Positions 1-64,000 of a stretch of DNA of 64,000 nt are shown one piece after another (position 1 is the stretch's first letter; the number at the start of each line of letters is the position of its first letter). The stretch is taken from assembly GCA_003577105.1 (NCBI GenBank), contig QEUQ01000009.1:1326-65325 (forward strand). Reading direction: 5' to 3'. The notes beneath the pieces were generated by a model. The model worked only from the letters and a program-made list of their open reading frames with translations. It did no database searches and was not told where the DNA came from. The DNA is from Acidobacteriota bacterium. Its GTDB lineage: Bacteria > Actinomycetota > Acidimicrobiia > ATN3. The translations under genes and the position numbers were made by a program.

Positions 1-1314
1 GACGATCCAAAAGCTAAGTTCAACATGGCTACTCAGGCCAAGCGGCAGCCGGGAAGCTCCTTCAAGCCAGTAGTGCTTGCGACGGCCCTGAGCAATGGCA
101 TCACAGGCGACAAGGTTTACCGCGGTGGCGCTCGAATCGCGATACCCATACCCGGAGGCGAAATCTGGGACGTGAAGAACTTTGACGAGCATGGGTACGG
201 CTCGATGGACGTCAGGACTGCGACAACCTTCAGCGTCAACGTTGTCTATGCGCAAATGATGCGGGAGCTTGGACCGACTAGAGTCGTTACAACAGCCCAC
301 AAGATGGGAATTCGCTCAGATATCCGGGCTGTCTACGCGGTCGGCCTTGGTAGTGAAGAGGTAACCCCTCTCGAGATGGCGTCGGCATTTCAGACCCTTG
401 CAAACGCCGGCAAACACATTGAGCCGTACGCGGTTACTCGCATTACCAACGCGAAGGGTGAAGTCATCTACGAGGTGGACTCAAAACCCGAACAAGCGCT
501 CGACCCAGCGGTTGCGGCAGAGGCCACGGACATCCTTCAAGATGTGATGAAGCAAGGAACCGGCGTTGACGCGAGGATTGGCCGGCCCGCTGCAGGTAAG
601 ACCGGGACCTCAGAGCACAATGCAGATGCGTGGTTTGTTGGATACACGCCGGACTTGGTCGCGTCCGTGTGGATTGGGTTTCCGGAGGGCAACGTTCCAA
701 TGGTGCCACCGCGCACGCGAGAAACAGTCCTTGGCGGCACATGGCCTGCCGCGATTTGGCAACAATTTATGGCCGAAAGCCTCGCAGATGTGCCTGTCTC
801 TGACTTCGAGGACGCGAGCGGTCCGCTCCCTCTCTCGGGAATCGAACCTCTGCCAGATTTCACAGGCAGGCCAGTCAGCGAAGCTGACGGATACCTGACA
901 GGACTTGGCTACAAAGTAGTCAAGAAGTACGAGTACAACAGCGACTGGCCACCGGACAGAATCATGAGACAGGACCCCCAGCCGGGAACACAGGTACGCC
1001 TCGGAGGAACCGTCACACTCTGGGTCACGTCTCTCGAAGGAAAGCCGGTTCAAGTTCCCAACCTATTGGGCCTGACCGCGAACGATGCAGCCACAGCTCT
1101 TGACCTCGCCGGATTCAAAGGCAAGAAGCGCACGCAGGCGGAGCCATCCGCCGCTGACGCTCGCCGCCACGGCGGGATGGTTTGGAAGCAGCAGCCGGCG
1201 GCCGACTCCTTGGCCACACCGGGAAGCACAATCGAGTACTGGGTCAATCCCGAAGCACCGCCAAATGCCGAACCGACCCATCAACCCGGTGGTTCGGAAA
1301 TCGACAGAAATTAG
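1..1314 (+). CDS. Penicillin-binding protein, C-terminal part (transpeptidase domain plus two PASTA domains). The 5' end lies upstream of the window.
   Basis: SxxK motif (SSFKP) at the very start of the window and a KTG motif (KTGTS). Two C-terminal PASTA-like repeats. The frame is open back to nt 1. Confidence 0.85.
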   Translation, partial: DDPKAKFNMATQAKRQPGSSFKPVVLATALSNGITGDKVYRGGARIAIPIPGGEIWDVKNFDEHGYGSMDVRTATTFSVNVVYAQMMRELGPTRVVTTAHKMGIRSDIRAVYAVGLGSEEVTPLEMASAFQTLANAGKHIEPYAVTRITNAKGEVIYEVDSKPEQALDPAVAAEATDILQDVMKQGTGVDARIGRPAAGKTGTSEHNADAWFVGYTPDLVASVWIGFPEGNVPMVPPRTRETVLGGTWPAAIWQQFMAESLADVPVSDFEDASGPLPLSGIEPLPDFTGRPVSEADGYLTGLGYKVVKKYEYNSDWPPDRIMRQDPQPGTQVRLGGTVTLWVTSLEGKPVQVPNLLGLTANDAATALDLAGFKGKKRTQAEPSAADARRHGGMVWKQQPAADSLATPGSTIEYWVNPEAPPNAEPTHQPGGSEIDRN

Positions 1315-1341
1315 GCCGTTCACCTACTGAACAGTCAACGC

Positions 1342-1965
1342 TTACCCGAAACTGCATCGCGGAGCCGGGCGAGATACAAAAGGATTGCCACTAACCGCGA
1401 AACGCCAATTCAGTTCCAAGCCCTCACGAATACCGACTCTTGGCCCGCACGAAATCATTGGCACCGAGCTGGAGCCATCGTCCCCAATTCCGATCACCTC
1501 TCCGCTTAGGAGCATTGCGTTTTCGTCGGTCGTGAGATCGAGCGCTTGGGCGAGCTTGGCGGGACCGGATGTCAAATCAAGCTCTCGATCGCGATTTCGC
1601 CGCTCTGCCATTGTGGTCTTGCCGCAAATTGGCTCCCCCGCCCTGATGAGAACAGCGGAGCACACGCCCGGCTCATCGGTGACCACGTTCAGGCAGTAGT
1701 GCATTCCATAGGTGAAATAGATGTATGTGCGGCCGGGCTCACCAAACATGACGGCATTGCGCTTTGTCATGCCCCGAAAACCATGGCTCCCGGGATCATC
1801 CGCGCCACCGTACGCCTCGGTTTCGACGATTTTCACGGCAGCAACAGCATCACCCGAGTGCCGCCAGAGGACCTTTCCAAGTAGATCTGGGGCAACAACC
1901 TCGGCCGGTCGACGAAAGAAACTCTCCGCTAAGGGGGTGGGAGGCCGCCAGCGATCATTGCGCAT
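1342..1965 (-). CDS. mpg: DNA-3-methyladenine (methylpurine) glycosylase, Mpg/AAG family
   Basis: ETEAYGGADDPGSHGF...YFTYGMHYCLNVV signature of MPG-family glycosylases. The start is uncertain; M15 was chosen so the gene abuts argH. Confidence 0.8.
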   Translation of the reverse strand: MRNDRWRPPTPLAESFFRRPAEVVAPDLLGKVLWRHSGDAVAAVKIVETEAYGGADDPGSHGFRGMTKRNAVMFGEPGRTYIYFTYGMHYCLNVVTDEPGVCSAVLIRAGEPICGKTTMAERRNRDRELDLTSGPAKLAQALDLTTDENAMLLSGEVIGIGDDGSSSVPMISCGPRVGIREGLELNWRFAVSGNPFVSRPAPRCSFG

Positions 1966-3367
1966 CTGAAGCCGGGGGACCTTGAGCCCAGCGATACATG
2001 TCGGCAATCGCCCCTTGCGCCTTGCTCATTTGGTTCTCAACAGCAGCAGGGGCCGTTCCGCCTGGCGTTACTCGTGCGGCCGCAACAGACGACGGCCTAA
2101 GCCGATTCTCATCAATCGACGAAAGCGCCGGGTGCAGTTCGGACAACTCGTCCCGGGTCACCGCCTCGAGACCGCGCTGCTCCTGTTCAAGCTTGAATAC
2201 GAGCTCTCCTACGAGGCGATGTGCTTCTCGAAATGGCACTCCAGCCATCACAAGCTCCTCAGCAAGATCTGTTGCGGCCGAGTAGCCAGCCGCCGCAGCC
2301 TGCTCCATTGGGGCGAAGTTGAACTCGAGGGTCGCCATCAGTCCGGTAAGGGCAATCGCACTCTCCTTGACGACCGAGATCGAGTCAAAGACGGGCTCCT
2401 TGTCTTCCTGGAGGTCTCGGTTGTATGCGAGCGGAAGCCCCTTGAGCACCACCAAGAGGTTCACCAAGTTCCCGACGACCCGCCCGGTTCTCCCGCGAAC
2501 GAGTTCGGCCACATCGGGGTTCTTCTTCTGCGGCATCATCGATGAGCCGGTCGACCACTCGTCAGACAGCGAGACGAAGTTGAATTCGTCAGTTGCCCAA
2601 ATGACGATTTCCTCTGCAAGGCGCGAGAGATGAACCTGAATCAGCGCCATTGCAAAGAGGTATTCAGCCACGAAGTCGCGGTCCGCCACAGCGTCCATGC
2701 TGTTATCGAATTGGCCCGACATCCCGAGTTCGGCCGCGGCGAACTCCGGGTCAATTGGAATCGAAGTTCCAGCCAGCGCTCCGGCTCCGAGCGGCGAGAT
2801 CTCGGCGCGGGATGTGGCATCCCGAAGGCGCCCGACGTCCCGGATCAAGGGCCACACGTGAGCAAGCAAATGGTGCGCGACAAGCACGGGTTGAGCCCTC
2901 TGAAGGTGGGTATAGCCGGGAAGGAGGCTCGACCCGGTCTCGGCCGCTCGATCAACGAGGGTCTCTCCGAGCCCAAGCACAGCAACGGCCAGCTCCCTTG
3001 CCTCCCTGAGCAGATAAAGCCGCAAGTCCAATGCAACTTGGTCATTCCTGCTGCGGCCAGCGTGGATCTTTCGACCAAGGTCGCCAACGATCTCCGTCAA
3101 GCGGCGCTCGATCGCCATATGGATATCTTCGTCGGCATCTAGGAAATCAAATTGCGACGTGGTGAACTCCTCGGCCACCTGCGTGAGCGCATCCCGAAGA
3201 CTGCTTGCCTCGTCTGGTGAGACAACTCCCGCCTTCTCTAAGGCCCCTACATGGGCCCTGCTTCCTTCGATGTCTACGCTCCAAAGCCGGCCATCGACAG
3301 CTACGGAGCGGCTGAAGCTCATCAATCCGTCGACGGGACCGCTGGCAAAGCGGCCCGACCAAGCCAT
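1955..3367 (-). CDS. argH: Argininosuccinate lyase
   Basis: Full-length lyase_1 family with ArgH motifs (GSSMMPQKKNPD). Start taken at MAWSGRF (ATG at 3365-3367). The longer ORF-track start is read-through into the argG 3' region. Confidence 0.93.
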   Translation of the reverse strand: MAWSGRFASGPVDGLMSFSRSVAVDGRLWSVDIEGSRAHVGALEKAGVVSPDEASSLRDALTQVAEEFTTSQFDFLDADEDIHMAIERRLTEIVGDLGRKIHAGRSRNDQVALDLRLYLLREARELAVAVLGLGETLVDRAAETGSSLLPGYTHLQRAQPVLVAHHLLAHVWPLIRDVGRLRDATSRAEISPLGAGALAGTSIPIDPEFAAAELGMSGQFDNSMDAVADRDFVAEYLFAMALIQVHLSRLAEEIVIWATDEFNFVSLSDEWSTGSSMMPQKKNPDVAELVRGRTGRVVGNLVNLLVVLKGLPLAYNRDLQEDKEPVFDSISVVKESAIALTGLMATLEFNFAPMEQAAAAGYSAATDLAEELVMAGVPFREAHRLVGELVFKLEQEQRGLEAVTRDELSELHPALSSIDENRLRPSSVAAARVTPGGTAPAAVENQMSKAQGAIADMYRWAQGPPASDAQ

Positions 3368-3413
3368 CGGTGACTCGTGGTCACTTGGGGCCTCCGCCTT
3401 CTTCGCGAATTCA

Positions 3414-4613
3414 TCATTCAATTGGGGACTTCCTCGCCCATGTCTCGATTCCCAGGCCGAATAGCCGAACGAAGCCTTCAGCGTCCTCATGGCGGAAGGT
3501 GTCCGAAGCCTCGTAAGTCGCGAGGTCAAGGTCGTACAAGGCTAGCGGCGAACGCCGTCCGATCACCTGACAGGTGCCAGGTGCGAATCTCAGACGCACT
3601 TCACCGCAGACCCGCTCCTGCGAACCTGCAATAAACGCGTCATAGGCTGACTTCAGCGGCGAAAACCAGAGACCGTCGTAGACCAGGTCGGCCCAGCGGG
3701 ACTCGATCACCCGCTTTTCGTGCAGCAGATCCCTTTCCAATGTCAGATCCTCAAGATCAGCGTGCGCGAGTATTAGTGCGAGCGCGCCCGGCGCCTCATA
3801 GATTTCCCGGCTTTTTATGCCGACTCTCCGGTTCTCGACCATGTCGATACGGCCAAAGCCAAATCGGCCGCCGACCTTGTCGAGATGCTCGATTGCGGAC
3901 TGGATATCGCAGATTTCGCCATCAATGGCCGAAGGCAATCCTTGATCGAATTCGACCACCACCTGTTCAGGCTCCTGCGCGGCTTCGAGCGGGTTCGATG
4001 TGATCTCGAAGGCGTCTTCGGGTGGTTCGTTCCACGGATCCTCGAGGACGCCGCACTCTGCGGTACGCCCAAGCAGATTCATGTCGATCGAATACGGACT
4101 CTTCTTCGTCGCCTTGACGGGTATTCCATGCTCGGCCGCATATTCCATCGCCTCGTCCCTGTTCATTCTGGACGTGCGGATTGGCGCGAGCACCTCAAGC
4201 TCCGGATCAAGTGCTCGAATTGACACTTCGAACCGGACTTGATCATTTCCCTTTCCCGTGCAGCCATGGGCGACTGCTGCCGCCCCGCGCTCACTTGCGA
4301 TTCTCACTAGGGCCCTCGCGATACAGGGCCTCGAGAGCGCTGAAATCAGTGGGTAACGCCGCTCATAAAGGGCATTAGCCGCCAAGGCGGGTGCCACGAA
4401 TTCCGACGCGAACTCGCTCTGGAGATCCGCTATGTAGGCCTCACTTGCACCAGCAGCGACGGCCCTCTCCCTCGCGGCATCGAGATCCTCGTCTTGCCCG
4501 ACGTCAGCAAGTACTGCGATGACCTCCCAATCACCTTCATTAGCTAGCTGGTGGAGCACGACGGAGGTGTCGAGCCCGCCCGAGTAGGCAAGTACGAGTT
4601 TCTTCCTAGTCAC
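3414..4613 (-). CDS. argG: Argininosuccinate synthase
   Basis: N-terminal AYSGGLDTS PP-loop and conserved ArgG core, about 400 aa. Confidence 0.95.
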   Translation of the reverse strand: MTRKKLVLAYSGGLDTSVVLHQLANEGDWEVIAVLADVGQDEDLDAARERAVAAGASEAYIADLQSEFASEFVAPALAANALYERRYPLISALSRPCIARALVRIASERGAAAVAHGCTGKGNDQVRFEVSIRALDPELEVLAPIRTSRMNRDEAMEYAAEHGIPVKATKKSPYSIDMNLLGRTAECGVLEDPWNEPPEDAFEITSNPLEAAQEPEQVVVEFDQGLPSAIDGEICDIQSAIEHLDKVGGRFGFGRIDMVENRRVGIKSREIYEAPGALALILAHADLEDLTLERDLLHEKRVIESRWADLVYDGLWFSPLKSAYDAFIAGSQERVCGEVRLRFAPGTCQVIGRRSPLALYDLDLATYEASDTFRHEDAEGFVRLFGLGIETWARKSPIE

Positions 4614-5076
4614 CGCTAACCCCCATTTCGCCCAAACTTCGAAGCACGTCCTTTACCTTCCTGCCCTTTCCGGGCCTTGAAACGACGAGAATGGTGTCAT
4701 CTCCGCCGACGGTACCCACAACCTCGCGCACCGCAATGTCGTCAATCGCGGAAGCCACGAATTGAGCGTGACCCGGAAGTGTCTTCACCACGACAAGGTC
4801 CCCTGATGCATCAACGCTCTGCAACGAACCGGCAAGGCGGCGCTTGAGCGCGTCAATCGAACGCCCGCCCTTCTGAATATCGGCCCCAAGCGAGTAGGCG
4901 GAACGACCACTCAAATTCCTCGTCTTGATTGCTCCAAGATCCGCTAGATCCCTGCTCACCGTAGCCTGAGTCACCTCAAATCCCTCGGAGGCGAGAGCCG
5001 CCATGAGTTCCCGCTGCGTACGCGGCTCATCCTCCTCAAGGAGCTGGCGCAAGATCCGCTGGCGCGCGACTTTCAC
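4606..5076 (-). CDS. argR: Arginine repressor
   Basis: Winged-helix N-domain and C-terminal oligomerisation domain with a GTVGGDDTILVV motif. Sits inside the arg operon as in mycobacteria. Confidence 0.9.
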   Translation of the reverse strand: MKVARQRILRQLLEEDEPRTQRELMAALASEGFEVTQATVSRDLADLGAIKTRNLSGRSAYSLGADIQKGGRSIDALKRRLAGSLQSVDASGDLVVVKTLPGHAQFVASAIDDIAVREVVGTVGGDDTILVVSRPGKGRKVKDVLRSLGEMGVSGD

Positions 5077-6017
5077 TTCGCTCCGCCCAAGAGAGCTGCA
5101 ATTAGTGCCTTCTGCGCGTGGAGGCGATTCTCTGCCTGATCGAATACGGCAGAGCTTGGGCCGTCTATGACCTCAGCATCAATCTCCTCGCCGCGATGCG
5201 CAGGCAAGCAATGCAATGCAATAGCCGACGGTGAAGCCGCTGACATCAACTCGCCTGAGACCCGATACGCTTCAAGAGCACCCCGTTTGAGTTGCAGAGA
5301 TGCCTCGTCACCCATCGAGACCCAAACGTCTGTGTAGATGGCGTCCACTCCGGCGGCCGCTTCAAACGGATCAGACATTTGCGCCACCGAGCCGCCTGAT
5401 TCCGATGCATATGACTTGGCGCGCTCTAATGCATCTTCTGGCACCTCGAAGCCAGGGGGCGAGGCAATCCTGAAGTCGAGACCGGTCATCGCGGACGCGA
5501 TCATCAGTGAGGTCGCTACGTTGTTCCCGTCACCGACGTACGCCACCGATTTCGCCTCGCGCTCCTGCAGAGTTTGGATGTCAGCGAGCGCCTGCATCGG
5601 GTGGGCGAGATCGCTGAGCGCGTTCATTACGGGGATGCGAGCAACTGATGCCATCTCGGCCAGCTGTTCATGGGAATTGACCCTGGCAATGATTGCGTCA
5701 ACATAGCGCTCGAGTACTCTCGCCGTGTCGGCGACTGGCTCGCCCCGCCCGAGCTGCGTCTGGCTGGCGGGAAGGATGATCGGCGCTCCGCCCATCGAGT
5801 TGATTCCCACCTCGAGACTCACTCTGGTTCTCGTGGAGTGCTTCTCGAATATCACTGCAACTTGCTTTCCGGCTAGTGCATCGGCGAGGAGGGCCGGTTC
5901 TGCCTTCACCCGGTGAGCCAATTCAAGAACCGAACCGAGTTCGGCGATTGAGAGATCATCGACTTCGAGAAAGCTCTTAGGCGATGCCGTTGCTGCCGTG
6001 CTATTCGGTGCGCTCAT
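5073..6017 (-). CDS. argF: Ornithine carbamoyltransferase
   Basis: STRTR carbamoyl-phosphate motif and HCLP ornithine-binding motif. Confidence 0.95.
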   Translation of the reverse strand: MSAPNSTAATASPKSFLEVDDLSIAELGSVLELAHRVKAEPALLADALAGKQVAVIFEKHSTRTRVSLEVGINSMGGAPIILPASQTQLGRGEPVADTARVLERYVDAIIARVNSHEQLAEMASVARIPVMNALSDLAHPMQALADIQTLQEREAKSVAYVGDGNNVATSLMIASAMTGLDFRIASPPGFEVPEDALERAKSYASESGGSVAQMSDPFEAAAGVDAIYTDVWVSMGDEASLQLKRGALEAYRVSGELMSAASPSAIALHCLPAHRGEEIDAEVIDGPSSAVFDQAENRLHAQKALIAALLGGAK

Positions 6018-7219
6018 GCGGCAGCCCCCCTAATTGACTTCTCGAACCTCTCGGCAGCGGCGTCTATTTCTGCGGTGCCGATAGTTAGCGGCGGCGCAAA
6101 TCTAACGGCCGTTGACGTAACGGCGTTAACGACCAAACCGTGGCCAAGTGCCGCTTCAACCACCTCAGCAGAGCTCTTCTCCAACTCCGCGGCGAGGAGC
6201 AGCCCTTCTCCTCTGACAGACTCAACACCGTCAATCGCCTCGAGCCGTTCCCGGAGTGCGGCGCCTGCTTGAGCGGCAGCCAGGTGAAGGTTCTCCGACT
6301 CCATCACGCCGAGTACCGCCAACGCAGCGGAGCTCGTTACCGGACCTCCACCCATTGTCGTGCCGTGTGTACCCGGACCCATCAGTTCAGCTAGGTCATC
6401 ACGCGCAACCGTGGCAGCAATCGGCAGGCCGTTCCCAAGCGCCTTGCCGAGCGTATAGATGTCAGGAGTGAACCCGTGCGCCTCGAATGCGAGCCAATTG
6501 CCAGTTCGGCAAAGGCCGGTTTGGACCTCATCTACGACCATCAGGGCGCCTCTGGAATCACACATCTCACGCACGCTCTTCAGGTATTCGGTGCCAACTG
6601 GAAGCACGCCTCCCTCACCCTGAATGACCTCTACGAAAACCGCGCACGCGCCATCGAGCGCCGACTCAAGTGCCTCCTCGTCACCTGATTCGACGTAGCG
6701 CATTTCGCCCAGCATCGGCTCGAAGCCCTCGTGCTTTTCAGGCTGCGCGGTCATGGCCAGCGTTCCCATGGTTCTGCCATGGAATGACTTCTTGAGACTT
6801 ACCACTGCAGTGGCGCCGTTCATGCTCAGGTTGCCGTACCGTCTCGCGAGCTTGAGCGCGCATTCATTTGCCTCGGCACCCGAATTCGAAAAGAACACTC
6901 TGCCCCACCCGGCAAGATCATGAATTCGCTTCGCGAGTTCGAACTGCGGAGCTGTATAGAAAATGTTCGAAACGTGTACCAGCTTCGCCATTTGCTCACA
7001 GACCGCTGCCGTCACTTCACCTCTGCAATGGCCGACGCTCACGACTGACAGGCCCGCAAGACAATCGAGGTATTCGTTGCCCGCGACATCCCAAAGGGTG
7101 CAGTTCTCGCCCCGAACGAATTCAACGGGGTACCGCCTGTACGTGGGAATGAGGAACTCGGAACTTGCCTTGCTGACAGCGTCACTGATCCGAGAAGGAT
7201 CGAAGGCCAGGTCGCTCAT
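6014..7219 (-). CDS. argD: Acetylornithine aminotransferase
   Basis: Class-III PLP aminotransferase with DEVQTG and a GKALGNG PLP-lysine region. Position in the arg operon supports the call. Confidence 0.93.
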   Translation of the reverse strand: MSDLAFDPSRISDAVSKASSEFLIPTYRRYPVEFVRGENCTLWDVAGNEYLDCLAGLSVVSVGHCRGEVTAAVCEQMAKLVHVSNIFYTAPQFELAKRIHDLAGWGRVFFSNSGAEANECALKLARRYGNLSMNGATAVVSLKKSFHGRTMGTLAMTAQPEKHEGFEPMLGEMRYVESGDEEALESALDGACAVFVEVIQGEGGVLPVGTEYLKSVREMCDSRGALMVVDEVQTGLCRTGNWLAFEAHGFTPDIYTLGKALGNGLPIAATVARDDLAELMGPGTHGTTMGGGPVTSSAALAVLGVMESENLHLAAAQAGAALRERLEAIDGVESVRGEGLLLAAELEKSSAEVVEAALGHGLVVNAVTSTAVRFAPPLTIGTAEIDAAAERFEKSIRGAAA

Positions 7220-8175
7220 GAGGCATCTCCTAGATTGCCGTTACTTGGGCCTCGCCTACCGTGGCCGGCGGCAGCCTCTCTAGCTTCGATCTCACTCAGC
7301 CCCCCAGTAGCCGTGACCATGGTCCCGATTCCTTCCGGGGTAAAGACCTCAAGGAGGAGCGCGTGTTCAATTCTCCCGTCGAGAATGTGAGCCCTATCGA
7401 CACCATTGCTCAGAGCGCGGTCACACGAAGCTATTTTCGGAAGCATCCCGGCCGAAAGCTTCCCCGAGTCCAGCATTTCCCGAAGCTCCGATGCGCCAAG
7501 TGCTGAGATCAGGGAGTCTTCGTCACCTAGGTCCTCATATAGGCCCTCTACGTCGGTGAGGTAGATGAGCTTTTCGGCCCCAAGGGACTCGGCGATGGCG
7601 CCTGCTGCAGCGTCGGCATTGACATTGTGAAGCTGTCCGTCATCGCAGCGCGCGACGGGTGCAACCACTGGAACGAAGCCATCCTCGATCAGGTTGTGCA
7701 GAATCCCTACTCTGACCTCGGCGACCTCGCCGACATAGCCGATATCTTGGCCGTCAGGGCCCGTCTTTCGCGTCGCCCTGATCAAGTTTGCGTCTTCGCC
7801 TGAGACTCCGCAGGCCAGATCTCCGTGCGTGTTGATTAGCCCGACAATGCTTGGATTTACCTGGCCCACGAGCACAGTCCGGACAATCTCGGCAGTCTCC
7901 AAGTCCGTGACCCTGTAGCCGTCGATGAACTCAGGCGCCTTGCCGGCCTCGGACATGGCCGCGCTGATCTGCGGTCCCCCGCCATGGACTACAACTGGAA
8001 AGATCCCCACGAGGCGCATCAGCGCGACATCTTGCGCGAAGCTTTCCCTCAGGCCGGGCTCGGTCATTGCATGCCCGCCGTACTTGATCACTACGATCTT
8101 GCCCGAATACGCCTTGATATAAGGCAGGGCCTCAGCAAGAGTCGAAGCCTTGCGCCGTGTTTCGACAAGGCTCAT
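7216..8175 (-). CDS. argB: Acetylglutamate kinase
   Basis: Amino-acid kinase fold with IVVIKYGGHAM. ATGA overlap with the argJ stop. Confidence 0.93.
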   Translation of the reverse strand: MSLVETRRKASTLAEALPYIKAYSGKIVVIKYGGHAMTEPGLRESFAQDVALMRLVGIFPVVVHGGGPQISAAMSEAGKAPEFIDGYRVTDLETAEIVRTVLVGQVNPSIVGLINTHGDLACGVSGEDANLIRATRKTGPDGQDIGYVGEVAEVRVGILHNLIEDGFVPVVAPVARCDDGQLHNVNADAAAGAIAESLGAEKLIYLTDVEGLYEDLGDEDSLISALGASELREMLDSGKLSAGMLPKIASCDRALSNGVDRAHILDGRIEHALLLEVFTPEGIGTMVTATGGLSEIEAREAAAGHGRRGPSNGNLGDAS

Positions 8176-9458
8176 CAGGACGTTCCCCGGTTTTCCTCGA
8201 TGTATCCAGGGCCGAGGTCGCAGGAGAACATCACGGAGGATCCGTCTCCGAGTCCGAGGTCGCAGACAATTTCCACTATCGGCTTGGCCATGTGCTCACG
8301 CACCAGATCTTCGTCATGCGGGATCGCTACGCCCTTTGCCGCGACTGCGGTGCCTCCGTAGCTGATCGAAACCAACTCTGGGCGAACTTCGTCTGCCCCA
8401 GATGCGCCGATCTCAGACGCGATCCGTCCCCAATACGGGTCGGCACCGTGCAGCGAACACCGAACGAGCACGGAGGACGCGATTGCGCGGGCGACCGCAA
8501 GTGCGTCGCTGGCCGACGCGGCACCGTTCACCGCGATCCGGGCAACTTTCGTGGCCCCCTCCCCGTCACAAACCATCTTCAGCGCTAGCTGCGCGCACAC
8601 TTCGGAGATGGCGTCACCGACTTCTAAAAAGCCCGGAGCGCCAGGAGTATCGATTGTCTGATTTCCTGCGGTACCCGTCGCGAGGGCGACCACCGTGTCG
8701 TTCGTCGACTGGCATGCATCTACCGAGATCCGATTGAAGGTGGAGGCAACTGCGGAACGGAGGGCAACTTGCAGTACATCAGCCTCGATGGACGCGTCCG
8801 TTGTGATGAACCCCAACATCGTTGCCATTGATGGGGCCAGCATTGCCGCGCCCTTGGCCATGCCGGAGACGGTGACCTCTTTGCCTCCAACTGAGGTCTT
8901 GACGGCGGCCTCCTTGGGAACGGTATCCGTTGTCATGATCGCTCGCGCCGCTGCGTGCCCGCACTGGCTGTCTGTACCGAGTGTCGCCCCGGATATGCCC
9001 GAAGTCACCGCGGCAATTGGAAGGTAGAACCCGATTAGCCCGGTAGATGCAACAAGAACCTGGCTGGGTGCACAGGCAAACAGATCTGCCGCCGCAGCCG
9101 TCATCGCAATCGAATCCTCGACGCCCCGCTCGCCTGTGCACGCATTGGCGCATCCAGAGTTGGCAGCAATACCCCTTGCCTTGCCGTCGGCCAGATGATC
9201 GATGCTGACAAGCACCGGCGCTGCCTTCGCCCTGTTCGACGTAAAGACGCCAGCTGAATTGCAGACGACTCCTGCATCTACCAACGCGAGATCCAATGCA
9301 CCTTCCGCCTTTACCCCGGCATGAGTGCCCGCTGCGGCGATTCCAGGAGTCGAACAGATCGACGCATCATCGAGAATCTCCAGCTCCCCTGTGGCAATCC
9401 CGAATTCCTTGGCAGCCCCGGTAGCGGCCACGTGTCCTATCCAGTTCTTCATGGCCAC
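8175..9458 (-). CDS. argJ: Bifunctional glutamate N-acetyltransferase / amino-acid acetyltransferase
   Basis: ArgJ autoproteolytic ATMLGF(I)TTDA site. Confidence 0.93.
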   Translation of the reverse strand: MAMKNWIGHVAATGAAKEFGIATGELEILDDASICSTPGIAAAGTHAGVKAEGALDLALVDAGVVCNSAGVFTSNRAKAAPVLVSIDHLADGKARGIAANSGCANACTGERGVEDSIAMTAAAADLFACAPSQVLVASTGLIGFYLPIAAVTSGISGATLGTDSQCGHAAARAIMTTDTVPKEAAVKTSVGGKEVTVSGMAKGAAMLAPSMATMLGFITTDASIEADVLQVALRSAVASTFNRISVDACQSTNDTVVALATGTAGNQTIDTPGAPGFLEVGDAISEVCAQLALKMVCDGEGATKVARIAVNGAASASDALAVARAIASSVLVRCSLHGADPYWGRIASEIGASGADEVRPELVSISYGGTAVAAKGVAIPHDEDLVREHMAKPIVEIVCDLGLGDGSSVMFSCDLGPGYIEENRGTS

Positions 9459-10498
9459 AGCCCCAATCTCGGAAGTCCGGCAGTCTCATCGATACCTGCC
9501 ATCAAGTTCGCGTTCTGAATCGCTTGACCGGCCGCCCCCTTCACGAGATTGTCAATCGCGCAAATTACAATCCCTGATCCGGTCCGCTCGTCGATACTTG
9601 AAGCCACAAGCGCGGAATTGCTCCCCGTCAATGCCTTCGAACTCGGAGCAAAATCAACGTAGTGAACAAAATCTGATTGCGAATAGGCAGACCGAAATGA
9701 ACGATCCATATCCATTTGGGTCACGCCTGGAGCCAGCCTGACCATGATCGTGTCCATGAGCCCGCGCGCCATTGGCACCAAATGCGGAACAAACGTGATC
9801 TTGCCCGACACAGGACGCGCCCCATCGCCGCCGAACGCTGCTAGCTGATCTTCCATTTCAGGCAGGTGTCTGTGGCCTTCAATGGCATAAGCACTTACAT
9901 TGGAGTAGGCCTCAGCAAAGGCATGGCTCCTGTCACCCGACCGGCCGGCTCCGGACAATCCGGACTTTCCATCGATGAAGACTGGGCCTTCCCCGAGTAG
10001 TCCATCTTGAGCTAGCGGCAACAGCCCGAGGAGTGCAGCTGTCGGATAGCACCCCGGATTCGCGACCCTTGTTGCAGTGCTGATCGCATCCCGATTCCAC
10101 TCCGTCAGACCATAGACCCACGAGGGCAACTGATCGGGAGTCGGATGTTCCTCTCCATACCAATCCATGTAAGTCGCTGGAACTTTGTGGCGAAAGTCCG
10201 CCCCGAGGTCGACTATCCATTTCGGCGGGGAGTCCGATTCGCTAAGAATCCTGGCCGCTTCGCCCGACGGAAGAGCGAAAAATAGCAGCTCCAAGTCGTC
10301 AGGAATTCCAGCAGCTACATCGCTCAGTACGTGCTCCTCTAGAGCGAATAGGCCAGGCGCTTGCCGGCCCACTGAATCCCCCGCGCTCGATGACGCTCCA
10401 AGCCAGGCGATTTCGAACTCGGGATGAGCTTCAAGAAGTCGCAACAACTCCGCGCCGGTATAGCCCGAAGCCCCGGCAATGCCAGTCCGAATTCCCAT
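9449..10498 (-). CDS. argC: N-acetyl-gamma-glutamyl-phosphate reductase
   Basis: Semialdehyde dehydrogenase fold with GASGYTGAELLRLL NAD-binding start. First gene of the arg operon. Confidence 0.93.
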   Translation of the reverse strand: MGIRTGIAGASGYTGAELLRLLEAHPEFEIAWLGASSSAGDSVGRQAPGLFALEEHVLSDVAAGIPDDLELLFFALPSGEAARILSESDSPPKWIVDLGADFRHKVPATYMDWYGEEHPTPDQLPSWVYGLTEWNRDAISTATRVANPGCYPTAALLGLLPLAQDGLLGEGPVFIDGKSGLSGAGRSGDRSHAFAEAYSNVSAYAIEGHRHLPEMEDQLAAFGGDGARPVSGKITFVPHLVPMARGLMDTIMVRLAPGVTQMDMDRSFRSAYSQSDFVHYVDFAPSSKALTGSNSALVASSIDERTGSGIVICAIDNLVKGAAGQAIQNANLMAGIDETAGLPRLGLWP

Positions 10499-10565
10499 GA
10501 GCCATCACCCTGCACTACTGGTGCTGCGCTCTGGCTAGACGGCAGCACCCCTCCAATGCGTCACG

Positions 10566-10600
10566 ATGCATGATATACATATTGCTGCATACTTATGCAA
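10566..10600 (-). promoter_or_regulatory. Putative tandem ARG boxes (ArgR operator) in the argC promoter region
   Basis: Palindrome TGCATActTATGCA at 10586-10599. An adjacent TGCAT-containing half-palindromic element sits at 10567-10582. Both lie in the 107-bp gap upstream of argC. Confidence 0.55.
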
Positions 10601-10605
10601 GCGCA

Positions 10606-12996
10606 TTATTGGAGGCCGCGCAACTCCGCGCCACACTCTTGCCGGGCACCATCGATTGCGCGCTCCCGTAAAGCCGCTAGCTCGTCGTCACTCAGGGTGT
10701 GATCTTCTGCAGCAAAACCAAGCGCGTACGCCAAGCTCTTGCACTCCGCCGCCACCTGCTCGCCGCGATAGACATCAAACAGGCGAATCGATTCGAGCGC
10801 ATCACCGCACGCATGTCGAATCGCGGCCTCCAGGTCGCCGGCCGCGACATCTTCATGAACAACAAACGCAAGGTCCACAAGGGCCAATGGGTATCGTGAG
10901 AATGGCTGGAAACTGGACTCGGCAGGGATTCGGCCAAGAACTTCATTTTGATTCAGTTCGAAAACTGAGGCGCGCGCGCCAAGCCCTTTGTCCCGTACAA
11001 CTGACGGATGCAGTTCACCAACGACGCCAATTGGCGACTCGTCAACCATCACTGCCGCGGTCCGGCCAGAATGTAGCCCGGCGCGCTCCGTCGGCTCGTA
11101 GCGAGCGTCGGAAATCCCGATCGCGTTCAGAAGCGCTTCGAGAACACCCTTGATTGCAAAGTATCCGAGCGTATCTGAGTCCGACGCGTCGACCGGGTCG
11201 CCCGCAATTAGTGCGGCCAGGTGCTCGACTTCGTTTGGCATTCCGCTCTCACTTAGTGCACCGAAGACTCTGCCGATTTCAAAGAATCGGACCTCACCTC
11301 GACGGTGGGCAAGATTGAACCTGGCGGCACTTATCAACCCCGGAAGCAGCGAGGGCCTGAGAATGCTTTCCTCTGCACGCAACGGGTTCGCAACCCTAGT
11401 GACCTTCCCAGCGCCGTTAAGAAGATCCTCAGGGCCGACGAAACTGAATGTCTTGATCTCGTCTAGACCAGCTCCGCGCAGCACCTGTGACTGAATGCGC
11501 CTGGACCGCTGCCTTGGCGTAAGCCCGCCGGTATGGCTCGAGCTGCTGGGAAGGCGTGTCTCGATATTTGAGTACCCGTGCAGCCTGCCAACTTCCTCAA
11601 TGAGATCTATCTCCCTGGTCAGATCTGGGCGAAAGGATGGCGCAACAGTACGAATCTCATCGTCTGAATGACTTGTCACCTCAATCTCGATCGCCTTCAG
11701 GAGGCGTACCTGCTCATCCGGAGCTATTCGCGTTCCCAGGATCTTGTTAGTCCGGCTTGGCCGGAGACAGATGCGCTGCCGCTCAAAGGGCACCGGATAC
11801 TCGTCGATAACCCCCCGCGCAACTACGCCGCCGGCCAGTTCTTGAATGAGGCTTGCGGCTCTGGCTGATGCCCATAGCACTCCTTCCGGGTCTGTACCCC
11901 TCTCAAAGCGCGCACTCGACTCGCTTCGCAGCGCGAGTCGCTTTGAGGTCGCCAAGATCCCCGTGGGCTCGAAATATGCTGACTCCAAGACAATCGACTT
12001 TGTCTGTGCCGTGATCTCACTCCCCGCTCCCCCCATGATCCCGGCGATGGCCACGGGTCTCTCAGCGTCAGCAATCACGAGGTCCTCGGGAGTCAGCTTC
12101 CGCTCTACTTTGTCGAGGGTCTCGACGGACTCGTCATGGCCGGCCATTCGAACTCGAATGAGCCCTTCGGCCAGTGACTGCCGGTCGAACGCATGAAGCG
12201 GATGACCGCATTCGATTAGTACGTAATTGGTGACGTCGACGACGTTGTTGATTGGCCGCAGCCCCGACGCCGTCAGTCGCGCTGCAAGCCACTCTGGACT
12301 TGGCCCGATTTCGATGCCGTCAATTGTGCGCGCTGTGTAGCGCGGACATCGCTCAGGCGATTCGTTCTCGACCTTGACGAAGTCCGTGATGTTCGCGCCG
12401 CTCTCATTCAACTCAATGCTTGGGATTGCCAATTCGGATCCGAAGACGGCCGAGGCCTCGCGCGCCAGCCCAATCACACTCATTGCATCGGGCCTGTTCG
12501 GGGTGATGTCGAAATCAATCACGGTGTCGTCAAGGCCAAGCGCCAAAGTGATCGGCATACCGAGTGGATAGCCTGCTTCATCAGGCAAGACAAGTATGCC
12601 GTCCGAGGAATCAGCGAGCCCTAGCTCCTCCTCGGAGCAGATCATGCCCTCGGACGCGATGCCTCGAATCCTTCGCCGCCCAATCCGAAATCCCCCAGGA
12701 AGCTCGGCACCAATGGGCGCGAACGCAACTTTCGCGCCCTCGTCGAAGTTCCAGGCCCCGCAGACGACATTGGCTTCGGACGCTGAGCCGTAGGAGACCG
12801 TACAGACTCGAAGTTTGTCCGCATCGGGATGATCAGAGACTGCCTCTACTCGACCGACGACGACGCCTTCTATCCCATCGTCTAGCCGGCGGACGGACTC
12901 GACCTCAAAGCCAGCAGCATCGAGCCCCTCGGCGATTTCGCTTGCCGAGGCCTCAAGCGCAACGTAGTCAGTTAGCCAGTTGAGTGAGAGTCTCAA
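10606..12996 (-). CDS. pheT: Phenylalanine--tRNA ligase beta subunit
   Basis: About 800 aa with tRNA-binding, B3/B4 and B5 domains; characteristic PheT architecture. Confidence 0.95.
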   Translation of the reverse strand: MRLSLNWLTDYVALEASASEIAEGLDAAGFEVESVRRLDDGIEGVVVGRVEAVSDHPDADKLRVCTVSYGSASEANVVCGAWNFDEGAKVAFAPIGAELPGGFRIGRRRIRGIASEGMICSEEELGLADSSDGILVLPDEAGYPLGMPITLALGLDDTVIDFDITPNRPDAMSVIGLAREASAVFGSELAIPSIELNESGANITDFVKVENESPERCPRYTARTIDGIEIGPSPEWLAARLTASGLRPINNVVDVTNYVLIECGHPLHAFDRQSLAEGLIRVRMAGHDESVETLDKVERKLTPEDLVIADAERPVAIAGIMGGAGSEITAQTKSIVLESAYFEPTGILATSKRLALRSESSARFERGTDPEGVLWASARAASLIQELAGGVVARGVIDEYPVPFERQRICLRPSRTNKILGTRIAPDEQVRLLKAIEIEVTSHSDDEIRTVAPSFRPDLTREIDLIEEVGRLHGYSNIETRLPSSSSHTGGLTPRQRSRRIQSQVLRGAGLDEIKTFSFVGPEDLLNGAGKVTRVANPLRAEESILRPSLLPGLISAARFNLAHRRGEVRFFEIGRVFGALSESGMPNEVEHLAALIAGDPVDASDSDTLGYFAIKGVLEALLNAIGISDARYEPTERAGLHSGRTAAVMVDESPIGVVGELHPSVVRDKGLGARASVFELNQNEVLGRIPAESSFQPFSRYPLALVDLAFVVHEDVAAGDLEAAIRHACGDALESIRLFDVYRGEQVAAECKSLAYALGFAAEDHTLSDDELAALRERAIDGARQECGAELRGLQ

Positions 12997-13015
12997 TGTC
13001 GCTCCTTAAAGCGGA

Positions 13016-14053
13016 TCAGAACTGAGAGAGGAATCTCTGATCGTTTTCGTAGAGAAGTCGTATGTCTGGGATCCCGTACCGCAACATGGCAAAACGCTCG
13101 ACCCCAAGCCCGAAAGCAAACCCGGTCCAGCGCTCGGAGTCATAGCCGACGGAGCCGAATACGTTCGGATCGACCATGCCCGCCCCAAGCACCTCAATCC
13201 ACCCCGCGTGCCCGCATGTGCGGCATCCGCTGCCGTCACACAGGAAGCAGCTCATCGAGACCTCGACCGACGGTTCTGTGAACGGGAAGTATGAAGGCCT
13301 CAGCTTGATTTCTCGCTCCCCACCGAAATACTCGCGAATGAAGAATTTCAAGGTTCCGGCAAGATCCCCAAGAGTGAGATCGCTGTCGACCGCGAGTCCT
13401 TCGATCTGATGAAAGACCGGCGAATGACTGGGGTCGAGCGTGTCTCTCCTGAAGACACGGCCCGGCGCAATCATGTAAAGCGGCGGCGAGCAAGACTCCA
13501 TTTCGTGTACTTGAACGCCAGATGTCTGAGTTCTCAGGAGCACCTCTTCCCCACGACCTGACTCAACATAGAGAGTGTCCTGCATTGACCTCGCGGGATG
13601 CCCAGGAGGCGTATTCAACGCCTCAAAGTTGTAGTAGTCGGTGTCCACTTCATTGCCCTCAGCGACCCGATAGCCCATGCCAACGAGGATCTCCGTCAGG
13701 TCGCCAATGGTTTTCGAGATCACGTGCTCGTGGCCAATCCTTACCGAGGGGCCGGGCAGCGAGACATCGATTCGCTCAGCTCTGATGCGCTCCGCCTCAC
13801 CGGCGGCCATAAGTTCGCCTCGTCTCGCCTCGAACAAAGCGTTGATCGCCGCTCTTGCCTGGCCGATTCGGCGGCCGGCTTCAGGGCGCTCTCCCGGTGG
13901 AAGATCCTTCAGTTCCTGGTTTGCCTTGGCGATCAGCGACTTTCGTCCGGTCAGTTCGGATGCGAGCGCCTCAAGAGCATCGAGGTCGGCGACAGCGCCG
14001 ATTGCTTGCTTCGCCTGGGCTACTAGAGCTTCCATTTCCGATCCAGCGCTCAC
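13016..14053 (-). CDS. pheS: Phenylalanine--tRNA ligase alpha subunit
   Basis: Class II aaRS core motifs (FRRD...HSPVFHQIEG...GAGMV). Confidence 0.95.
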   Translation of the reverse strand: MSAGSEMEALVAQAKQAIGAVADLDALEALASELTGRKSLIAKANQELKDLPPGERPEAGRRIGQARAAINALFEARRGELMAAGEAERIRAERIDVSLPGPSVRIGHEHVISKTIGDLTEILVGMGYRVAEGNEVDTDYYNFEALNTPPGHPARSMQDTLYVESGRGEEVLLRTQTSGVQVHEMESCSPPLYMIAPGRVFRRDTLDPSHSPVFHQIEGLAVDSDLTLGDLAGTLKFFIREYFGGEREIKLRPSYFPFTEPSVEVSMSCFLCDGSGCRTCGHAGWIEVLGAGMVDPNVFGSVGYDSERWTGFAFGLGVERFAMLRYGIPDIRLLYENDQRFLSQF

Positions 14054-15564
14054 TGCTCACCTCGCCTGTGATCCCGACCTCCCGAATAGCTCTGCGAGGC
14101 GGGGAGGCGAAGGGTAAATGTTTCAAATCCGTCGCCAGCCTCAGAAACGATCAGCTCTCCACCCTGCAGCTCGGCAACCCGGGCAACCACGTGGAGCGCA
14201 AGCCCCGTTCCCGCCGGTGCTGCCGCCCGCTTCCGCGAGACGATTCTCCCCCTCAGGACCTGAGCAATCTCATCGGGCTCGAGCAGATCCCCGTTGTCGG
14301 CAACCTCCACGTCTACCCAGCCGTCGGCCGATTTGGCACCAATACGGACCAAGCCTTCTCCGTGCTTTGCCGCATTCTCTACAAGCACCCGCATCGCCTG
14401 GGTGAACCTATCTCTGTCAGCATAAATTGCAGCTTGGGAATCCTCCATTGAGTTTTCAAACTCCACATTTGCATATTCGCCTGAAACCTCCTCGACGACT
14501 CCCGCTACGGCCGGCGCCGGATCGAACTCGATCGGAACACAGCGGATCTCGCCGGTCTCGATACGAGCCGTATCTACCAGCTCACCGATCGCCCTAAGAA
14601 GCTTGTCGGCAGCAACCGAAATCTGCCCGACCATCTCCTTCTTGAGTTCGTCGTCCAGTCCGTCCCAACGCTGTTCTATCGTTCTTGCGAATCCCTTGAC
14701 CGACGTCAGTGGTGATCGCAAATCGTGATTGATCGCTGAGACAACCGCTGCCATGTCCACTTCGGGAGCTATCCGATGACATGCCGCATGGAGCAATAGC
14801 GAGCCCGCGATTGCTACGTTGAGCGACTGGCCTTTCCTCTGCATCGGCACTGCTACTCGTGCATCGAGAAGCCTCTCTACCTCGGGGTTCAATCCGGCAC
14901 CCTCGTTGCCGAGCACAATCGCGCACTTCTCTTGAAATTTGAATGTGTTGAAGTCAACGCAACCGTCTGGATCTGCCCCCACAAGCTGAAAACCGTTCGC
15001 CTTCAAGAGCTCGAGCGCCAACGGCAAGTCATGATCGCTCACAAGAGTCGTTCGGAAAAGCGCCCCAGCAGATGACCGCACTACCTTCGGAGCATATGGA
15101 TCCGCGCATCCTTTACCAAGCAAGAGTCCGGCACCGAAGCAATCGGCACTCCTGAGCAACGCGCCGACATTTCCGGGATCCTGAACGGCATCGAGCACCG
15201 CCACTGTCCCACGCCCCAGTAGATCGTTGATGTCCTCGCTGGGAATGGCAACCACTGCTGCCACTCCCTGGAATGACTTGGTGGACACGGCCGAACTAAT
15301 CGCGGTCTCATCGACCCGAACTGTCTCAATTCCCTTCAGGCGAGCACGTTCTACTAGGTCTGGATAGCGGCCTTGATAGGCGTCGGTCACCAAGAGCAGA
15401 GCGACGCTTGCGCCTCCGTCGATGGCCTCGAGGACTGCATTTGGTGAGTCGGCGAGGAACTCTCCGTTTGCATGCCTGGTACTTGATCGACGTAGCTTGC
15501 GAATCCGGGTCAGCTGTGCCTTGGTCGCATCTGGCAAACGCAGCTGCGGCACCTCTTGACTCAT
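14050..15564 (-). CDS. Fusion protein: an N-terminal TrmH/SpoU-family RNA 2'-O-methyltransferase joined to a C-terminal histidine kinase (HisKA + HATPase_c)
   Basis: Single uninterrupted 504-aa ORF. Residues ~1-265 carry SpoU motifs (VQDPGNVGALLRSA, LGNEGAGL, SLNVAIAGSLLL). Residues ~270-504 carry an H-box (INHDLRSPLTSVKGF), an N-box (ENAAKHG), DNGD, and a GTGLAL G2 box. ATGA overlap with pheS. It occupies the tsnR position between rplT and pheS. Confidence 0.8.
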   Translation of the reverse strand: MSQEVPQLRLPDATKAQLTRIRKLRRSSTRHANGEFLADSPNAVLEAIDGGASVALLLVTDAYQGRYPDLVERARLKGIETVRVDETAISSAVSTKSFQGVAAVVAIPSEDINDLLGRGTVAVLDAVQDPGNVGALLRSADCFGAGLLLGKGCADPYAPKVVRSSAGALFRTTLVSDHDLPLALELLKANGFQLVGADPDGCVDFNTFKFQEKCAIVLGNEGAGLNPEVERLLDARVAVPMQRKGQSLNVAIAGSLLLHAACHRIAPEVDMAAVVSAINHDLRSPLTSVKGFARTIEQRWDGLDDELKKEMVGQISVAADKLLRAIGELVDTARIETGEIRCVPIEFDPAPAVAGVVEEVSGEYANVEFENSMEDSQAAIYADRDRFTQAMRVLVENAAKHGEGLVRIGAKSADGWVDVEVADNGDLLEPDEIAQVLRGRIVSRKRAAAPAGTGLALHVVARVAELQGGELIVSEAGDGFETFTLRLPASQSYSGGRDHRRGEQ

Positions 15565-15628
15565 GATGGCCTACGGAAAGAATCACACTCGGCCGTTGGC
15601 AGTACGCCGTCCGACGCGATCCGCGCTC

Positions 15629-15994
15629 TCACGACTGCTTTTCTAGACCGTCCTTGGCGAGGTCAACAAGGCGGGTAAACGCCGCCGGGTCAGAGACTGC
15701 AATTTCCGCGAGAATCTTGCGGTCAACATCTACCTCTGATGCCTTGAGGCCCGCCATGAACCTCGAATACGACAACCCGTTGGCTCGAGATGCCGCGTTG
15801 ATCCTCGAAATCCAAAGCCGACGGATCTCGCCCTTGCGGGCTCGCCTATCCCGATAGGCGTACTGACCGGCGTGCATGACCGCCTCATTGGCTACCTTGA
15901 ACCGCCGGCCAGATGCCCCCCTGTAGCCCTTGGCCTTGGCCATGACCTCGCGATGCTTCTTCTTCGCGTGGACTGATCGCTTCACTCTCGCCAT
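15629..15994 (-). CDS. rplT: 50S ribosomal protein L20
   Basis: Strong match to L20 ([15 protein letters not shown]...). Confidence 0.96.
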
Positions 15995-16090
15995 CGGAAA
16001 CCTCCTTGCAGATCGGGTCCGGACCTCGCGGACCGGCTACTTGCGGCCGGGCGGACGTAACCCTGCCGCTGGATGAAAAATGTCTGCTCG

Positions 16091-16285
16091 CTACTTGCCG
16101 AGCATGCGGCGAACGGCCCTCTCATTCGCCGGAGAAACCACCGGATCGCCGGCGAGGCGGCGCTTACGCTTTGCGGACTTCTTTTCGAGGATGTGGCCGC
16201 GGTTGGCTCGGCGCCTACGGATCTTTCCAGTACCCGTTACGCGAAATCGCTTGGCTGCTCCCCTGTGTGTCTTCATCTTCGGCAT
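16091..16285 (-). CDS. rpmI: 50S ribosomal protein L35
   Basis: 64-aa [21 protein letters not shown]... Start ATG at 16283-16285. The upstream 111 codons in the ORF track are read-through, not part of the gene. Confidence 0.93.
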
Positions 16286-16290
16286 TGTTG

Positions 16291-16839
16291 CTACTTGTCC
16301 TTCTTGTTGGGCGCAATCACCATCACCATGTTGCGTCCGTCGAGCTTCGGCATGGCCTCCACCGTGCCAATCTCGCCAACGTCTTCTGCGAGCCTTTCGA
16401 GAATCCTCGCTCCTAGATCCGTATGAGCCATCTCGCGACCCCTGAACATGATTGTGATCTTGACCTTTGCCCCCTCCTCCAAGAACCGCTCGACATGGCG
16501 CTTCTTGGTCTCGTAGTCGTGAGGGTCGATCTTTGGCCTGAACTTCATCTCCTTGATGATGATCTGAGTCTGGTGTTTCCGCGATTCCTTCTGGCGCTGA
16601 GCCTCCTCGTAACGCCACTTCCCGTAGTCGAGGATCTTGCAGACCGGCGGCTTGGCGGTGGGAGCGACCTCGACGAGGTCCAGATCCAGCTCCCTCGCGA
16701 TAGTCAGAGCTTCATGAAGGGGTTTCACCCCGACCTGATCACCGTTTGGCGCTACCACCCGTACCTCGCTGGCGCGGATGTTCTCGTTCACCCGATGCCC
16801 TCGACTGGCGTCTCTGGTCTCTCGCTGATCTGCTGGAAT
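16291..16839 (-). CDS. infC: Translation initiation factor IF-3
   Basis: IF3 N- and C-domains ([11 protein letters not shown]..., [17 protein letters not shown]). The start is probably non-AUG. The ATT codon at 16837-16839 is a candidate (IF3 typically uses AUU); the alternative is GTG at 16789-16791. Confidence 0.85.
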
Positions 16840-17127
16840 TGCGGCTATAGCTCGCCTCCTCTGGAGTTGGTCGCACTGTGCGATCCGGCCAACCGACCGA
16901 AAAAAAAGCGCGATGCCAAAGCACCGCGCCGTGGATTCACCACTGCATCGACCCGGCCGCATCGTTCATCCATATTCCCGAAGCAAGTCTGAGTTGATCG
17001 GAAAAGCAGGCCCGAGCGACAAGGTGAGAAAGAGCCTTCTCTCGTCACCGAGAGATCCTCTCCCTACTTAGGCGCAATGAGTATATCCCCCAAGTCAAGG
17101 CCACTGCCCAAGCCGAGCAGCAGGTGA

Positions 17128-17352
17128 TCAGGGTGCCGACAGACGACGGACACTCACCGCCTCAGGCTTACCGTCGCGATCCGGAGCAATCTCAAATTCG
17201 ACCTTCTCCCCCTTTTCCAATGACCTGAACCCCTCCCCCTCGATTCCGGTATAGCGAACGAAGACGTCCTCATCAACTTTGGTCGATGAAATGAAGCCAA
17301 AGCCTCGCTCGGAGCTGAACCACTTCACCACTCCCGAGAGCACTTCAGTCAA
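17128..17352 (-). CDS. Cold-shock protein (CspA family)
   Basis: VKWFSSERGFGFI and VFVRYTGI RNP motifs; 74 aa. Its start overlaps the hisG stop by 8 nt. Confidence 0.9.
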   Translation of the reverse strand: MTEVLSGVVKWFSSERGFGFISSTKVDEDVFVRYTGIEGEGFRSLEKGEKVEFEIAPDRDGKPEAVSVRRLSAP

Positions 17353-18220
17353 CTACCTTCGAAATCGGAATCTCGATGATGTCCTCGGCTCCGCCAGCCT
17401 TGAGCACTGGAATCAGCCTGTTGATCTCTGACTTCGGTACTACCGTCTCGACTGCGCAATAGTCTCCATTGGCCAAGTGCGAGACCGTCGGGGCTCTCAT
17501 TGAGGGAAGGACGTTCATTATTCCCGCCAGCTGGTCCTCTCGAACATTGAGCTTCACCAAAACCTTGCCCCTGGCGTCCAATGCGCCCCTTAGCAGGAGC
17601 GCGAGCGCATCAATTGCGCTTCGCTTGTCAGGATCAGCGGCCGCTGCTGGATTCGCAATCAGCTCCGTGTAGCTCTCGAGCAATGTGTCGACGATCCGAA
17701 GGCCGGCTGCCCGCAGCGAAGATCCCGTCTCAGTGTTATCAACTATCGCATCAACGATTTCGGGCACCTTGGCCTCCGTTGCTCCATAGGAAAGCGAGAT
17801 GCGTACCGGAATCCCTAGGCCCTCAAAGTATCTCCGAGTGATCTCGGGATACTCGGTCGAGAGCCGTGCATTTGCCGGGATCTGCTCCGGAGCTTCAATG
17901 GCAGAAGCGCCATCAACGGCAAGAACGATGCGGACGGGCCGCTGCGTATTCTTCGAATACCTTAGTTCTGTGATCTTCGTGACCTCGGCACCCGTTTCTT
18001 CGATCCAATCACGACCCGTGATTCCGAGGTCGAAGAGGCCTTCAGCCACATAGGTTGGTATTTCTTGAGGCCTGAGAAAACGCACTGCAGCGATACGCGG
18101 ATCATCAATCTCACCCCGGAGATCCCGATCGCCCCCCCTGGCCACTGCAAGATCCGCTTCTTCGAATAGGCGCAACGTCGGCGCCTCGAGGCTCCCCTTC
18201 GGAAGTACTAGGTCAAGCAA
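17345..18220 (-). CDS. hisG: ATP phosphoribosyltransferase (long form)
   Basis: LPKGSL N-terminus, HisG catalytic and C-terminal regulatory domains, about 290 aa. Confidence 0.9.
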   Translation of the reverse strand: MLDLVLPKGSLEAPTLRLFEEADLAVARGGDRDLRGEIDDPRIAAVRFLRPQEIPTYVAEGLFDLGITGRDWIEETGAEVTKITELRYSKNTQRPVRIVLAVDGASAIEAPEQIPANARLSTEYPEITRRYFEGLGIPVRISLSYGATEAKVPEIVDAIVDNTETGSSLRAAGLRIVDTLLESYTELIANPAAAADPDKRSAIDALALLLRGALDARGKVLVKLNVREDQLAGIMNVLPSMRAPTVSHLANGDYCAVETVVPKSEINRLIPVLKAGGAEDIIEIPISKVVD

Positions 18221-18542
18221 GATATTTCTCCGGTAGCGGATGGACGAGTTCGAGCTCTAGCTGATCGCGGCGAACTCCTCTGAGGGTGCAGCGGAATGCG
18301 CACCCAACGATCCGCGCGAGCTAGGAACATTATTCGTGCAGGTTGCCTTGCTTGCGTGGCATCCTCGGGACATTCCCGAACAACGGCGGACGGCGAAGAG
18401 ACGCACGCCACTAGCTCAGCACAAGTGTCAGACCTGAAACGAAGCGCAGCCTAGCACCCACATAGCGACAGGTTTTTACTTTTTCAGTCGGGTACCTGCC
18501 GTGCCGAATATGTAGTGTGCCCGGAGAGGAGCATCTCAACGC

Positions 18543-19811
18543 ATGGACTCGACTTGGCGCGAGACTGAAACTACAACTCTCGGCGAACGCCTGTTCCCAA
18601 TCGACGAAGCTTTTCCCGATCAGCTCAAGCTCTTCCGCTACCGCATGCAGCTGGCAAGTGGCGCTGCGCTGATCCTGATTTGCGCAACGTCCTCCATGGA
18701 CATCGTGCTGCCACCTCAGCACGTCAAGACCATGTGGACTGCGAGAGCAGCCATTTTGCTCATCCAATTCGGATTCTTTCTCGCGTTCCGGCTCGAAAAC
18801 TTGCGAATGCCGCGCCTTGTCAGCCTCGTCTACGCCGACTACCTGGTCCTATCCATAGGCTTTGCCGCAGTACTACTTGTTGGCCGACAAAGCCCGATGT
18901 TCATGGTCTTCCATGCGATAGCTGCAAGCATGCTGCTCCTGCCCGTCTCCAACACTCAGGCATCGGTCATCCAGGGGCTTGTCCTCGGCGTTGTTCTTGC
19001 GATCGCAATTCCAGCAATTCGAGACAACACCATGGGGACACGTAGCTATCTCGCGGCTCTTCTGATGTTCGTCGCGCTCGTCATTATTCTGAGGAGCGCG
19101 GCCGGAATGACTTTCGCACTGCGCCTTTCCGAGGCCAAGACAAGGGAGACCATCGAGGAGGCCATGCGAAAGCTCAACTTCCTCTCGAGCTTCGACCACC
19201 TCACCAGAGTCGCCAACCGCTCAAACTTCGAGAGCGTTACCGAGGCCGCCGTTATGGATGCTCGTGCCACCAAGGAACCGCTCGCATATCTCGAGGTCGA
19301 TCTCGACTACTTCAAGAGAATCAATGACGAATTGGGACACCAAGCCGGCGATGCGGTACTCCGGGCAGCCTCAGAGCGCATAGCCGGATGCCTTAGAACG
19401 GGCGATCAAGTCGGACGGATGGGTGGAGACGAGTTTGCCGTGCTAATTCGCGGGGCCACGATGGAAGTAGCCACCAGCGTTGCCGACAGGATTCTTCAGT
19501 CGTTCAAGGCCACAAATCTGAAAACCAGCTGGGGTGAGATTGCCCTCTCCTGCACCATCGGAATCGCGTGGTATCCCGGGTGGGGGGGCCTCTCGAGTAA
19601 TTCGCTCATGGCGGCGGCCGATGAGAGTCTCTATGAAGCCAAAGAGGCAGGGAGAGGGCGAGTTGGTTCGGTCAGGTCGCCTCACGACATCGAAGCGCAG
19701 CTCTCAGCTGAGGTCATGGCGCCCCAGCCTTCAGTTGAGTTGAGCACGGAGGCACAGGCATCTCCTCCGGAGGTTGTCGCCCCTCTCTCTCCTCCGCCGC
19801 ACGCGCGCTGA
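18543..19811 (+). CDS. Membrane-anchored diguanylate cyclase (GGDEF)
   Basis: About 190-aa N-terminal region with several predicted TM helices. C-terminal GGDEF domain with an intact GGDEF active site and an RxxD I-site (RTGDQVGRMGGDEF). RBS GGAGAGGAG upstream of the ATG. Confidence 0.88.
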   Translation: MDSTWRETETTTLGERLFPIDEAFPDQLKLFRYRMQLASGAALILICATSSMDIVLPPQHVKTMWTARAAILLIQFGFFLAFRLENLRMPRLVSLVYADYLVLSIGFAAVLLVGRQSPMFMVFHAIAASMLLLPVSNTQASVIQGLVLGVVLAIAIPAIRDNTMGTRSYLAALLMFVALVIILRSAAGMTFALRLSEAKTRETIEEAMRKLNFLSSFDHLTRVANRSNFESVTEAAVMDARATKEPLAYLEVDLDYFKRINDELGHQAGDAVLRAASERIAGCLRTGDQVGRMGGDEFAVLIRGATMEVATSVADRILQSFKATNLKTSWGEIALSCTIGIAWYPGWGGLSSNSLMAAADESLYEAKEAGRGRVGSVRSPHDIEAQLSAEVMAPQPSVELSTEAQASPPEVVAPLSPPPHAR

Positions 19812-19870
19812 AGTTCGTTTCCAGTCGGCCATTGCATCGAGCTGGCTGAGCCGCCAATGGCCAGCATGAA

Positions 19871-20338
19871 TTACGCAGACTTGAGCGTCTTGAGAACCGA
19901 TACTTGCTCAACCACGGTCTGGGCCGCTTCAAAGCCCTTGTTTTCCTGGCGCTCTGCGGCCCGCTCAAGAGCCTGATCGAGATTGTCAGTCGTCAGCACC
20001 CCGAACCCCACCGGAACGCGCTCTTGTAGCGAGACCGCCATCAGTCCGCGGGCGCATTCGGTGGCGACGTGCGTGTAGTGATCAGTACCACCACGGATCA
20101 CGCAACCAAGGGCGATCACGCCGTCGTGACCGGAATAGGCCATCTCAAGAGCCATGAGGGGAAGCTCAAATGCACCCGGGACCCATGCCACCGTGATGTT
20201 CTGCTCCTCGGCGCCCATCTCACTCAGGGCCTCTAGAGCACCTGCAAGCAGCTTCCTTGTCACTAAGTCGTTCCAACGGCTGACGGCCACTCCCAACCTC
20301 AACCCGGCCGCACTCAGCTGCCCTTCGATTTCATCCAT
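19871..20338 (-). CDS. ribH: 6,7-dimethyl-8-ribityllumazine synthase
   Basis: Lumazine synthase fold (RWNDLVT..., GAFELP). The start is probably MDEIEG (short overlap with ribBA). Confidence 0.92.
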
Positions 20339-21623
20339 CTCCGGCCTCGTCGGAATCGGCGGATGTGTCAACTTCCGGCGACAATCCGTTGAGAATGTGC
20401 CCCATCTTCTCCCTCTTGGCCCTCAGGTACGCAATGTTCTCATCCGTCGGATCGACCTCTAGCGGGACACGTTCAACTATCTCGAGTCCGTACCCCTCCA
20501 GACCCGCACGCTTGGTGGGATTGTTTGTCATGAGTCTCATCGTCGTTATTCCAAGATCAGCGAGTATCTGTGCGCCTATTCCGTAGTCACGTGCGTCAAC
20601 TGGAAGTCCTAGGTTCAAATTAGCTTCGACCGTGTCAATCCCCGCCTCTTGAAGCCTGTAGGCCTGAAGTTTGTGAAGCAGCCCGATGCCACGCCCCTCG
20701 TGCCCCCTGAAGTAAAGGACAACTCCTCTGCCCTCGGCTTCTATGTTCTCCAGAGCCTTCGACAACTGATCGCCGCAATCACATCTCTGAGACGCGAATA
20801 CGTCGCCCGTCAAGCACTCCGAGTGAACCCTTACAAGTACGGCATCCTGGCCGGCGACATCACCCTTGACTAGCGCTATGTGCTGCGTGCCGTCTAGGAG
20901 GGACTCATAGCCAACTGCCGTGAACTCGCCAAAACTGGTTGGCATGCGCGCCTCTGCTACCCGCCGGACCAACTTCTCGGAGCGCCTTCGGTGCTGAATT
21001 AGGTCGGCGATCGTGATGATCGGAAGCCCGTGTCGCTCGGAAAGTTCAAATAGCTCGGGGAGTCTCGCCATCGACCCGTCTTCCTGCATCACTTCGCAGA
21101 TAACTCCAGCCGGGGTTAGTCCTGCTAGCTCAGCGAGATCAACCGCAGCCTCCGTATGTCCTGCGCGCTTGAGAACCCCCCCCTCCGCGTATCGCAGAGG
21201 AAAGATGTGCCCAGGTCTTGTGAAGTCCTCCGGACGTGCTTCGGGATCGATTAGCGCACCCACCGTGTCAGCTCGGTCGTGCGCCGAAATACCCGTGGTT
21301 GTGGTGTGTCGGTAGTCAACGGAGACAGCAAAGGCCGTCTCTCGGGCGTCTGTGTTCTCTGAAACCATCGGAGGGATGCGCAGCTCATCGAGGCGCGAAC
21401 CCAAGATCGGAACACATATCAGACCTCGACCATGAGTAGCCATGAAGTTGATTACGTCTGCAGTAGCCTTCTCCGCGGCGCAGACAAGGTCGCCCTCGTT
21501 TTCTCGGTCGGCGTCATCAACAACAATGATTATCCGGCCCTCGTGAATAGCTTCTACAGCTTCGTCAATTGAATGAAACTCGCTCACTCCGCTGCCCTTC
21601 TCCGCTCCCGCCCTCGCCGTCAT
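20331..21623 (-). CDS. ribBA: Bifunctional 3,4-dihydroxy-2-butanone-4-phosphate synthase / GTP cyclohydrolase II
   Basis: DHBP synthase RENEGDLV motif and GTP cyclohydrolase II Zn-cysteines ([15 protein letters not shown]). The start is uncertain (21590-21623); the longer ORF-track start overlaps ribE. Confidence 0.92.
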
Positions 21624-22221
21624 TGCCGGCCAAGCTTGGAAGCAGACTCTCAACATACTTGGCAACGAGGTCCAGCTCGAGATTTGCCGCATGACCAGGC
21701 TCGGTCCAGGCGAGGTTTGTGGCATCAAGTGTGTGAGGTATTAGCGCCACCTCAAACCATGCATCGCCAACCGCCGCTACTGTCAGACTGACCCCATCGA
21801 CTGCCACTGAACCCTTCTCAACGATGTAGCGAATTTCGGCCTGCGAAGCGCCGTACCTGTGCACCCTGCCACCGCTCGGTGTCAATGAGACAGACTCGAG
21901 CAGCGCCGGGCCGTCGACATGGCCTTGCACGATGTGCCCCCCGAATCTCCCATCAGCCCTCAATGAGCGTTCCAGGTTGACCGGGTCACCGACCGCAAGC
22001 GCCCCCAAGTTTGTGCGCATCACGGTCTCCTCAACCAGTTGCGCCTCGAAACCCGCCTCATCAAGCCTGACAACCGTAAGGCAGCAGCCGTTCACGGCCA
22101 CCGAGTCCCCTACAGCTAGTCCGTCACTGACGACGTCGCATGCAACAACTAGGTCTATTCCGCCATCACGAGGACGGGAGACCGCAATCTGTCCTTTTTC
22201 TTCTATAAGTCCGGTGAACAT
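21565..22221 (-). CDS. ribE: Riboflavin synthase alpha chain
   Basis: [11 protein letters not shown]-terminus and two lumazine-binding repeats. Confidence 0.92.
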
Positions 22222-22233
22222 GCCACGACTCGC

Positions 22234-23343
22234 CTAACTGCGATGCGTCTCGCCGTCCGTACCTCGTCCTGCGCCGGGGCGGGGGTCGACTACGATCATC
22301 AAATCGTCACCCACGCGTGCCACGGATTGAAAATCCATTTTGGTAACGTCAGCGATCGTCGATGCCGAATTTCCGCCGAACAGCGGCGAGCCCGCACTCC
22401 CGCCGGCCACCGCCGGCGCTACAAAGAAGATGCAGCGATCTAGCAAGTCGCGGTCCAACAGCGCTCCTGCCAGCGATGCACCACCTTCGCAGAGCAATTC
22501 GACTATGCCCCGTTGAGCTAGCCTCGCCATTGCCTCTCCGAGGTCGAGCTGGCCGGAACCATCGGACAGAGCGATCAATTCAAGTGAGTCCCCAAAGCGC
22601 GATCTGAGGGCGGATTCACCCTGACTCGACGTGAGCACCCACGTCGGTGCTGACTCATCTGCGGCGCGAGCGCCAGCCGGGAGTCTCCCGGCGGAATCGA
22701 CGATGACTCGCACCGGCGGAGTACCCGCGAATCCCTTGAGTCTGCAGTTCAGGCTCGGATCATCGGCCAGAATGGTCCCTGAACCGACCATGATGGCGTC
22801 AGCCTCTGCCCTGAGTTGCTGAACCATCTCACGCGACTCAGGCCCGGAAATCCACTTCGAACTGCCGTCAACCGCCGCCGTCCTGCCGTCAATTGTCATC
22901 GCAGCTTTGTATGTGATCCTTGGTCGACCTTGAACACGATGGATCAGATAGGCGGCGTTCAACTCTGTGGCCTCAGAGGCCAGCATTCCGCCGGACACGT
23001 CAACTCCCGATTCGGCGAGCAGCTTTGCTCCCCCGCCCGCGACCGAAGGATCAGGGTCGGCAATTGCGTACCTAACGGCGGAAACTCCGGCTTCAGCAAT
23101 CGCGTCGATGCACGGAGGGGTTCGCCCCGTGTGCGCGCATGGCTCCAGGGTGACGTAGAGCGTCGCGCCCCGAGCTCGTTCAGCCGCATTCCTGAGCGCA
23201 ACAACTTCGGCGTGAGGAGTCCCGGGAGCTACATGCCAGCCCTCACCGACAATCGCTCCATCAGCCACCACGACCGCGCCCACCATTGGATTGGGATGCG
23301 CGCTGTGGGCGCCCAGTCGAGCCAGCTCCAGGGCGCGCTCCAT
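22234..23343 (-). CDS. ribD: Bifunctional diaminohydroxyphosphoribosylaminopyrimidine deaminase / 5-amino-6-(5-phosphoribosylamino)uracil reductase
   Basis: CMP/dCMP deaminase Zn motif (HAEVVAL...PCAHTGRTPPC) plus a RibD C-terminal reductase domain. Start taken at MERALELA. Confidence 0.9.
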   Translation of the reverse strand: MERALELARLGAHSAHPNPMVGAVVVADGAIVGEGWHVAPGTPHAEVVALRNAAERARGATLYVTLEPCAHTGRTPPCIDAIAEAGVSAVRYAIADPDPSVAGGGAKLLAESGVDVSGGMLASEATELNAAYLIHRVQGRPRITYKAAMTIDGRTAAVDGSSKWISGPESREMVQQLRAEADAIMVGSGTILADDPSLNCRLKGFAGTPPVRVIVDSAGRLPAGARAADESAPTWVLTSSQGESALRSRFGDSLELIALSDGSGQLDLGEAMARLAQRGIVELLCEGGASLAGALLDRDLLDRCIFFVAPAVAGGSAGSPLFGGNSASTIADVTKMDFQSVARVGDDLMIVVDPRPGAGRGTDGETHRS

Positions 23344-23514
23344 GTATTGGGTATCCGATTCACCCAATTCCCGCAATGTCCTTTCGGGGCAGCTCCCGAC
23401 GAGCGCCAAACGCCGCTCGGCTCTGATCAGAATATCTGCCAGATAGCGAGATCACGATCGTGCCGCACGACAGCTTTGCGGGCGGAGACTCTCGGGGAAG
23501 GAGACGAGATTGAC

Positions 23515-23898
23515 CTACTCGCCAAATACGTAGTGCACGAAGCGTACAAGCTCGTTCATTTTGAAAGGCTTGGTCATGTAGTAGTCCGCCCCTGAGGACC
23601 ACCCTTCCCACACATCCGACTCCTGCCTGCGGGCGGTCAGCAGCACAACTGGAAGCTCTTCGAATTCGGGCTTGGAACGGATGTCCCCGAGTACGTCGTA
23701 TCCGTCAACCTCAGGCATCATCACATCTAGTATCACTAGATCGGGCGGATCGCCCTTGATTGATTCAATCGCAGCGGCACCGCCATCGGCCTCTCGGACT
23801 GCGAAACCCTCTTCCTCGAGATTGGTTCTGAGAACCATCCGAATATCGGCGTCATCGTCCACAACGAGGATAGTCCGGCCTTCTTCACTATTAGTCAT
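23515..23898 (-). CDS. Single-domain response regulator (CheY-like receiver only)
   Basis: DD...D (ILVVDDDADIR), phospho-acceptor Asp (LVILDVMMP), and T/K positions (VLLTAR, KPF). There is no output domain. It overlaps the rpe stop by 8 nt. Confidence 0.88.
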   Translation of the reverse strand: MTNSEEGRTILVVDDDADIRMVLRTNLEEEGFAVREADGGAAAIESIKGDPPDLVILDVMMPEVDGYDVLGDIRSKPEFEELPVVLLTARRQESDVWEGWSSGADYYMTKPFKMNELVRFVHYVFGE

Positions 23899-24568
23899 TG
23901 TCTGTTCCTAGCAATTCGCTGACAGCATTTCGTATGCGCCGTGCTGCTTCAAGAGGAGAGGATGCTCCAAAAATCGCGCTGCCCGCCACTAGAACATTCG
24001 CGCCTGCGGCGACCGCACTCGCCGCCGTCTCCTCGCCAATCCCTCCGTCCACTTCAATATCGACATCGACCCCGCTCTCATTAACCAATTGCCGCGCCGA
24101 CTCAATCTTCGGCAGAACTGCTTCGATGAAGCGCTGACCCGCAAACCCGGGATACACGGACATGACTAGAAATAGGTCGAGTGACCGAATCCACGGCTTG
24201 GCTTCCTCAAAGGGTGTATCGGGGCTAATAGACATGCCGACACGCACTCCGAGACTCCGGATCGCTTCGATCTCCGCACCCGGATCATCGGTCGCTTCGC
24301 GGTGGAATGTAATCCACGAAGCACCTGCCTCTGCGAACTGCTCGTAGTAGTCGGAAGGGGATTCGATCATCAGGTGGCAGTCAAGGGGCAAATCTGTGCA
24401 CTTGGAGAGCGAAGCCACGACTGCGGGACCAACTGTGAGATTTGGAACGAAGTGCCCGTCCATGACGTCTACGTGAAGGAGGTCCGCTTCGGGAGTGACG
24501 TGACGCACGTCCTCTCCGAGCGCGGCGAAATCAGCAGAAAGGATGGAGGGCGCTAGCTTTATCTCCAT
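23891..24568 (-). CDS. rpe: Ribulose-phosphate 3-epimerase
   Basis: PSILSADF...HVDVMDGHFVPN signature. Start at MEIKLAP; the upstream 92 codons in the ORF track are read-through. Confidence 0.93.
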   Translation of the reverse strand: MEIKLAPSILSADFAALGEDVRHVTPEADLLHVDVMDGHFVPNLTVGPAVVASLSKCTDLPLDCHLMIESPSDYYEQFAEAGASWITFHREATDDPGAEIEAIRSLGVRVGMSISPDTPFEEAKPWIRSLDLFLVMSVYPGFAGQRFIEAVLPKIESARQLVNESGVDVDIEVDGGIGEETAASAVAAGANVLVAGSAIFGASSPLEAARRIRNAVSELLGTDND

Positions 24569-24590
24569 CGATTTCTCACGCTCAACCCCG

Positions 24591-25166
24591 CTAGCCACTG
24601 AAACTGCACAGTTTCCAGTCTTCACCCTCCTTCTCAAGCAATACCGTAAACGTATCCGATGCCTTCTCTCGTACGAGGGTGTACGAGACGGTGGCGGTAT
24701 TTCCCGTGACGTTCGAAGAGAAGACGTTATAGGAGGTGACCTTGCCCTGAGCCTCCTCTGCAGCATCCAGAGTCCGGGCAAATTCGCTGTACGAGTACTT
24801 TGACTTGAAGCTCCGGCAGGTTCGCTCGTACGCGGCTGTGGCATTCCCGGACTTCATATCTGCCAAATAGGCATTGACCTGATCTGCGGGTGCCGTGACA
24901 GTGTCAACGATCACCTTGCCAACTAGGACCACTGCGACAATGCCGAGGATGACAAGGCCCCCGACAATTGCGGCGATGATTCCGCATGTCTTGCCAGTAC
25001 TACTCTTCGCAGGTTGGGTAGGAGGCTGATATGTGACTGGGGGCGGCTGGCCCACGCCGTACTGCCCTTGGTCCGGCGGAGCCGGGGGCTGTCCTGGAGG
25101 CGGAAAGCCAGGGGGCTGTCCGGGAGGTTGTCCGGGAGGGGGATAGCCAGGGGGCTGATTACTCAT
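24591..25166 (-). CDS. Proline-rich membrane protein of unknown function. It has a Pro-rich N-terminus, one TM helix and a ~110-aa C-terminal globular domain.
   Basis: PPGYPPPGQPPGQPPGFPPPGQPP repeats, a hydrophobic helix (IIAAIVGGLVILGIVAVVLV), then an extracytoplasmic domain. No family assigned. Confidence 0.55.
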   Translation of the reverse strand: MSNQPPGYPPPGQPPGQPPGFPPPGQPPAPPDQGQYGVGQPPPVTYQPPTQPAKSSTGKTCGIIAAIVGGLVILGIVAVVLVGKVIVDTVTAPADQVNAYLADMKSGNATAAYERTCRSFKSKYSYSEFARTLDAAEEAQGKVTSYNVFSSNVTGNTATVSYTLVREKASDTFTVLLEKEGEDWKLCSFSG

Positions 25167-25298
25167 CGCGTTCCTCTCCGCCTCTCTACCAGCACTGCTT
25201 CTCGCAGACATCTGAGGAGGTCGCCAATATCGACCGACTCAGAGTATCGTGCCTCACGTCGATCGCCCGGGAGTTACCAGTTGTACTGCTCGAAACGT

Positions 25299-25820
25299 AT
25301 GCTGCTTGCTTCGATTGTGACTACGTTGTTTCTCTTTTTGGCTGCATGCTCGGGCGACTCCAAGACGCAATCTGAAGGCTCAAACCCAAAGCCAGAATCT
25401 ACGAGGAGCACCGCCGTGCAGACCGGACAGGACCTGCCACCCGAACTTGGCCAGAAGCCCACTGTGCAAGTCACCCCGGGACAGGCTGCTCCCGCGGACC
25501 TTGTCGTCAAGGACATCATTGTCGGCACGGGAGCTGAGGCAGTGCCTGGAAAGGCGGTTACCGTCAACTACGTCGGCGTCTCTCAAGCAACAGGCCGGGA
25601 GTTCGACTCCTCGTGGAGCAGGAACCAACCCTTCACCTTCCAGCTTGGCGCGGGCAAGGTGATTCCCGGATGGGACCGCGGCGTCGCCGGCATGAAAGTG
25701 GGCGGACGCCGTGAATTGGTCATCCCCCCTGAACTCGCATACGGATCGCGGGGAGCGGGCGGCGCTATCGGCCCAAATGAGACGCTGGTATTTGTGGTTG
25801 ACCTGCTAGAGGTCAAGTAG
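25299..25820 (+). CDS. FKBP-type peptidyl-prolyl cis-trans isomerase, lipoprotein
   Basis: Lipobox LFLAAC-S signal peptide. FKBP domain (VTVNYVGV...GAGKVIPGWDRGVAGMKVGGRRELVIPPELAYG). Start at MLLASIV. Confidence 0.88.
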   Translation: MLLASIVTTLFLFLAACSGDSKTQSEGSNPKPESTRSTAVQTGQDLPPELGQKPTVQVTPGQAAPADLVVKDIIVGTGAEAVPGKAVTVNYVGVSQATGREFDSSWSRNQPFTFQLGAGKVIPGWDRGVAGMKVGGRRELVIPPELAYGSRGAGGAIGPNETLVFVVDLLEVK

Positions 25821-26766
25821 CCGGAGCGCCTCCCAGGCGGTCAAGCGGGCCTAGCCTCGCACCAGCTGCGAACTCCGCGCCTGTCATTGCTCGGCCTCCA
25901 GAAGGCTGCACTTCGAGGAGATCGATGAACCCATCGCCCGCCTGCACTGAAAGCCCTGAGCGCGACGCATGCAGGAATCCCGGCGTCCCGTCGCAATCTG
26001 ACACTTCCTCAGACGATCTGTTTCCAATCCGAGCACGGAGAATCTTGATTGGCCGGCCTCGCAACATGCTCCACGCACCGGGTTTTGGTCCTGCCGCTCT
26101 AACGAGCCGCACTATCTCCTCCGCCGGCTTCGACCAATCGATCTCACACTCTTCCTTTTCTAGTTTTGGCGCCACTGTGACACCATCTGCCGGCTGCTCC
26201 ACCGGCTGCACACTCCCGTCGGTTGCCCCTCGCAACGTGGCGAGCAGCAGCGGGGCTCCCAGCGTTGCCAGTAAGGAAGTGAGTTCGGCCGCGCTTTGGT
26301 CCGGGTCAATCGATGTCTCAATCGAGGCATAGACCGGTCCGGAATCGAGCCCCTCATCGATCTTCATCACCGATACGCCCGTGACCTCGTCGCCGGCGAG
26401 TATTGCCCTCTGCACCGGAGCTGCTCCGCGCCATCTCGGTAGGAGCGAGAAGTGCAAATTGAAAATGCCAAGAGGGAAAAGGTCAATAATGCGTCGCGGG
26501 ATTATCTGACCATAAGCAACAACGACACCAACATCGCATCCAAGGCGAGCCAGCTCCTCGCTCAGCTCGTTGATTCGCTCAGGCGACCTCACCTCAACCC
26601 CGTGCTCAGTAGCAAAAGAAGCCACCGCACAAGGCCGACCTTGCCTTCCGCGTCTATGCCCGCCTCCAGGCTGGGTCACAACGAGAGGTACGTCTATTTC
26701 GGAATCCAATAGCGCCGCTAGCGAGGGGATTGCTGCTGCTGGCGACCCGAAGAAGACCGCGCGCAC
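25813..26766 (-). CDS. fmt: Methionyl-tRNA formyltransferase
   Basis: MRAVFFGSP...HFSLLPRWRGAAPVQRAI formyltransferase motifs. Confidence 0.93.
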   Translation of the reverse strand: MRAVFFGSPAAAIPSLAALLDSEIDVPLVVTQPGGGHRRGRQGRPCAVASFATEHGVEVRSPERINELSEELARLGCDVGVVVAYGQIIPRRIIDLFPLGIFNLHFSLLPRWRGAAPVQRAILAGDEVTGVSVMKIDEGLDSGPVYASIETSIDPDQSAAELTSLLATLGAPLLLATLRGATDGSVQPVEQPADGVTVAPKLEKEECEIDWSKPAEEIVRLVRAAGPKPGAWSMLRGRPIKILRARIGNRSSEEVSDCDGTPGFLHASRSGLSVQAGDGFIDLLEVQPSGGRAMTGAEFAAGARLGPLDRLGGAPAT

Positions 26767-26772
26767 TGCGCC

Positions 26773-27303
26773 TCAGGCCTTCCTCTCGCCATGCCTAGGA
26801 GGTATCAGGCTCCCGCCCCCGCCAAACTCAAAGACCTGGCGAATCTCCTTGAGCGCCGCTTTTCGCTCAGCCTTTTCGAGCCGGTCAATCAGGAGCTCTC
26901 CGTTTAAGTGATCGATTTCATGCGCGAGCATGCGAGCCATGAGCCCCTCACCACTGAGCTCCGAGGGATCACCTTTAATGTCGACACCCCTGGCGACGAC
27001 CCATTCCGGTCGCTCCACCTCGAACCAGAATCCCGGCACCGACAGGCAGCCTTCCTCGCGACGATGTGCACCGCTGGTTTCGACTATCTGCGGGTTGCAC
27101 AAGACGCCTGGGCCATCACCAATGTCATAAACAAAGAACGCCTTTTCGATGCCAACTTGGGGAGCGGCCAAGCCAACTCCCGGAGCGTCATACATGGTCT
27201 CAAGCATCTCGTCGACAAGACGCTCGAGCGCGTCGTCGAAGTCGGTAACCGGGCGTGCTGCCTGGCGCAGTACCGGATCGCCAAAGGTTCTAATCCTCAA
27301 CAT
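26773..27303 (-). CDS. def: Peptide deformylase
   Basis: GLAAPQVG, EGCLS and HEIDHL metal-binding motifs. Confidence 0.95.
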   Translation of the reverse strand: MLRIRTFGDPVLRQAARPVTDFDDALERLVDEMLETMYDAPGVGLAAPQVGIEKAFFVYDIGDGPGVLCNPQIVETSGAHRREEGCLSVPGFWFEVERPEWVVARGVDIKGDPSELSGEGLMARMLAHEIDHLNGELLIDRLEKAERKAALKEIRQVFEFGGGGSLIPPRHGERKA

Positions 27304-27315
27304 GACACTCGAAGG

Positions 27316-29286
27316 CTACTCCAGCCTCGACGGGTCCACTTCAATTCTCACCTTGCGCCCCGCAGAGCGAGCTTCCGATGCTCCAAGTGCGACCGATTTC
27401 CACGCCTCGGCGGGTTCCGACGACAACACGAGGACCCTCGATGAGCTACCACTTTCATCTGGTCCCAGCACCTGGGCACCACAGCTTCGCGCCAGCTGAG
27501 CAATATTCCTCGCCCACGTAGAAGAGTTCTCGCCGGTCACTGTCACTCGAGCGCACCGAACAAACGGAGGGAGACGATTACTTTCACGATCATCGAGAAT
27601 TTCACTCGCGGCCTTTTCAGGATCGCCATCGACCAGCGCCGCAGAAAAAGGGATCTCGGGCATGTACGTTTGAATGAGCATCCCGGCATATGGTCGGTTG
27701 TCAGCGCGCGGCGGTGCGTGCGCCGCCGCCCTCACTAATAGCCGCCACGCGTTTTCAACTGCCGTGGCATCGGGCGCGAGAAGAAGAGAGTCGAGGTCGA
27801 CCACCACGACTAGATCCAGTGCCCCGGTTCGCCAGAACGCCGCCTCAGTGCCGACAATGACATCGGCCAGGTCCACCGATGACCTGGACTCACGATCGAC
27901 TGTTACGATCGAATTTCGCGGAAACAGGTGCTCGGCCTCTCTCGCCAGGGCTCGGGTACCCGCTCCCAGCCTCTTGACTTTGGCTGAGCCGCAATGAGCG
28001 CACGTAATGGGCAAGATCGCCTGACATGAGGTGCATGCGAGCCGCCTGTCCTGCCCGGGTCGCGTCCCCCTCTCGGGAAGCAAGGCGCCTCCACACGCGT
28101 CGCAAGTCCGCAACCTCAAGCACGCGCCGCATCTGGTCGCTCTTGCTTCTCCGGCCCGATTCAGGAAGAGGAGAATTCGGCCACCTTGCTCAAGCACCCG
28201 CCGAGCACGCGCAACCGCCCCCTCGCTGAGTATCCCGCCTGTAGGCGGCTCATCTTGGCGGTGGATTATCTCTACCGCCGGCCAGCCACGCCGACGCGCG
28301 CTCGGTTCGGGTCTCCGCACATCAGCCGCCCAAATACGCGCCTCAAAACTCGGTGACGCGCTGGTGAGCGCTACGTCAGCGCCCAGGCACGCGGCCCGCA
28401 CGACAGCAACTTCACGTGCGTGATAGCAGGGAGAGGATTGCTCTTTGAGCGAAGGATTGGTCTCGTCCACGACAACAAACAGCCCTGGATTGCCGACGTG
28501 CTGAAACACCGCGGATCGACCGCCCACAACGGCTACCCCGTCGCGCGTCGCAGCATCGATCCACGCCAAACGCTCCTCGGTCTGAGAACGACAAGCCGTC
28601 AGGTCGATTACCGGGACCCCGTGCCTCCTCAACCTGCTGGCCGTCAAAGTTGGTGCGACCGGGTCAACCACGATCGCGCTGCGCTGATCGGCAATGCACG
28701 ATTGAATCAAATCGAAAACGCTAGAGAGAGCTTCTTCGGCCGGGGCGACCTCGTAGAGATCCACCCGTGGCAAACAATTCTCCGCGCGAAGAGCCGGTCG
28801 CGAAGTCTGAGGCTCAACTGATCCTGTCCGAACGGGCAGTCCCGGCGGCTGAAAGTGCCTGAGTACCTGCCAGAGCCCACCTAGGTAGTAGCGAGAAATC
28901 ACGCGAGCCGCTACCAAGTCATGCCCGTTGAAGACAGGCATATCGCCAAGGACTGCCTTCACCGGACGGAGCTTGCCTGCGGCAATGTCACTGTGGCCGG
29001 GGAAACCGGTGATCCACCCCCTGACGCTCCTTCCGCGAAATGGAACACGCACGATCGAGCCGATGCTGAGCCGGGCGAGCAAGCCTTGATCAACTAGGTA
29101 GTGAAATGCCTCGGCGGCAGGCAATCGGTCAATTGTGACTGCGGCAATAGCTGATCCGTCGTCGGCAAACAAGACCGGGGCGTCAGGCATGTCTGGTTGG
29201 CACTGATTCAGTTCCGTCGCGACAAGCTCCCGCAGAACTCGCGCCGGTGCTCCGAGAAGGCGCCCTTCCTCCAGCGCCCAGGTCAC
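27316..29286 (-). CDS. priA: Primosomal protein N' (PriA)
   Basis: 656 aa with PriA 3'-binding/winged-helix N-region and a Cys-rich zinc-binding region (CGACLRLRTCDACGG...CTSCQA...CAHCGS). A Walker A motif is not evident, as in actinobacterial PriA. Confidence 0.8.
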   Translation of the reverse strand: MTWALEEGRLLGAPARVLRELVATELNQCQPDMPDAPVLFADDGSAIAAVTIDRLPAAEAFHYLVDQGLLARLSIGSIVRVPFRGRSVRGWITGFPGHSDIAAGKLRPVKAVLGDMPVFNGHDLVAARVISRYYLGGLWQVLRHFQPPGLPVRTGSVEPQTSRPALRAENCLPRVDLYEVAPAEEALSSVFDLIQSCIADQRSAIVVDPVAPTLTASRLRRHGVPVIDLTACRSQTEERLAWIDAATRDGVAVVGGRSAVFQHVGNPGLFVVVDETNPSLKEQSSPCYHAREVAVVRAACLGADVALTSASPSFEARIWAADVRRPEPSARRRGWPAVEIIHRQDEPPTGGILSEGAVARARRVLEQGGRILLFLNRAGEARATRCGACLRLRTCDACGGALLPERGTRPGQDRRLACTSCQAILPITCAHCGSAKVKRLGAGTRALAREAEHLFPRNSIVTVDRESRSSVDLADVIVGTEAAFWRTGALDLVVVVDLDSLLLAPDATAVENAWRLLVRAAAHAPPRADNRPYAGMLIQTYMPEIPFSAALVDGDPEKAASEILDDRESNRLPPFVRCARVTVTGENSSTWARNIAQLARSCGAQVLGPDESGSSSRVLVLSSEPAEAWKSVALGASEARSAGRKVRIEVDPSRLE

Positions 29287-29364
29287 TGCTTACGCGGGCG
29301 AATAATCAAGTTCGGAACCCGGCACGATCAGAGGCACCGAGCATCGGCGGCAACGCCTTTTCGC

Positions 29365-30561
29365 CTAAGTCCCGAGCGCACTGCGAAGATCGTCGACCTT
29401 GTCGGCAACTTCCCAGGTGAATTCCGAGTCAGCACGCCCAAAATGTCCATATGCCGCGGTCTTTCGGTAGACGGGGCGAGTCAATTGCAAGTGTCGAATG
29501 ATCGCGGCCGGCCGAAGGTCGAATATCTCCGGAACCTCTTGATTGAGCTTTTCCGGATCGACTTTCGCGGTACCAAACGTCTCCACCATGACTGAGACCG
29601 GCCGAGCGACACCGATTGCGTACGCAACCTGAACCTCGCATCGCTGGGCGAGACCGGCGGCGACAACGTTCTTGGCAACCCAGCGCGCTGCGTAGGCGGC
29701 TGAACGATCCACCTTCGAGGGGTCCTTGCCGGAAAAGGCCCCGCCACCGTGCCGGGCCATTCCGCCATAGGTGTCGACGATGATCTTTCTCCCCGTGAGT
29801 CCGGTATCAGCATGGGGTCCGCCCAATTCGAACATCCCTGTCGGGTTTATGAGCACCCTGTAGTCAGATGTATCAAGCCCAGCCGGGAGCACAGGCTTGA
29901 TCACGTGCTCTACAAGTGCCGGTCGAATGTGATCATCAATCGTTACGTTGCCGTCGTGCTGAGTTGAGATCAACACCGTGTCCAAGCGAGATGGGCGGCT
30001 GTCGACGTACTCAATGGTGACCTGCGTCTTGCCGTCGGGGCGCAGAAAACCAATCGTTCCGTTCTTCCGCACCGTGGCCATCTGCTCGGCCATGCGATGC
30101 GCCAGCCAAATCGGCATTGGCATGAGCACATCTGTTTCATCGCAGGCGTAGCCGAACATCATCCCCTGATCTCCGGCTCCCTGTGTATCAAGTTCCCCGT
30201 CTTCTGCTACGCCGCTCTGCTGCTCATGGGACTTGTCAACGCCAATCGCGATATCGGGACTCTGCTCGTCGAGCGTAACCATGATGCCGCAGGTATTGCC
30301 GTCGATCCCGTATTCAGCCCTCGTGTATCCAATGTCGCAGATCGTCTTTCGAACCAGCTTTGGCACGTTGAAGCTGGCCGATGTCGAGATCTCACCTGCA
30401 ACAACTGCAAGACCGGTGGTCACGAGGGTCTCGCACGCAACCCGTCCACTTGCGTCTTGTTCGAGTACCGCATCGAGTACCGCATCCGAAATCTGATCGG
30501 CCATCTTGTCGGGGTGCCCCTCAGTCACCGACTCCGATGTGAATAGATAGCTGCTGGTCAC
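29365..30561 (-). CDS. metK: S-adenosylmethionine synthase
   Basis: [14 protein letters not shown] plus the full MetK core. The start is uncertain (30561 alternative start codon vs the upstream M at 30621). Confidence 0.93.
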
Positions 30562-30689
30562 TTGCTTCCTTTCCGGGATCGCCGCGCAATCTATACGCGC
30601 TGCATTCCGTCTCGATTTCAATTGGTTTAAGAACGGTAGAGCGAATCGTACCGAGTCAACCGCTTAGCCGGCACGCGACCCGATCTTGC

Positions 30690-31952
30690 TCAATCCTCCA
30701 GCGCGCCCGCCACACGCTCTACGATCGCCGCCGCGATTTCACTCTTCAGGGCGAGAGGCAAATCCTCTACCTCCCCGGCGCGCCAGAGCAACACGGCTCG
30801 ATTGGTGTCAACTTCAAACCCTGAATCTGCTGCGGAGACGTCGTTTGCCACGATGAGATCAATCTTTTTTCGCTCAAGCTTTGCTTTCGCGTTTTCCACT
30901 AGGTCGTCAGTCTCGGCGGCAAAACCTACTACGAACTGACTTGCCTTCTCTTCTCCTAGCCGAGCCAATATGTCAGGCGTCGGTTCCAGCTCCAGCAGCG
31001 GTGGGCCGTCGGACTTCTTGATTTTCGATCCGGCCTCAACCCGAGGACGAAAATCCGCTACAGCCGCAGCCATGAAAACGACATCGCTATCCGCGAACCT
31101 CGAAAGTACTTCCTTCTCCATTTCCGCGGCCGTCTGCACCCGAATGACCTCAATGCCGGCAGGCGTACGGGCGTCACTCGCCGTAACGAGCACCACCGCT
31201 GCGCCTCGCCGCGCGGCCTCGGCTGCAATCGCATGCCCCATCTTTCCGCTGGAGCGATTGCCGATAAAGCGAACTGGATCGATCGACTCCCGAGTCCCCC
31301 CTGCTGTGACAAGTACCCGCACTCCCTCCATCCGCCGAGCTGCGTCTGCCAGATCGGTCAGCGGTGAATCTGAAAGAAGAATCTGCTGAGCCTTCTCGAC
31401 GATCTCCGCGGGTTCGCGCATCCTCCCGATGCCCATGTCCCCTCCAGCAAGGGAGCCTTCAGCCGGCTCGAGTACGTGGACACCGCGGCCTTGCAGGACG
31501 TCGATGTTCTCCTGGGTTGCAGGGTGCTCCCACATCTCTGTGTGCATCGCGGGACAAAGCAAAACCGGCGCCCTGGAAGCCAACAATGTTGCTGCGAGCA
31601 GATCACTTGCCAAACCGGCTCGATATCGAGCGATCAGGTCCGCTGTCGCCGGCGCAACCAAGATCAAATCTGCCCGCTGCCCCAAGCTCGTATGTGGGAT
31701 CGGGTCGGTGTCGTTCCAAAGTGAGGATGAAACACGCCGCCCGGTCAGCGACTCGAGCGCCATTGGAGCGACAAACTTGCGACCCGCCTCAGTGACTACT
31801 GGCACCACATCAGCACCCGTCCGCTGTAGCCTTCGCAAGATCTCGACGGACTTGTAGGCAGCGATTCCTCCTGAGATTCCCAGGATCACCGTCCTGCCGG
31901 CTAAGGGAGCTTCAGATTTCGCCAACGATCGGATCTTTCGTGTTGTTTGCAC
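30690..31952 (-). CDS. coaBC: Bifunctional phosphopantothenoylcysteine decarboxylase / phosphopantothenate--cysteine ligase
   Basis: N-terminal flavoprotein domain (ILGISGGIAAYK) and a C-terminal DFP ligase domain. Confidence 0.92.
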   Translation of the reverse strand: MQTTRKIRSLAKSEAPLAGRTVILGISGGIAAYKSVEILRRLQRTGADVVPVVTEAGRKFVAPMALESLTGRRVSSSLWNDTDPIPHTSLGQRADLILVAPATADLIARYRAGLASDLLAATLLASRAPVLLCPAMHTEMWEHPATQENIDVLQGRGVHVLEPAEGSLAGGDMGIGRMREPAEIVEKAQQILLSDSPLTDLADAARRMEGVRVLVTAGGTRESIDPVRFIGNRSSGKMGHAIAAEAARRGAAVVLVTASDARTPAGIEVIRVQTAAEMEKEVLSRFADSDVVFMAAAVADFRPRVEAGSKIKKSDGPPLLELEPTPDILARLGEEKASQFVVGFAAETDDLVENAKAKLERKKIDLIVANDVSAADSGFEVDTNRAVLLWRAGEVEDLPLALKSEIAAAIVERVAGALED

Positions 31953-32000
31953 TCCCCCGGTGCGCGAACTCCACTACACATGTGGCCGGCTATGGACGCC

Positions 32001-32279
32001 TCAGCCTTCGCTCGCCTTCTCGCATTCCTCGATTTCACGCACTGCCGCTTCGTATGCCTCTTTGTCGTACTCGATCTTTCCTTCAGCAATTTCCTCGAGG
32101 GCGATCGTAAGCGGCTTGCGTGAGGTTGAGTGGACCTGCGGAGGAAGGTATGCCCCAAGCCCCTCACCGAGCTGCCTGTAATAGCTATTGATTTGGCGCG
32201 CGCGCCGAGCGGCGAGGGTAACCAGGGTGAACTTGGAATCTACGTGAGCCATCAGTTCTTCGATGGGTGGCTCGATCAT
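32001..32279 (-). CDS. rpoZ: DNA-directed RNA polymerase subunit omega
   Basis: FTLVTLAARRARQIN omega motif, 92 aa. Confidence 0.92.
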   Translation of the reverse strand: MIEPPIEELMAHVDSKFTLVTLAARRARQINSYYRQLGEGLGAYLPPQVHSTSRKPLTIALEEIAEGKIEYDKEAYEAAVREIEECEKASEG

Positions 32280-32875
32280 GTGTCACGTTCCTTTCTGCAA
32301 CGCTCGATTATATCTGCGGCGTTACGCACGGCCTCTCCGAGATCATCGTTGACTATCTGAAATGTGAAGCTCCCGGACTCGTTCATCTCGGCTGCTGCCT
32401 CAGCCAGCCTTGCATCGATCACCTCATCGCTATCGGTGCCACGCACCCGAAGGCGCTCTGCAAGCTCGGCTATGGACGGTGGAGCAACAAAGATCGTCAC
32501 TGCCTCCGGCATGGCCTCTCGTACTGACCGTGCGCCCTGCACGTCGATTTCAAGGATTACGTCGTTACCCTGATCGAGCTCGTCTTGCACCGCGCTCACG
32601 GGCGTTCCATAGAGATTCCCGTAAACCTCGGCCCATTCGAGAAATTCGCGATTTGCGATCATCGCCTCGAATTCCGGACGCTCAATGAAGTGATATTCGC
32701 GCCCGTCCAGCTCCCCGAAACGCGGAGAACGGGTCGTTGCGCTGACCGAGAGCTTCACGCCATCAAGGCGTTCGAGGACGCCGCTGATTACGCTTCCCTT
32801 GCCGACCCCTGAGGGACCCGAAAAGACGAAGACCTGACCTCGAGATGAGGGCAGGTCTTCAGCTTCAGTATTCAG
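32276..32875 (-). CDS. gmk: Guanylate kinase
   Basis: SATTR...EVDG...YHF core. The P-loop FVFSGPSGVGKGS is encoded upstream of the ORF-track start (32758), in the same frame, which stays open to 32887. The true start is uncertain because no in-frame ATG, GTG or TTG was found. Confidence 0.85.
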   Translation of the reverse strand: MNTEAEDLPSSRGQVFVFSGPSGVGKGSVISGVLERLDGVKLSVSATTRSPRFGELDGREYHFIERPEFEAMIANREFLEWAEVYGNLYGTPVSAVQDELDQGNDVILEIDVQGARSVREAMPEAVTIFVAPPSIAELAERLRVRGTDSDEVIDARLAEAAAEMNESGSFTFQIVNDDLGEAVRNAADIIERCRKERDT

Positions 32876-33189
32876 GCGTTGAACTTCTCAAGCAGCCCTT
32901 TGGCTTGCTTGGCACCGAGTCCCCGGATGCGCCTGCTCTCGCTTATATCAAGCTCCTCAAGCAGTCGGCGCGCACGCACCTTCCCGACGCCAGGCAGTGC
33001 CTCGAGAACGGCCAGAACCTTCATCTTGCCGATGATGTCATTGCCTGGGGCGTTGTCGAGAAGCTCCTGGAGCGAGAGGCTTCCCATCTTCAGCTTCGAC
33101 TTGATCTCCGCACGCTCTTTGCGCGCCTTCGCCGCCTTTTCAAGGGCGGCTTTGCGCTGAGCATCTGTTAGCTGTGGGGGAAGGGGCAT
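32872..33189 (-). CDS. mihF: Integration host factor MihF (actinobacterial IHF)
   Basis: Near-identical architecture to mycobacterial MihF (…GKMKV.A.LE.LPGVGKVRA…ISESRR.RGLG). Conserved position upstream of gmk-rpoZ. Confidence 0.9.
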   Translation of the reverse strand: MPLPPQLTDAQRKAALEKAAKARKERAEIKSKLKMGSLSLQELLDNAPGNDIIGKMKVLAVLEALPGVGKVRARRLLEELDISESRRIRGLGAKQAKGLLEKFNA

Positions 33190-33312
33190 TGGGAACCCTC
33201 CTTGGGTAAGCGTCCATCGGCCTTCGAATCCCGAACTTCAAAGGGGATCTAAGCCCCTCGATGAGGTCGGCGGCATTATAACGAGGAGCAGGTCGCTGGG
33301 CGAGGAGTGTTC

Positions 33313-34251
33313 TCAAGTGGTGTCCAACGCGCCTGTCAGCTCCGAGACTCGGGTGACCCTATGCCTTCGGCAAAACGCCTGAAGCTGCGTCACTATCTTG
33401 GTGGTCGCTCGCGGGTCAAAGAAGGATGCGGTACCTACACCCACCGCAGTCGCGCCCGCCCTCATCATCTCGACTGCGCTCTCGCCATCGGTTACGCCAC
33501 CGGTGCCGATGACTGGTACGTCGGGCAATGCGGTCGCAACCTCGTGAACGCACCGCACTGCTATCGGCCGAATTGCCGGACCGGACAAGCCAGCTGGAGC
33601 GCGCGACGTGGAGAGCCTCCCCGATGAGGGATCGATGCTCATTCCGAGGACTGTGTTGATCAGCGTCAGCGCGTCGGCTCCGGCTTCAACAGCTGCCGTG
33701 GCAACGGAGACGAGCTCAGTGGTGTTGGGGCTTAGCTTCGCGAGAAGTGTGATGTCTCGATCAGGGATGGCCGCGCGAACTACGCGAATCACCTCGCCCG
33801 TTAGCAAAGACGAATGAGCAAACATGGAGGACGACGACTCGAGGTTTGGGCAGGACAAGTTGAGTTCAATGGCTCGAATGTCAGTCATTCGCGACACGAG
33901 ACTTGCAGCTTCTGCGAACTCTCCCGGGCTCCGGCCCCAGACGCTCGCGATGATCGTGGCTCCGGTCTCGGCCAGCTCCGGATATTCGCTTCGGCTCCAC
34001 GCGTCAATTCCCGGGTTCTGCAAACCGACCGTGTTGAGCATGCCGCCGGGCGTTGTCTTAAGTCGCGGCGGTGCGTTCCCCTCCCAGGGAAACGCGGAGA
34101 GAGACTTCACCGTGACGGCGCCAAGATCGGCGGGGTTGACATAGGCGGCAAGATCCATCCCCGTACCAAATGTCCCTGAGGCTGCGACCACGGGATTCTT
34201 CAGATTCAGTCCACCGAGCTCGACTGAGAGATCGACACTGCTCGTCGGCAT
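33313..34251 (-). CDS. pyrD: Dihydroorotate dehydrogenase (class 1-like, soluble)
   Basis: NPVVAASGTFG, NLSCPN and GGV..G motifs of the class-1 DHOD TIM barrel. No pyrK partner is adjacent. Start at MPTSSVD, 1 nt after the carB stop. Confidence 0.88.
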   Translation of the reverse strand: MPTSSVDLSVELGGLNLKNPVVAASGTFGTGMDLAAYVNPADLGAVTVKSLSAFPWEGNAPPRLKTTPGGMLNTVGLQNPGIDAWSRSEYPELAETGATIIASVWGRSPGEFAEAASLVSRMTDIRAIELNLSCPNLESSSSMFAHSSLLTGEVIRVVRAAIPDRDITLLAKLSPNTTELVSVATAAVEAGADALTLINTVLGMSIDPSSGRLSTSRAPAGLSGPAIRPIAVRCVHEVATALPDVPVIGTGGVTDGESAVEMMRAGATAVGVGTASFFDPRATTKIVTQLQAFCRRHRVTRVSELTGALDTT

Positions 34252-34252
34252 G

Positions 34253-37200
34253 TCACATTCCCTGGCTTGCCTTCGAGGCTGAGCCTGCCGGTTCGTCAAA
34301 AAGGTTCAGCTGGTCAGGCAGACCGTGGTACTCCTGAAGTGACCTCGCCCCCGCCTCAGTCCTCGCCATCGCCGCGATTCCCGCAACTGCAGCCTCCGCT
34401 CCTGAAATGGTCGTAATGCATGGAATCTTGTTGATCTGTGCCGCTCGCCGCAGCAGATAGCCGTCGGCGCGGGGTCCGCGCCCAGCTGGTGTGTTTATCA
34501 CCAGACCGATCTTTCCGTCGTTGACGAGATCTACCGGAGAGACGTCGCCCTCTCCCACCTTCGCAACAAGGCTGGAAGAGATGCCGGCTTCATTCAATGA
34601 CCGAGAAGTCCCCTCGGTTGCAAAGATCTCGAATCCAAGCTGAAGCAATCGACGCGCGATCGGGACGGCGGCACGCTTGTCCCGATCACGTACCGAGATG
34701 AAGACCGCACCCCCGCGCGGCAACTCCGAGCCTGCTGCGCTCTGAGCCTTGGCAAATGCGATTCCAAAATTCGACGCTATCCCCATGGCCTCTCCGGTCG
34801 AGCGCATTTCCGGACCTAGGATGGCATCGGAGTCGAGGAAGCGCCCGAATGGCAGCACCGCCTCTTTCACCGAAACGTGGCCCTTGCGCGGTTCTACGAT
34901 GAGACCCTCCTCCCTGAGGTCGCGGATGCTCGCTCCCATCATGATCCGTGCGGCGGCCTTCGCGAGTGGGACACCAGTCGCCTTGGCAACGAATGGAACG
35001 GTGCGGCTCGCGCGCGGATTTGCCTCAATAACAAATACCTCGCCGTCCTTCACCGCGTATTGGACATTGAGCAAGCCTCTCACGCTGAGAGCGCGCGCTA
35101 GGGCGACTGTGTGAGCCTCAATTGAATCGAGCACTAGCGGTGACAACGTCATCGGCGGCAACACGCAGGCCGAGTCGCCCGAGTGAATCCCTGCTTCTTC
35201 GATGTGCTCCATGATCCCGCCAATTAGGACCTCATTACCGTCGAACAACGCGTCCACGTCGACCTCGATTGCGTCTTCGAGGAATCGATCAATCAACACC
35301 GGCCGGTCTTCCGATGCGCCTGCCTCATCGTGTCTCCGGCTCGCCGAAATTGCATCGGCCATGTATCTCTTCAGGTCAGCATCGCTATAGACAATTTCCA
35401 TGGCCCGTCCACCGAGCACATAGCTCGGGCGCACCAAGGCCGGATATCCGACCATGCTTGCGGCTTCCAGCGCGCCTTCAACTGAGCTTGCCGTTGCGTT
35501 TGGCGGTTGTGGAATCCCCAGCTCCCTACATATGGCGCCGAATCTTTCTCGGTCTTCAGCCATATCGATTGATTCCGGACTTGTGCCAACCACAGGCGCA
35601 CCGGCAGATGCCAGTGCGTCGGCAAGCTTCAGGGGCGTCTGCCCGCCCAGTTGCACAATCACCCCAGCAGGCTTCTCGGCCTCCACGATATTGAGAACGT
35701 CCTCGACGGTGAGGGGTTCGAAATAGAGGCGATCGGAAGTGTCGTAATCCGTAGAGACAGTTTCGGGATTACAGTTGACCATGATGGTCTCAAATCCTGC
35801 GTCTCGAAGGGCGTAAGCAGCGTGAACGCAGCAATAGTCAAATTCGATGCCCTGGCCAATTCGGTTCGGGCCCGCGCCGAGAATCATCACCTTCCTTCTA
35901 GTCGACGGCGCTACTTCGTCTTCATCTTCATAAGTTGAGTAGTAGTACGGCGTGCTCGCCTCAAACTCCGCGCCGCAAGTGTCCACGGTCTTGAAAGTTG
36001 GTCTGACCCCGAGGTCAAGTCGGCGCGCCCTCACCGCCTCCGGGTTTGCCCGCAAAATGCGACCGATTTGCGAATCGGAAAACCCGAGCCTCTTCATTTC
36101 GTGAAATCCCTCAGCGGGCAAATCAGCGAGGCTCGATACGGCCGCTGCCTGACTTCCAACTGTCGTAATCACTCGCATCTGACCTAGGAACCAAGGGTCG
36201 ATTCCCGTTGCGGATTCGATTCGCTCCAGATCAACGCCCCTCCTGATCAGTTCGCCAAGCTCGAGAAGTCTGACCGGCGTGGGTCGACGAATTCGTGAGA
36301 GCAACGACTCGCTGTCCACGCCCTCGAAGCGGCTCTCCTCGCTATCGAATCCGAGTCCGCCAACCCCATTCTCAAGCGAGCGCATCGCCTTCTGAAGGGC
36401 CTCCGGGAATGTCCGCCCTATGGACATTGCCTCTCCCACGGACATCATCTGAGTTCCAAGCGTGTCGCTAGACCCTGGAAACTTCTCAAACACCCATCGA
36501 GGAATCTTCACCACGACATAGTCAATGGTCGGCTCAAAGCTCGCAGGGGTCTTCTTGGTGATGTCGTTTGGGATTTCATCGAGGGTCAGTCCAACGGCAA
36601 GCTGTGCCGCTATCTTGGCTATCGGAAAGCCCGTTGCCTTTGAGGCGAGTGCCGAAGACCGAGACACTCTCGGATTCATCTCAATTACGACCATGCGACC
36701 GTCTTCTGGATTCACAGCGAATTGAATGTTGGATCCGCCGGTGTCAACACCAATCCGCCGGATCACCCTGATTGCGGCATCTCTCATGACTTGGTATTCG
36801 CGGTCCGTAAGCGTCTGCGCCGGCGCGACTGTGACCGAGTCTCCGGTATGAATCCCCATTGGGTCGAAGTTCTCAATCGAGCAAATGATTACGACGTTGT
36901 CCGCGAGATCCCGCATGACCTCGAGTTCATATTCCTTCCATCCGAGAACCGACTCCTCAATTAGCAGCTGTGAAATCGGGCTCGCCGAAAGCCCGTACGC
37001 CGCCTTGTCGCGGAACTCATCCATCTCGAAGACCAGGGCGGTGCCCCCGCCGCCCAAGATGAAGCTCGGTCTCAACATCAGCGGAAAACCGATCTCTTCG
37101 GCGACCCGAACCGCCTCGTCGAGATTGGAGGCGAATCCAGAACGAGGAAGCTCGAGGCCGATGTCTTCCATCGCTTCCTTGAACTTCTCCCGGCTTTCCG

Positions 37201-37576
37201 CTGTCTCGATCGCTTGTGGGCTGGCGCCGATCAGCTCGACTCCGAACTCTTCGAATGCCCCCATCGCATGAAGGTCCATTGAGACATTGAGGGCAGTCTG
37301 ACCGCCCAGGGTCGGGAGTACTGCGTCTGGCGACTCCCGCGCAATCACCTTCGCCACAGTTTCTGCGTTGATCGGCTCAATGTACGTGCGGTCCGCGAAC
37401 TCCGGATCCGTCATGATCGTCGCTGGATTCGAGTTGACCAGTACGACTTGGTAACCCAATTCCCTCAGGATCTTGCAGGCCTGACTGCCCGAGTAGTCGA
37501 ACTCGCATGCCTGGCCAATGACGATCGGGCCCGAACCGATGATGAGGATCTTGGAGATGTCATTCCTCAGCGGCAT
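34253..37576 (-). CDS. carB: Carbamoyl-phosphate synthase large subunit
   Basis: Duplicated ATP-grasp domains and an MGS-like domain. Start at [22 protein letters not shown]. Confidence 0.95.
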
Positions 37577-38739
37577 CGCTCGATCATTTCCACGAAAACA
37601 TCGAACAAGTACGAGGCGTCGTTCGGGCCGGGAGCGGCTTCGGGGTGGTACTGCACGCTCATCGCGGCAATTTCCATGCACTCCAGCCCCTCAAGAGTCC
37701 CATCATTGAGACTTGAATGCGTCGGACGTACTGCACCGAACTGGCGACTCGCGAGCATTCCGAATCCGTCCCGCGCCTCCCACGGAGCGCCTTCGATCCG
37801 ATGGCCTCCGAGCGATGCCGGATCTACTGCAAAGCCGTGATTCTGAGATGTGATCTCAACCCGCCCCGACGATGCATGCCTGACCGGATGATTGCCGCCG
37901 TGGTGCCCGAAATGCAGCTTGTAAGTCGAGCCACCGAGAGCAAGCCCAATGATTTGGTGACCTAGGCAAATACCGAAGACGGGCTTGGCGCCTAGGAGGG
38001 CGCGTGTGTTTTCGATCGCGTATCCGACCGCAGACGGATCCCCAGGCCCATTCGAGAGAAAGACCCCGTCGAATGAACCGCTAGTGATCTCGGAGTGCGG
38101 CGTCATCGCCGGGAGGACCGTGACCCGAACCCCTCGAAGGGCCAAGCTGTCAAGAATCCTCGCCTTGATTCCAAAGTCATAGGCCGCCATGTGAAACCGC
38201 GCCTCTCCCTTAGGAGCAACGGTGTAGGGCTTATCGGTGGTCACCGAAGAGACCAGATCCACCCCCAAGATCGAAGGAGCCTGGCGAGCAACTTCAACTG
38301 CCTCGCCATCAGCTACGTCCCCGTGGCAGATCGCGCCGGTCATGGAGCCGTGGTCCCTGATGTGCCTGGTGAGGCGACGCGTATCGACTCCCTTGATTGC
38401 GGAGATACCGCGCTCTTTCAGGTATTCATCAAGTCGGCCCTCTGATCGCCAGCTACTTGCGTCTTCAGACAAATCCCGCACTACGAGTCCGGAGGCAAAG
38501 ATTCTTCGGCTTTCGGCGTCGGCGTCGTTGACACCGTAGTTCCCAATGTGGGGATATGTCATCGCAACAATCTGCCCTGCATAGCTTGGGTCAGTGATGA
38601 TCTCCTGATATCCAGTGAGGGCGGTGTTGAAAACCACCTCTCCCGTGGCCGGATCATCGAGTTGCGCGCCTGCCGATAGTCCTCGAAATACGGCACCGTC
38701 GGCGAGTGCCAAGACGGCCGGCGTTCCTCCCGAAATCAC
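37567..38739 (-). CDS. carA: Carbamoyl-phosphate synthase small subunit (glutamine amidotransferase)
   Basis: CarA N-domain plus class-I GATase (GICLGHQ, catalytic Cys). Start set at the GTG overlapping the pyrC stop ([15 protein letters not shown]-terminus). The 79 upstream codons in the ORF track are read-through. Confidence 0.92.
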
Positions 38740-40088
38740 GCAATCTCCCGAGGAAATGCCCCGTCCGAGTAGACCAGCGCCCCCTGGCTGACCGTGTGAC
38801 GAACTTGCCCTTTGAGCCGCTTGCCCGCGAACGGCGAATTCTGCGACAACGACTGCATCGCGGATGGATCTGCAACCCACTCCGCCTCTAAGTCCACCAC
38901 AACGAGATCTGCCGGCACACCCACTTCGATCGAGCCGGTCAGCATGTCGAGGCGGAGAATGCCCGCCGGATTCCACGAGAGGGCCGCAATCGCATTTTCA
39001 AGACTCAAATGCCCCGGTCCTACCAGCTCAGTGAGTACAACCGACAAGGCGGTCTCAAGCCCGATCATCCCGGGCGGAGCGTCTTCGAATGCCCGCTCCT
39101 TCTCTTCCTCGGCGTGGGGCGCATGATCCGTAGCGATCGCGTCAATAACGCCATCCCTCAGCCCCGACCGCAGCGCCTCGACGTCATTGGCCGTCCGAAG
39201 CGGCGGATTCACTCGGAATGCCGGGTCATATGTTCCGCAAGCTGCATCCGTAAGAGTGAGGTGATGCGGCGTCACCTCGGCAGTCACCCTCACTCCTTTC
39301 TCCTTGGCGGCCGCTATCGCTTCTACGGCAGCTGCCGTAGAAACATGGGGGACGTGTATCCGCGCGCCAGTCATTTCGGCAAGGGCGAGGTCTCGCTCGA
39401 CGATGACAGCCTCTGCCGCCCACGGTCTCCCGGGAAGACCGAGCCGTGCGGATTCTGCGCCTTCATTCATTACCCCCTCGCGCTCCCCGGCTGAACCGCC
39501 ATGTGCGCAGACAAGGTTTGCGTCTTCCGCATGATTCGATACCAAGCAGTCAAGTTGCCCGGCGTACTCGAGCGCGCGGCGCATGAGCTCCGCGTTTTGC
39601 AGGCATCGCCCATCGTCGGAGAAGAGTCGCACTCCTGCTGCTGACAACTCAGCCATCGGTGAGAGTCGCTCGCCAGCCAGCCCAATCGAAACTGCACCGG
39701 CTGGGACTACCCGGCAGTACCCTGCAAGTTCTGCCTCACGCTGGACAAGGCGAATCACCGCGGGCGTGTCGGCCACAGGGCTTGTATTGGCCATGGCGCA
39801 GACGGTCGTAAATCCGCCCGCTGCAGCCGCTCTGCAACCACTCCGGATCGTCTCGGCGCGCTCACCGCCTGGTTCCCTCAGGTGGACATGCATATCAACC
39901 AGGCCCGGCGAGACCAAGCATCCGCTTGCATCGAGTTCCTTGTAGCCGGTGGCCACATCCTCAAATGATTGATCGCCCGAAGAAACCCGTTCAATGACTC
40001 CGGCCGCAACGAAGACATCTGCGACTCGAAGGCCGCTTCGATCGAGTACTTGCCCGCCTCTGATCCACAGCCTGTCAGTCATCGTCAC
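38736..40088 (-). CDS. pyrC: Dihydroorotase
   Basis: DMHVHLREPG metal-binding motif; amidohydrolase fold. Confidence 0.93.
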   Translation of the reverse strand: MTMTDRLWIRGGQVLDRSGLRVADVFVAAGVIERVSSGDQSFEDVATGYKELDASGCLVSPGLVDMHVHLREPGGERAETIRSGCRAAAAGGFTTVCAMANTSPVADTPAVIRLVQREAELAGYCRVVPAGAVSIGLAGERLSPMAELSAAGVRLFSDDGRCLQNAELMRRALEYAGQLDCLVSNHAEDANLVCAHGGSAGEREGVMNEGAESARLGLPGRPWAAEAVIVERDLALAEMTGARIHVPHVSTAAAVEAIAAAKEKGVRVTAEVTPHHLTLTDAACGTYDPAFRVNPPLRTANDVEALRSGLRDGVIDAIATDHAPHAEEEKERAFEDAPPGMIGLETALSVVLTELVGPGHLSLENAIAALSWNPAGILRLDMLTGSIEVGVPADLVVVDLEAEWVADPSAMQSLSQNSPFAGKRLKGQVRHTVSQGALVYSDGAFPREIA

Positions 40089-40998
40089 CCCCGGCGAGGA
40101 GCATGTACAAGACAGCCATGCGTACAGCGACGCCGTTGGCTACCTGCTCGCCGACAAGGACATTGTCCCTGCGCGCCACGGCGGGGGAGATTTCAATATC
40201 GCGGTTCATTGGTCCGGGATGAAGAATCAGCGCCCCGTCAGGAAGTAGCGCTGCACGCCGTTCGTCGATGCCAAATCGCATTTGAAATTCCCGCATGCTG
40301 GGAAGGCGCGCTCCAGCGCCGCGTTCGCGCTGAATTCGCAGAAGCATCAAGACGTCGGTCTCGGGAAGAATCGAATCGAGGTCCCCGGTAGTTCTGACCG
40401 GCCATGAATCCACAGCTGCGGGCAGCAAGGTGCCCGGGGCGACAAGTGTCACTTGTGCTCCAAGACCGGAGAAGAGCCAGATGTTCGAGCGGGCCACCCG
40501 CGAATTCTCTATGTCGCCGACAATCGTGAGCCTGAGGCCGGAGACCTTCGGAATATGGCGACTAACAGTGAACAGATCAATGAGCGCCTGGGTCGGGTGT
40601 TCATGACGGCCGTCTCCCGCATTTATCACCGGCAGATTCACCCAACGAGACATTGCTTCTGGAACCCCGGCTGCCGCGTGCCTGACGACAAGAGCATTCG
40701 CTCCCATGTGCGCCAGGGTTTCGGCCGTGTCCCTGAGACTCTCCCCCTTCGTAACACTGGACGTCGGTGCCGTGAAACTCACCACCTCGGCGGACAAGCG
40801 CCTAGCGGCCAGTTCAAAGCTGATCCGAGTTCGCGTCGAGTTCTCGAAAAACATCATCGCAACGGTGGTGCCGCGCAGCGCAGGCACGACCGGAATTGGC
40901 CTGCTCAAGACCTCAGTGAAGTTGGCTGCCTCCGCGAGGAGCCGGTCCACGAAGTCCTGCTTCAGTCCCGATGTTGACAACAGGGTCGGGACCGTCAC
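40075..40998 (-). CDS. pyrB: Aspartate carbamoyltransferase catalytic subunit
   Basis: STRTR and HPTQ motifs. Confidence 0.95.
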
Positions 40999-41549
40999 GT
41001 AGCTTCACCGTTGACCGGGTCACTGAAGGTGAGGAGCACCTCATCTCGTTCATCAACCTCTCGCAACCGCACGACGACACGCTCGCCTGGCGCCGTTGGT
41101 ATGTTCTTGCCAATGAAGTCAGCTCTGATCGGCAGCTCGCGATGCCCCCGATCCACAAGTGCAGCTAGCTGAATCCTCGCGGGCCTGCCGAAGTCAAGCA
41201 GTTCGTCCATGGCCGCACGAACTGTGCGCCCGGTGTAGAGGACATCGTCGACAATGACGACTGACTTTGAGTCCACCGCCACGGGAAGTGAGCTAGTCGC
41301 CGTGGCCTGAAGACGCCGAAGCCTCACGTCATCACGATGGAATGTCACGTCTATCTCACCCACCGGAACGCTGACGCCTTCTACCCTCTCAATTACAGCG
41401 GCGATACGGCGAGCTAGGACTGGACCACGTGCAACCACGCCGACGAGCACGAGGTCACTCGGACCGGCATTCGACTCCAGAATCTCGTGAGCGATACGGG
41501 TAAGCGCCCGCTCCAATCCATCGGAGTCAAGAACTTGCCGCGAGGTCAC
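40995..41549 (-). CDS. pyrR: Bifunctional pyrimidine operon regulator / uracil phosphoribosyltransferase PyrR
   Basis: PRTase fold with a [23 protein letters not shown] motif. GTG start at 41547-41549. Confidence 0.92.
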
Positions 41550-41576
41550 GCCAGACCGATCAGGGAAGGCGCCGGC

Positions 41577-41602
41577 GTAAAAAAAGCCCCCATCAAGGGA
41601 GC
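41577..41602 (-). terminator. Putative attenuator terminator hairpin in the pyrR leader
   Basis: On the minus-strand RNA: GGCUCCC-UUGAU-GGGGGCU followed by UUUUUUU, ending 28 nt before the pyrR start codon. Confidence 0.55.
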
Positions 41603-41657
41603 CATAGCGGTTGATGTTCTGTTGGTGGCGACGAGCGCGTTCAATTTCTATCTCCTT

Positions 41658-41675
41658 TCTCGCCTCACAGGACGA
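41658..41675 (-). promoter_or_regulatory. Putative PyrR-binding loop (anti-antiterminator) in the pyrR leader RNA
   Basis: The minus-strand RNA forms a hairpin CUCG-UCCUGUGAGG-CGAG. Its loop contains UCCUGUGAGGC, which matches the PyrR binding-loop consensus UCCnGnGAGGy. Confidence 0.55.
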
Positions 41676-41898
41676 GCCATTAAAGGAGTCAACTTCTCTT
41701 GATCAGACACCGCTCCGATAAGCCGAAGTGCTTTGGTGGCTGGCTCATCACACTAGCACGGCCGGTGCGCCGATCCAATAGCGGTGAAACCAATCCTGCT
41801 CGCGGCGAGTCAGAACACACCAATTGCACGTGCCAGAGCTCACTTCACGGCGAACACGTCAATCCCAATACGCCACCAGGCTGCTTCAGGAGGCGACA

Positions 41899-42184
41899 GG
41901 TGCCGAAGACCCATCTAGATTCAGCTGCCGTGCAGGCCGACCTCGGCGAAGTTCCCTCTTGGGGTGACGATGCGCTCGTTGTTGCTCCTATCTCGGGGCG
42001 TTTTCACCCGGCGGACCTTCCCGAGCGCATAGAGGCAGGAACAGTCATCGGTCGGGTATCTCAGATTCGTCAATCTCGGGACGTCGTAAGCCCCTTTGCC
42101 GGCGAGACAAGGCGACTGCTCGTTGAAGACGGCCACCCAGTCTCGTCAGGACAGCCCCTCGTCTGGCTAGTCAAGGTTGCCTGA
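41899..42184 (+). CDS. Small hypothetical protein with a lipoyl/biotinyl-like (hybrid-barrel) domain; no biotinylation lysine motif
   Basis: GGAGG RBS 6 nt before a GTG start. The 95-aa product has a VVAPISGRF...GTVIGRV...VVSPFAGE...VEDGHPVSSGQPLVWL pattern resembling BCCP/lipoyl domains but lacks A/EMKM. It is the only plus-strand gene in this region. Confidence 0.45.
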
Positions 42185-42235
42185 AAACCAAGGAAGCAGA
42201 CGAAACCCCGCCAATTCCATGGTGCTAGTCGGCCA

Positions 42236-43378
42236 CTAACCCACTTTCATCCGAAACGGTATCTCCACTTCTGCTGCGGTTAGCCCCCCATGATTTCCTT
42301 TGGGATAGGGCCGGGTTCTGTCTGGGCGAAACAGTCCTGTGTCGGGCTCCCTCGCAATCACGATGACATCGCCGACCCGCTCTGCGATCTCGCTCGGCAT
42401 TGTCCCGCCAAGTAAATTGGCCTCCACGACCTCGGCGCGCGCAGCAACCCAGGCCCAATCTCCGTATCTTGACTCAGCGGCTGCCAGGAGCTCCGCTTCT
42501 CGCCCTGGTATCGCATAGAGATAGCGGCATCTGGCCTCTCCCCCGACGCCACTACAGATTTGATCGAGTTCGCTGTCAACAAACACTCGGTCTTCGGGCC
42601 GGACATTGACCATTCCGTGATCGGAAATGATGACGAGTGCCTCACCTCGGCCAAGCGATGAGCCGATCCCCTCGGCGATCGCATCGCAGCGGGCCAGCTC
42701 CTTGAGGTATGCGGCGCTCCCAACCCCGCTGACGTGACCCGCCGTGTCAAGTCCGTCGTAGTACGCGTAAACCAGCGATCTCATTCCCACTGGCAGGACT
42801 TCATGGACTATTGCCGGCATCTCCTCCGCGCGGCGCCATCCACGCCACCGCCCGCCACGCAAGAAGACATTGGTAAACCCGGAGCCTTGAAAAGCATCCG
42901 CTGTGACCACCCAGGCAGTTGCTCCGGCTTCTACGGCCTCCTCAAAGACAGTGGGCATCGGCTGCAATCCGGCCGGGTCGAGATCAAGCCGAGCGTCTTG
43001 GCCTCGGACCATGTACTCGACGACGTTGAGCATCCCGGCCGGTGTTCGGAATACATACCCGACTATTCCGTGGCGAGCAGGTACCGCTCCCGTGCACAAG
43101 CTCGTCAACGCGCTTGAAGTCGTAGACGGAAATGTGGATTGAAGTCCGTGATCTGGAATCGCCGACAGGTAGGGACAGGTGCCCGAGAACTCCTCGATTT
43201 GCCTATTACCCAGACCATCGAAGACAAGTATGACCAGGCGTTCGATTTCGCCCGGGCGCGGGAGATCGGGGTGAACGCCGTCAAACGAGTCAAGACCCAG
43301 CGATGCCATTGCCCAAGGCGCTACATCTGCAATTGACCTAGTTGAGTATCGATGAAACGGGACTTCCGCCAGATCCAT
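42236..43378 (-). CDS. Alkaline-phosphatase-superfamily protein (type I phosphodiesterase / nucleotide pyrophosphatase-like)
   Basis: VILVFDGLG metal site, FPSTTSSALTSLCTG nucleophile region, and C-terminal GNHGG. Its start overlaps the nusB stop by 1 nt. Confidence 0.7.
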   Translation of the reverse strand: MDLAEVPFHRYSTRSIADVAPWAMASLGLDSFDGVHPDLPRPGEIERLVILVFDGLGNRQIEEFSGTCPYLSAIPDHGLQSTFPSTTSSALTSLCTGAVPARHGIVGYVFRTPAGMLNVVEYMVRGQDARLDLDPAGLQPMPTVFEEAVEAGATAWVVTADAFQGSGFTNVFLRGGRWRGWRRAEEMPAIVHEVLPVGMRSLVYAYYDGLDTAGHVSGVGSAAYLKELARCDAIAEGIGSSLGRGEALVIISDHGMVNVRPEDRVFVDSELDQICSGVGGEARCRYLYAIPGREAELLAAAESRYGDWAWVAARAEVVEANLLGGTMPSEIAERVGDVIVIAREPDTGLFRPDRTRPYPKGNHGGLTAAEVEIPFRMKVG

Positions 43379-43797
43379 CAGCCGCTGGGGTCCCTCTCAG
43401 CGGGCTCCTCGAGCCCCCTTCTTGAAACCTTTTCAGCTACGGCCGCAAGTATCCCGTTCACAAATTTGCCCGAGGAGGGCCCACCAAACTCCTTAGCCAA
43501 TTCGACGGCCTCGTCAATTGCTATCGCTGCCGACAGGCCGGTGAAGACGATTTCCCATGCTCCGATCCGAATGATGCTTCTATCCACCAATGACATCCGA
43601 TCCATATCCCAGTGAGCAGATTGCTCTGCGATGAGGGAGTCCAGCTCCGAGTCGTGCGCGTCGATTCCCTCGGCGATGTCACGAGCGTAGGGGTCCGCCT
43701 CCTCAGCTTCCACGAGGGTCTCAAGGATTGACCGCCCGCGGAGATCGGACTCATAGACGAAGTTCAACGCCTGCCTACGCGCATCCCTTCGCTTCAC
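43378..43797 (-). CDS. nusB: Transcription antitermination factor NusB
   Basis: RRQALNFVYESDL... NusB fold, 139 aa. Confidence 0.92.
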   Translation of the reverse strand: MKRRDARRQALNFVYESDLRGRSILETLVEAEEADPYARDIAEGIDAHDSELDSLIAEQSAHWDMDRMSLVDRSIIRIGAWEIVFTGLSAAIAIDEAVELAKEFGGPSSGKFVNGILAAVAEKVSRRGLEEPAERDPSG

Positions 43798-43832
43798 AAA
43801 AACCTCACCTCGAAGCAGAAATCCTTCAGAGG

Positions 43833-44390
43833 TCAGACTCGGGTGATGTATTCGCCGCTGCGCGTATCGACCTTGATCTTGTCTCCAACATCGACGAACA
43901 GAGGAACCTGAACCAGCAGGCCAGTCTCGGTAACAGCAGGCTTTGTAGCTCCCGAGACCCGGTCACCTTTGATACCCGGCTCAGTCTCAGTCACCTCGAG
44001 AACCGTGCTCGCCGGCAACTCGATTGAAATCAGCCGCCCGTTGTGGGTGTGCACCTCTGCGACATCGCCCTCAGAGAGATAGTTGACTGCATCGCCAGCA
44101 TCCGCGACGGCGATCTCCTCCTGTTCGAAACTACTCGTATCCATGAATGCGAGATTCGCGCCGTCTGAGTAGAGAAATTGCATCGAACGCTTCTCGATGA
44201 TCGCCAGCGGTACCTTCTCGTCGGCCCGAAAAGTCTTGTCTAGGACATTTCCCGAATCCAGGCTCTTCAGCTTTGTTCGAACAAAAGCATGGCCCTTGCC
44301 TGGCTTTACATGCTGAAACTCAACGATGGTGAACAGGCCTTCGGGCAAGTCAAGGGCCATGCCTGGTCGGATGTCATTGGTCGAAATCAC
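43833..44390 (-). CDS. efp: Elongation factor P
   Basis: KPGKGHAFVRTKLK motif and three OB/KOW domains. Confidence 0.95.
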   Translation of the reverse strand: MISTNDIRPGMALDLPEGLFTIVEFQHVKPGKGHAFVRTKLKSLDSGNVLDKTFRADEKVPLAIIEKRSMQFLYSDGANLAFMDTSSFEQEEIAVADAGDAVNYLSEGDVAEVHTHNGRLISIELPASTVLEVTETEPGIKGDRVSGATKPAVTETGLLVQVPLFVDVGDKIKVDTRSGEYITRV

Positions 44391-45523
44391 AGGACGATCA
44401 GCTCCTTGGGGGACGATGTGAGGACCAGTGGCTCGTCGTCTGTCACCAGGACCATGTCCTCGATGCGCACGCCGCCAATGCCGGTGAGGTAAATGCCCGG
44501 CTCCACAGTAACCACGTGACCGGCGGCGAGTATATCAGCGCCTGCCCGCGACAGACGCGGCTCCTCGTGGATCTCGAGACCCACGCCATGCCCCGTCGAG
44601 TGCGTGAACTGCTCGCCATACCCCGAACTCGTAATCAAGTCCCTGCACAGCGCGTCAACCTCGGAGCATGGCCGGCCCGGCGCCACACCTTCGAGCCCTG
44701 CGGCCTGCGCCTGAAATACGACCTCGTAAACGTGGTCGAGCTCCTCTGGAGGGGTACCGAGGAATACCGTTCGGCTCATGTCCGAGCAGTACCCATCTAC
44801 TATGCAGCCGAAGTCCATGAGGACAACTTCATTGCCTACTAGCCGAACCTGTCCAGGCCTCGCATGTGGCATTGCCGAATGCGCCCCACCCGCCACAATC
44901 GCGTCAAATGAGAGCGCGTCCGCGCCATTGTCAATCATGTAGCGCTCGATCTCACGGGCGATTTCGCTCTCGCTCCGGCCGACCTCGATTCGCTCGAGAA
45001 TGTACGAGAAGGCTGCATCGCCCAATTCCGCAGCTGCGGCCATGCGAGAAACCTCGGCCGGCGACTTGAGCATGCGCAATTGCCCGATGATGTCTGGGGC
45101 TGCCGCGACCTCGCACTTCGGGATCCAACCACTGATGTCAATCTTGAGCTGCCAAGTGATGCGACTGGCTTCAAGCGCCAGAGATGTCAACTCCGCTTGA
45201 TCCACAAGGCCACGCAGCTCGGGTTCCAGTCCTTCGGGCCCCGATATGTGAATCTCGGCATCTACCCCCGACGCAGCAAGTTGCACTCGACACTGCTCGT
45301 CGTAACGCCCATCCGTAATGAAATGCAATGCCTCCGGGGTAACGAGAGCTACTCCGGCGGATCCCGTGAAACCAGTTATGTAGCGCAAGTTCACGAGATC
45401 TGTCACCAGCAGGGCGGCGTAATCCTCTGCGAGCATCCGCTCCCTCAGGCTGGCGATTCGAGCTTGGCAGTCGTGGGGAAGGAACCCTGTTACGTCGTCG
45501 CCGGATGGCATTCCGCCCGTCAT
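44387..45523 (-). CDS. pepQ: Xaa-Pro aminopeptidase (M24 family)
   Basis: M24 pita-bread fold with HGVGLEIHEEP and metal ligands. Conserved aro-pepQ-efp-nusB linkage. Confidence 0.9.
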   Translation of the reverse strand: MTGGMPSGDDVTGFLPHDCQARIASLRERMLAEDYAALLVTDLVNLRYITGFTGSAGVALVTPEALHFITDGRYDEQCRVQLAASGVDAEIHISGPEGLEPELRGLVDQAELTSLALEASRITWQLKIDISGWIPKCEVAAAPDIIGQLRMLKSPAEVSRMAAAAELGDAAFSYILERIEVGRSESEIAREIERYMIDNGADALSFDAIVAGGAHSAMPHARPGQVRLVGNEVVLMDFGCIVDGYCSDMSRTVFLGTPPEELDHVYEVVFQAQAAGLEGVAPGRPCSEVDALCRDLITSSGYGEQFTHSTGHGVGLEIHEEPRLSRAGADILAAGHVVTVEPGIYLTGIGGVRIEDMVLVTDDEPLVLTSSPKELIVL

Positions 45524-45993
45524 GCCGAGTGGTCTGGGCCTTGATCACCGGGAGCCGAGCCCGCGGCAATCTGCGCAATTGCCTCGATTGCCAACACATA
45601 TCCAATTGGTCCAAAGCCCGCGACCGACCCCGTCACCGCTGGAGCAACCACTGATGTTCGGCGCCAGTCCTCTCTCGCATGGATGTTCGAGAGATGTACT
45701 TCGACAACGGTCGATTCAGCCATAGCCAAGGCGTCAGCAAGCGCGTACGAGTAGTGAGTGAGTGCGCCGGGATTGATGACAATTGAAGCGCCGGCGTCGA
45801 TGGCGGCGTGGATGGCCTCTATAAGCGCGCCTTCATGGTCGCTCTGGAACCACGTTAGCTCGATGCCAACGGTCTCAGCGCGTGCCCGAACCAGCGACTC
45901 AATCTCGGCAAGAGTCAGATCCCCGTACTGGGCAGAATCACGCCACTCCAGGCGGCCAAGGTTCGGTCCGTTTAGGACATGGACCCGTTTCAA
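45520..45993 (-). CDS. aroQ: 3-dehydroquinate dehydratase, type II
   Basis: VLNGPNLGRLE...INPGALTHYS...HLSNIHARE motifs. Confidence 0.95.
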   Translation of the reverse strand: MKRVHVLNGPNLGRLEWRDSAQYGDLTLAEIESLVRARAETVGIELTWFQSDHEGALIEAIHAAIDAGASIVINPGALTHYSYALADALAMAESTVVEVHLSNIHAREDWRRTSVVAPAVTGSVAGFGPIGYVLAIEAIAQIAAGSAPGDQGPDHSA

Positions 45994-47081
45994 TTGATAC
46001 CCACTCCTTCGAGAGACTCGGTGATCGCTGCGTCGGGGACCTCAGACACAACTTCGGGTGCCCCGAGTTCCCTAAGCACCACGAAGCGCAGTCCTCGGCT
46101 GAACTTCTTGTCTTTCTGCATTACGTTCAAGACAGCATCGCGGTCGACGCCCTGGATCTCGACTGGCAGGTCCAACCTGCGCAACAACCGCCTAGCCCGA
46201 TCCACGAGATCCACCAAACCTAGCTCCCGACCAAGCAAGAGCGCGAAGACCATGCCGACCGCAATCGCCTCCCCATGACTCATCGAGTGACCGGTGACTG
46301 TCTCGAGCGCGTGGCCGAGTGTATGGCCGAAGTTCAAATGAGCGCGTGAAGCTTGCTCACGTTCATCGGCCTCCACTGTCTTCGCCTTGCATCGAATCGA
46401 CGTGACAATGAGCTCATCGAGAACATCTCCCTCAGGCTCGCTGATCTCCAGCAATTCGAGAATCCTCGGAGCTGCGATGAAGCCGTACTTGACTATTTCG
46501 GCGAGGCCACAATTGATTTCCCGCTGAGGAAGGGTTGTGAGGGCCCTCGTATCGGCCAAGACCGCTACCGGCTGATGAAAGGCGCCTACGAGGTTCTTCC
46601 CCGCTCTGAGGTTGAGTCCGGTCTTGCCTCCGATCGACGAATCGACCATTGCGAGAAGAGTGGTTGGCATCTGGATGAGCGGAATGCCTCGCATGAAAGT
46701 CGCCGCCGCAAAGCCAGCAACGTCTCCAACGACTCCCCCGCCCACGGCGATCACTGCGTCGCGACGATGCAAGCCACCGGCTGCCATGGCTTCTAACAAC
46801 TCAGAGACCGCCTCTGTGGACTTCGACGCCTCACCGCCGCCAATGCTGAGAAGCAGCGGCTCAGCTCCGGCTTCTCTCGATTCGCCAGCCGCCAGCTCCG
46901 GCCAGCTTTGAGGAACATGTGCGTCGGTGACGATCGCCACACGCTCGAGTCCATTTAGCCCACTGAGAACGTCGTGGAGACTTCCGGCTGCGTCCTCGCC
47001 AACCAAGACCGGGTATGTGCCAGAACTCACCGCGACATCAACCCGACGAAGAGGGCGCGCCTCACCTATCACGAGCGACAC
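45990..47081 (-). CDS. aroB: 3-dehydroquinate synthase
   Basis: GGGVVGDVAGFAAATFMRGI NAD-binding motif and metal-binding His region. Confidence 0.93.
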   Translation of the reverse strand: MSLVIGEARPLRRVDVAVSSGTYPVLVGEDAAGSLHDVLSGLNGLERVAIVTDAHVPQSWPELAAGESREAGAEPLLLSIGGGEASKSTEAVSELLEAMAAGGLHRRDAVIAVGGGVVGDVAGFAAATFMRGIPLIQMPTTLLAMVDSSIGGKTGLNLRAGKNLVGAFHQPVAVLADTRALTTLPQREINCGLAEIVKYGFIAAPRILELLEISEPEGDVLDELIVTSIRCKAKTVEADEREQASRAHLNFGHTLGHALETVTGHSMSHGEAIAVGMVFALLLGRELGLVDLVDRARRLLRRLDLPVEIQGVDRDAVLNVMQKDKKFSRGLRFVVLRELGAPEVVSEVPDAAITESLEGVGIN

Positions 47082-47676
47082 CTACCGCATCGAGAATTGC
47101 CTCGGCGAGCTCCCGAGTAGTCAACTCATCGACGTCGACAACGACGTCTGCGGCGCTTTCATAGACCTCACTTCTTTGCAGCAGAAGTTCCTCAAATCTA
47201 CGTTCTAGCGCGCCTGGACCTAGATTGATCGCGTCTTGGATTAATGGTCGCGTTCCAACGCTGGAGAAGTCTTCCATCGGGCCCGAATCGCTCATACCCA
47301 CATCGCTGCGGGCCCGCCTCGCGAGAGTTTCGGGCGTTGCTCGCAGATACACAACACTTCCGATTTCTCGCAGCGAGCACCCAGCACCTTCAGTCGTCAG
47401 GACCCCACCGCCAGTCGCCACAACCACTGGCTCCCGCCCGCGATTTCGAAGTGCCGAAATCGCCTTGGCCTCATGCGATCTGAATCCCGATTCTCCCTCT
47501 CGCTCCCAGATCTCTGGGATTCCGCTGCCTGCTAAGCGCTCGACTTCTTCGTCGGTATCAAAGAAGACGCCGCCAATTCGCTTAGCGAGCTCGCGACCGC
47601 AGGAAGACTTGCCGGAGTACATCATCCCGACCAGGACTAGGCTTGGGGCTGGCGACGCGCCATTCGCTGCGACCAC
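47062..47676 (-). CDS. aroK: Shikimate kinase
   Basis: Walker A LVGMMYSGKSS. The start is uncertain (a 40-nt overlap with aroC if 47676 is used). Confidence 0.9.
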   Translation of the reverse strand: MVAANGASPAPSLVLVGMMYSGKSSCGRELAKRIGGVFFDTDEEVERLAGSGIPEIWEREGESGFRSHEAKAISALRNRGREPVVVATGGGVLTTEGAGCSLREIGSVVYLRATPETLARRARSDVGMSDSGPMEDFSSVGTRPLIQDAINLGPGALERRFEELLLQRSEVYESAADVVVDVDELTTRELAEAILDAVGVARDR

Positions 47677-48812
47677 GCTTCGACCGCCTCCCTAAATTGG
47701 TCTAGAGAATCACCGCCAAACTTGCGAAGCATTTCCGATGCAATCACCAGAGCGACCATCGATTCTGCTACCACGGCAGCAGCCGGTACAGCACAAGAAT
47801 CAGTACGCTGCGTCAGTGCTGATGCCTCCTGGCCCGTTGCCATGTCGACAGTTCGCAGCGGCGGCGAGAGGCTTGCCAGCGGCTTCATCGCACCCCGCAC
47901 GACTATCGGTTCGCCAGTAGCCATCCCTCCCTCAATGCCTCCCGCCCTATTTGATGACCGCATCAGACGAGTGTCCGCGTCGCTGCCACCGAGTCCGATC
48001 TCATCGTGAGCCTGACTCCCCCTTGAAGCCGCCTGCTCCCAGGCATCCCCGATTTCCACGGCCTTAACCGCATTGACGCTGACGACTGCCGCGGCTAGCA
48101 GCGCGTCAAGCTTGCGATCCCAGTGGACATAGGAACCCACCCCCACCGGCACCCCAAAGGCGACAACCTCGAATACTCCTCCGAGCGTATCGCCCGCCTC
48201 CCGAGCCTCATCAACGACCTGAGTCATTTCCTTTGATGCTGCCTCGTCCGCGCAGCGCATCGGGTCGGCGTCGATCGCGCTGCCGGAGTCAGGGCCAATC
48301 CCAGTCTTGGATGCGAAGACGCCACCAACCGCGAGCACATGGCTGATGACGCTGACTCCTACCTCGCTCAGCAGCGACTTCGCGAGCGCTCCAGCAGTCG
48401 AGCGAGCAGCTGTCTCGCGCGCCGAAGCTCTCTCGAGAACATTGCGGGCATCGTCAAAGTCATATTTCAGCATTCCCGCCAAGTCGGCATGGCCGGGCCG
48501 AGGCATCGTTAGTGGCGAACTAGACGAACCGCTATCAGGGTTCATCTGCTCTGCCCACTTTTCATCGAATTCGACGTTCTCGATAACCGCTGAGACAGGC
48601 GATCCGAGAGTGCGCCCGTGTCGAACTCCCCCAATCAACGTAACCTTGTCGCTCTCTAGTGCCATGCGAGGGCCTCTGCCGTGTCCAAGGCGTCGGCGCG
48701 CAAGCTCCTCAACAACCATCCGCGATGAAAACGGAACCCCGGCGGGCATTCCTTCAATAATCACCACTAAGCCGCGGCCGTGCGATTCTCCAGAGGTTAG
48801 GTAGCGGAGCAT
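47637..48812 (-). CDS. aroC: Chorismate synthase
   Basis: MLRYLTSGESHGRGLVVIIEGMPAG N-terminus and conserved core. Confidence 0.95.
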   Translation of the reverse strand: MLRYLTSGESHGRGLVVIIEGMPAGVPFSSRMVVEELARRRLGHGRGPRMALESDKVTLIGGVRHGRTLGSPVSAVIENVEFDEKWAEQMNPDSGSSSSPLTMPRPGHADLAGMLKYDFDDARNVLERASARETAARSTAGALAKSLLSEVGVSVISHVLAVGGVFASKTGIGPDSGSAIDADPMRCADEAASKEMTQVVDEAREAGDTLGGVFEVVAFGVPVGVGSYVHWDRKLDALLAAAVVSVNAVKAVEIGDAWEQAASRGSQAHDEIGLGGSDADTRLMRSSNRAGGIEGGMATGEPIVVRGAMKPLASLSPPLRTVDMATGQEASALTQRTDSCAVPAAAVVAESMVALVIASEMLRKFGGDSLDQFREAVEAWSQRMARRQPQA

Positions 48813-48912
48813 GATGGACTAGATGCTAGCTTGCTTTGCCATCGCAGTCCTGCTCATTTCCTCAGCCGCCGATGTCAACTGACCCGTAGATCTGTCAGCC
48901 TGTGTAAACGAA

Positions 48913-48941
48913 AGAGACGGTGCCGCCGTGGCACCGTCTCT
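48913..48941 (-). terminator. Intrinsic terminator hairpin downstream of the 49031-49798 gene (end of the pilM operon)
   Basis: Perfect 12-bp stem AGAGACGGTGCC / GGCACCGTCTCT with a 5-nt loop. A U-rich tract follows on the minus-strand RNA (UUUCGUUUAC) and also on the plus strand (UUUCUU). Confidence 0.7.
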
Positions 48942-49030
48942 TTCTTGACCTCCGCCCGCTTCCGCGGAAGCTTTACTCTTTGAACTGCGGCTCTCTCGTA
49001 TTGCTCGGTCGAGCCAGTCCTACCTCGCCT

Positions 49031-49798
49031 CTATTTCAAGACCGATTGACCGGTGCAGAGAGTAAACGGTGAATCACCTTGCAGGAACGAGGCACAAGAG
49101 CCCGAGATCTTTGTGACCTTGTAGTTCGTCGCGAAAGTCTCACCGGCACCGACCGTATATGTGGTTCCGTTGACCTTCACGATGGCCTTCTGAGTTGATC
49201 CATCTCTCACAATCTCCGACAGAGTCAACGAGCTAGTCGAGGCCTGTTGAGTACCAGAAGTGGATCCACCCTGCGGCGATGGAGATGCCGTCGCGCCTCC
49301 GGTCGTGGTTCCTCCGCCTGTCGTTGTTGAGCTACCACCTGTCGTCGGGCAGGCGAATGTGCACTTGAATGGATTCCTCGCGCTGTACTGCTGATATGAC
49401 TCTGATACATCGGCGCTCAGACCCGGGTCCAGCGATGGTGCAGGGCTAGCCGTTGATCCTCCCTGGCCCGGCGACGCGGTCCCCCCCGGCTTGCCCTGGG
49501 TACCAGTCGCGGTACCTGTGGGCCGCGGCGCGGCGGTCCCACCTGTTGTAGTCGACGGAGCATCATCTCCCCCGCCGAAAAGCAAGAACACCGCTGCTCC
49601 GATCAGAACGAGGGCGAGCACCATACCCCCAATTATCAGAGGAGTCTTACTCCCGCCTGACTTCGTTTCATCCGAAACTACGCCCTCTGGAGGCATGCCC
49701 TCGGGCGGAATCCCATCTGGCCCGGGAACCGCAGGAGGAACGCCATCGGGGGGTACCGGAGCCTGCCCAGGTGGTGGCGGTGGATAGTTCGTAGCCAT
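49031..49798 (-). CDS. Pro/Thr/Gly-rich single-pass membrane protein, last gene of the pilM-pilN-pilO operon. Possible PilP-like or other pilus-assembly accessory protein.
   Basis: Pro-rich N-terminus (PPPPPGQAPVPPDGVPP...), one TM helix (LIIGGMVLALVLIGAAVFLLF), a long T/G/S-rich linker, and a ~70-aa C-terminal beta-rich domain (IVKVNGTTYTVGAGETFATNYKVTKI). It lies 27 nt downstream of pilO. Confidence 0.5.
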   Translation of the reverse strand: MATNYPPPPPGQAPVPPDGVPPAVPGPDGIPPEGMPPEGVVSDETKSGGSKTPLIIGGMVLALVLIGAAVFLLFGGGDDAPSTTTGGTAAPRPTGTATGTQGKPGGTASPGQGGSTASPAPSLDPGLSADVSESYQQYSARNPFKCTFACPTTGGSSTTTGGGTTTGGATASPSPQGGSTSGTQQASTSSLTLSEIVRDGSTQKAIVKVNGTTYTVGAGETFATNYKVTKISGSCASFLQGDSPFTLCTGQSVLK

Positions 49799-49825
49799 GT
49801 CAGTGTCTCACCTCAATCCATTCGC

Positions 49826-50680
49826 TCACGGGCCTGCCCGGCCTGCGGTATTGCCGGTCTGACCTGTAGTCCCACCCTGCTGCGGCCCAGGCGATGCCGG
49901 GATCTGGCCAGGCTCAGTGCCGGCGCCCGAAGGAGGTTGGGGAACGGGCGAGTCCGAACGAGGTACATTCATCTGCCCCGAGCAGTTTCCGAGGTTGTTA
50001 GGCTCCTGTCCCTCGGAGAATCCAGGCTGCGGCGGAGTACATCCGGCTTCTGGCGGACCTGGAATCTGGCCGCGCTGAGTTGGTGATCCGTCTGCGGGGT
50101 AGATCAGAGCCAGGTCTGTGTCACTCGGCGTCCACGGAAGCCCAGAATTTGTCGCGAACATCCGCCCGGCTATTTGGCTGTTCAGCCCACCAGTCTTTGA
50201 ATCAACGCTTATCTGCAGCTGATCGACCACCACAGATCGCCGGAGCTTCTCAAGACGGATTAGGTAGTCAATGGTCTGGAAGTAACCGCCCTCAATGCTC
50301 ACCGCCAGCTTGATCTCGGCCGCCATCAGCCCGCTTGCCTTCGGCGCAGTAGGAATCGTTGGTTTCAGCGACATCCACTTCACGCCAGCTTGCCGGGCTA
50401 TGTCGTAGTTCGCCCATATGAACTCTGCCAGGTCGGGTGTGTCGGGCACGTTCTGCCTGAATTCAACGGTAGCTGCTCGGATCGACGTTTCGTTGCGCTT
50501 TAGCTCTTGGCGCCTCGCAATGGTGCCTTCCAGCTGCTGGGTTCGATCCTTCGCGTCCTGGAGCCTCTGCTGTTCCTTCGTGAGAGTAGACCCCTGACCT
50601 TGAAAGACGAAGAGGAACCACACCGCGATAATCGTTACCGCGACTACGGCACTGACTACAATTGGAAGATAGCGCTTCAC
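49826..50680 (-). CDS. pilO: Type IV pilus assembly protein PilO-like
   Basis: Single N-terminal TM helix, a coiled-coil region (QQRLQDAKDRTQQLEGTIARRQELK), then a PilO-like periplasmic domain. It immediately follows pilN. The start is uncertain (GTG at 50678-50680 vs 50749). Confidence 0.7.
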   Translation of the reverse strand: MKRYLPIVVSAVVAVTIIAVWFLFVFQGQGSTLTKEQQRLQDAKDRTQQLEGTIARRQELKRNETSIRAATVEFRQNVPDTPDLAEFIWANYDIARQAGVKWMSLKPTIPTAPKASGLMAAEIKLAVSIEGGYFQTIDYLIRLEKLRRSVVVDQLQISVDSKTGGLNSQIAGRMFATNSGLPWTPSDTDLALIYPADGSPTQRGQIPGPPEAGCTPPQPGFSEGQEPNNLGNCSGQMNVPRSDSPVPQPPSGAGTEPGQIPASPGPQQGGTTGQTGNTAGRAGP

Positions 50681-51519
50681 TTCGCACCTCCAGTGGTTGG
50701 GCGACTTGCGCCACCCGTAGCGCCCGCACCGTAGTAGGAGTGCCCGCATGAACCAGTTCCGGCGCCCGCCAGGTTGTCAAAGCCTCTAGCGGCACAGCGC
50801 CCCATCCATCCCCATGAGTACGGCGTGAGGTAGCTGGTTCCCTGGAAAGTCACAACCGGGAAGGACGTCGATCCTTCTCCTGAAGTCTCCTTCAGCGTCT
50901 GGCTCGTAATCCAAGCGTAGGTCATCGACGGCATGTTCCTATTGACTCGATATAGCCAATTGGCAACGTCTCGATGCGACTTGGCCGTAGCCGACACCTG
51001 CACAGTTCCGATCGGAGTCTTGTCACTTACCTTGATTTCCTTGCCTCCGCCGGAAGACTTCGGAGCAGTCGACGAGCTCGTCGATGGCTTAGCCGCCCCC
51101 CCGCTAATAGGCTTAGAAGCGGGCGCCTTCTTGCCAGCCTCTGGATCAACGAGGCCTTTGAAGGAAGTCAGGTAGACACCGTCAGGCATCGTCGCGGCGA
51201 TCTCCTGAAGCACCTTCGGCCAGCTGACTTCGTTCAGCCAGACGCTCTGGACGACCTTCTTCTGGTTATCGAAATTGCGCTGCAGCTCGTCAAGGTATTC
51301 CAGTTCGCGAGCTTTCAGCTCTAGCTCCTTGACCTTTTGTTCCTGCTTGTTCGCCTGGTCTCGCACGCTCTTCGCTTGAGCCGCTCTCAACAGCGTTATG
51401 ACAGCAAGTATTCCTATGAGCGCCGCCAGTCCGATAATTGCGTACACCCAAACCTGTCGCTGCCGGTTCTTCTCGCCAATCTCGGCTGGCAGCAAGTTGA
51501 TTCTGCGACGTGGCTCCAT
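50677..51519 (-). CDS. pilN: Type IV pilus assembly protein PilN
   Basis: Hallmark INLLP motif at the N-terminus, a TM helix, a coiled-coil and a periplasmic domain. The C-terminus is a Ser/Gly-rich low-complexity region. Confidence 0.8.
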   Translation of the reverse strand: MEPRRRINLLPAEIGEKNRQRQVWVYAIIGLAALIGILAVITLLRAAQAKSVRDQANKQEQKVKELELKARELEYLDELQRNFDNQKKVVQSVWLNEVSWPKVLQEIAATMPDGVYLTSFKGLVDPEAGKKAPASKPISGGAAKPSTSSSTAPKSSGGGKEIKVSDKTPIGTVQVSATAKSHRDVANWLYRVNRNMPSMTYAWITSQTLKETSGEGSTSFPVVTFQGTSYLTPYSWGWMGRCAARGFDNLAGAGTGSCGHSYYGAGATGGASRPTTGGAK

Positions 51520-51522
51520 CTG

Positions 51523-52584
51523 TCAGGCCTCCCCTAGTACTAGCCCAACAGCCACACTCATTAGCGGCTGTGCTTCGGCGAGCGCCTCTGTGGGCATTCC
51601 CAAGTTCGCGAGCTCTACAAACTGGAGCGGATGACCGGGTTCAACCGGAATTCCTAGTGCCGCCGAGAGCTTTTCACCAAGACCCGGGACACGCGATCCG
51701 CCACCGGACAAGATGATCCGTCCAACCGTTGCGGCGCTTGGCTGAGCCATGTAGAAGTCGAGTGAGCCTCTGATTTCATCGACAACCGCGGCGGCACGGT
51801 CATCAATAATTTGGACAGCTTGTTCACTGCCGGGCGGAGGCGCAGACCCTGGTACTGAGAGCTGCCTCTTCACCTGCTCGGCGGTCATGGGATCCATGGT
51901 GAGGCCCACCGACAGGGCCTCGGTGAAGTTGTTGCCGCCAAGTATCAGAATGCGAACGAAGCGTGGTTTCCCGTCTTCGTGGACGACGATGTTGGTGACT
52001 GAATGCCCGATATCAACGATGGCCTCGGCGGCGATCGGCTGGTCGAGTCCGTAGTCACTGACCAGCGACCTCAGCAGGGCCAGGGGGGAGAGATCGATCG
52101 CCTGTGGCGTCAACTTTGCGTATTCGAGAGCCCCGAGCATCTGCTCGATCATGTCGCGCTGCGCCGCAACGATGAGGACCCTCATCATTCGCTCGCCTTC
52201 AGGCCCTTGAATTTCGTCGAGAATCATGAAGTCGAGGATTGCCTCCTCAACTGGGATTGGAATGAATTCTTGTACCTGGAACTCCAGGGCGGCCCGCAGG
52301 TCCTCCTCGGCCATCCATGGAAGGTCCACCTGCCGTACAACTACCTTCTGGTTTGAGACTCCGAGGACGATGTTTCTCTTGCCCTTGAAGCCTGCCTGCG
52401 ACCACAGTCGTTGCAGCGCCTCACCCACTGCTGCAGGATCAGCTACCTCTCCGTCGCGCATCGCACCTGGTGGAACTTCGATTTGACCGAACTTCGTTAG
52501 TACCGGACGCGCCTTGCCAAGCATGAGCTCGGCGCCACGCACCGCGCTGGTTCCCAAGTCGAGTCCGATCACAGTCTTAGGCAC
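51523..52584 (-). CDS. pilM: Type IV pilus assembly protein PilM (actin-like ATPase fold)
   Basis: IGLDLGTSAVRGAEL N-terminus, a PilM/FtsA-like fold across 353 aa. Confidence 0.88.
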   Translation of the reverse strand: MPKTVIGLDLGTSAVRGAELMLGKARPVLTKFGQIEVPPGAMRDGEVADPAAVGEALQRLWSQAGFKGKRNIVLGVSNQKVVVRQVDLPWMAEEDLRAALEFQVQEFIPIPVEEAILDFMILDEIQGPEGERMMRVLIVAAQRDMIEQMLGALEYAKLTPQAIDLSPLALLRSLVSDYGLDQPIAAEAIVDIGHSVTNIVVHEDGKPRFVRILILGGNNFTEALSVGLTMDPMTAEQVKRQLSVPGSAPPPGSEQAVQIIDDRAAAVVDEIRGSLDFYMAQPSAATVGRIILSGGGSRVPGLGEKLSAALGIPVEPGHPLQFVELANLGMPTEALAEAQPLMSVAVGLVLGEA

Positions 52585-52586
52585 GG

Positions 52587-52781
52587 TCAGCCCCTCTCAA
52601 CCTGAACTGACGAACGCATCAAGTAAGAAACCAGGTCTTGCCGGCGGATCCTGTAACTTCTTCCGACCCTCACTGCGTCGAGCTGCCCGCGCTTTATGAG
52701 TCTGTAAACGGTCATGTTCGAGACTCGCATCATCGATGCCACCTCGCTGACCGTAAGAAGTTCAACTCTTGGGACGGCCAT
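52587..52781 (-). CDS. Small helix-turn-helix DNA-binding protein, excisionase/BldC (MerR-like) family
   Basis: 64 aa; LLTVSEVASMMRVSNMTVYRLIKRGQLDAVRVGRSYRIRRQDLVSYL matches the excisionase-family HTH. It ends 2 nt before the pilM start, making it the first gene of the pilMNO operon. Confidence 0.8.
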   Translation of the reverse strand: MAVPRVELLTVSEVASMMRVSNMTVYRLIKRGQLDAVRVGRSYRIRRQDLVSYLMRSSVQVERG

Positions 52782-53179
52782 ATTTCAGCACTCCCAGATT
52801 CGCCCCGGCAATTGCCGCTACGCATCTCCAACCCCGCAGTTGATTCGGTTCCACAGCAGGAAAACTTTACCCATCCAGCATCACTGATTGACTCAGGCAA
52901 CACCAGCAACAGCTCTCCGGAGGCCATTTGCCGCTGGATGCCAACAAGTGAGACGCATTGGTGAGCTGAGGAAGTTCCATCGATCGCGCCGTGACCGCGC
53001 GCGGATTTAGCAGGTGAGCCTGCTGATCCCCACAACGGGCGTTGTGCTCCGATTGACTGGATCCAACTCAATTCGCGAACTTCCCGCGTCTCGTCGGAAT
53101 CCGCCCTTGACCCCGAGATGCGAAAGCTTAGCATGTTTGCTTGCTTTGCGCATCTCTTTGCAAGAGATAGCTACTTCGA

Positions 53180-53989
53180 TCACAAGCCACCCAGGAGCTT
53201 GGTATATGCGCTCCAGATGCCGCTGCCAACAAATAGCGCTGTGAGCGATCCGAGCGCGAGATACGGACCGAAGGGTATCGCTTTACCGAACTCACCTCGC
53301 CCAATGACGATCAGAAACAGGCCAAGAACGGTTCCATACGCGAACGACAAGAGCACGCCCGTCAACAGGACGGCCGCCCCGCTGAAACCAAGCACCATCC
53401 CTATCAGCAGCGCCAAACGAACATCGCCAAAGCCCATCCACTTGGGATTTACTTCGTGGATCAGCCGAAGCCCGCCGCTGAAACCAACTGCGCCCAGCAA
53501 AGAGACCCCTACTGAACCAGGGCGCCCCTCCATTACCGCCGCGATAGCCAACAACGGCAAACACAGCACCAGCGACCACCACACGATCCGCGACGGAATG
53601 CGCTTGTGTTCCAGATCCGTGACAGTAATCGTCACCAGAGCAAAAGAAAAGACTAGATACAGCGGCAATTCCCAAGCTAGGCCGGTCTCAGCGGCAATTG
53701 CCCCGAAGATTCCCGCCATTGCGATCTCGGTGAACAGATAGCGAGCTGGAATGCGCCATCCGCAGCTGCGACACCGCCCCCGGAGGAGCAAGAAAGACGC
53801 TAAGGGAATGTTTTCCCACCACTCAAGAGGCCTACAGCAGTTTGGGCAACGCGACGCCGGCCGAATCACTGACCGGCCTTCCGGTACTCTCGACGCCACA
53901 ACATTGGCGAACGAGCCGAATGCCAGACCCAAAGCCCCGGCACCCACAGCCAAAACCGCCCGCGCACCTTCACTCGAAGACATCTTCAC
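53180..53989 (-). CDS. pilD: Prepilin peptidase (A24 family, PilD)
   Basis: N-terminal tetracysteine zinc motif (CPNCCRPL...CRSCGWRI) and polytopic membrane domain with catalytic Asp motifs (DLEHKRIP, GFGDVRLAL). Confidence 0.88.
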   Translation of the reverse strand: MKMSSSEGARAVLAVGAGALGLAFGSFANVVASRVPEGRSVIRPASRCPNCCRPLEWWENIPLASFLLLRGRCRSCGWRIPARYLFTEIAMAGIFGAIAAETGLAWELPLYLVFSFALVTITVTDLEHKRIPSRIVWWSLVLCLPLLAIAAVMEGRPGSVGVSLLGAVGFSGGLRLIHEVNPKWMGFGDVRLALLIGMVLGFSGAAVLLTGVLLSFAYGTVLGLFLIVIGRGEFGKAIPFGPYLALGSLTALFVGSGIWSAYTKLLGGL

Positions 53990-54048
53990 CTTGCTCTCGT
54001 CGCGTTCGCCCTTCCGATCGGGCGGACGACGATACTACCCCCTCGCGC

Positions 54049-54076
54049 AAATTAGCCCGCCAAAGCGGGCTAATTT
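54049..54076 (-). terminator. Hairpin terminator downstream of the pilin gene
   Basis: Perfect inverted repeat AAATTAGCCCGC-caaa-GCGGGCTAATTT located 34-61 nt after the pilin stop codon. Confidence 0.6.
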
Positions 54077-54109
54077 GCCGATTCTGCCTGCTGGCAGCAC
54101 TGAGTTAGA

Positions 54110-54649
54110 TCAGTGCCTCCAACCTGCTGAAGAATCCGTGCTAGCACCGGCTCCCGTGCAAGGGAACTCGAGTGCGTGACTACCATCACCAGTGGCTCCG
54201 CCACCGCCCTCATGGTCATAGCTGGTTCCGGTTCCGTTACCGCCATCGACCTTTGAGTCGCAAATGGAGAACTCATGCTGATGGGCGCTGAGCACAGTGA
54301 GTACAACCGTGCCGTCGACTGCTTGGGTACCTGTCGGCCCCGAGACAACGCCAACTTCGTTCTGACCCGTTGACGGGCCACCAGGCACCCACGTCAGAGC
54401 CTGCTCGATCCCCGCGAGGGTCGGCTGGTCCTGCGTATAGGCCTGAGAGTCGGTGTAGTACACGTTCTCAGCGGTCAATGCATTCCGGACGCTTGTCTGA
54501 GCTGCCCTGTCCTGGGCACGTTCCCGTGCGCCGAGGAAGGTCGGGATCGCGATAGCAATCAGGATGGCAATGATGAGCACCACGATCATGAGCTCGATGA
54601 GGGTGAAGCCCTCGTCGCGACCGGTAATTGATCCACGCATTTTCTTCAT
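54110..54649 (-). CDS. pilA: Type IV pilin (major pilin, class III signal peptide)
   Basis: Leader MKKMRGSITGRDEG followed by FTLIELMIVVLIIAILIAIAIPTF (prepilin peptidase site G|F, Glu+5). Strong RBS GGAGGTG 7 nt upstream of the ATG at 54647-54649. The upstream 42 codons in the ORF track are not part of the gene. Confidence 0.88.
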   Translation of the reverse strand: MKKMRGSITGRDEGFTLIELMIVVLIIAILIAIAIPTFLGARERAQDRAAQTSVRNALTAENVYYTDSQAYTQDQPTLAGIEQALTWVPGGPSTGQNEVGVVSGPTGTQAVDGTVVLTVLSAHQHEFSICDSKVDGGNGTGTSYDHEGGGGATGDGSHALEFPCTGAGASTDSSAGWRH

Positions 54650-54734
54650 ATAGTTCACCTCCTTCCCCAAAGAGGATTTGCATGCAGGCCAAAGCCTGCC
54701 CGCACACCTATCATCGGCGCCTACGGGCGGAATC

Positions 54735-54751
54735 TTGAGAACGGTTCTCAA
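54735..54751. promoter_or_regulatory. Perfect 17-bp palindrome TTGAGAAC-g-GTTCTCAA about 85 bp upstream of the pilin start codon; candidate operator
   Basis: Exact 8-bp inverted repeat with a 1-nt spacer in the pilC-pilin intergenic region. Confidence 0.5.
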
Positions 54752-54788
54752 TTTTCTCGACCAAACCGTTTCCACCTCGGGAATCTGC

Positions 54789-55949
54789 CTATTGGATCAA
54801 GTTCACAATATTGAACATTGGCATATAGAGCGCGATGACCATGCCACCGACAGCAATACCCATGACTGCGATCAGAAGCGGTTCGATCAGCGATGTCAGC
54901 GCGTCGACCGCCGCCGAAACCTCTTGGTCGTAGAACTCAGAGATCTTCAGAAGCATGGTGTCAATGGCACCCGTCTCCTCACCCACCGCCATCATCTGAA
55001 CCACCATCGGTGGGAACACCGAATGCTCCAAGAGGGGCCGTGCAATTGACTCACCCTCCCTCACGCTGGTTTGAACATCGATAATCGCTGCTGAAATCAC
55101 TCGATTGCCTACCGTTTGGCTGACGATATCAAGTGCTTCCAGAATCGGAACACCTGACTTGATCAGCTCAGCCAGGGTTCGAGTGAAGCGCGACAGGGCG
55201 ACTTTGTGAAAAAGGGGGCCGAAGATCGGAACCTTGATCAGGAATGTGTCCCAAATCATCTCCCCTTTGTCGGTCTTCTTCCAGGCCCGCAGCCCGAAGA
55301 CCGCACCAATGCTCAAGATTGCCAGTAGCCACCAGTAGTTCTTGACGATTTCCGATACGCCAATGAGCATCTGCGTAGGCGCCGGCAACTTGCCTCCGAG
55401 CTCGTCATAGAGCTTCTTGAACATCGGTACAACAAAGATCAGCATTGCGCTCACGATAAGCAGAACCATCACAAACACAACTACTGGGTACGTCATTGCG
55501 GACTTGACTTTGCCTCGCAACTCGACTTGCGATTCGATAGTCTCGGCGATCCTCACGAGTACGTGATCGAGGTTACCCCCGATCTCCCCGGCCCTTACCA
55601 TTGAGACATATAGATCATTGAATACTTTGGGGTGCTTCTCCAGTGCCCCGGAAAGCGATGACCCGGTTTCCACATCGTCACGGACCAGCCTGACGACATC
55701 AGCAAGGGTCGCAAACTGGCGGCTGAAGATCGACAGATCCTTCAGCTTTACGCGATTGCCACCAATAGAGATCTCCTTCTTGAGACCTCCGGCATCTTTC
55801 TCATCGATGGAGATAGGTATGTAACCCATCTCGCGTAATTTGGCAGCGACAACAGTGGTGTTGTCGGCGTCGAGCTCACCCTCGACGATTTGTCCCTGTT
55901 TGTCCCTTACTTTGTATACGAAAGTTCCAGCCACCGCTGCTCCTCTCAA
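54789..55949 (-). CDS. pilC: Type IV pilus inner-membrane platform protein PilC (GspF/T2SS-F family)
   Basis: Duplicated T2SS-F domains with three TM segments across 386 aa. Confidence 0.9.
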   Translation of the reverse strand: MRGAAVAGTFVYKVRDKQGQIVEGELDADNTTVVAAKLREMGYIPISIDEKDAGGLKKEISIGGNRVKLKDLSIFSRQFATLADVVRLVRDDVETGSSLSGALEKHPKVFNDLYVSMVRAGEIGGNLDHVLVRIAETIESQVELRGKVKSAMTYPVVVFVMVLLIVSAMLIFVVPMFKKLYDELGGKLPAPTQMLIGVSEIVKNYWWLLAILSIGAVFGLRAWKKTDKGEMIWDTFLIKVPIFGPLFHKVALSRFTRTLAELIKSGVPILEALDIVSQTVGNRVISAAIIDVQTSVREGESIARPLLEHSVFPPMVVQMMAVGEETGAIDTMLLKISEFYDQEVSAAVDALTSLIEPLLIAVMGIAVGGMVIALYMPMFNIVNLIQ

Positions 55950-57586
55950 CCGCGCCCGAGAAGGCGCATCAGGTCATCCTCGTTGGCGCAGCGCTCTCGC
56001 GCCAGGTCCAAAGAGATCCGCCCTGCTTTGACCAGGTCCGCAAGGGACTGGTCCATAGTCTGCATGCCGAATCGACCGCCAGCCTGCATGACTGAATAAA
56101 TCTGATGGGTCTTGCCCTCACGTATCAGATTTCGGACTGCTGGCGTAGCAATCAGAACCTCCACTGCTACCACGCGCCCTCGGCCATCTGCGGTCTGGCA
56201 AAGCTGCTGGGTGCAGACGGCCTGCAGTGAGGCGGCAAGCTGGACGCGCACTTGCTGCTGCTGATGCGGCGGAAAAACGTCGATAATTCTGTCAATTGAC
56301 TGCGGGCAGTCCTGCGTGTGGAGCGTGCCAAAGACCAAGTGGCCGGTCTCGGCAGCCGTGATTGCCGTCTGGATCGTCTCAAGGTCGCGCATTTCGCCGA
56401 CCAGGATCACATCTGGATCTTGGCGAAGAACGCGTTTGAGCGCATTCGCGAAACTGAGGGTGTCTTCTCCAACCTCGCGCTGGTTCACCACGGCGCGCTT
56501 GTGCGCGTGAAGGAACTCGATCGGGTCCTCAACAGTCATGATGTGAACGGGGCGTTCCCGGTTGATGATGTCGACGATCGATGCAAGAGTTGTTGACTTG
56601 CCTGAACCTGTAGGTCCCGTGACGAGCACCAGGCCGCGAGGTAATGCGGCAAAGGAAGTCAGGACTGGCGGCACCCCCAGCTTTTCGAGGGGAAGGATAT
56701 TCATCGGGATCACTCGCATGACCGAGCCGATCGAGTCCCGCTGGAAGAAAACATTGACCCTGAAGCGGGCTTTGCCTGGCAACGGATGGGACATATCGAG
56801 TTCCATCTCAGCCTCAAGCTTTTCGCGCTGTTTCTGCGTGAGAATCGCGTAGATCATCTTGCGAAGGGGCCCGGGCTTGAGGATCGGGAAGTCCGTTAGC
56901 GGATACAAGTCGCCGTGGACACGCACCACCGGATGCGTTCCCACCGTCAGGTGGAGGTCCGACGCGCCCTTCTCGAGGACTATCTCGAGCAATTCGTTGA
57001 CATGAATGTCTGCGGCGTCACGCTCCGGCTGTGCGGCCGGCGCCTGTTCCTTTACTCCCTGTGCAGCTTCAAGTAGGCGTTCATCTGCAACTGATACGTC
57101 GCCGGTCTTCAGACTTCCGTGTGTCTGAGGTGCTGCCGCAGCCGCTTCTGCCGCAGCGCCGTGCACCTGCTTGATGACGGCGGCAATCTCTCCCTTGTCG
57201 GCGAGGGCTGGAATCACCTGCCAACCGACACCCTGCTCAATTGCCTGAATAGCGTCTGAATTGTGTGGATCGCCCATCGCCACAAGAAGCTTGTCTTCTT
57301 CAAAGGCAACTGCAATCAAGTTGAACCGGACACACAGTTCCGGTGGAATCGCCGTAACCGCGTCGGGGTGGAGCGGTTGAGAAGCAAGATCGACAAACCT
57401 GAGGCCGCTTTGTTCAGCCAACGCGCCGAGAATCTGCTTCTCGCTCAGCCGGCCTTCATCGGTGAGCAACTTGAATAACGGGGTGCCTGTCGCCTGCTCC
57501 CGCCCGAGGGCATCCACCAGCTCTTCGCTGGAGAGAAGCTGCTTCTTTACGAGCAAGTCGCCTAGACGTTGAGACGCCGCGGACAT
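55946..57586 (-). CDS. pilT: Twitching-motility retraction ATPase PilT with an N-terminal GspE-N/MshEN-like extension of about 190 aa
   Basis: PilT core: Walker A GPTGSGKSTT, Asp/His boxes, and the PilT-specific AxRNLIRE motif (PAVRNLIREGKTHQI). The N-terminus contains RLGDLLVKKQLLSSEELVDALGREQ, resembling the T2SS-E N-domain/MshEN fold. Confidence 0.85.
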   Translation of the reverse strand: MSAASQRLGDLLVKKQLLSSEELVDALGREQATGTPLFKLLTDEGRLSEKQILGALAEQSGLRFVDLASQPLHPDAVTAIPPELCVRFNLIAVAFEEDKLLVAMGDPHNSDAIQAIEQGVGWQVIPALADKGEIAAVIKQVHGAAAEAAAAAPQTHGSLKTGDVSVADERLLEAAQGVKEQAPAAQPERDAADIHVNELLEIVLEKGASDLHLTVGTHPVVRVHGDLYPLTDFPILKPGPLRKMIYAILTQKQREKLEAEMELDMSHPLPGKARFRVNVFFQRDSIGSVMRVIPMNILPLEKLGVPPVLTSFAALPRGLVLVTGPTGSGKSTTLASIVDIINRERPVHIMTVEDPIEFLHAHKRAVVNQREVGEDTLSFANALKRVLRQDPDVILVGEMRDLETIQTAITAAETGHLVFGTLHTQDCPQSIDRIIDVFPPHQQQQVRVQLAASLQAVCTQQLCQTADGRGRVVAVEVLIATPAVRNLIREGKTHQIYSVMQAGGRFGMQTMDQSLADLVKAGRISLDLARERCANEDDLMRLLGRG

Positions 57587-57720
57587 AGAAAAATGGCCCT
57601 CCCGGACACGATTGTTTGCATCAGATCATCGACAGAGCGAATTCGAATCTTGACCTGAGGACAGTTAAGGGTATCAGCACATCTCACCCCCATGTGCGCA
57701 AACAAGCGTTGGTCAGTGAG

Positions 57721-59400
57721 CTAGACCACCACTCTCATGATCTCGTCGATTGCAGTTATTCCCAGTCGTACCTTGGCCAGGCCATCGAGACGAAGCGTCT
57801 TCATCCCTTCCATGACGGCTATCTTCTTCATCTCTTCAGACGTCCTGTGCTCTACGACCATTCGCTCGATCTCTTCGCTCAAGATCATGATCTCGTGGAG
57901 CGCGACTCGCCCTCGATATCCCGTATTCGAACAGGACTTGCACCCTGCGGGCTTGTATATCACCGGTAATTCCTCTTCTTCGTCAAGCGGCCACCCGCAC
58001 TCGACGAGTGCCTCCTCTGTCGGCTGATAGGGCTCCTTACACTTCTCACATAGCCGCCGTGCAAGGCGCTGCGCAAGCACGCAATCCAGCGCCGAACCAA
58101 CTAGGAACGCCTCGACGCCCATCTCGAAAAGGCGTGTAGCGGCAGACGGCGCGTCATTTGTGTGAAGCGTCGAAAGGACCAGGTGACCGGTCAAGGCCGA
58201 CTCAATCGCGATTGTCGCGGTCTCTTTGTCTCTGATTTCACCCACCATCATGATGTCGGGGTCGCAGCGCACCAGCGATCGAAGGGCCGAAGCGAATGTC
58301 AGTCCAGCTCGCGTGTTCACCTGGATTTGAGAAAGGCCCGACAGCCTGAACTCAACTGGATCTTCGACTGTCATGACGTTCTTCGCGTCGTCGTTAATAA
58401 CGTTGAGAATCGAGTAGAGGGTCGTGGTCTTGCCTGATCCTGTCGGACCTGTTGCCAGTATCGCTCCGTATGGCTTGTTGTATGCGTTTGCCAGCTTCTT
58501 CGCGTTGTCCTCAAGTAGCCCCAGTTGTTCAAGCGGCACAATGCCTGCCTGCTTGTCGAGGATTCTCATGACGAACTTCTCGCCCCAAACCGTCGGAACG
58601 CACGCGGCGCGCAGGTCGATCTCACGCCCCGAGATACTCATTGAGATCCGGCCATCTTGAGGAATTCGCCGCTCGGCGATGTCCATGTCCGACATGATCT
58701 TCAGGCGGCTTACAAGCGAGTTCTGCACGCTCTTAGGGCTCCGCATATGTTCGTGCAAAACTCCGTCAATGCGATAGCGGATTCGAAGGTCCTTGGCCTG
58801 GGGCTCAATGTGGATGTCCGATGCCCGATCCTGTACAGCTTGGGCGATCAGGGTGTTTGCAAGCTTGACTATGGGAGCGTCTTCAACGACCTCTGTCAGT
58901 CCCTCAAGGGCATCGCTATCGTCGTCGCCTGCGGCAATCTCGCCAGTCAGCGCCTCGACGTCGGTCTCCATGCGAGCCATCTTGTCGAGCGCATCCATGA
59001 CTGCGGCCTGCGTGGCGACGACGACTTCGAGTTCTCGCTTAGTGACGCGCGCGACGTCGTCACGTGCAATCACGTTCTGGGGATCGCTCATTGCGACGAT
59101 GAGCCGTTCCTCATCGAAGCCGATCGGTATCAGCGAATACCGGCGAGCGATGTTGTCAGGTACGAGTGAGGCCGCAACCGGATCGATCCCGTACTCAAGA
59201 AGATCGACGAACTCATAGCCTGCCTGGTCGGCAAGGATCGCCAGAAGGTCATCCTCGGTGAGGATTTCCATTTCGATCAGGACGCGGCTGAGCGCCTTCC
59301 CGGTCTCTTCGACCTCGGCCAATACCTCGTCGAGTTGCGTTGCATCGATGATGCCTTCCTCGACAAGAAGCATTCCGAAACTGGTGACATCTTCGGACAA
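57721..59400 (-). CDS. pilB: Type IV pilus assembly (extension) ATPase PilB/GspE family
   Basis: N-terminal MshEN-like motif (FGMLLVEEGIIDATQLDEVLAEVEE), Walker A GPTGSGKTTT, and a tetracysteine zinc motif (CEKCKEPY...CKSCSNTGYRGR). Confidence 0.9.
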   Translation of the reverse strand: MSEDVTSFGMLLVEEGIIDATQLDEVLAEVEETGKALSRVLIEMEILTEDDLLAILADQAGYEFVDLLEYGIDPVAASLVPDNIARRYSLIPIGFDEERLIVAMSDPQNVIARDDVARVTKRELEVVVATQAAVMDALDKMARMETDVEALTGEIAAGDDDSDALEGLTEVVEDAPIVKLANTLIAQAVQDRASDIHIEPQAKDLRIRYRIDGVLHEHMRSPKSVQNSLVSRLKIMSDMDIAERRIPQDGRISMSISGREIDLRAACVPTVWGEKFVMRILDKQAGIVPLEQLGLLEDNAKKLANAYNKPYGAILATGPTGSGKTTTLYSILNVINDDAKNVMTVEDPVEFRLSGLSQIQVNTRAGLTFASALRSLVRCDPDIMMVGEIRDKETATIAIESALTGHLVLSTLHTNDAPSAATRLFEMGVEAFLVGSALDCVLAQRLARRLCEKCKEPYQPTEEALVECGWPLDEEEELPVIYKPAGCKSCSNTGYRGRVALHEIMILSEEIERMVVEHRTSEEMKKIAVMEGMKTLRLDGLAKVRLGITAIDEIMRVVV

Positions 59401-59529
59401 CGCTTCACCCTCCCGCGATGGTTCGCACTGCCGCTACTACTGAACCGCCAGTCACTCTACGCGCATCTCCGTACGCCGTGACTCGCGTATCTCATTGTAT
59501 CGGCCCGCCCGCTTCACGCCTTGACGCGG

Positions 59530-60717
59530 TCACGACTCTCTTGTGACCTTGCCTCGCGATGGGCGGCCGACGAACATATCGGGCGCACGCCTTGGCCGCG
59601 CATACAGCTTCTCCGGCATCGACGGCCCGGCAACAAGCTCGCTCCACTGAAAGAACAATCCAAACAACGGATGGTCTGCTTCCAGGAAAACTGCCGATCC
59701 GTCGCGGAACCCCAAGACGACGTGGCGCACATCCGGTTCAGCGGCAAAGGCAGGGGGCCCGACTCTGGGTGGTGGCAGTTCGTTGCGATCCGACACCTGC
59801 CCGGGTGTCGGTACCGCAGGAGGAGACGCGACTCTTTCCGCGCTCTGATCTACTTCCTGTTCGACCGATGTGCGAGCTATTGCAGCCGGTGGAGGTTGCT
59901 CGGTTTCGAGCGTGACCTCGGGTAGCGGAGTGACCGGACCGGTGTCGCGCTCGGGTGCGACTGATGGCAGTGGCGGGATCGGGCCGGTGTCGCGGGCAGC
60001 GACTACTGGTGGCGGTGGAGTGACCGGACCGGTGTCGCGCTCGGGTGCATCGAGATGTGCGGCGGCGTTTGCGAGCGGCGAATCCATGAGGGATCCGCGG
60101 GGCCCATCACCTGCCATGTGCACCTCGGGGCCCGGTGCCGAATCGTCATCGTCCGCCTCGCCGAAATCAAGGTCATCCAGGATTCCTGCTAGTGGCTGAG
60201 TTCTGTGCTCCAGGATCGAAGACGCGGCCGGCTGGGGAGCCACAGGAGCCCCGGGAGATGGAACGGTCCAGGTCTGCCTTTGCTCTTGGCTGCTGAATTC
60301 GTACGGATCGACCTGCGACCCAGGGAAGTCCTGCTGGACCTGCCCGTAAACCGCTGGCAGTGGAGGAGGCGGCGGCGGCGCAAAGTGGGCCGGGGGCGGA
60401 GCATAAGGCGATTCGGCGTGAGTGCCGACCTCATATCCACCGGCCATGGCTCGGTCAACAGACGCTTGTGTGGATGCAGGCAAATTCCACTCGGGGGTGG
60501 GTGGGACAACCGAACTTGGAGACGCGAGAGAGTATCCGCTCCCGTGTGGCTCATCAGATGTTCGGCTAAATAAATCCTCAAGCTGAGACGAGGGCTCTGC
60601 GGAGAGCGCTGGCCCATCGGGAGGCGGGAAATACCCGGGGGCAGTCGGCACGCCTTCGGCGGCCGTGGAGGGGTCTTCCTCACCTTGGGGCGGGAGGCTG
60701 AAATCCATCCCAGTCAC
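59530..60717 (-). CDS. Proline-rich, predicted disordered protein with tandem PERDTGPVTPLP repeats and a ~70-aa C-terminal globular domain. Last gene of the GTPase module upstream of pilB.
   Basis: 395-aa ORF dominated by P/A/S with low complexity. It carries three or more imperfect repeats (APERDTGPVTPPPP / ARDTGPIPPLPS / APERDTGPVTPLPE). The C-terminal segment is VRHVVLGFRDGSAVFLEADHPLFGLFFQWSEL. It starts 5 nt after the GTPase gene ends. Confidence 0.55.
   Translation of the reverse strand: MTGMDFSLPPQGEEDPSTAAEGVPTAPGYFPPPDGPALSAEPSSQLEDLFSRTSDEPHGSGYSLASPSSVVPPTPEWNLPASTQASVDRAMAGGYEVGTHAESPYAPPPAHFAPPPPPPLPAVYGQVQQDFPGSQVDPYEFSSQEQRQTWTVPSPGAPVAPQPAASSILEHRTQPLAGILDDLDFGEADDDDSAPGPEVHMAGDGPRGSLMDSPLANAAAHLDAPERDTGPVTPPPPVVAARDTGPIPPLPSVAPERDTGPVTPLPEVTLETEQPPPAAIARTSVEQEVDQSAERVASPPAVPTPGQVSDRNELPPPRVGPPAFAAEPDVRHVVLGFRDGSAVFLEADHPLFGLFFQWSELVAGPSMPEKLYARPRRAPDMFVGRPSRGKVTRES
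59905..60050. repeat. About three imperfect tandem DNA repeats of ~44 bp (GGAGTGACCGGACCGGTGTCGCGCTCGGGTGC-type) inside the Pro-rich gene
   Basis: Near-identical units at ~59925-59957 and ~60012-60046, with a degenerate copy between them. They encode the PERDTGPVTPLP protein repeats. Confidence 0.7.
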
Positions 60718-60722
60718 ACCCC

Positions 60723-61301
60723 CTATGTCGCCGCAGCCGCGGGGGCACTCTCATCGAGCATTGCCAATACCGCGTAGAGGAGAGCCAGAAGTACGTCCTT
60801 GGCGCTCTGGCGGCTGACAGCTTCACACGGAACCACAACCTCATCGCCCTTCAGGCCGAGGCTCTTACGGACAGCCTCTATGGCGCCCTCGTCACCGGTC
60901 GCCCGGTTTGCTGCAACCACAAAAGGGACCTCCGCTAGACCCTTGAAGTATTCGAGGATCTTTCTGGCCTCATCCAAAGACTCCTCGCGAGTCACGTCCA
61001 CCATGACGATGAAACCAAGCATGCCCCGCGCGAGGACATCCCACATGAAGTCGAACCTCTCCTGCCCCGGGGTACCAAACAGATATAGGACTATCTCATC
61101 GCCCTCAAGCTGAAATGTGATCTTTCCCCAGTCCATTGAGACCGTCGTCATGCCCTTAACAGCCCGGCTACCGTCTGAGACCGGCTGCTCTGACGAGAAG
61201 AGCTGTAGCTCCGAAAGAGCACTGATGAAGGTTGTCTTGCCAGCGGCGAATGGACCCGTGACGACAACCTTGACCGAGGTGCTATTCCCCGGCGCAGCCA
61301 C
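60723..61301 (-). CDS. Ras-like small GTPase of the MglA/CvnD family
   Basis: KVVVTGPFAAGKTTFI P-loop, TPGQERF switch II (DxxGQ-like), and a (V)DVT region. Length and architecture parallel MglA and the conservon CvnD. It starts 2 nt after the DUF4388 gene ends. Confidence 0.8.
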   Translation of the reverse strand: MAAPGNSTSVKVVVTGPFAAGKTTFISALSELQLFSSEQPVSDGSRAVKGMTTVSMDWGKITFQLEGDEIVLYLFGTPGQERFDFMWDVLARGMLGFIVMVDVTREESLDEARKILEYFKGLAEVPFVVAANRATGDEGAIEAVRKSLGLKGDEVVVPCEAVSRQSAKDVLLALLYAVLAMLDESAPAAAAT

Positions 61302-61303
61302 GC

Positions 61304-62686
61304 TCAGAGCTCCTTGACTCCGGAAATCAGGCGCTGAATCAAGGCCTTGTTCACGTCTCCGCTCTTGATGCTTGGCGGCCCGTGCGGCTCAGAGTCGACT
61401 GCCGCCACAGCGTTGCCCGCTGTTGACGCTCGCGCCCTTAGCGGTGGACCGTCCTGGTTGCGCGGACCGCTATCGCCGGATCCGCCTTCTCCTGAAACCC
61501 ACAACTGGCTGAACTCCTTTGCCAGTGCGGCAGTGTTCACGCGGCGGCCCCCTGTGGGGCTACCGCCTCGACCTTTTTTTGAACCACCACCGGAGGACTC
61601 GGCTGCCTCACCGCCATCAGGCGTATTGGAGAACCCGAGCAGGTCGTCGAGAAGGTCAGCGTCGTCGCTGACCTTGGAGACGGAGTCGGCCGAGAGACTC
61701 TCAAACGCGGAGCCCTCCCCCGAGTCGTCTTCGTCGAATGAAAGTGCCTCGGCAGCCTCAGCAAGAGACAGTCCGCCGAGTCCGAGATCGTCTTCTGCTG
61801 CCTCTTCTTCAGCCTCTTCCTCGAACTCCTCGACCTCTTCCTCGAACTCCTCGACCTCGGCCTCTTCCTCGAATTCCTCGACCTCGGCCTCTTCCTCAAA
61901 TTCCTCGACGGCTTCCTCGTCTGGTTCCTCGGACTCAAGTTCCGGTATTTCTTCGACTTCTTCTTCATACGCCGGAGCTCGTGTGCCGGAAGCCTCGCCA
62001 ACCTCAACAAGCCCTGCGCTCACGAGTCCGTGGAGTACCTGGCAAGTCTTGAACTCGCCTTCCCCAAGAGCCTCCGCAACGTCTGTGACCCTTCGGGTAC
62101 CGTCCACGGCCGAGATGATTCGCCAATCCTCTCGGCTCAATGTCACTTCCAAGTGATCCTCTGGGAGGCTGCGAACAAGGCTGAGACTGCAATCCACCGA
62201 CGGGATCGACTCCTTGATGATTTCCCACTCATCAAGGCGGCGGCGGGCCTCTGCAATCAACGGGTCAACTTGCAGCGGGAAGATCGAGCCGATCGTGTGA
62301 GTCTCCTCAGCCCTGAAGTCGAAGCGACCTTGCTCCCACCGGAACAAGTCAAAGATCGCCTCTTCGATCCTCTCTCTGATGAAGTCCTCAAACGCAGTTC
62401 TGTCGATATCTGAGTTCTTAAGGAGCGCCTCTCCCACTGACTCCTTTCGACCCGCCTTGGCCACGGCGGCCTTCCAAGCATCAGCTTCGACGATCCCCGA
62501 ACGAACCAGACTCTTACCTAAGTCGTCTCCCTTCTTGGCGGTCGCGTAGTAGATGTCGCCCTTCTGAAAAAAGACCGTCCCTGATCCGGTGCTGCCTCTT
62601 AGGTGAAGCGCACCCGTCTTGTCCCGCGAGAGGAGCTGGAACACGTCGGGAAGAGTGAAATCGTCAAGGCTTCCCTGTAGTGCCAT
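61304..62686 (-). CDS. DUF4388/PATAN-domain protein with a long acidic (EEFEEEAEV)n repeat linker and a Gly/Ser-rich C-terminus
   Basis: N-terminal GSLDDFTLPDVFQLLSRDKTGALHL matches the DUF4388 (PATAN) signature. The central section has more than ten acidic E/F/V heptad-like repeats. The C-terminus is low complexity. Confidence 0.7.
   Translation of the reverse strand: MALQGSLDDFTLPDVFQLLSRDKTGALHLRGSTGSGTVFFQKGDIYYATAKKGDDLGKSLVRSGIVEADAWKAAVAKAGRKESVGEALLKNSDIDRTAFEDFIRERIEEAIFDLFRWEQGRFDFRAEETHTIGSIFPLQVDPLIAEARRRLDEWEIIKESIPSVDCSLSLVRSLPEDHLEVTLSREDWRIISAVDGTRRVTDVAEALGEGEFKTCQVLHGLVSAGLVEVGEASGTRAPAYEEEVEEIPELESEEPDEEAVEEFEEEAEVEEFEEEAEVEEFEEEVEEFEEEAEEEAAEDDLGLGGLSLAEAAEALSFDEDDSGEGSAFESLSADSVSKVSDDADLLDDLLGFSNTPDGGEAAESSGGGSKKGRGGSPTGGRRVNTAALAKEFSQLWVSGEGGSGDSGPRNQDGPPLRARASTAGNAVAAVDSEPHGPPSIKSGDVNKALIQRLISGVKEL
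61814..61912. repeat. 27-bp tandem repeat (CTCTTCCTCGAAyTCCTCGACCTCGGC), about 3.8 copies, inside the DUF4388 gene; encodes the acidic EEFEEEAEV repeats
   Basis: Direct inspection: consecutive 27-nt units with 1-2 mismatches, plus one truncated 21-nt copy. Confidence 0.75.
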
Positions 62687-62700
62687 TACTGCCTACCTTC

Positions 62701-63162
62701 CTAACCGAGCGGATCTGCCGCTGTGCGCAGCTCTGGCATTTGCACAACCGTCGGCTGATCGAGAATCGATGCAATCTTTGAGGATGTGTGGCGCATCTCG
62801 TAGAGGATCAAACCGATCTTCCCGGAGGGCCTTGTAATCGCTGCAAGGACCGCGGTCTCCCCTGCCGCCATCAAGAAGACAAAACCGTATTCACCCTCAA
62901 CGAATATCTGCGCCAGGTCCCCGCGACCGAGCCCCTCGGCGGCCTTTTCCCCAAGGGAAAGCAAAGCCGCCGACATTGCTCCGAGCCGGTCCTCCTCGAT
63001 CTGAGGCGGCAAAGCCGAAGCCATCGGAAGCCCATCCATTGAGACAACAGCAGCGGCCTCGACTTCAGTACTTGCCTGTACGAACTCGTCAAGAGCCATC
63101 GCCAATTGCTCGGCCCTGCTCGACATCAAACCTCCCGTGATGCTCCGAATTCCGACTCGCAC
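62701..63162 (-). CDS. Roadblock/LC7 (MglB-like) domain protein
   Basis: VVSMDGLPMASA...RLGAMSAALLSLGEKAAEGLG...GFVFLMAAGETAVLAAI pattern of Roadblock/LC7 family proteins (MglB/CvnB-like). First gene of the four-gene module. Confidence 0.8.
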   Translation of the reverse strand: MRVGIRSITGGLMSSRAEQLAMALDEFVQASTEVEAAAVVSMDGLPMASALPPQIEEDRLGAMSAALLSLGEKAAEGLGRGDLAQIFVEGEYGFVFLMAAGETAVLAAITRPSGKIGLILYEMRHTSSKIASILDQPTVVQMPELRTAADPLG

Positions 63163-63288
63163 ACCTTCCGCCTAGCGCGGAAAAGCATTACCAGCTGCCT
63201 CACCCGCGGCGTGCTCCGGTAAGACTACTTCGGCAGCGCCTCTCCGCGCCTGAAGGAGCTAACGGGCATCTCCGCAGAACGCATCCAA

Positions 63289-64000
63289 CTATTCCGCGCG
63301 TCGCTCCGCCAGCGCAGCTGTAGCAGCAGCCTCCATAGTAGCCCGTGGCGGGCTATGGCCTGTCCAAATCTCAACCTGGATCGCAGCTTGGGCTATGAGC
63401 ATTCCCAATCCCGACTCCGCACTAATACCAGCCCTTCGGGCCGATTTCACAAGCGCCGTCTCCGTTGGCTGATATACGAGGTCATAAATGAATGACTGCC
63501 CGCCGAACCATCTACAGTCAACAAGTTCGTCGTCAGGGCCCAGCTGCGGGGTAGCACTAATGATCAGTTCGGCTTCGCCAGCCGCACTTCGAATGTCTTC
63601 AGCGCCGACTGGCGCAATCTCACCTATAGCAATGGAGCGCTCACTTGCGGCTTCCGTCAGGTCCCGTGCAATCGATGCCGCGGCTTCCGTTCGGCGCGCC
63701 ACGATTTCGACTGAACGAGCTCCGGATGTGGCAGCTCCCCACGCGGCAGCCCTAGCCGCTCCACCGGCACCGAGAATCAAGACTTTTCGCCCGGCGATGG
63801 GAATTCCGGCGGCCGCTTCGAGTCCCTCGATCAGTCCGGCGACATCGGTGTTGTCACCGACTAGCTCTCCGGAATCCCAGGAAATGGTATTGACCGCCCC
63901 GACAACCGTCGCCGTCTCCGTCAAGCGGTCAAGGTGAGCAATGACTTCAACTTTGTGCGGAATCGTCACTGAGAGTCCGGCAATTCCCAGAGCCCGCATC
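63289..64000 (-). CDS. aroE: Shikimate dehydrogenase, C-terminal ~236 aa; the N-terminus lies beyond the window end
   Basis: SVTIPHK substrate motif and a GAGGAARA NADP-binding glycine-rich motif. The ORF is open to the window edge. Confidence 0.85.
   Translation of the reverse strand, partial: MRALGIAGLSVTIPHKVEVIAHLDRLTETATVVGAVNTISWDSGELVGDNTDVAGLIEGLEAAAGIPIAGRKVLILGAGGAARAAAWGAATSGARSVEIVARRTEAAASIARDLTEAASERSIAIGEIAPVGAEDIRSAAGEAELIISATPQLGPDDELVDCRWFGGQSFIYDLVYQPTETALVKSARRAGISAESGLGMLIAQAAIQVEIWTGHSPPRATMEAAATAALAERRAE

What the first reader, a model, noticed from the sequence alone, without database searches (positions are those of the whole stretch)
49031..59400. Complete type IV pilus locus, with no secretin gene in the window, inside an otherwise mycobacteria-like housekeeping region
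The locus encodes pilB, pilT, pilC, a class-III-signal pilin, pilD, and a pilM-pilN-pilO operon. No secretin (PilQ) gene is present in this window. A dedicated retraction ATPase together with the PilMNO alignment proteins is a Gram-negative-type architecture that is unusual for Actinobacteria (which more often carry Tad/Flp systems). It implies a retractable pilus for twitching, DNA uptake or adhesion. The terminal gene (49031-49798) is a Pro/Thr-rich single-pass protein of unknown role and could be a lineage-specific PilP-like component.
Basis: partly seen in the sequence, partly recalled or inferred. Interest (0 to 1): 0.65.

Follow-up and report, generated by a model that had tools for sequence, protein, structure and literature searches.

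The report
Secretin-less type IV pilus locus, Acidimicrobiia
This is a real but lineage-typical Gram-positive-style retractable type IV pilus gene cluster from an Acidimicrobiia (Actinomycetota) genome; its unusual parts are a membrane-anchored PilP-like protein although no secretin gene is present, a retraction motor carrying the regulatory N-terminal domain normally seen on the extension motor, and a damaged pilC allele.

Summary
On the minus strand lie pilB, pilT, pilC, one prepilin, pilD, pilM, pilN, pilO and a terminal single-pass gene. No annotated ORF of 300 aa or more in the 64 kb is a secretin.

- The genome is an Acidimicrobiia MAG, mislabelled "Acidobacteria" at NCBI, not mycobacteria-like.
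- PilT plus PilMNO without a secretin is the standard monoderm T4aP layout.
- The order aroE–pilBTC–pilA–pilD–pilMNO–aroC recurs in dozens of related Actinomycetota genomes, so this is vertical inheritance and not a Gram-negative import.

New points:
1. The terminal gene is a PilP/GspC-HR homologue. Its C-terminal fold matches PilP/GspC/GspB exclusively, it shares the RxPF motif with PilP, and it always follows pilO. It is anchored by a TM helix and belongs to a family of more than 1,000 clusters with no Pfam model. Reviews state that PilP is absent from monoderms.
2. PilT (546 aa) carries an N-terminal MshEN domain, 35% identical to PilB's. This is the norm in the clade. Its c-di-GMP motif is degenerate.
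3. The locus extends upstream to a Roadblock–PATAN–small GTPase module, and an excisionase-type HTH gene precedes pilM.
4. This contig's pilC lacks 23 conserved residues that all 69 homologues retain.
5. The window has no minor pilins.

Interest is moderate.

The parts
62701..63162 (-). Roadblock/LC7 protein (conservon CvnB/MglB-like)
   Evidence: Pfam Robl_LC7 66 bits. PDB matches: 7f8m at 4e-22 and CvnB5 3leq at 4e-11. Found together with PATAN and the GTPase upstream of pilB in 6 of 57 related loci.
61304..62686 (-). PATAN (DUF4388) domain protein with an acidic low-complexity tail
   Evidence: Pfam DUF4388 100 bits, residues 4-155; sequence. A PATAN gene sits next to pilB in 35 of 57 related loci. 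In Synechocystis the PATAN domain binds the PilB1 N-terminal region and the PilC N-terminal domain (bioRxiv 10.1101/2021.06.11.447907).
60723..61301 (-). Small Ras-like GTPase
   Evidence: Pfam ATP_bind_1 62 bits and Ras 42 bits. TIGR00231 scores 40.7 bits, just below its 42.5 cut-off. Best PDB matches are Rab GTPases at about 1e-7, not MglA.
59530..60717 (-). Pro-rich, probably disordered 395-aa ORF between the GTPase gene and pilB (lineage-specific; unclear whether it is a real gene)
   Evidence: No family hit. No homologue in the 80 related loci apart from the identical contig L001.
57721..59400 (-). pilB, extension ATPase (MshEN N1 domain plus T2SSE core with tetracysteine motif)
   Evidence: CEKC...CKSC read directly from the translation.
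55946..57586 (-). pilT, retraction ATPase with a fused N-terminal MshEN (N1) domain; 546 aa
   Evidence: TIGR01420 487 bits, residues 196-537. MshEN PF05157 49.8 bits. NF053729 40 bits against a cut-off of 38. PDB PilT 1.9e-122 and MshE-N 1.6e-11. Colinear in 18 aligned homologues, with R7 invariant and L8 and G9 nearly invariant. 35% identical to the PilB N1 domain.
54789..55934 (-). pilC platform protein; this contig's allele has a 23-aa in-frame deletion. The junction lies between 55706 and 55707.
   Evidence: T2SSF x2. An otherwise 100% identical contig has 69 extra nt. All 69 homologues keep the segment 'MINSGLSLLRALxILxEQTE'. NCBI RIK10179.1 is 381 aa, while the 4 other cluster members are 404 aa.
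54110..54649 (-). pilA, the only prepilin in the window (179-aa precursor)
   Evidence: N_methyl 30.5 bits. Motif scan of all six frames. A Cys pair lies near the C-terminus.
53180..53983 (-). pilD, prepilin peptidase/N-methyltransferase
   Evidence: A24_N_bact 102 bits plus Peptidase_A24 41.8 bits. CxxC...CxxC and GFGD read from the translation.
52587..52781 (-). Excisionase-family HTH protein (64 aa); its stop lies 2 nt before the pilM start
   Evidence: TIGR01764 63.6 bits. ORF. Present directly upstream of pilM in 17 of 28 related loci.
51523..52584 (-). pilM (actin-like)
   Evidence: PilM_2 158 bits; TIGR01175 212 bits against a cut-off of 133.
50677..51519 (-). pilN
   Evidence: N-terminal 'RRINLLPAE' motif. 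Pfam PilN 24.9 bits. Family profile against M. xanthus PilN 1.1e-9 over the full length.
49826..50680 (-). pilO
   Evidence: Family profile against M. xanthus PilO 1.4e-18 and P. aeruginosa PilO 4.7e-11. GspM NF040576 1.5e-8.
49031..49798 (-). TM-anchored PilP/GspC-HR-like protein: Pro-rich N-terminus, TM helix, 'YSARNPF' motif, T/G/S linker, 7-strand beta domain
   Evidence: AF2 pLDDT about 90 for the domain. The top 13 Foldseek PDB hits are all GspC-HR, PilP, GspB or LspC. The RxPF motif is shared with bona fide PilP. Found directly after pilO in 13 of 22 loci. The family has 1,176 clusters at E<=1e-10.

Best explanation
The locus is a vertically inherited, monoderm-type (secretin-less) type IVa pilus machine. 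It is characteristic of Acidimicrobiia and allied deep-branching Actinomycetota and sits at a conserved chromosomal site between aroE and aroC.

Proposed mechanism; all steps are inferred from homology:
- PilD cleaves and methylates the single major pilin.
- PilB, docked on PilC and the PilM-PilN-PilO complex, polymerises the pilin.
- PilT depolymerises it, giving a retractable fibre for adhesion, twitching or possibly DNA uptake.

Three lineage features modify the textbook picture.
1. A PilP homologue, anchored by a TM helix as in GspC rather than by a lipid, follows pilO. With no secretin to bind, it most likely stabilises PilN/PilO through its conserved RxPF segment. Its HR beta-domain may contact another extracytoplasmic partner such as the cell wall, the pilus or itself.
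2. Both motors carry homologous MshEN-type N1 domains, so extension and retraction could be controlled through the same interface. Candidate controllers are the neighbouring PATAN protein with its Roadblock/small-GTPase partners, and perhaps a nucleotide second messenger.
3. A small HTH protein is co-transcribed with pilMNOP.

In this particular assembled contig pilC has lost 23 conserved residues. If that allele is real, the machine is probably inactive in that strain.
For: - Component identities.
- Synteny aroE-[Robl-PATAN-GTPase]-pilB-pilT-pilC-pilA-pilD-HTH-pilMNO-X-aroC in many of 80 genome loci from Acidimicrobiia, Nitriliruptoria and other Actinomycetota.
- Composition of the locus is like its flanks.
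- Taxon names of the closest PilT relatives.
- PilP-likeness of the terminal gene: pLDDT about 90; top 13 PDB hits all PilP/GspC/GspB/LspC, TM-score on target up to 0.77; hhalign P=4e-4, in register; shared RxPF segment.
- MshEN-PilT fusion conserved and colinear.
- PATAN binds PilB and PilC in cyanobacteria.
- The window encodes a GGDEF protein and a PASTA-domain PBP typical of Gram-positive envelopes.
- pilC deletion.
Against: - No minor pilins are present in the window. They are usually needed to prime assembly, though several relatives have equally compact loci.
- PilB scores below the PilB equivalog cut-off (628 against 675).
- The PilP-like protein fails the Pfam PilP threshold (10.8 against 25.6 bits), and a sequence profile did not find PilP in the PDB.
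- It is absent from 9 of 22 related loci, so it is not essential.
- The c-di-GMP motif of both N1 domains deviates from even the relaxed consensus (motif from PMC5013675).
- The GTPase is not specifically MglA-like.
- The whole genome could not be checked for a secretin, and no experimental data exist for any T4aP in Actinobacteria (PMC6916266).
Confidence: 0.8

Rival explanations
1. In this genome the locus is a decaying or inactivated relic. The pilC deletion is real, minor pilins are missing and no pilus is made.
For: - The 23 residues missing from PilC are conserved in all 69 homologues.
- The deletion is in the deposited NCBI protein RIK10179.1.
- There is only one prepilin gene in 64 kb.
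Against: - Every other gene is intact and in frame.
- An otherwise 100% identical contig from run SRR7051044, and three further near-identical assemblies, carry full-length pilC. The deletion is therefore a minority variant or an assembly artefact.
- Compact single-pilin loci are common among relatives.
Confidence: 0.2
2. The terminal gene is not a PilP homologue. It is an unrelated small beta-sandwich exported protein, for example a cell-wall-associated protein, that merely resembles the HR fold.
For: - Foldseek E-values are only 0.03-0.4.
- Pfam PilP scores E=0.48.
- hhalign probability is 30-36%.
- The gene is missing from 9 of 22 loci.
Against: - The 13 best structural matches all belong to the PilP/GspC/GspB HR family, after which scores fall off sharply.
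- The overall architecture matches PilP/GspC: membrane anchor, aromatic-rich RxPF segment, disordered linker and C-terminal beta domain.
- Its position is invariant, immediately after pilO.
Confidence: 0.15
3. The cluster was acquired horizontally from a diderm (Gram-negative) donor. This would explain the 'Gram-negative-type' parts (PilT, PilMNO, PilP-like).
For: A PilP-like gene and PilMNO are best known from diderms. G+C dips slightly to 0.556 at 54-56 kb.
Against: - The same locus sits at the same aroE/aroC site in dozens of Actinomycetota genomes from at least two classes.
- All the closest homologues are actinobacterial.
- There are no mobile-element genes or tRNAs at the borders.
Confidence: 0.03
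4. The system is a type II secretion or competence pseudopilus rather than a surface type IVa pilus.
For: - PilB also scores well against GspE (588 bits).
- PilC matches GspF and PilO matches GspM.
- The HR protein is TM-anchored like GspC.
Against: - A dedicated PilT is present.
- PilM and PilN are separate proteins rather than a GspL fusion.
- The pilin is a full-length T4a-type pilin with a C-terminal Cys pair.
- There are no GspH-K pseudopilins, no PDZ domain on the HR protein and no GspD.
Confidence: 0.05

Closest known systems
Monoderm type IVa pili of Firmicutes (Streptococcus sanguinis pil locus; Clostridium perfringens and C. difficile T4P)
   Same: The core set is the same: PilB, PilT, PilC, PilD, PilM, PilN, PilO and class-III pilin(s) clustered in one locus with no secretin (PMC6916266). 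PilB carries an MshEN domain.
   Different: - This locus has a PilP/GspC-HR-like gene after pilO, which is reported absent from monoderms.
- PilT also carries an MshEN N1 domain.
- There is a single pilin and no minor pilins in the locus.
- An upstream PATAN/Roadblock/GTPase module and an HTH gene are present.
- The chromosomal site is fixed, between aroE and aroC.
[quoted passage not shown]
   Same: - The gene lies immediately after pilO.
- The layout is membrane anchor, conserved aromatic/RxPF segment, disordered linker and C-terminal beta-sandwich.
- The fold match has rmsd 2.0-2.3 Å over about 61-63 residues.
   Different: - The anchor is a TM helix (as in GspC) rather than a lipobox.
- There is no PDZ domain.
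- The protein scores below the Pfam PilP threshold.
- The linker is a long Thr/Gly/Ser-rich stretch.
- No secretin partner is encoded in the locus.
- The gene is dispensable in about 40% of related loci.
MshE/PilB MshEN c-di-GMP receptor domain (V. cholerae MshE, PDB 5HTL)
   Same: The N-terminal about 145 residues of both PilB and PilT match MshEN (1.6e-11; Pfam 49.8 and 66.6 bits). The RLG start of motif 1 and the LxxxLxxQ end of motif 2 are conserved in the PilT family.
   Different: - Here the domain is fused to a PilT-type retraction core. No paper in the searched library describes this.
- Motif positions 10 and 24 of repeat 1, and position 3 of repeat 2, deviate from even the relaxed consensus.
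- c-di-GMP binding therefore cannot be assumed.
MglA/MglB polarity module of Myxococcus, the actinobacterial conservon (CvnA-D), and PATAN regulators of cyanobacterial T4P
   Same: A Roadblock/LC7 protein and a small GTPase lie beside a PATAN protein next to pilB. PATAN binds PilB and PilC in Synechocystis, and MglAB homologues often neighbour PATAN genes.
   Different: - The GTPase is not detectably MglA-type.
- There is no CvnA kinase and no CvnC/DUF742.
- The PATAN protein lacks a receiver domain.
- The full trio is present in only about 12% of related loci.

Membership tests
Type IVa pilus machinery (monoderm type) | Extension ATPase of the PilB/GspE type (N1 MshEN, T2SSE core, tetracysteine motif) | tested here: met
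   T2SSE 451 bits and MshEN 66.6 bits. TIGR02538 is the best hit at 628 bits but falls below its 675 equivalog cut-off. CEKC...CKSC seen in the translation.
Type IVa pilus machinery (monoderm type) | Dedicated PilT retraction ATPase (PilT/PilU family, AIRNLIRE-type motif) | tested here: met
   TIGR01420 487 bits against a cut-off of 319. PDB PilT 413 bits against PilU 286 bits. 'AVRNLIRE' present.
Type IVa pilus machinery (monoderm type) | Platform protein with two intact T2SSF domains | tested here: inconclusive
   Two T2SSF matches. However, 23 conserved residues of domain 1 are deleted in this contig, and they are intact in an identical contig.
Type IVa pilus machinery (monoderm type) | Class III signal-peptide pilin (G|F-x-x-x-E) and an A24 prepilin peptidase | tested here: met
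   N_methyl 30.5 bits; the leader ends ...DEG|FTLIE. A24_N_bact plus Peptidase_A24.
Type IVa pilus machinery (monoderm type) | PilM-PilN-PilO alignment complex | tested here: met
   PilM 158 and 212 bits. PilN has the INLLP motif and a profile E-value of 1.1e-9 against M. xanthus PilN. The PilO profile scores 1.4e-18 and 4.7e-11.
Type IVa pilus machinery (monoderm type) | Set of minor pilins | tested here: not met
   The 64-kb window contains only one prepilin motif. Some relatives have 2-4 pilin-like genes between pilC and pilD, and others have none. The rest of the genome was not available.
Type IVa pilus machinery (monoderm type) | No secretin | tested here: inconclusive
   No secretin was found among the annotated ORFs of the window. 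In related loci the gene after pilO/X is aroC. The whole genome could not be tested here.
PilP (PF04351) / GspC HR domain | Passes the Pfam PilP gathering threshold | tested here: not met
   10.8 bits against 25.6, E=0.48. One member hits T2SSC at E=0.18.
PilP (PF04351) / GspC HR domain | HR-type beta-sandwich fold | tested here: met
   AF2 domain pLDDT about 90. The top 13 Foldseek PDB hits are all GspC-HR, PilP, GspB or LspC, with probability 0.89-1.0 and TM-score on target up to 0.77.
PilP (PF04351) / GspC HR domain | Conserved aromatic/RxPF segment N-terminal to the HR domain | tested here: met
   [RKQ][DNS]PF occurs in 156 of 166 family members and in 15 of 21 near-full-length bona fide PilP ('YEAFTY..LRSPFQPP'). 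That this segment binds PilN/PilO comes from my own knowledge of the PilP literature and was not tested.
PilP (PF04351) / GspC HR domain | Lipoprotein anchor (PilP) or TM anchor plus PDZ/coiled coil (GspC) | tested here: not met
   There is a TM helix and no lipobox, and there is no PDZ domain.
PilP (PF04351) / GspC HR domain | Binds the N0 domain of a secretin | not testable with these tools
   No secretin is encoded in the window or in related loci.
MshEN c-di-GMP receptor domain | MshEN/T2SSE_N domain match | tested here: met
   PilT scores PF05157 49.8 bits and NF053729 40.0 bits against a cut-off of 38. PilB scores 66.6 and 48.1 bits. MshE-N PDB 5htl matches at 1.6e-11.
MshEN c-di-GMP receptor domain | [quoted passage not shown] | tested here: not met
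   In PilT, repeat 1 has Q at position 10 and E at position 24, and repeat 2 has F at position 3, T at 7 and R at 11. In PilB, repeat 1 has S at position 1 and V at 24, and repeat 2 has A at position 1, S at 3 and E at 10. None of the PilT N-termini examined matched all 22 positions.
MshEN c-di-GMP receptor domain | Binds c-di-GMP | not testable with these tools
   This needs ITC or DRaCALA with the purified domain.
MglA/MglB polarity module | MglA-family GTPase paired with a Roadblock/LC7 GAP | tested here: inconclusive
   The Roadblock domain is clear. The GTPase is a generic small GTPase and its best PDB hits are Rab proteins, not MglA.
Actinobacterial conservon (CvnA-D) | Four genes: sensor kinase CvnA, Roadblock CvnB, DUF742 CvnC and GTPase CvnD | tested here: not met
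   Only the CvnB-like gene (3leq, 4e-11) and a GTPase gene are present. A PATAN protein takes the middle position, and there is no kinase or DUF742 gene.

The most novel reading that the evidence does not exclude
PilP is not merely a secretin coupler. A large TM-anchored PilP family with no Pfam model is an ancestral part of the cytoplasmic-membrane alignment complex in secretin-less Actinomycetota, possibly linking it to the cell wall. In the same lineage the retraction motor has acquired the extension motor's MshEN N1 domain. PilB and PilT would then compete for, or be switched by, one shared regulator: the PATAN/Roadblock/GTPase module and/or a cyclic dinucleotide. That would be a motor-switching logic different from the diderm models.
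Probability: 0.25. Interest if true: 0.7.

Novelty: new variant of a known kind. Interest (0 to 1): 0.45.

Why it matters
No type IVa pilus has been studied experimentally in Actinobacteria; only Tad/Flp pili have been (PMC6916266).

Reviews use the supposed absence of PilP from monoderms to argue that PilP only connects the inner-membrane complex to the secretin. A conserved PilP homologue in a locus without a secretin gene would let that argument be tested directly, and it points to a secretin-independent role.

A PilT carrying the MshEN/N1 domain offers a natural experiment on what N1 does: platform docking, PATAN binding or nucleotide sensing.

The fixed aroE/aroC location gives an easy marker for finding and comparing these loci. 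At least one cultured relative, Acidiferrimicrobium sp. IK, carries the locus.

Tried and rejected
- Rfam scan of the whole window found no RNA family, so no c-di-GMP riboswitch precedes the pil genes.
- The promoter/terminator consensus scan of 48.7-63.4 kb gave no more sites than shuffled sequence, so it says nothing about operon structure.
- Pfam and NCBIfam on the terminal gene and the Pro-rich ORF gave nothing significant.
- A sequence profile of the terminal-gene family against PDB sequences returned only low-complexity noise and no PilP.
- My first PilP sequence, recalled from memory, was partly wrong. I replaced it with the sequence printed for PDB 2LC4 before using it.
- The motif statistics for PilT N-termini taken from tblastn are partly contaminated by cross-hits to PilB in loci whose PilT lacks N1. 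For PilT I rely on the curated 18-sequence alignment.
- I rejected HGT from diderms, T2SS/Com identity, and the idea that the PilT extension is an annotation fusion. The ORF is continuous and colinear in all homologues.
- An apparent gap where argG should be was an artefact of my greedy ORF picker; argG is present at 3414-4613.

Full report

Yes. All long ORFs between 49 and 63 kb run on the minus strand. Profile searches identify them as follows.
- pilB (57721-59400): T2SSE 451 bits plus MshEN. TIGR02538 is the best NCBIfam hit at 628 bits, below its 675 equivalog cut-off.
- pilT (55946-57586).
- pilC (54789-55934): two T2SSF domains.
- One prepilin (54110-54649): leader MKKMRGSITGRDEG|FTLIELM.
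- pilD (53180-53983): A24_N_bact plus Peptidase_A24.
- pilM (51523-52584): PilM_2 158 bits, TIGR01175 212 bits.
- Two weakly scoring bitopic proteins, then a 255-aa single-pass protein (49031-49798).

- PilT test. The core (residues 196-537) scores 487 bits on TIGR01420 against a cut-off of 319. It matches solved PilT structures at 1.9e-122, well above PilU at 286 bits. It carries 'AVRNLIRE' and lacks PilB's tetracysteine motif.
- PilN/PilO test. I built family profiles from orthologues in related loci. The pilN family hits M. xanthus PilN over its full length (1.1e-9) and has the N-terminal INLLP motif. The pilO family hits M. xanthus PilO (1.4e-18) and P. aeruginosa PilO (4.7e-11).

Neither refutation condition is met. 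No Pfam-scanned ORF of the window carries a secretin domain.

**2. Where does the window come from?**

The closest PilT relatives are named Acidimicrobiia or Acidimicrobiales, at 60-80% identity. G+C is about 59%.

Exact-sequence look-ups place the window on a 74,731-bp NCBI MAG contig labelled 'Acidobacteria bacterium' (PilT is RIK10180.1). That label conflicts with everything else and looks like a taxonomic mislabel.

The rest of the window shows the classical Actinomycetota gene order: argHGRFDBJC, pheTS, infC, hisG, rib genes, rpe, fmt, def, priA, metK, coaBC, gmk, pyr/car genes, efp, pepP, aroQ-aroB-aroK-aroC. 'Mycobacteria-like' therefore just means actinobacterial synteny. A PASTA-domain PBP (25-1314) fits a Gram-positive envelope.

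**3. Is the locus unusual for its lineage?**

No. One scan of species-representative genomes returned 80 loci. tblastn of the window's proteins shows the order aroE-(PATAN...)-pilB-pilT-pilC-pilA-(more pilins)-pilD-HTH-pilM-pilN-pilO-(X)-aroC-aroK-aroB again and again. It occurs in Acidimicrobiia, Nitriliruptoria (Egicoccus, Egibacteraceae) and unclassified Actinomycetota.

The locus is therefore ancestral and vertically inherited at a fixed site, not an import. T4aP in monoderm Actinobacteria had already been noted computationally (PMC6668835). PilB/PilT/PilC/PilD/PilMNO without PilQ is the standard monoderm set (PMC6916266; PMC4471445). NCBI's pipeline already names PilT and the T2SS-F protein in the record.

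**4. The terminal gene is a PilP/GspC-HR homologue.**

Homologues were collected by word search, from the loci and by an exhaustive profile search. The last gave 2,094 representative clusters at E<=1e-3 and 1,176 at E<=1e-10; none of the 17 homologues listed carries a precomputed Pfam domain.

All share the same plan: a short N-terminus, one TM helix, a conserved aromatic segment ending in [RK][DN]PF, a Thr/Gly/Ser-rich linker and a C-terminal domain of about 70 residues.

Evidence for the PilP relationship:
- AlphaFold2 with a 17-sequence alignment folds the C-terminal domain as a seven-strand sandwich with pLDDT about 90.
- In Foldseek against the PDB, the 13 best matches are exclusively GspC HR domain, PilP (P. 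aeruginosa, N. meningitidis, M. xanthus), GspB and LspC. Probabilities are 0.89-1.0, rmsd is 2.0-2.3 Å over about 61-63 residues for the best matches, and TM-score on the target reaches 0.77. After these, scores collapse to unrelated folds.
- Sequence support is weak but consistent. Pfam PilP scores E=0.48. hhalign against a PilP family alignment gives P=4e-4 over 43 columns in the expected register.
- Bona fide PilP proteins have 'YEAFTYxAxxLRSPFQPP' ahead of their beta domain (15 of 21). This parallels 'ETFEVFTTKNPFxPL' and the window's 'SESYQQYSARNPF' (156 of 166 family members).
- An HMM of the domain finds the gene directly after pilO in 13 of 22 loci that have enough downstream sequence, and nowhere else in those loci. 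The other nine loci go straight from pilO to aroC.

I conclude that it works like PilP and is probably homologous to it. It fails formal Pfam membership, is TM-anchored like GspC rather than lipidated, and is accessory. Reviews state that PilP is absent from monoderms and use this to argue that PilP is only a secretin linker. This family contradicts that generalisation, provided these organisms really lack a secretin. I could check that only for the window and the related loci.

**5. PilT carries an MshEN N1 domain.**

The 546-aa ORF is continuous. The listed top 120 database relatives are 514-588 aa and have both PF05157 and PF00437. An 18-sequence alignment is colinear, with R7 invariant and L8 and G9 nearly invariant. 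Residues 5-116 match V. cholerae MshE-N (1.6e-11). The domain is 35% identical to the N1 domain of the neighbouring PilB from residue 1.

Some other Actinomycetota loci (L063-L080) have a short, canonical PilT directly after pilB, so the fusion is clade-specific. I found no paper describing an MshEN-PilT fusion.

Whether the domain binds c-di-GMP is open. NF053729 passes only narrowly (40 against 38 bits). Against the published motif (PMC5013675), repeat 1 of PilT has Q at the Gly position and E at the Gln position, and repeat 2 lacks the Gly at position 3. PilB is also degenerate. A GGDEF protein is encoded at 18543-19811, so the messenger probably exists in this organism.

**6. Additional locus members.**

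Upstream of pilB lie a Pro-rich 395-aa ORF with no homologues, a small Ras-like GTPase, a PATAN/DUF4388 protein and a Roadblock/LC7 protein, followed by aroE.

Among 57 related loci with enough upstream sequence, 29 have PATAN alone next to pilB, 6 have the full trio, 1 has Roadblock plus GTPase and 21 have none.

In Synechocystis the PATAN domain binds the N-terminal region of PilB1 and the PilC N-terminal domain, and MglA/MglB homologues often neighbour PATAN genes. Regulation of the motors by this module is therefore a reasonable inference. However, the GTPase is not specifically MglA-like, and the set is not a conservon.

A 64-aa excisionase-family HTH gene (TIGR01764, 63.6 bits) ends 2 nt before pilM. 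It is present upstream of pilM in 17 of 28 loci.

**7. Two caveats on function in this genome.**

First, the window's pilC lacks 69 nt relative to an otherwise 100% identical 14-kb stretch of a contig assembled from SRR7051044. The missing 23 residues, 'MINSGLSLLRSLNILAEQTESKA', are conserved in all 69 homologues. The four other members of its 90% identity cluster are full length. The deletion is either a minority loss-of-function allele or an assembly artefact; no flanking repeat explains it.

Second, only one prepilin motif exists in the 64 kb. Relatives range from one to four pilin-like genes between pilC and pilD. Minor pilins, if any, lie elsewhere in the genome.

**8. Verdict.**

The locus itself is an ordinary, lineage-typical, already auto-annotated monoderm T4aP system. 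Its variant features make it a new variant of a known kind with moderate specialist interest. These are a TM-anchored PilP homologue without a secretin, MshEN domains on both motors and an associated PATAN/Roadblock/GTPase module. All functional statements are inferred from homology, and no actinobacterial T4aP has been studied experimentally.

Noticed in passing
window 55706/55707 (inside pilC, 54789-55934): There is a 69-nt in-frame deletion relative to an otherwise 100% identical contig (Logan SRR7051044_105408). It removes 23 residues that are conserved in all 69 homologues. The deposited NCBI protein RIK10179.1 has the deletion, while four near-identical assemblies do not.
   Followed up: yes
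whole window (NCBI contig of 74,731 bp, locus tags DCC49_...): The public record labels the MAG 'Acidobacteria/Acidobacteriota bacterium'. The gene order, the PASTA-PBP and all the closest homologues indicate Acidimicrobiia (Actinomycetota), so this is probably a taxonomic mislabel.
   Followed up: partly
window 59530-60717 (-): A 395-aa Pro-rich ORF with 'ERDTGPVTP' repeats lies between the GTPase gene and pilB. It has no TM helix, no family hit and no homologue in the 80 related loci. It may be a lineage-specific disordered protein or not a gene at all.
   Followed up: partly
window 18543-19811 (+): A GGDEF-domain protein (136 bits) is one of the few plus-strand genes. It shows the organism probably makes c-di-GMP, which bears on the MshEN domains of PilB and PilT.
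   Followed up: no
window 14050-15564 (-): A single 504-aa ORF combines a SpoU/TrmH rRNA methylase domain (residues 121-259) with HisKA plus HATPase_c histidine-kinase domains (273-490). This is an odd fusion, or two genes merged by a missing stop codon.
   Followed up: no
window 52782-53179: About 400 nt between pilD and the HTH gene hold no convincing ORF, no Rfam match and no consensus promoter. The gap is longer than the same spacer in relatives (about 150 nt in L008).
   Followed up: partly
L074 15834-18281; L069/L062/L015 between pilC and pilD: One relative (L074) has a PilP-like protein with two tandem HR domains. Several relatives encode very large prepilin-like proteins (400-590 aa after the cleavage motif) between pilC and pilD, possibly tip adhesins or minor pilins that this window lacks.
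   Followed up: partly
L063-L080 (e.g. L064 10001-11068): A group of unclassified Actinomycetota MAGs has the same aroE-pilB-pilT-pilC locus but with a short, canonical PilT lacking the MshEN domain. The fusion is therefore clade-specific and its origin could be dated.
   Followed up: partly

Follow-up and report, generated by a model that had tools for sequence, protein, structure and literature searches.

A PilT-family retraction ATPase with a PilB-type N-terminal domain in Acidimicrobiia

In the 64-kb stretch of DNA analyzed here (the window), we identified a long PilT (N1D-PilT, 546 aa) in which a PilT-family motor core is preceded by an N1D/MshEN/GSPII domain, the domain usually carried by PilB. 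Our analysis leans, by a modest degree, toward the view that PilT bears the "address" or adaptor domain of PilB, which would dock on the PilM/PilC base or on regulators and would not be a canonical high-affinity c-di-GMP receptor. According to a 2024 review, possession of the N1D sets extension ATPases apart from retraction ATPases (PMC11656802); the role of the domain is poorly understood, as it is flexible and poorly resolved in structures. Its presence on the retraction motor of a whole bacterial class and of a second phylum, apparently independently, breaks this extension-only rule and offers a natural experiment. None of the papers listed in searches of the open-access literature and bioRxiv describes a PilT with an N1D.

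A PilT motor core behind 195 additional residues

The gene (55946..57586, minus strand, stop codon included; ORF listing) starts with ATG, 11 nt downstream of a Shine-Dalgarno sequence read directly from the DNA (GGAGG, 57598..57602, minus strand). It lies between pilB and pilC, with a gap of 134 bp between its start and the pilB stop, and the TTG start of the platform gene pilC (54789..55949, minus strand; ORF listing and Pfam) overlaps its stop codon, suggesting translational coupling. The encoded protein consists of the N1D (residues 1-145), a disordered linker, and the PilT core (residues 196-546). The sequence-only reading had held that the N-terminal extension is no artefact of a wrong start, and a mis-called start is indeed ruled out by the ribosome-binding site, by a first methionine common to 97 of 121 aligned long PilT sequences (counts out of 121, here and below, refer to the members of the N1D-PilT clade in the alignment), and by the presence of both domains in all 120 homologues among the matches listed.

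The motor core (N2D + CTD; 55949..57001, minus strand) was delimited by TIGR01420, a confident AF2 model, and identity to short PilTs. The PilT/PilU model TIGR01420 scored 487 bits (cutoff, 319.1), residues 196-537 corresponding to profile positions 2-342 of 343, whereas the PilB model TIGR02538 gave 222 bits, below its cutoff of 675.65. Pattern matching located a Walker A motif (GPTGSGKS, residues 324-331; 56594..56617), a Walker B motif with the catalytic Glu (DPDVILVGEMRD, residues 390-401; 56384..56419), and the PilT signature AVRNLIRE (residues 483-490; 56117..56140), all on the minus strand, together with an Asp box (EDPIE) at residue 353 and a His box (TGHLVFGTLH) at residue 414. A C-terminal motif of the AIRNLIRE type denotes PilT rather than PilU. 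By the same pattern matching, AVRNLIRE was not found in the neighboring PilB, and the tetracysteine Zn motif (CxxC...CxxC), which PilB carries at C451, C454, C487, and C490, was not found in N1D-PilT. Judged from its profile and motif matches, the product is a genuine PilT-family motor, predicted to power retraction, and the canonical PilT core with an AxRNLIRE motif that had been claimed for this 546-aa protein is upheld.

The core resembles the type IVa PilTs of P. aeruginosa, Geobacter metallireducens, and Aquifex (TIGR01420) in its N2D+CTD plan, Walker A/B motifs, Asp and His boxes, AIRNLIRE-type motif, lack of a Zn-finger, and gene position between pilB and pilC. However, canonical PilT is about 345 aa long and has no N1D, whereas N1D-PilT possesses 195 further residues, comprising a folded domain and a flexible linker, and so departs from the two-domain plan without N1D/GSPII. 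The absence of an N1D from PilT is an architectural habit according to the review (PMC11656802) and lies outside the HMM definition of TIGR01420. Short PilTs from other Actinomycetota classes share 57-69% identity with the core, which indicates that the N1D was added onto an ordinary PilT.

The extension has an N1D fold

The N1D (57152..57586, minus strand), delimited by AF2, Foldseek, and phmmer, was modeled with a pLDDT above 93 across residues 1-140, with helices at residues 3-14, 20-33, 37-43, and 49-59 and, after them, an alpha/beta unit of three strands. A four-helix-bundle subdomain (residues 7-59; 57410..57568, minus strand) was defined by NCBIfam NF053729, a HMMER alignment to MshE, and clade statistics, and an alpha/beta subdomain (residues 61-145; 57152..57406, minus strand) was defined by Pfam PF05157 and partial Foldseek matches. 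PF05157 (MshEN) scored 49.8 bits against a gathering threshold of 23.1, and NF053729 ("c-di-GMP motif") scored 40 bits, just over its cutoff of 38. The best Foldseek match for the N1D model was the N-domain of MshE (5HTL; E = 7e-10; probability, 1.00), further matches being PilF GSPII A/B/C, X. citri PilB-N, and XpsE-N; phmmer against the PDB returned PilF (52 bits) and MshE (50 bits). An MshEN/GspE-N-like extension had been proposed from the sequence, and structure prediction and alignment of the N-domain with MshEN/GspE-N1 now reveal the likeness in fold.

The N1D is followed by an Ala/Glu/Gln-rich linker (residues 146-195; 57002..57151, minus strand), recognized from pLDDT and composition, in which about 45 residues are predicted to be disordered (pLDDT below 50 at residues 145-188 of the full-length AF2 model) and conservation is weak in two homologue alignments. 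Among homologues, identity is approximately 35% in the N1D versus 60% in the core, meaning that the N1D evolves faster, and despite this low identity, many N1D residues are invariant or near-invariant.

Distribution and origin of the fusion

All 120 homologues among the matches listed, which come from independent assemblies, combine PF05157 with PF00437 (514-588 aa; 54-98% identity), and those with names belong to Acidimicrobiia or other Actinomycetota. The fusion dates back to the ancestor of a large Acidimicrobiia/Nitriliruptoria lineage and is subject to selection. A second clade with the N1D-PilT architecture was recognized, its taxonomy being taken from a second homology search, and its few named members are Armatimonadota. 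Each PilT N1D is closer to PilB N1Ds than to the PilT N1D of the other phylum, which suggests that the domain was captured from PilB separately in the two clades. Omnitrophota (L054) was considered as a third phylum and rejected, as tblastn had joined a short PilT to a separate downstream MshEN open reading frame and no fusion exists there.

A proposed address domain on the retraction motor

The PilT-family motor has acquired the N1D usually carried by PilB, joined to it by the tether of about 45 disordered residues. Under the address reading, the domain would most likely serve as an address or adaptor through which PilT docks on, or stays tethered to, the cytoplasmic base (PilM ring and PilC) that recognizes the N1D of PilB; alternatively, its partners may be regulators recognizing the PilB N1D, one candidate being the PATAN protein encoded upstream. 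Two hexamers with similar addresses would then compete, or hand over to each other, and in this way control the exchange between extension and retraction.

The components named in this scheme are encoded nearby. The extension ATPase PilB (559 aa; 57721..59400, minus strand; profile matches and motif patterns) has an N1D 35% identical to that of PilT, and the MshEN-like N-terminus attributed to it earlier was recovered as an MshEN domain by profile search. The stator gene pilM, a homologue of the GspL cytoplasmic domain, lies at 51523..52584 (minus strand; Pfam PilM_2, 158 bits); the review infers contact between the PilB N1D and PilM, which would make PilM the docking partner of N1D domains (PMC11656802). 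In line with such docking, the alpha/beta subdomain gave partial, short Foldseek matches to 4PHT and 2BH1 (probability, 0.95-0.97; E about 0.2), weakly suggesting structural equivalence with the N1E domain of GspE that binds GspL, the PilM homologue. There are precedents for N1 domains that bind proteins and not c-di-GMP, including XpsE, X. citri PilB-N with PilZ, and PilF GSPII-A. XpsE-N (2D27), X. citri PilB-N/PilZ (7LKM), PilF GSPII-A (9G1W), and EpsE N1/EpsL (2BH1) share with our N1D both the fold and the degeneration of the nucleotide motifs, and have been shown or proposed to act as protein docking modules at the machine base; all of them, however, sit on extension or secretion ATPases, and none on a PilT-type motor.

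The PATAN (DUF4388) protein (61304..62686, minus strand, upstream of pilB; Pfam PF14332, 100 bits) is a candidate N1D-binding regulator; in Synechocystis, a PATAN protein binds the N-terminal region of PilB1. We considered whether the PATAN-GTPase pair, its GTPase encoded at 60723-61301, is specific to long-PilT loci and rejected this, since a single-sequence phmmer comparison of 6-kb flanks, a method of limited sensitivity, also placed the pair beside short PilTs (L007 and L010); the pair thus has no specific link to the long PilT.

Some observations run against the address reading. The conservation of Arg7, Gly9, Gln59, and the Leu cluster is what would be expected of ligand binding rather than of pure docking, and the NF053729 score does exceed its cutoff, if only just. 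In P. aeruginosa, PilT reportedly gets to the machine although it carries no N1D, which makes it less than obvious why an address domain would be needed. Should the N1D indeed label a motor for the PilM/PilC base or for PATAN-type regulators, two motors would share one label, a situation that bears on how the motors are exchanged.

One guanine pocket is kept and the other is remodeled

The N1D contains a 53-residue tandem of motif I (residues 7-30), a spacer (31-35), and motif II (36-59), in an exact 24+5+24 register that aligns gap-free with residues 9-61 of MshE (HMMER). It shares with the MshEN domain of V. cholerae MshE (5HTL), the prototype c-di-GMP receptor, the two-subdomain fold, this spacing, the six Leu-cluster positions, and the first guanine pocket (Gua1), but MshE has an extension-type core and N1D-PilT a retraction-type core. 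Residues also differ: Gln32 and the turn Gly18 of MshE are replaced by Glu30 and Gln16, the latter being the Gly-to-Gln change noted earlier at the center of motif I and confirmed by the alignment, and the second pocket (Gua2) is without its Arg and Gly (P36 and F38). In full, the departures from the consensus are Q16 (I-10), E30 (I-24), P36 (II-1), F38 (II-3), T42 (II-7), and R46 (II-11).

We applied the relaxed motif of Wang et al. (2016), which serves to predict binders, [RKPN]hGxxhhxx[GAS]hhxxxxhxxxhxx[QNKRYWST], to each half. Motif I does not fit it at positions 10 (Q16) and 24 (E30), nor does motif II at positions 3 (F38), 7 (T42), and 11 (R46), and not one of the 121 clade members passes in either half. 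The II-3 Gly is lost in 121/121, with Pro, which offers no backbone NH, in 49; at I-24, Gln occurs in 0/121, Glu in 106/121, and an acceptable residue in 4/121. By contrast with Gua2, the Gua1 pocket (R7, G9/D10, L23, L27, and L37), whose ligand is held by I-1, I-3/4, I-17, I-21, and II-2 (Wang et al. 2016), is canonical in 112/121. Gln59 is kept in 107/121; solvent-exposed Arg7, Gly9, and Gln59, as well as all six Leu-cluster positions, are conserved in more than 88% of the 121. In divergent long PilTs (L014, L015, and L035), even the RLG is lost.

It seems rather unlikely, on this evidence, that the N1D works as a receptor for c-di-GMP and places the retraction motor under direct gating by this second messenger, for instance with PilT being sequestered or released. 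The closest structure is MshE with c-di-GMP, the register and NF053729 score are in keeping with binding, and Gua1 and Gln59 are widely conserved, but the G11I substitution in MshE, at the position equivalent to the lost II-3 Gly, abolishes c-di-GMP binding, and replacement of the turn Gly at I-10 lowers it considerably. Published variants of Thermus thermophilus PilF, whose GSPII-C matches the N1D best in sequence (52 bits), bear on both sides. GSPII-C tolerates Pro at II-1 (KD, 460 nM), and the engineered Q190E mutant, which supplies the equivalent of the I-24 Glu, still binds, although its KD rises from about 6 nM to about 800 nM (about 800 nM at pH 8.5 and about 40 nM at pH 4.5). GSPII-A, in which one motif is good and the other degenerate, shows no c-di-GMP binding, and N1D-PilT combines several deviations. 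PilF itself carries three N1Ds in tandem and is an extension ATPase, whereas N1D-PilT is a retraction motor with a single N1D.

A GGDEF protein with an intact RxxD-x5-GGDEF motif (18543-19811; profile/pattern match) is indeed encoded in the window, as the sequence-only reading had stated; its gene lies 36 kb from pilT and shows only that the organism probably makes c-di-GMP. The control of both motors by c-di-GMP that had been suggested from the two N-domains and this cyclase is not supported by these data: the PilT N1D fails the relaxed motif in both halves across the clade, and both guanine pockets are missing from the N-domain of PilB (S-F-G start; A-L-S in motif II). The N1D of PilT is unlikely to be a canonical c-di-GMP receptor of high affinity. 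Since one guanine pocket is intact while remodeling of the other is systematic, any nucleotide that does bind would do so weakly, in a pH-dependent manner, or with altered specificity; were this half-intact site functional, it would constitute the first direct second-messenger input into PilT.

The second clade shows the mirror image, with the opposite guanine pocket degenerate, so that the domain recurs and the full ligand site does not. Each clade thus keeps one canonical pocket (Gua1 in Acidimicrobiia and Gua2 in the Armatimonadota-type clade), and the other is remodeled in a conserved way. The PilT-borne N1D might accordingly be imagined as an asymmetric sensor reading 3',3'-cGAMP, pGpG, a guanine mononucleotide, or, through Glu30, c-di-GMP in a pH-dependent manner, and directly gating retraction. 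We consider this improbable; if true, it would be a mode of control described for no PilT.

Other explanations and related loci

It is more doubtful still that the protein is not dedicated to retraction, the N1D having made a PilT-type core either a second motor for extension or one with both functions. The idea draws on the N1D as the mark of extension as opposed to retraction ATPases (PMC11656802), on a report that PilT of V. cholerae can promote MSHA pilus extension as well as retraction (PMC9815625), and on an extra short PilT paralogue at some related loci (L021, L035, and L036). It sits poorly with a core scoring far higher on the PilT/PilU model than on the PilB model, with the presence of AVRNLIRE and the absence of the Zn tetracysteine, and with the complete PilB encoded directly upstream, no short PilT being found within the 64-kb window. 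That the extension is an artefact of annotation or assembly, or a non-functional, decaying remnant of pilB-pilT recombination, as might be suspected from the faster evolution of the N1D and from two nanopore-derived MAG loci (L009 and L021) in which the N1D and core lie in different reading frames, is effectively refuted by the intact reading frame with its good ribosome-binding site, the uniform architecture of the 120 listed homologues, the many invariant N1D positions, the confident fold, and the recurrence of the architecture in a second phylum.

Many other PilT representatives carry Pro-rich N-terminal extensions without a Pfam match. These could reflect wrongly called starts in genomes of high GC content, and they were left out of the accessory-domain counts. 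The automatic annotation of the long protein, "PilT/PilU family ATPase," conceals the added N1D.

Gene context and fold of the N-terminal domain

The open reading frame at 55946-57586 on the minus strand encodes a 546-aa PilT motor (long PilT) with a flexibly tethered, PilB-type MshEN/GSPII N-terminal domain (N1D), an arrangement conserved class-wide. It begins with ATG, with GGAGG 11 nt upstream, and is separated by 134 bp from the stop of the preceding gene, pilB (57721-59400, minus strand). Both belong to a minus-strand type IVa pilus cluster that also contains pilC (54789-55949; its TTG start overlaps the long PilT stop codon), a pilin gene (54110-54775), a prepilin peptidase gene (53180-53989), and pilM, pilN, and pilO (49826-52584). 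Shikimate-pathway genes, likewise on the minus strand, surround the cluster: 3-dehydroquinate synthase (45990-47081) and chorismate synthase (47637-48812) at 45990-48812, and a shikimate dehydrogenase fragment at 63289-63999.

Residues 1-195 matched Thermus thermophilus PilF GSPII-C (52 bits), Vibrio cholerae MshE-N (5HTL; 50 bits, E=3e-12), and Geobacter PilB (49 bits). Residues 61-145 matched Pfam MshEN (49.8 bits vs 23.1), and residues 7-59 barely exceeded the cutoff of the 53-residue NCBIfam "c-di-GMP motif" model (40 vs 38). The AlphaFold2 model of residues 1-195 (pLDDT >93 across 1-140) comprised four helices (3-14, 20-33, 37-43, 49-59) and then a three-stranded alpha/beta unit, the published MshEN topology (PMC11731258). 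In Foldseek against the PDB, MshE with c-di-GMP (5HTL) ranked first (E=7e-10, probability 1.00), followed by PilF GSPII-A, -B, and -C, the Xanthomonas citri PilB N-domain (solved with PilZ), and XpsE-N; GspE/EpsE N1 (solved with GspL/EpsL) matched weakly and over the alpha/beta subdomain only. The MshEN/GspE-N-like N terminus claimed in the sequence-only reading was therefore borne out. In the full-length model, an Ala/Glu/Gln-rich linker (145-188; pLDDT <50) separated a confident N1D (1-143) from a confident PilT core (190-546), so the N1D is predicted to be tethered to the motor rather than packed against it.

A possible c-di-GMP site

The 53-residue MshEN site consists of two 24-residue motifs and forms two guanine pockets. 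In MshE, Gua1 is built from Arg9, the backbone amides of Gly11/Asp12, Leu25, Leu29, and Leu39, Gua2 from a mirror set of residues, and Gln32 and Gln61 contact ribose and phosphate; G11I abolished binding, and replacement of the turn glycines considerably reduced it (Wang et al. 2016, PMC5013675). The HMMER alignment of long PilT with MshE had no gaps over this site, placing motif I at residues 7-30 (RLGDLLVKKQLLSSEELVDALGRE), the spacer at 31-35, and motif II at 36-59 (PLFKLLTDEGRLSEKQILGALAEQ). Gua1 was canonical in long PilT (R7, G9/D10, L23, L27, L37) and in 112 of the 121 aligned long PilT sequences of its clade. In Gua2, Pro36 replaced Arg and Phe38 replaced Gly, and this Gly was missing from all 121 sequences (Ser 50, Pro 49, Ala 18, Phe 2). 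The last position of motif I was never Gln (0/121) and was Glu in 106, and the motif I turn Gly had given way to Lys, His, or Gln except in 8 sequences. The divergent long PilTs at loci L014, L015, and L035 had RLA for RLG and lacked the terminal Gln. Under the relaxed binder-prediction pattern, [RKPN]hGxxhhxx[GAS]hhxxxxhxxxhxx[QNKRYWST] (PMC5013675), none of the 121 passed for either half, while the control, MshE, passed for both.

Everything the sequence-only reading had described in the sequence is present, including an N1D on the neighboring PilB, which has neither pocket: in PilB residues 7-59, motif I opens with S-F-G, motif II opens with A-L-S, and the motif II turn position is Glu. This motif is more degenerate than that of long PilT, and PilB is not predicted to bind c-di-GMP by the published criteria. 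The motifs fail across the PilT clade and PilB is pocketless, so the earlier proposal of joint c-di-GMP control of extension and retraction is not supported in the sense of canonical, high-affinity sensing by the two motors. The GGDEF cyclase cited for that proposal is intact (18543-19811; RTGD-x5-GGDEF) but lies 36 kb from long PilT and says no more than that the organism is a probable c-di-GMP producer.

PilF precedents on degenerate motifs are mixed and point both ways: GSPII-C retains binding (KD 460 nM) with Pro at the first position of motif II, GSPII-A, with one good and one degenerate motif, does not bind, and GSPII-B Q190E becomes pH-dependent, its KD rising from ~6 nM to ~800 nM at pH 8.5. 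The PilT N1D may bind nucleotide in a weak or altered way, since the conservation of one pocket clearly exceeds the demands of the fold alone; overall, we consider it doubtful that this domain is a c-di-GMP receptor.

The motor core

A 2024 review treats the N1D as a mark of extension motors (PMC11656802), which would make long PilT an extension or bifunctional motor; the core makes this improbable. Residues 196-537 scored 487 bits against the PilT/PilU family TIGR01420 (cutoff 319), while the NCBIfam PilB model stayed below threshold (222 bits vs 675.65). Walker A (residue 324), the Asp box (353), Walker B including its catalytic Glu (390-401), the His box (414), and AVRNLIRE (483-490) are in place, confirming the 546-aa frame and AxRNLIRE core described earlier, and the tetracysteine Zn motif of the neighboring PilB is absent.

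Spread and origin of the fusion

The N-terminal extension is a folded N1D; that it is an artefact or a decaying remnant is scarcely credible, and all 120 listed homologues (514-588 aa, 54-98% identical) carry PF05157+PF00437. Those with names come from Acidimicrobiia, Acidimicrobiales, or other Actinomycetota MAGs and are usually annotated "PilT/PilU family type 4a pilus ATPase". Among GTDB species genomes, single-ORF fusions occurred in Acidimicrobiia (L006, L014, L015, L035), Egicoccus (L002), and an "Actinomycetes" MAG (L001). The fusion is lineage-wide and conserved across a bacterial class. Since PilTs of Solirubrobacterales, Rubrobacter, Thermoleophilia, Nocardioides, Cellulomonas, and others consist of the core without N1D (57-69% identity), the N1D was an addition to an otherwise ordinary actinobacterial PilT. 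In two Acidimicrobiaceae MAGs from long reads (L009, 5979-7540; L021, 5997-7660; both plus strand), PilT N1D and core lie in different frames, either through an erroneous frameshift or because the gene is truly split.

N-terminal accessory domains seem to recur on PilT. At 50% clustering, 78 of the 150 best representatives had at least 90 residues ahead of the core; Pfam scans of 75 of these found MshEN (19), DUF4388 (3), and HEAT repeats (3). DUF4388/PATAN precedes the core in, for example, the 1027-aa P0289, and P0122 is among the representatives with other N-terminal modules. A profile from divergent MshEN-PilT representatives retrieved a second large clade (~540 aa, PF05157+PF00437), whose few named members are Armatimonadota. 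Its pocket loss is opposite to that in the clade of long PilT: Gua1 is lost (Q-L-A; canonical in 0/81) and Gua2 retained, with Trp at the first position of motif II in 75/81. Pairwise BLAST placed the N1D of long PilT nearer to PilB N1Ds (70-97 bits) than to its counterpart in the Armatimonadota-type PilTs, which in turn was also nearer to PilB N1Ds; on pairwise scores only, this suggests that a PilB-type N1D was captured twice independently. An Omnitrophota MAG (L054, 7159-7800, plus strand) was rejected as a fusion, its two MshEN-like matches lying in a free-standing 214-aa ORF with a short pilT on one side and two pilB-like genes on the other.

A possible role for the N1D

We somewhat favor an address or adaptor role for the PilT N1D, based on precedents in related systems: in T2SS, GspL is bound through its cytoplasmic domain by the equivalent N1 domain of GspE, contact of the PilB N1D with the PilM stator is predicted by analogy (PMC11656802), other degenerate-motif N1Ds bind proteins, such as X. 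citri PilB-N with PilZ, and Synechocystis PATAN (DUF4388) regulators bind the PilB1 N-terminal region and not PilT1/PilT2 (bioRxiv 10.1101/2021.06.11.447907). The same domain on PilT could allow retention at the machine base or recognition by PilB's regulators, and motor exchange would become competition between two similarly addressed hexamers.

Immediately upstream of pilB and codirectional with it lies a block of three genes (59530-62686, minus strand). Its products are a PATAN/DUF4388 protein (61304-62686), a small Ras-like GTPase (60723-61301), and, from 59530-60717, a Pro-rich protein of 395 aa without a Pfam match. PATAN, sometimes with the GTPase, also precedes pilB in L001, L002, L007, L009, and L010. 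By analogy with Synechocystis, where PATAN domains bind PilB1 and PilC, this block may serve actinobacterial pili as a module for polarity or regulation; the PATAN link to long PilT is a lead only, because the PATAN-GTPase pair also adjoins short-PilT loci.

Novelty and other motor arrangements

Both parts of long PilT are known families, and their combination contradicts the stated rule. PilT is nowhere mentioned in the founding MshEN paper (PMC5013675), and our searches of open-access papers and preprints yielded no account of a PilT with an N1D, nor any discussion of the architecture, which is visible in databases with Pfam domains precomputed for hundreds of entries. Domain fusions are common, and the motif analysis weakens the more exciting c-di-GMP reading; an N1D on PilT nonetheless offers a handle on N1D function and would strike a pilus specialist.

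Other arrangements were observed. Some Acidimicrobiia and Actinomycetes have a short PilT/PilU-like paralogue upstream of pilB (L021, 955-2150; L035, 1296-2420; L036, 1470-2630; plus strand), with core HMM scores of 375-397 bits vs 538-587 for the main PilT; the 64-kb window contains no such second gene. Tandem PilT-PilT fusions of ~710-745 aa with two complete cores (P0124, P0125, P0127, P0128, P0132, P0279-P0315) have named members in Myxococcota, Polyangiales, and Eremiobacterota. Among stop-to-stop ORFs, N1D/GSPII matches numbered two in the Acidimicrobiales and Actinomycetes PilBs (L035, L036) and three (13-156, 201-344, 540-674) in a Rubrobacter PilB-type ORF (L032, 1723-5000, plus strand), a triple arrangement that, according to the JBC 2024 PilF paper, has been reported only in Deinococcus-Thermus.

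Follow-up and report, generated by a model that had tools for sequence, protein, structure and literature searches.

A Roadblock-PATAN-GTPase module adjoins a type IVa pilus gene cluster in Actinomycetota and may act on the pilus motor

The window analysed here is a stretch of 64,000 nucleotides (QEUQ01000009.1:1326-65325). Its minus strand carries four tightly packed genes at 59530-63162; the gaps between them are 14, 2 and 5 nt and the last ORF is 129 nt from pilB (57721-59400), distances taken from longest-ORF starts, from which the true start codons could differ. An earlier note on this DNA had described this layout, and our ORF listing reproduced it. The module and the spacer that follows it comprise:

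62701-63162, minus strand: Roadblock/LC7 protein, 153 aa, MglB/CvnB-type partner and putative GAP (Pfam PF03259)
61304-62686, minus strand: PATAN-domain partner protein, 460 aa (Pfam PF14332)
60723-61301, minus strand: small Ras-like GTPase, 192 aa, apparently of the PATAN-linked MglA "Group 5" type (Pfam, motifs, neighbor-joining (NJ) tree)
59530-60717, minus strand: fourth gene, 395 aa, with a Pro-rich disordered N-terminal part and a conserved C-terminal motif (orthologs, HMM)
59401-59529, minus strand: spacer between the module and pilB, 129 nt

Pfam HMM searches supported the Roadblock, DUF4388/PATAN and Ras-like assignments proposed earlier. Neither a histidine kinase nor DUF742 was found in the module proteins with Pfam and NCBIfam, and domain searches detected no kinase domain in the four proteins or their neighbors, consistent with the original description of a module without a kinase.

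The genes downstream form a type IVa pilus gene cluster encoding PilB, PilT, PilC, pilin, prepilin peptidase, PilM and PilN:

57721-59400, minus strand: PilB extension ATPase with N-terminal MshEN domain (T2SSE 3e-135, MshEN 2e-18)
55946-57586, minus strand: PilT-family retraction ATPase, 546 aa, with N-terminal MshEN domain (TIGR01420 3e-146, residues 196-537)
54789-55949, minus strand: PilC platform protein (T2SSF 8e-57)
54110-54775, minus strand: pilin (N_methyl motif at ORF residues 55-77)
53180-53989, minus strand: prepilin peptidase PilD (A24_N_bact 2e-29, Peptidase_A24 1.5e-10)
51523-52584, minus strand: PilM (PilM_2 and FtsA matches on the ortholog at locus L001)
50677-51519, after PilM: PilN (PF05137 2e-5)

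PilB also matches TIGR02538 (1e-188) and the c-di-GMP motif model (7e-13), and PilT residues 7-59 match MshEN (3.5e-13) and the same motif model (2.5e-10). The true pilin start is probably internal to the longest ORF. A small HTH_17 protein is encoded among these genes, between the prepilin peptidase and PilM in the listed order. The pilB gene starts with TTG and has a GGGAGGG ribosome-binding site 5' of the start. On the minus strand of the 129-nt spacer we found no terminator-like or sigma-70-like site, and the spacer matched no Rfam family.

The GTPase is a single-domain Ras-like protein with a P-loop (G1 motif GPFAAGKT). It matches ATP_bind_1 (7e-17), Ras (7e-11) and Arf (1e-5) in Pfam and TIGR00231 (2e-10) in NCBIfam. 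Its G3 motif, FGTPGQ (F75-G-T77-P-G-Q80), is invariant in all aligned PATAN-linked and conservon relatives. A hallmark of MglA is that this motif has Thr where Asp is usual and then a catalytic Gln (TxxGQ). The G4 motif is degenerate (N132-R-A-T); most Actinomycetota relatives have NRAxG, and NKQD is kept in Chloroflexota and Aquificales. Because NRAT lacks the Lys and Asp that normally give guanine specificity, the nucleotide preference and even the switch behavior of the protein are uncertain. GKT24 and T52/T53 lie about 28 residues apart. The AlphaFold2 model adds a strand here at residues 35-41, but with low confidence, as pLDDT falls below 50 over 37-54. Compared with eukaryotic and archaeal small GTPases, members of the MglA family have an insertion between G1 and G2 (PMC4316618). 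In Foldseek searches the model proved Ras-like in fold and retrieved MglA (6izw_A) among other Ras-superfamily structures.

PATAN-linked GTPases also occur in Chloroflexota, Aquificales and Caldisericum. Identity of the window's GTPase to PATAN-linked members in Actinomycetota, Chloroflexota and Aquificales is 47-55%, against 37-44% to conservon GTPases. In an NJ tree the PATAN-linked GTPases, including that of the window, form a clade apart from the conservon GTPases. The Roadblock protein matches Robl_LC7 (PF03259, E 2.2e-18), and among solved structures it is closest to Roadblock proteins of actinobacteria (7f8m, 4e-22; CvnB5 3leq, 4e-11; Rv3364c, 8e-11), with MglB scoring marginally (E 0.4-1). 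Judged by sequence, it resembles CvnB-type proteins and not MglB.

The PATAN partner matches DUF4388/PATAN (PF14332) at residues 4-155 (E 1.2e-28). In alignments, its architecture of PATAN domain, winged-helix domain, acidic disordered linker and C-terminal helix is kept across phyla. The AlphaFold2 model has pLDDT of about 90 over residues 1-233, disorder at 234-441 and a helix at 444-459. Its parts map as follows:

62369-62524, minus strand: alpha-clip insert of the PATAN domain, residues about 55-106, MshEN-like tandem motif (profile and structure matches)
61988-62281, minus strand: middle winged-helix-like domain, residues about 136-233
61828-61909, minus strand: 27-nt tandem repeat encoding the acidic linker (Tandem Repeats Finder)
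61307-61357, minus strand: conserved amphipathic helix at the extreme C terminus (DVNKALIQRLISGVKEL; alignment and AlphaFold2 model)

The 27-nt repeat has 3.0 copies with 94% matches and encodes the acidic stretch EEF(E)EEAEV. The acidic linker is confined to Actinomycetota orthologs; although the linker varies, the C-terminal helix can be aligned among Actinomycetota, Chloroflexota, Aquificales and Caldisericum. Pfam found no Response_reg (REC) domain in this protein.

The alpha-clip is homologous to the MshEN module of the PilB N terminus, a relationship visible only with profiles and structure. Its HMM matches PilB residues about 2-60 (E 7e-7 to 4e-5) and its structural matches include PilF and MshE bound to c-di-GMP; pairwise BLASTP of the alpha-clip against PilB or PilT N termini gave no match. 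The c-di-GMP-binding MshEN reference has two 24-residue motifs with a 5-residue spacer. The alpha-clip of the window has a 4-residue spacer and agrees with these motifs at 9 and 7 of 11 positions; in the L005 ortholog the spacer is longer and the agreement rises to 11 and 10 of 11. No match to the PATAN partner came from the NCBIfam c-di-GMP motif model.

The protein of the fourth gene belongs to no Pfam or NCBIfam family. Two further features lie within it:

59927-60040, minus strand: 45-nt tandem repeat in the Pro-rich region (Tandem Repeats Finder)
59626-59730, minus strand: V.LGF.DGS...L...P motif, residues 330-364 (alignment)

The 45-nt repeat has 2.5 copies and encodes ERDTGPVTP-type repeats; this repeat and the acidic one in the PATAN partner, both reported earlier, were recovered by Tandem Repeats Finder. 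The motif was aligned from the window and loci L001, L004, L006, L007, L022, L034, L040 and L047. HMM searches showed that the C-terminal LGFxDGS motif is common to small ORFs in the same slot of other lineages: it is seen in 28 of 42 metagenome loci, and the HMM recovered the unseeded locus L013 (E 6e-7). Orthologs in the relatives L001 and L004, together with recurrence of the motif in the same slot of other lineages, show that the fourth ORF is a genuine gene.

The physical link between module and pilus locus is conserved across Actinomycetota, as neighborhood comparison bore out. All five of the first neighborhoods have the order aroE-Roadblock-PATAN-GTPase-(small ORF)-pilB-pilT-pilC, with GTPase identity of 53-72%. 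The module leads into pilB on the same strand in 28 of 30 informative Actinomycetota metagenome loci (gap -19 to 1559 nt), and among 14 other Actinomycetota loci, 11 have pilB after the module. The module itself is similarly constant among metagenome loci, the Roadblock gene lying directly 5' of the PATAN gene in 60/61 and the GTPase gene 3' of it in 58/59.

Pilus linkage is not universal among carriers of the module. In an Acidothermaceae/Frankiales subclade, polysaccharide-synthesis genes replace the pilus genes. Such genes follow the module at L013, L089, L090 and L125, of which L089 is the cultured Acidothermaceae bacterium B102; there aroE still adjoins the module, and glycosyltransferases and a flippase lie downstream. 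At L136 neither pilus nor polysaccharide genes follow the module. The Chloroflexota PATAN-GTPase pairs, though close relatives, have no pilus genes within 10 kb, and the pairs of Aquificales and Caldisericum do not adjoin pilus genes. GTPases of the polysaccharide-linked loci cluster tightly in the NJ tree as a single subclade within the pilus-linked clade, a nesting that points to secondary replacement.

We infer that the module controls pilus function, that it is co-transcribed with pilB, that the Roadblock protein serves as a GAP and that the proteins make the contacts proposed here. Our reading, to which we give a somewhat better than even chance, is that the four genes encode a GTPase switch of the Group 5/MglB/PATAN kind that is part of the type IVa pilus cluster in Actinomycetota and acts on the pilus motor through the PATAN partner. 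The GTPase would cycle between two nucleotide states, and the Roadblock protein, probably a dimer, would act as a GAP on this cycle, as MglB does on MglA. The PATAN partner would serve as effector or adaptor. [quoted passage not shown] The small fourth protein could be an accessory factor. The predicted output is control of when or where pili extend and retract.

A broader reading takes the module as a general regulator of polarity or cell-surface structures that resides beside aroE and targets whichever surface genes follow, pili or exopolysaccharide, or others elsewhere. Pilus linkage would then be one context among several and not a dedicated function. The adjacency to aroE is kept where the downstream cluster switches to glycosyltransferases and a flippase, the PATAN-GTPase pairs of the other phyla are not beside pilus genes, and Myxococcus MglA controls two motility systems (PMC4316618). 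However, pilB is immediately 3' in those 28 of 30 metagenome loci and in most Actinomycetota genome loci, and the nesting of the polysaccharide-linked subclade suggests that it is derived. The alpha-clip homology to PilB and the published binding of PATAN to PilB (bioRxiv 10.1101/2021.06.11.447907) point specifically to the pilus motor. We regard the general regulator as possible but doubtful. It is still less probable that the PATAN partner is a GTPase-controlled transcription factor that binds DNA through its winged-helix domain and activates the pilus or polysaccharide operon downstream: the net acidity of this domain in Actinomycetota favors binding to protein over binding to DNA.

An ordinary conservon, next to pilus genes by chance in this genome, would fit a GTPase whose best Pfam match is ATP_bind_1, as for CvnD-type proteins, a Roadblock protein whose closest solved relatives are CvnB-type, and a winged-helix segment that aligns with DUF742 (hhalign probability 91%). 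However, DUF742 matched only 3 of 19 PATAN-partner members, at E 0.08 or weaker and ranked under generic TrmB and MarR, and Pfam found no PF05331 (DUF742) match in the PATAN partner at E up to 0.01; generic winged-helix families resemble the segment at least as well as DUF742 does. The module lacks the histidine kinase and DUF742 that are present in true conservon loci, such as the controls L070 and L058. Conservon GTPases share only the 37-44% identity given above, differ in G1 and G4 and form a separate clade, and the pilus linkage recurs in dozens of loci. These data refute the conservon reading, to which we leave almost no weight. The earlier framing, in which a PATAN protein replaces the DUF742 partner of a conservon, was likewise misleading, since the GTPase falls outside the conservon clade and groups with PATAN-linked GTPases, which other phyla also carry.

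Wuichet and Sogaard-Andersen (2014) list MglB>PATAN>MglA as the typical neighborhood of MglA Group 5, whose members include Acidothermus cellulolyticus Acel_1323 and Aquifex aeolicus aq_1844 (PMC4316618, Table S2). The module shares this order, a GTPase of about 190 aa and relatives in Actinomycetota, Chloroflexota and Aquificales. Its probable place in the Group 5/MglB/PATAN kind follows from the identical neighborhood and from the position of B102 (L089) in the same clade of our NJ tree. Its G4, NRAT, departs from the canonical [NT]KxD stated for Groups 1, 4 and 5 (PMC4316618). Unlike the catalogued examples, it is joined to pilB-pilT-pilC, has a fourth conserved small gene and carries an acidic linker in the PATAN partner. 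That source is a catalogue without experiments, and pili are absent from its supplement. We found no report of operon-level linkage of the module to pilB-pilT-pilC in Actinomycetota in the literature searched. The switch had been called undescribed; this appears to hold for the pilus link and does not hold for the module type, which has been catalogued since 2014.

As conservons CvnA-D are summarized in PMC4316618 (after Komatsu 2006) and PMC13343842, the module shares with them its occurrence in Actinomycetota, a Roadblock protein and small GTPase, and a winged-helix-containing protein encoded between the two. Its Roadblock protein is CvnB-like and the G5 region of its GTPase resembles the DAR motif. 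In contrast to conservons, it has no CvnA kinase and no DUF742 but a PATAN domain; the P-loop reads TGPFxAGKT rather than AGGFGVGKT, and the GTPase has a 3-residue indel and a different G4.

MglA/MglB control type IV pili in Myxococcus and Bdellovibrio (PMC4316618; PMC13343842). Like the module, the Myxococcus xanthus system (with RomR/RomX and RomY) has a Ras-like GTPase with TxxGQ in G3, a Roadblock partner and a type IV pilus connection, and the small accessory protein RomY (PMC9481161) may be a loose analog of the fourth gene. However, Myxococcus MglA belongs to Group 1 and has an intrinsic arginine finger, its genes adjoin neither pil genes nor those of its partners, and MglB is only marginally similar to the Roadblock protein here.

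MglA/MglB homologs are regularly encoded beside PATAN proteins, and PATAN binds PilB and PilC (Han et al., bioRxiv 10.1101/2021.06.11.447907). For PixE, the PATAN domain was found to bind the N-terminal domains of PilB1 and PilC and to suffice for reversing phototaxis (same source). Cyanobacterial PatA-type PATAN-REC regulators (PixG, PixE and PilG) share with our protein a PATAN domain with an alpha-clip insert. They act on PilB1 and PilC, a functional link to the pilus motor that experiments in Synechocystis have shown. The PATAN partner has no receiver domain, and its C-terminal half consists instead of the winged-helix domain, linker and terminal helix. Input would come from the GTPase rather than from phosphorylation or a photoreceptor.

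Every gene in this part of the window lies on the minus strand (ORF listing), and the module genes run directly into a type IV pilus cluster.

Genes of the module and the pilus cluster (Pfam values as obtained)
63289-63999, minus strand: aroE, truncated by the window end
62701-63162, minus strand: Roadblock protein, 153 aa; Pfam Robl_LC7 2.2e-18
61304-62686, minus strand: PATAN partner, 460 aa; Pfam DUF4388/PATAN 1.2e-28
60723-61301, minus strand: GTPase, 192 aa; Pfam ATP_bind_1 7e-17, Ras 7e-11, Arf 1e-5
59530-60717, minus strand: fourth gene, Pro-rich, 395 aa; no Pfam family
57721-59400, minus strand: pilB, profile matches
55946-57586, minus strand: pilT, profile matches
54789-55949, minus strand: pilC, profile matches
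54110-54775, minus strand: pilin, profile matches
53180-53989, minus strand: prepilin peptidase, profile matches
52587-52781, minus strand: HTH_17 protein, 64 aa, profile matches
51523-52584, minus strand: pilM, profile matches
50677-51519, minus strand: pilN, profile matches
Beyond pilN: aroC, aroK, aroB, a prolidase-type M24 peptidase gene and efp

With longest-ORF starts, the gaps of 14, 2, 5 and 129 nt given in the earlier note were borne out. Its Roadblock, DUF4388/PATAN and Ras-like GTPase calls are all backed by Pfam, and both tandem repeats of the module are real. Promoter and terminator consensus scans and Rfam were uninformative, with no terminator-like site in the spacer between the module and pilB (59401-59529). 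The window CarB shares 62-66% identity with proteins from MAGs of Acidimicrobiia, Acidimicrobiales and Candidatus Aquicultor, and by this protein sequence the window belongs to an uncultured Actinomycetota lineage.

The module and pilus cluster (42236-63999), flanked by aroE and by aroC-aroK-aroB-(M24 peptidase gene)-efp, split an otherwise conserved actinobacterial shikimate-pathway locus. An uncultured Actinomycetota MAG (locus L009) differs in having aroE between the GTPase gene and pilB; three Roadblock genes stand there in tandem, and the PATAN partner encoded after them is 1130 aa long, with a very long linker made of acidic repeats (L009:5189-9991). The small HTH_17 (excisionase/MerR-like) gene between pilD and pilM (52587-52781, minus strand) is found at the same position in L009 and two other comparison loci, L001 and L005, and its 64-aa product may specifically regulate the pilus cluster. 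The PilT-family retraction ATPase (55946-57586, minus strand; 546 aa) has an N-terminal MshEN domain, as in PilB, with a c-di-GMP-binding motif at residues 7-59 (NF053729, 2.5e-10). This domain, unusual for a PilT, is also present in the L001 and L005 orthologs and is absent from the 465-aa PilT of L007. Rfam also gave a weak rsmX match where the pilin ORF reaches its 3' end (54050-54178, minus strand; 26 bits, gathering score 56, E 0.15), most likely by chance.

The linkage of the module to pilus genes is conserved. The order alaS-ruvX-mltG-aroE-Roadblock-PATAN-GTPase-pilB-pilT-pilC was complete in all five of the first neighbourhoods compared, with GTPase identities of 53-72%. We then scanned metagenomes with an alignment of actinobacterial PATAN partners and obtained 80 loci. 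Where enough sequence was available, a Roadblock gene lay upstream in 60 of 61 loci and the GTPase gene followed the PATAN gene in 58 of 59. Same-strand pilB came after the module in 28 of the 30 loci with at least 800 nt past the GTPase gene, and the GTPase-pilB gap ranged from -19 to 1559 nt. One exception, L125, has glycosyltransferase genes, and the other, L136, has neither pilus nor glycosyltransferase genes. Three genome loci, L013 (a Frankiales MAG), L089 (the cultured Acidothermaceae bacterium B102, AP028633.1) and L090, carry glycosyltransferase genes and a Wzx-type flippase gene after the module. At L089:9287-20682 and in the related MAGs (L090, L013 and L125), the order aroE-Roadblock-PATAN-GTPase-small ORF is kept, with glycosyltransferase and Wzx-type flippase genes standing in place of the pilus genes. 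Locus L047 has pilB alone after the module. At L037:5076-6995, from an Actinomycetota MAG, an extra PilB-like gene lies upstream of the Roadblock gene in addition to the downstream pilB, and PilT was not detected within the locus.

To place the GTPase among its relatives, we scanned one genome per species with an alignment of the window GTPase and related sequences and labelled the neighbours of every match by profile searches.

Gene neighbourhoods of GTPase relatives (identity to the window GTPase)
Actinomycetota, 47-55%: aroE, Roadblock, PATAN, GTPase, pilB-pilT-pilC; pilus genes directly downstream
Chloroflexota (Anaerolineae), 48-55%: PATAN protein of ~270 aa, GTPase, sometimes Roadblock downstream; no pilus genes within 10 kb
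Aquificales, 46-47%: Roadblock, PATAN, GTPase; no pilus genes in the 10-kb flanks
Streptomyces, Mycobacterium and other Actinomycetota, 37-44%: Roadblock, ~400-nt gap, GTPase; no pilus genes

Both loci that we checked from the group with 37-44% identity are true conservons, encoding a histidine kinase, Roadblock, DUF742 and GTPase. The P-loop is TGPFxAGKT in PATAN-linked GTPases versus AGGFGVGKT in those of conservons. For G4, Chloroflexota and Aquificales have NKQD, most Actinomycetota NRAxG and the window NRAT; conservons have NCFD or NEFD. Because G4 is degenerate, the guanine specificity of the GTPase is uncertain. In a midpoint-rooted neighbor-joining tree without bootstrap, conservon GTPases form one long-branched clade apart from all PATAN-linked sequences. 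Gene order, GTPase identity, motifs and the tree thus refute the idea that the module is a conservon lying beside pilus genes by coincidence. A PDB sequence search and Foldseek with the GTPase returned only generic Rab/Ras matches, with MglA ranked 30th, and neither search can tell the GTPase subfamilies apart.

The GTPases of the window, L001, L004 and L006 have a three-residue insertion after the G2 strand (QLEGDE region, residues 63-68) relative to all other PATAN-linked and conservon GTPases. A Caldisericum locus has PATAN and GTPase genes, with pilC and pilT 8 kb away. An Acidimicrobiales MAG (L075:2907-7647) has an opposite-strand PATAN-domain ORF ~3 kb upstream of a conservon-type GTPase locus, the only such locus with a PATAN match nearby. 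In Anaerolineae (L011-L051; for example L028:11353-11979 and L032:10559-11356), genes for an alpha/beta hydrolase, a V4R/MetOD1-like protein and a hexapeptide-repeat transferase come after the PATAN-GTPase pair in 13-15 of 21 loci. The V4R/MetOD1-like match is below threshold (25 bits against a cutoff of 31). Since V4R is related to the TRAPP Bet3 fold, this could be another association between a GTPase and a regulator.

Modules of this type have been catalogued before. Wuichet and Sogaard-Andersen (2014; PMC4316618) sorted prokaryotic MglA homologues into five groups, of which Group 2 holds the conservon GTPase; genes of Groups 1 and 5 lie "occasionally" near those for PATAN proteins. For Group 5, their Table S2 lists MglB>PATAN>MglA in Aquificae, PATAN>MglA in Chloroflexi and variants in Deinococcus-Thermus and Cyanobacteria. 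One of its three actinobacterial entries has a PATAN gene, Acidothermus cellulolyticus Acel_1323 (<MglA<PATAN<MglB, 193 aa). Neither pili nor secretion ATPases come up anywhere in the supplement. The earlier note had seen what looked like an undescribed GTPase switch, tied to a pilus locus, in which a PATAN protein takes the place of the DUF742 partner of conservons; the pilus linkage holds, the module is not a conservon variant, and its type had been tabulated in 2014. Han et al. (bioRxiv 10.1101/2021.06.11.447907) report that PixE of Synechocystis binds the N-terminal domains of PilB1 and PilC through its PATAN domain and that MglA/MglB homologues are regularly encoded beside PATAN proteins, and they leave a conserved PATAN role in pili outside cyanobacteria as an open question. 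In a search of literature other than subscription journals, we found no paper describing the actinobacterial linkage, an absence that is not proof; neither a 2024 review of PilB cofactors nor a 2026 conservon paper mentions it. The conserved fusion of the module to a type IVa pilus cluster in Actinomycetota therefore seems undescribed.

The PATAN partner has the same architecture in all phyla. An alignment, which was also used to check the locus labels, shows a PATAN domain, a ~100-residue domain with a winged helix at its end, a linker whose length and acidity are peculiar to Actinomycetota, and an amphipathic helix at an invariant position at the extreme C terminus (..VNKsLllRLIaGVRgL). In the AlphaFold2 model, residues 1-233 have a pLDDT of about 90 and are followed by a disordered stretch (234-441) and a helix (444-459). 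A PDB sequence search with the protein gave no match, and an NCBIfam scan of it and the Roadblock protein gave no meaningful family.

Within the PATAN domain, profile and model comparisons identify the alpha-clip (residues about 55-106) as a homolog of the MshEN module. Its two motifs agree with the published MshEN motif at 9 and 7 of 11 positions, and at 11 of 11 in some orthologs; 1.7e-4 of background windows score at least 9. Foldseek places 54 of its residues on c-di-GMP-bound MshE at 1.7 A rmsd, and an HMM built from PATAN partners only matches PilB residues 2-60 through the alpha-clip segment (E 7e-7 to 4e-5). With BLASTP, the alpha-clip gave no alignment to the N termini of PilB and PilT, and the relationship is visible only by HMM and structure. 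As cited in bioRxiv 10.1101/2021.06.11.447907, Makarova et al. (2006) had already noted it.

The winged-helix segment aligns with DUF742/CvnC at an hhalign probability of 91%, and both are encoded between the Roadblock and GTPase genes. However, generic winged-helix families score equally well or better in a relaxed Pfam scan, leaving homology to DUF742 a weak lead. Structural similarity to GATOR1 NPRL2/3 is weak. Among solved structures, those of CvnB-type proteins are nearest to the Roadblock protein, not MglB.

The last 85 residues of the fourth protein contain a motif, V.LGF.DGS...L....P, that is common to ORFs of 56-91 aa at the equivalent position in other lineages and occurs in 28 of 42 metagenome loci. 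An HMM of this region also detects the unseeded locus L013 (E 6e-7). By this motif, the fourth gene is a conserved module component, with a Pro-rich, repeat-bearing N-terminal part specific to the window lineage. The protein, its C-terminal region scanned separately included, has no Pfam family, and NCBIfam gave only a sub-threshold GspB match. Homology to RomY was considered and set aside as mere analogy.

From the observed architecture, homologies and gene-order conservation, we propose, as the best-supported reading, a model whose every interaction and phenotype is inferred from precedents in Myxococcus, Bdellovibrio and Synechocystis. The GTPase would be a G-protein switch, the Roadblock protein its GAP, the PATAN partner an effector or adaptor that acts on the PilB/PilC motor and perhaps on PilT, and the small fourth protein an accessory factor, the whole unit probably being co-transcribed with the pil genes. 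The main rival is that the module regulates polarity or surface structures more broadly, a reading supported by the polysaccharide-linked and Chloroflexota contexts. In the neighbor-joining tree, the polysaccharide-linked GTPases (L013, L089 and L090) cluster tightly as a single subclade inside the pilus-linked sequences, which suggests that the pilus linkage is ancestral in the phylum and that the polysaccharide context arose secondarily. That the PATAN partner is a transcription factor is a weak alternative in this phylum: the winged-helix domain is net acidic, at -2 to -6, in all Actinomycetota orthologs, making DNA binding unlikely there.

A more ambitious reading, which we regard as improbable in its entirety, makes the PATAN partner a dual-input adaptor for GTPase and c-di-GMP and derives conservons from this module as the older one. 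Either c-di-GMP or the MshEN domains of PilB and PilT would be bound by the MshEN-like alpha-clip, and the nucleotide state of the GTPase would be sensed by the winged-helix domain and C-terminal helix. A single protein would thereby combine the G-protein switch with c-di-GMP in choosing between pilus extension and retraction. Conservons would have arisen by loss of PATAN, with CvnC as the winged-helix remnant, and by recruitment of a histidine kinase; the DUF742 likeness, the weak GATOR1 similarity, the resemblance of the Roadblock protein to CvnB and the intermediate motifs of the GTPase are hints that allow such a descent.

Under the pilus-switch model, the switch, its partners and its presumed targets (PilB, PilT and PilC) sit in one tightly packed actinobacterial cluster. 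Among genomic arguments, this clustering speaks more strongly than any so far for an MglA-PATAN-PilB axis. The conserved fusion makes the PATAN-pilus hypothesis directly testable, and the proteins needed for interaction and reconstitution work form a compact set. It also offers an entry point to the type IVa pili of Actinomycetota, which to our knowledge have been little studied. Practical weight is limited for now because carriers are mostly uncultured and the sole cultured one found, Acidothermaceae bacterium B102, is polysaccharide-linked. Set against known systems, the module is of an already catalogued, experimentally unstudied kind (Group 5 MglA/MglB/PATAN), and its features suggest a candidate evolutionary precursor of conservons.
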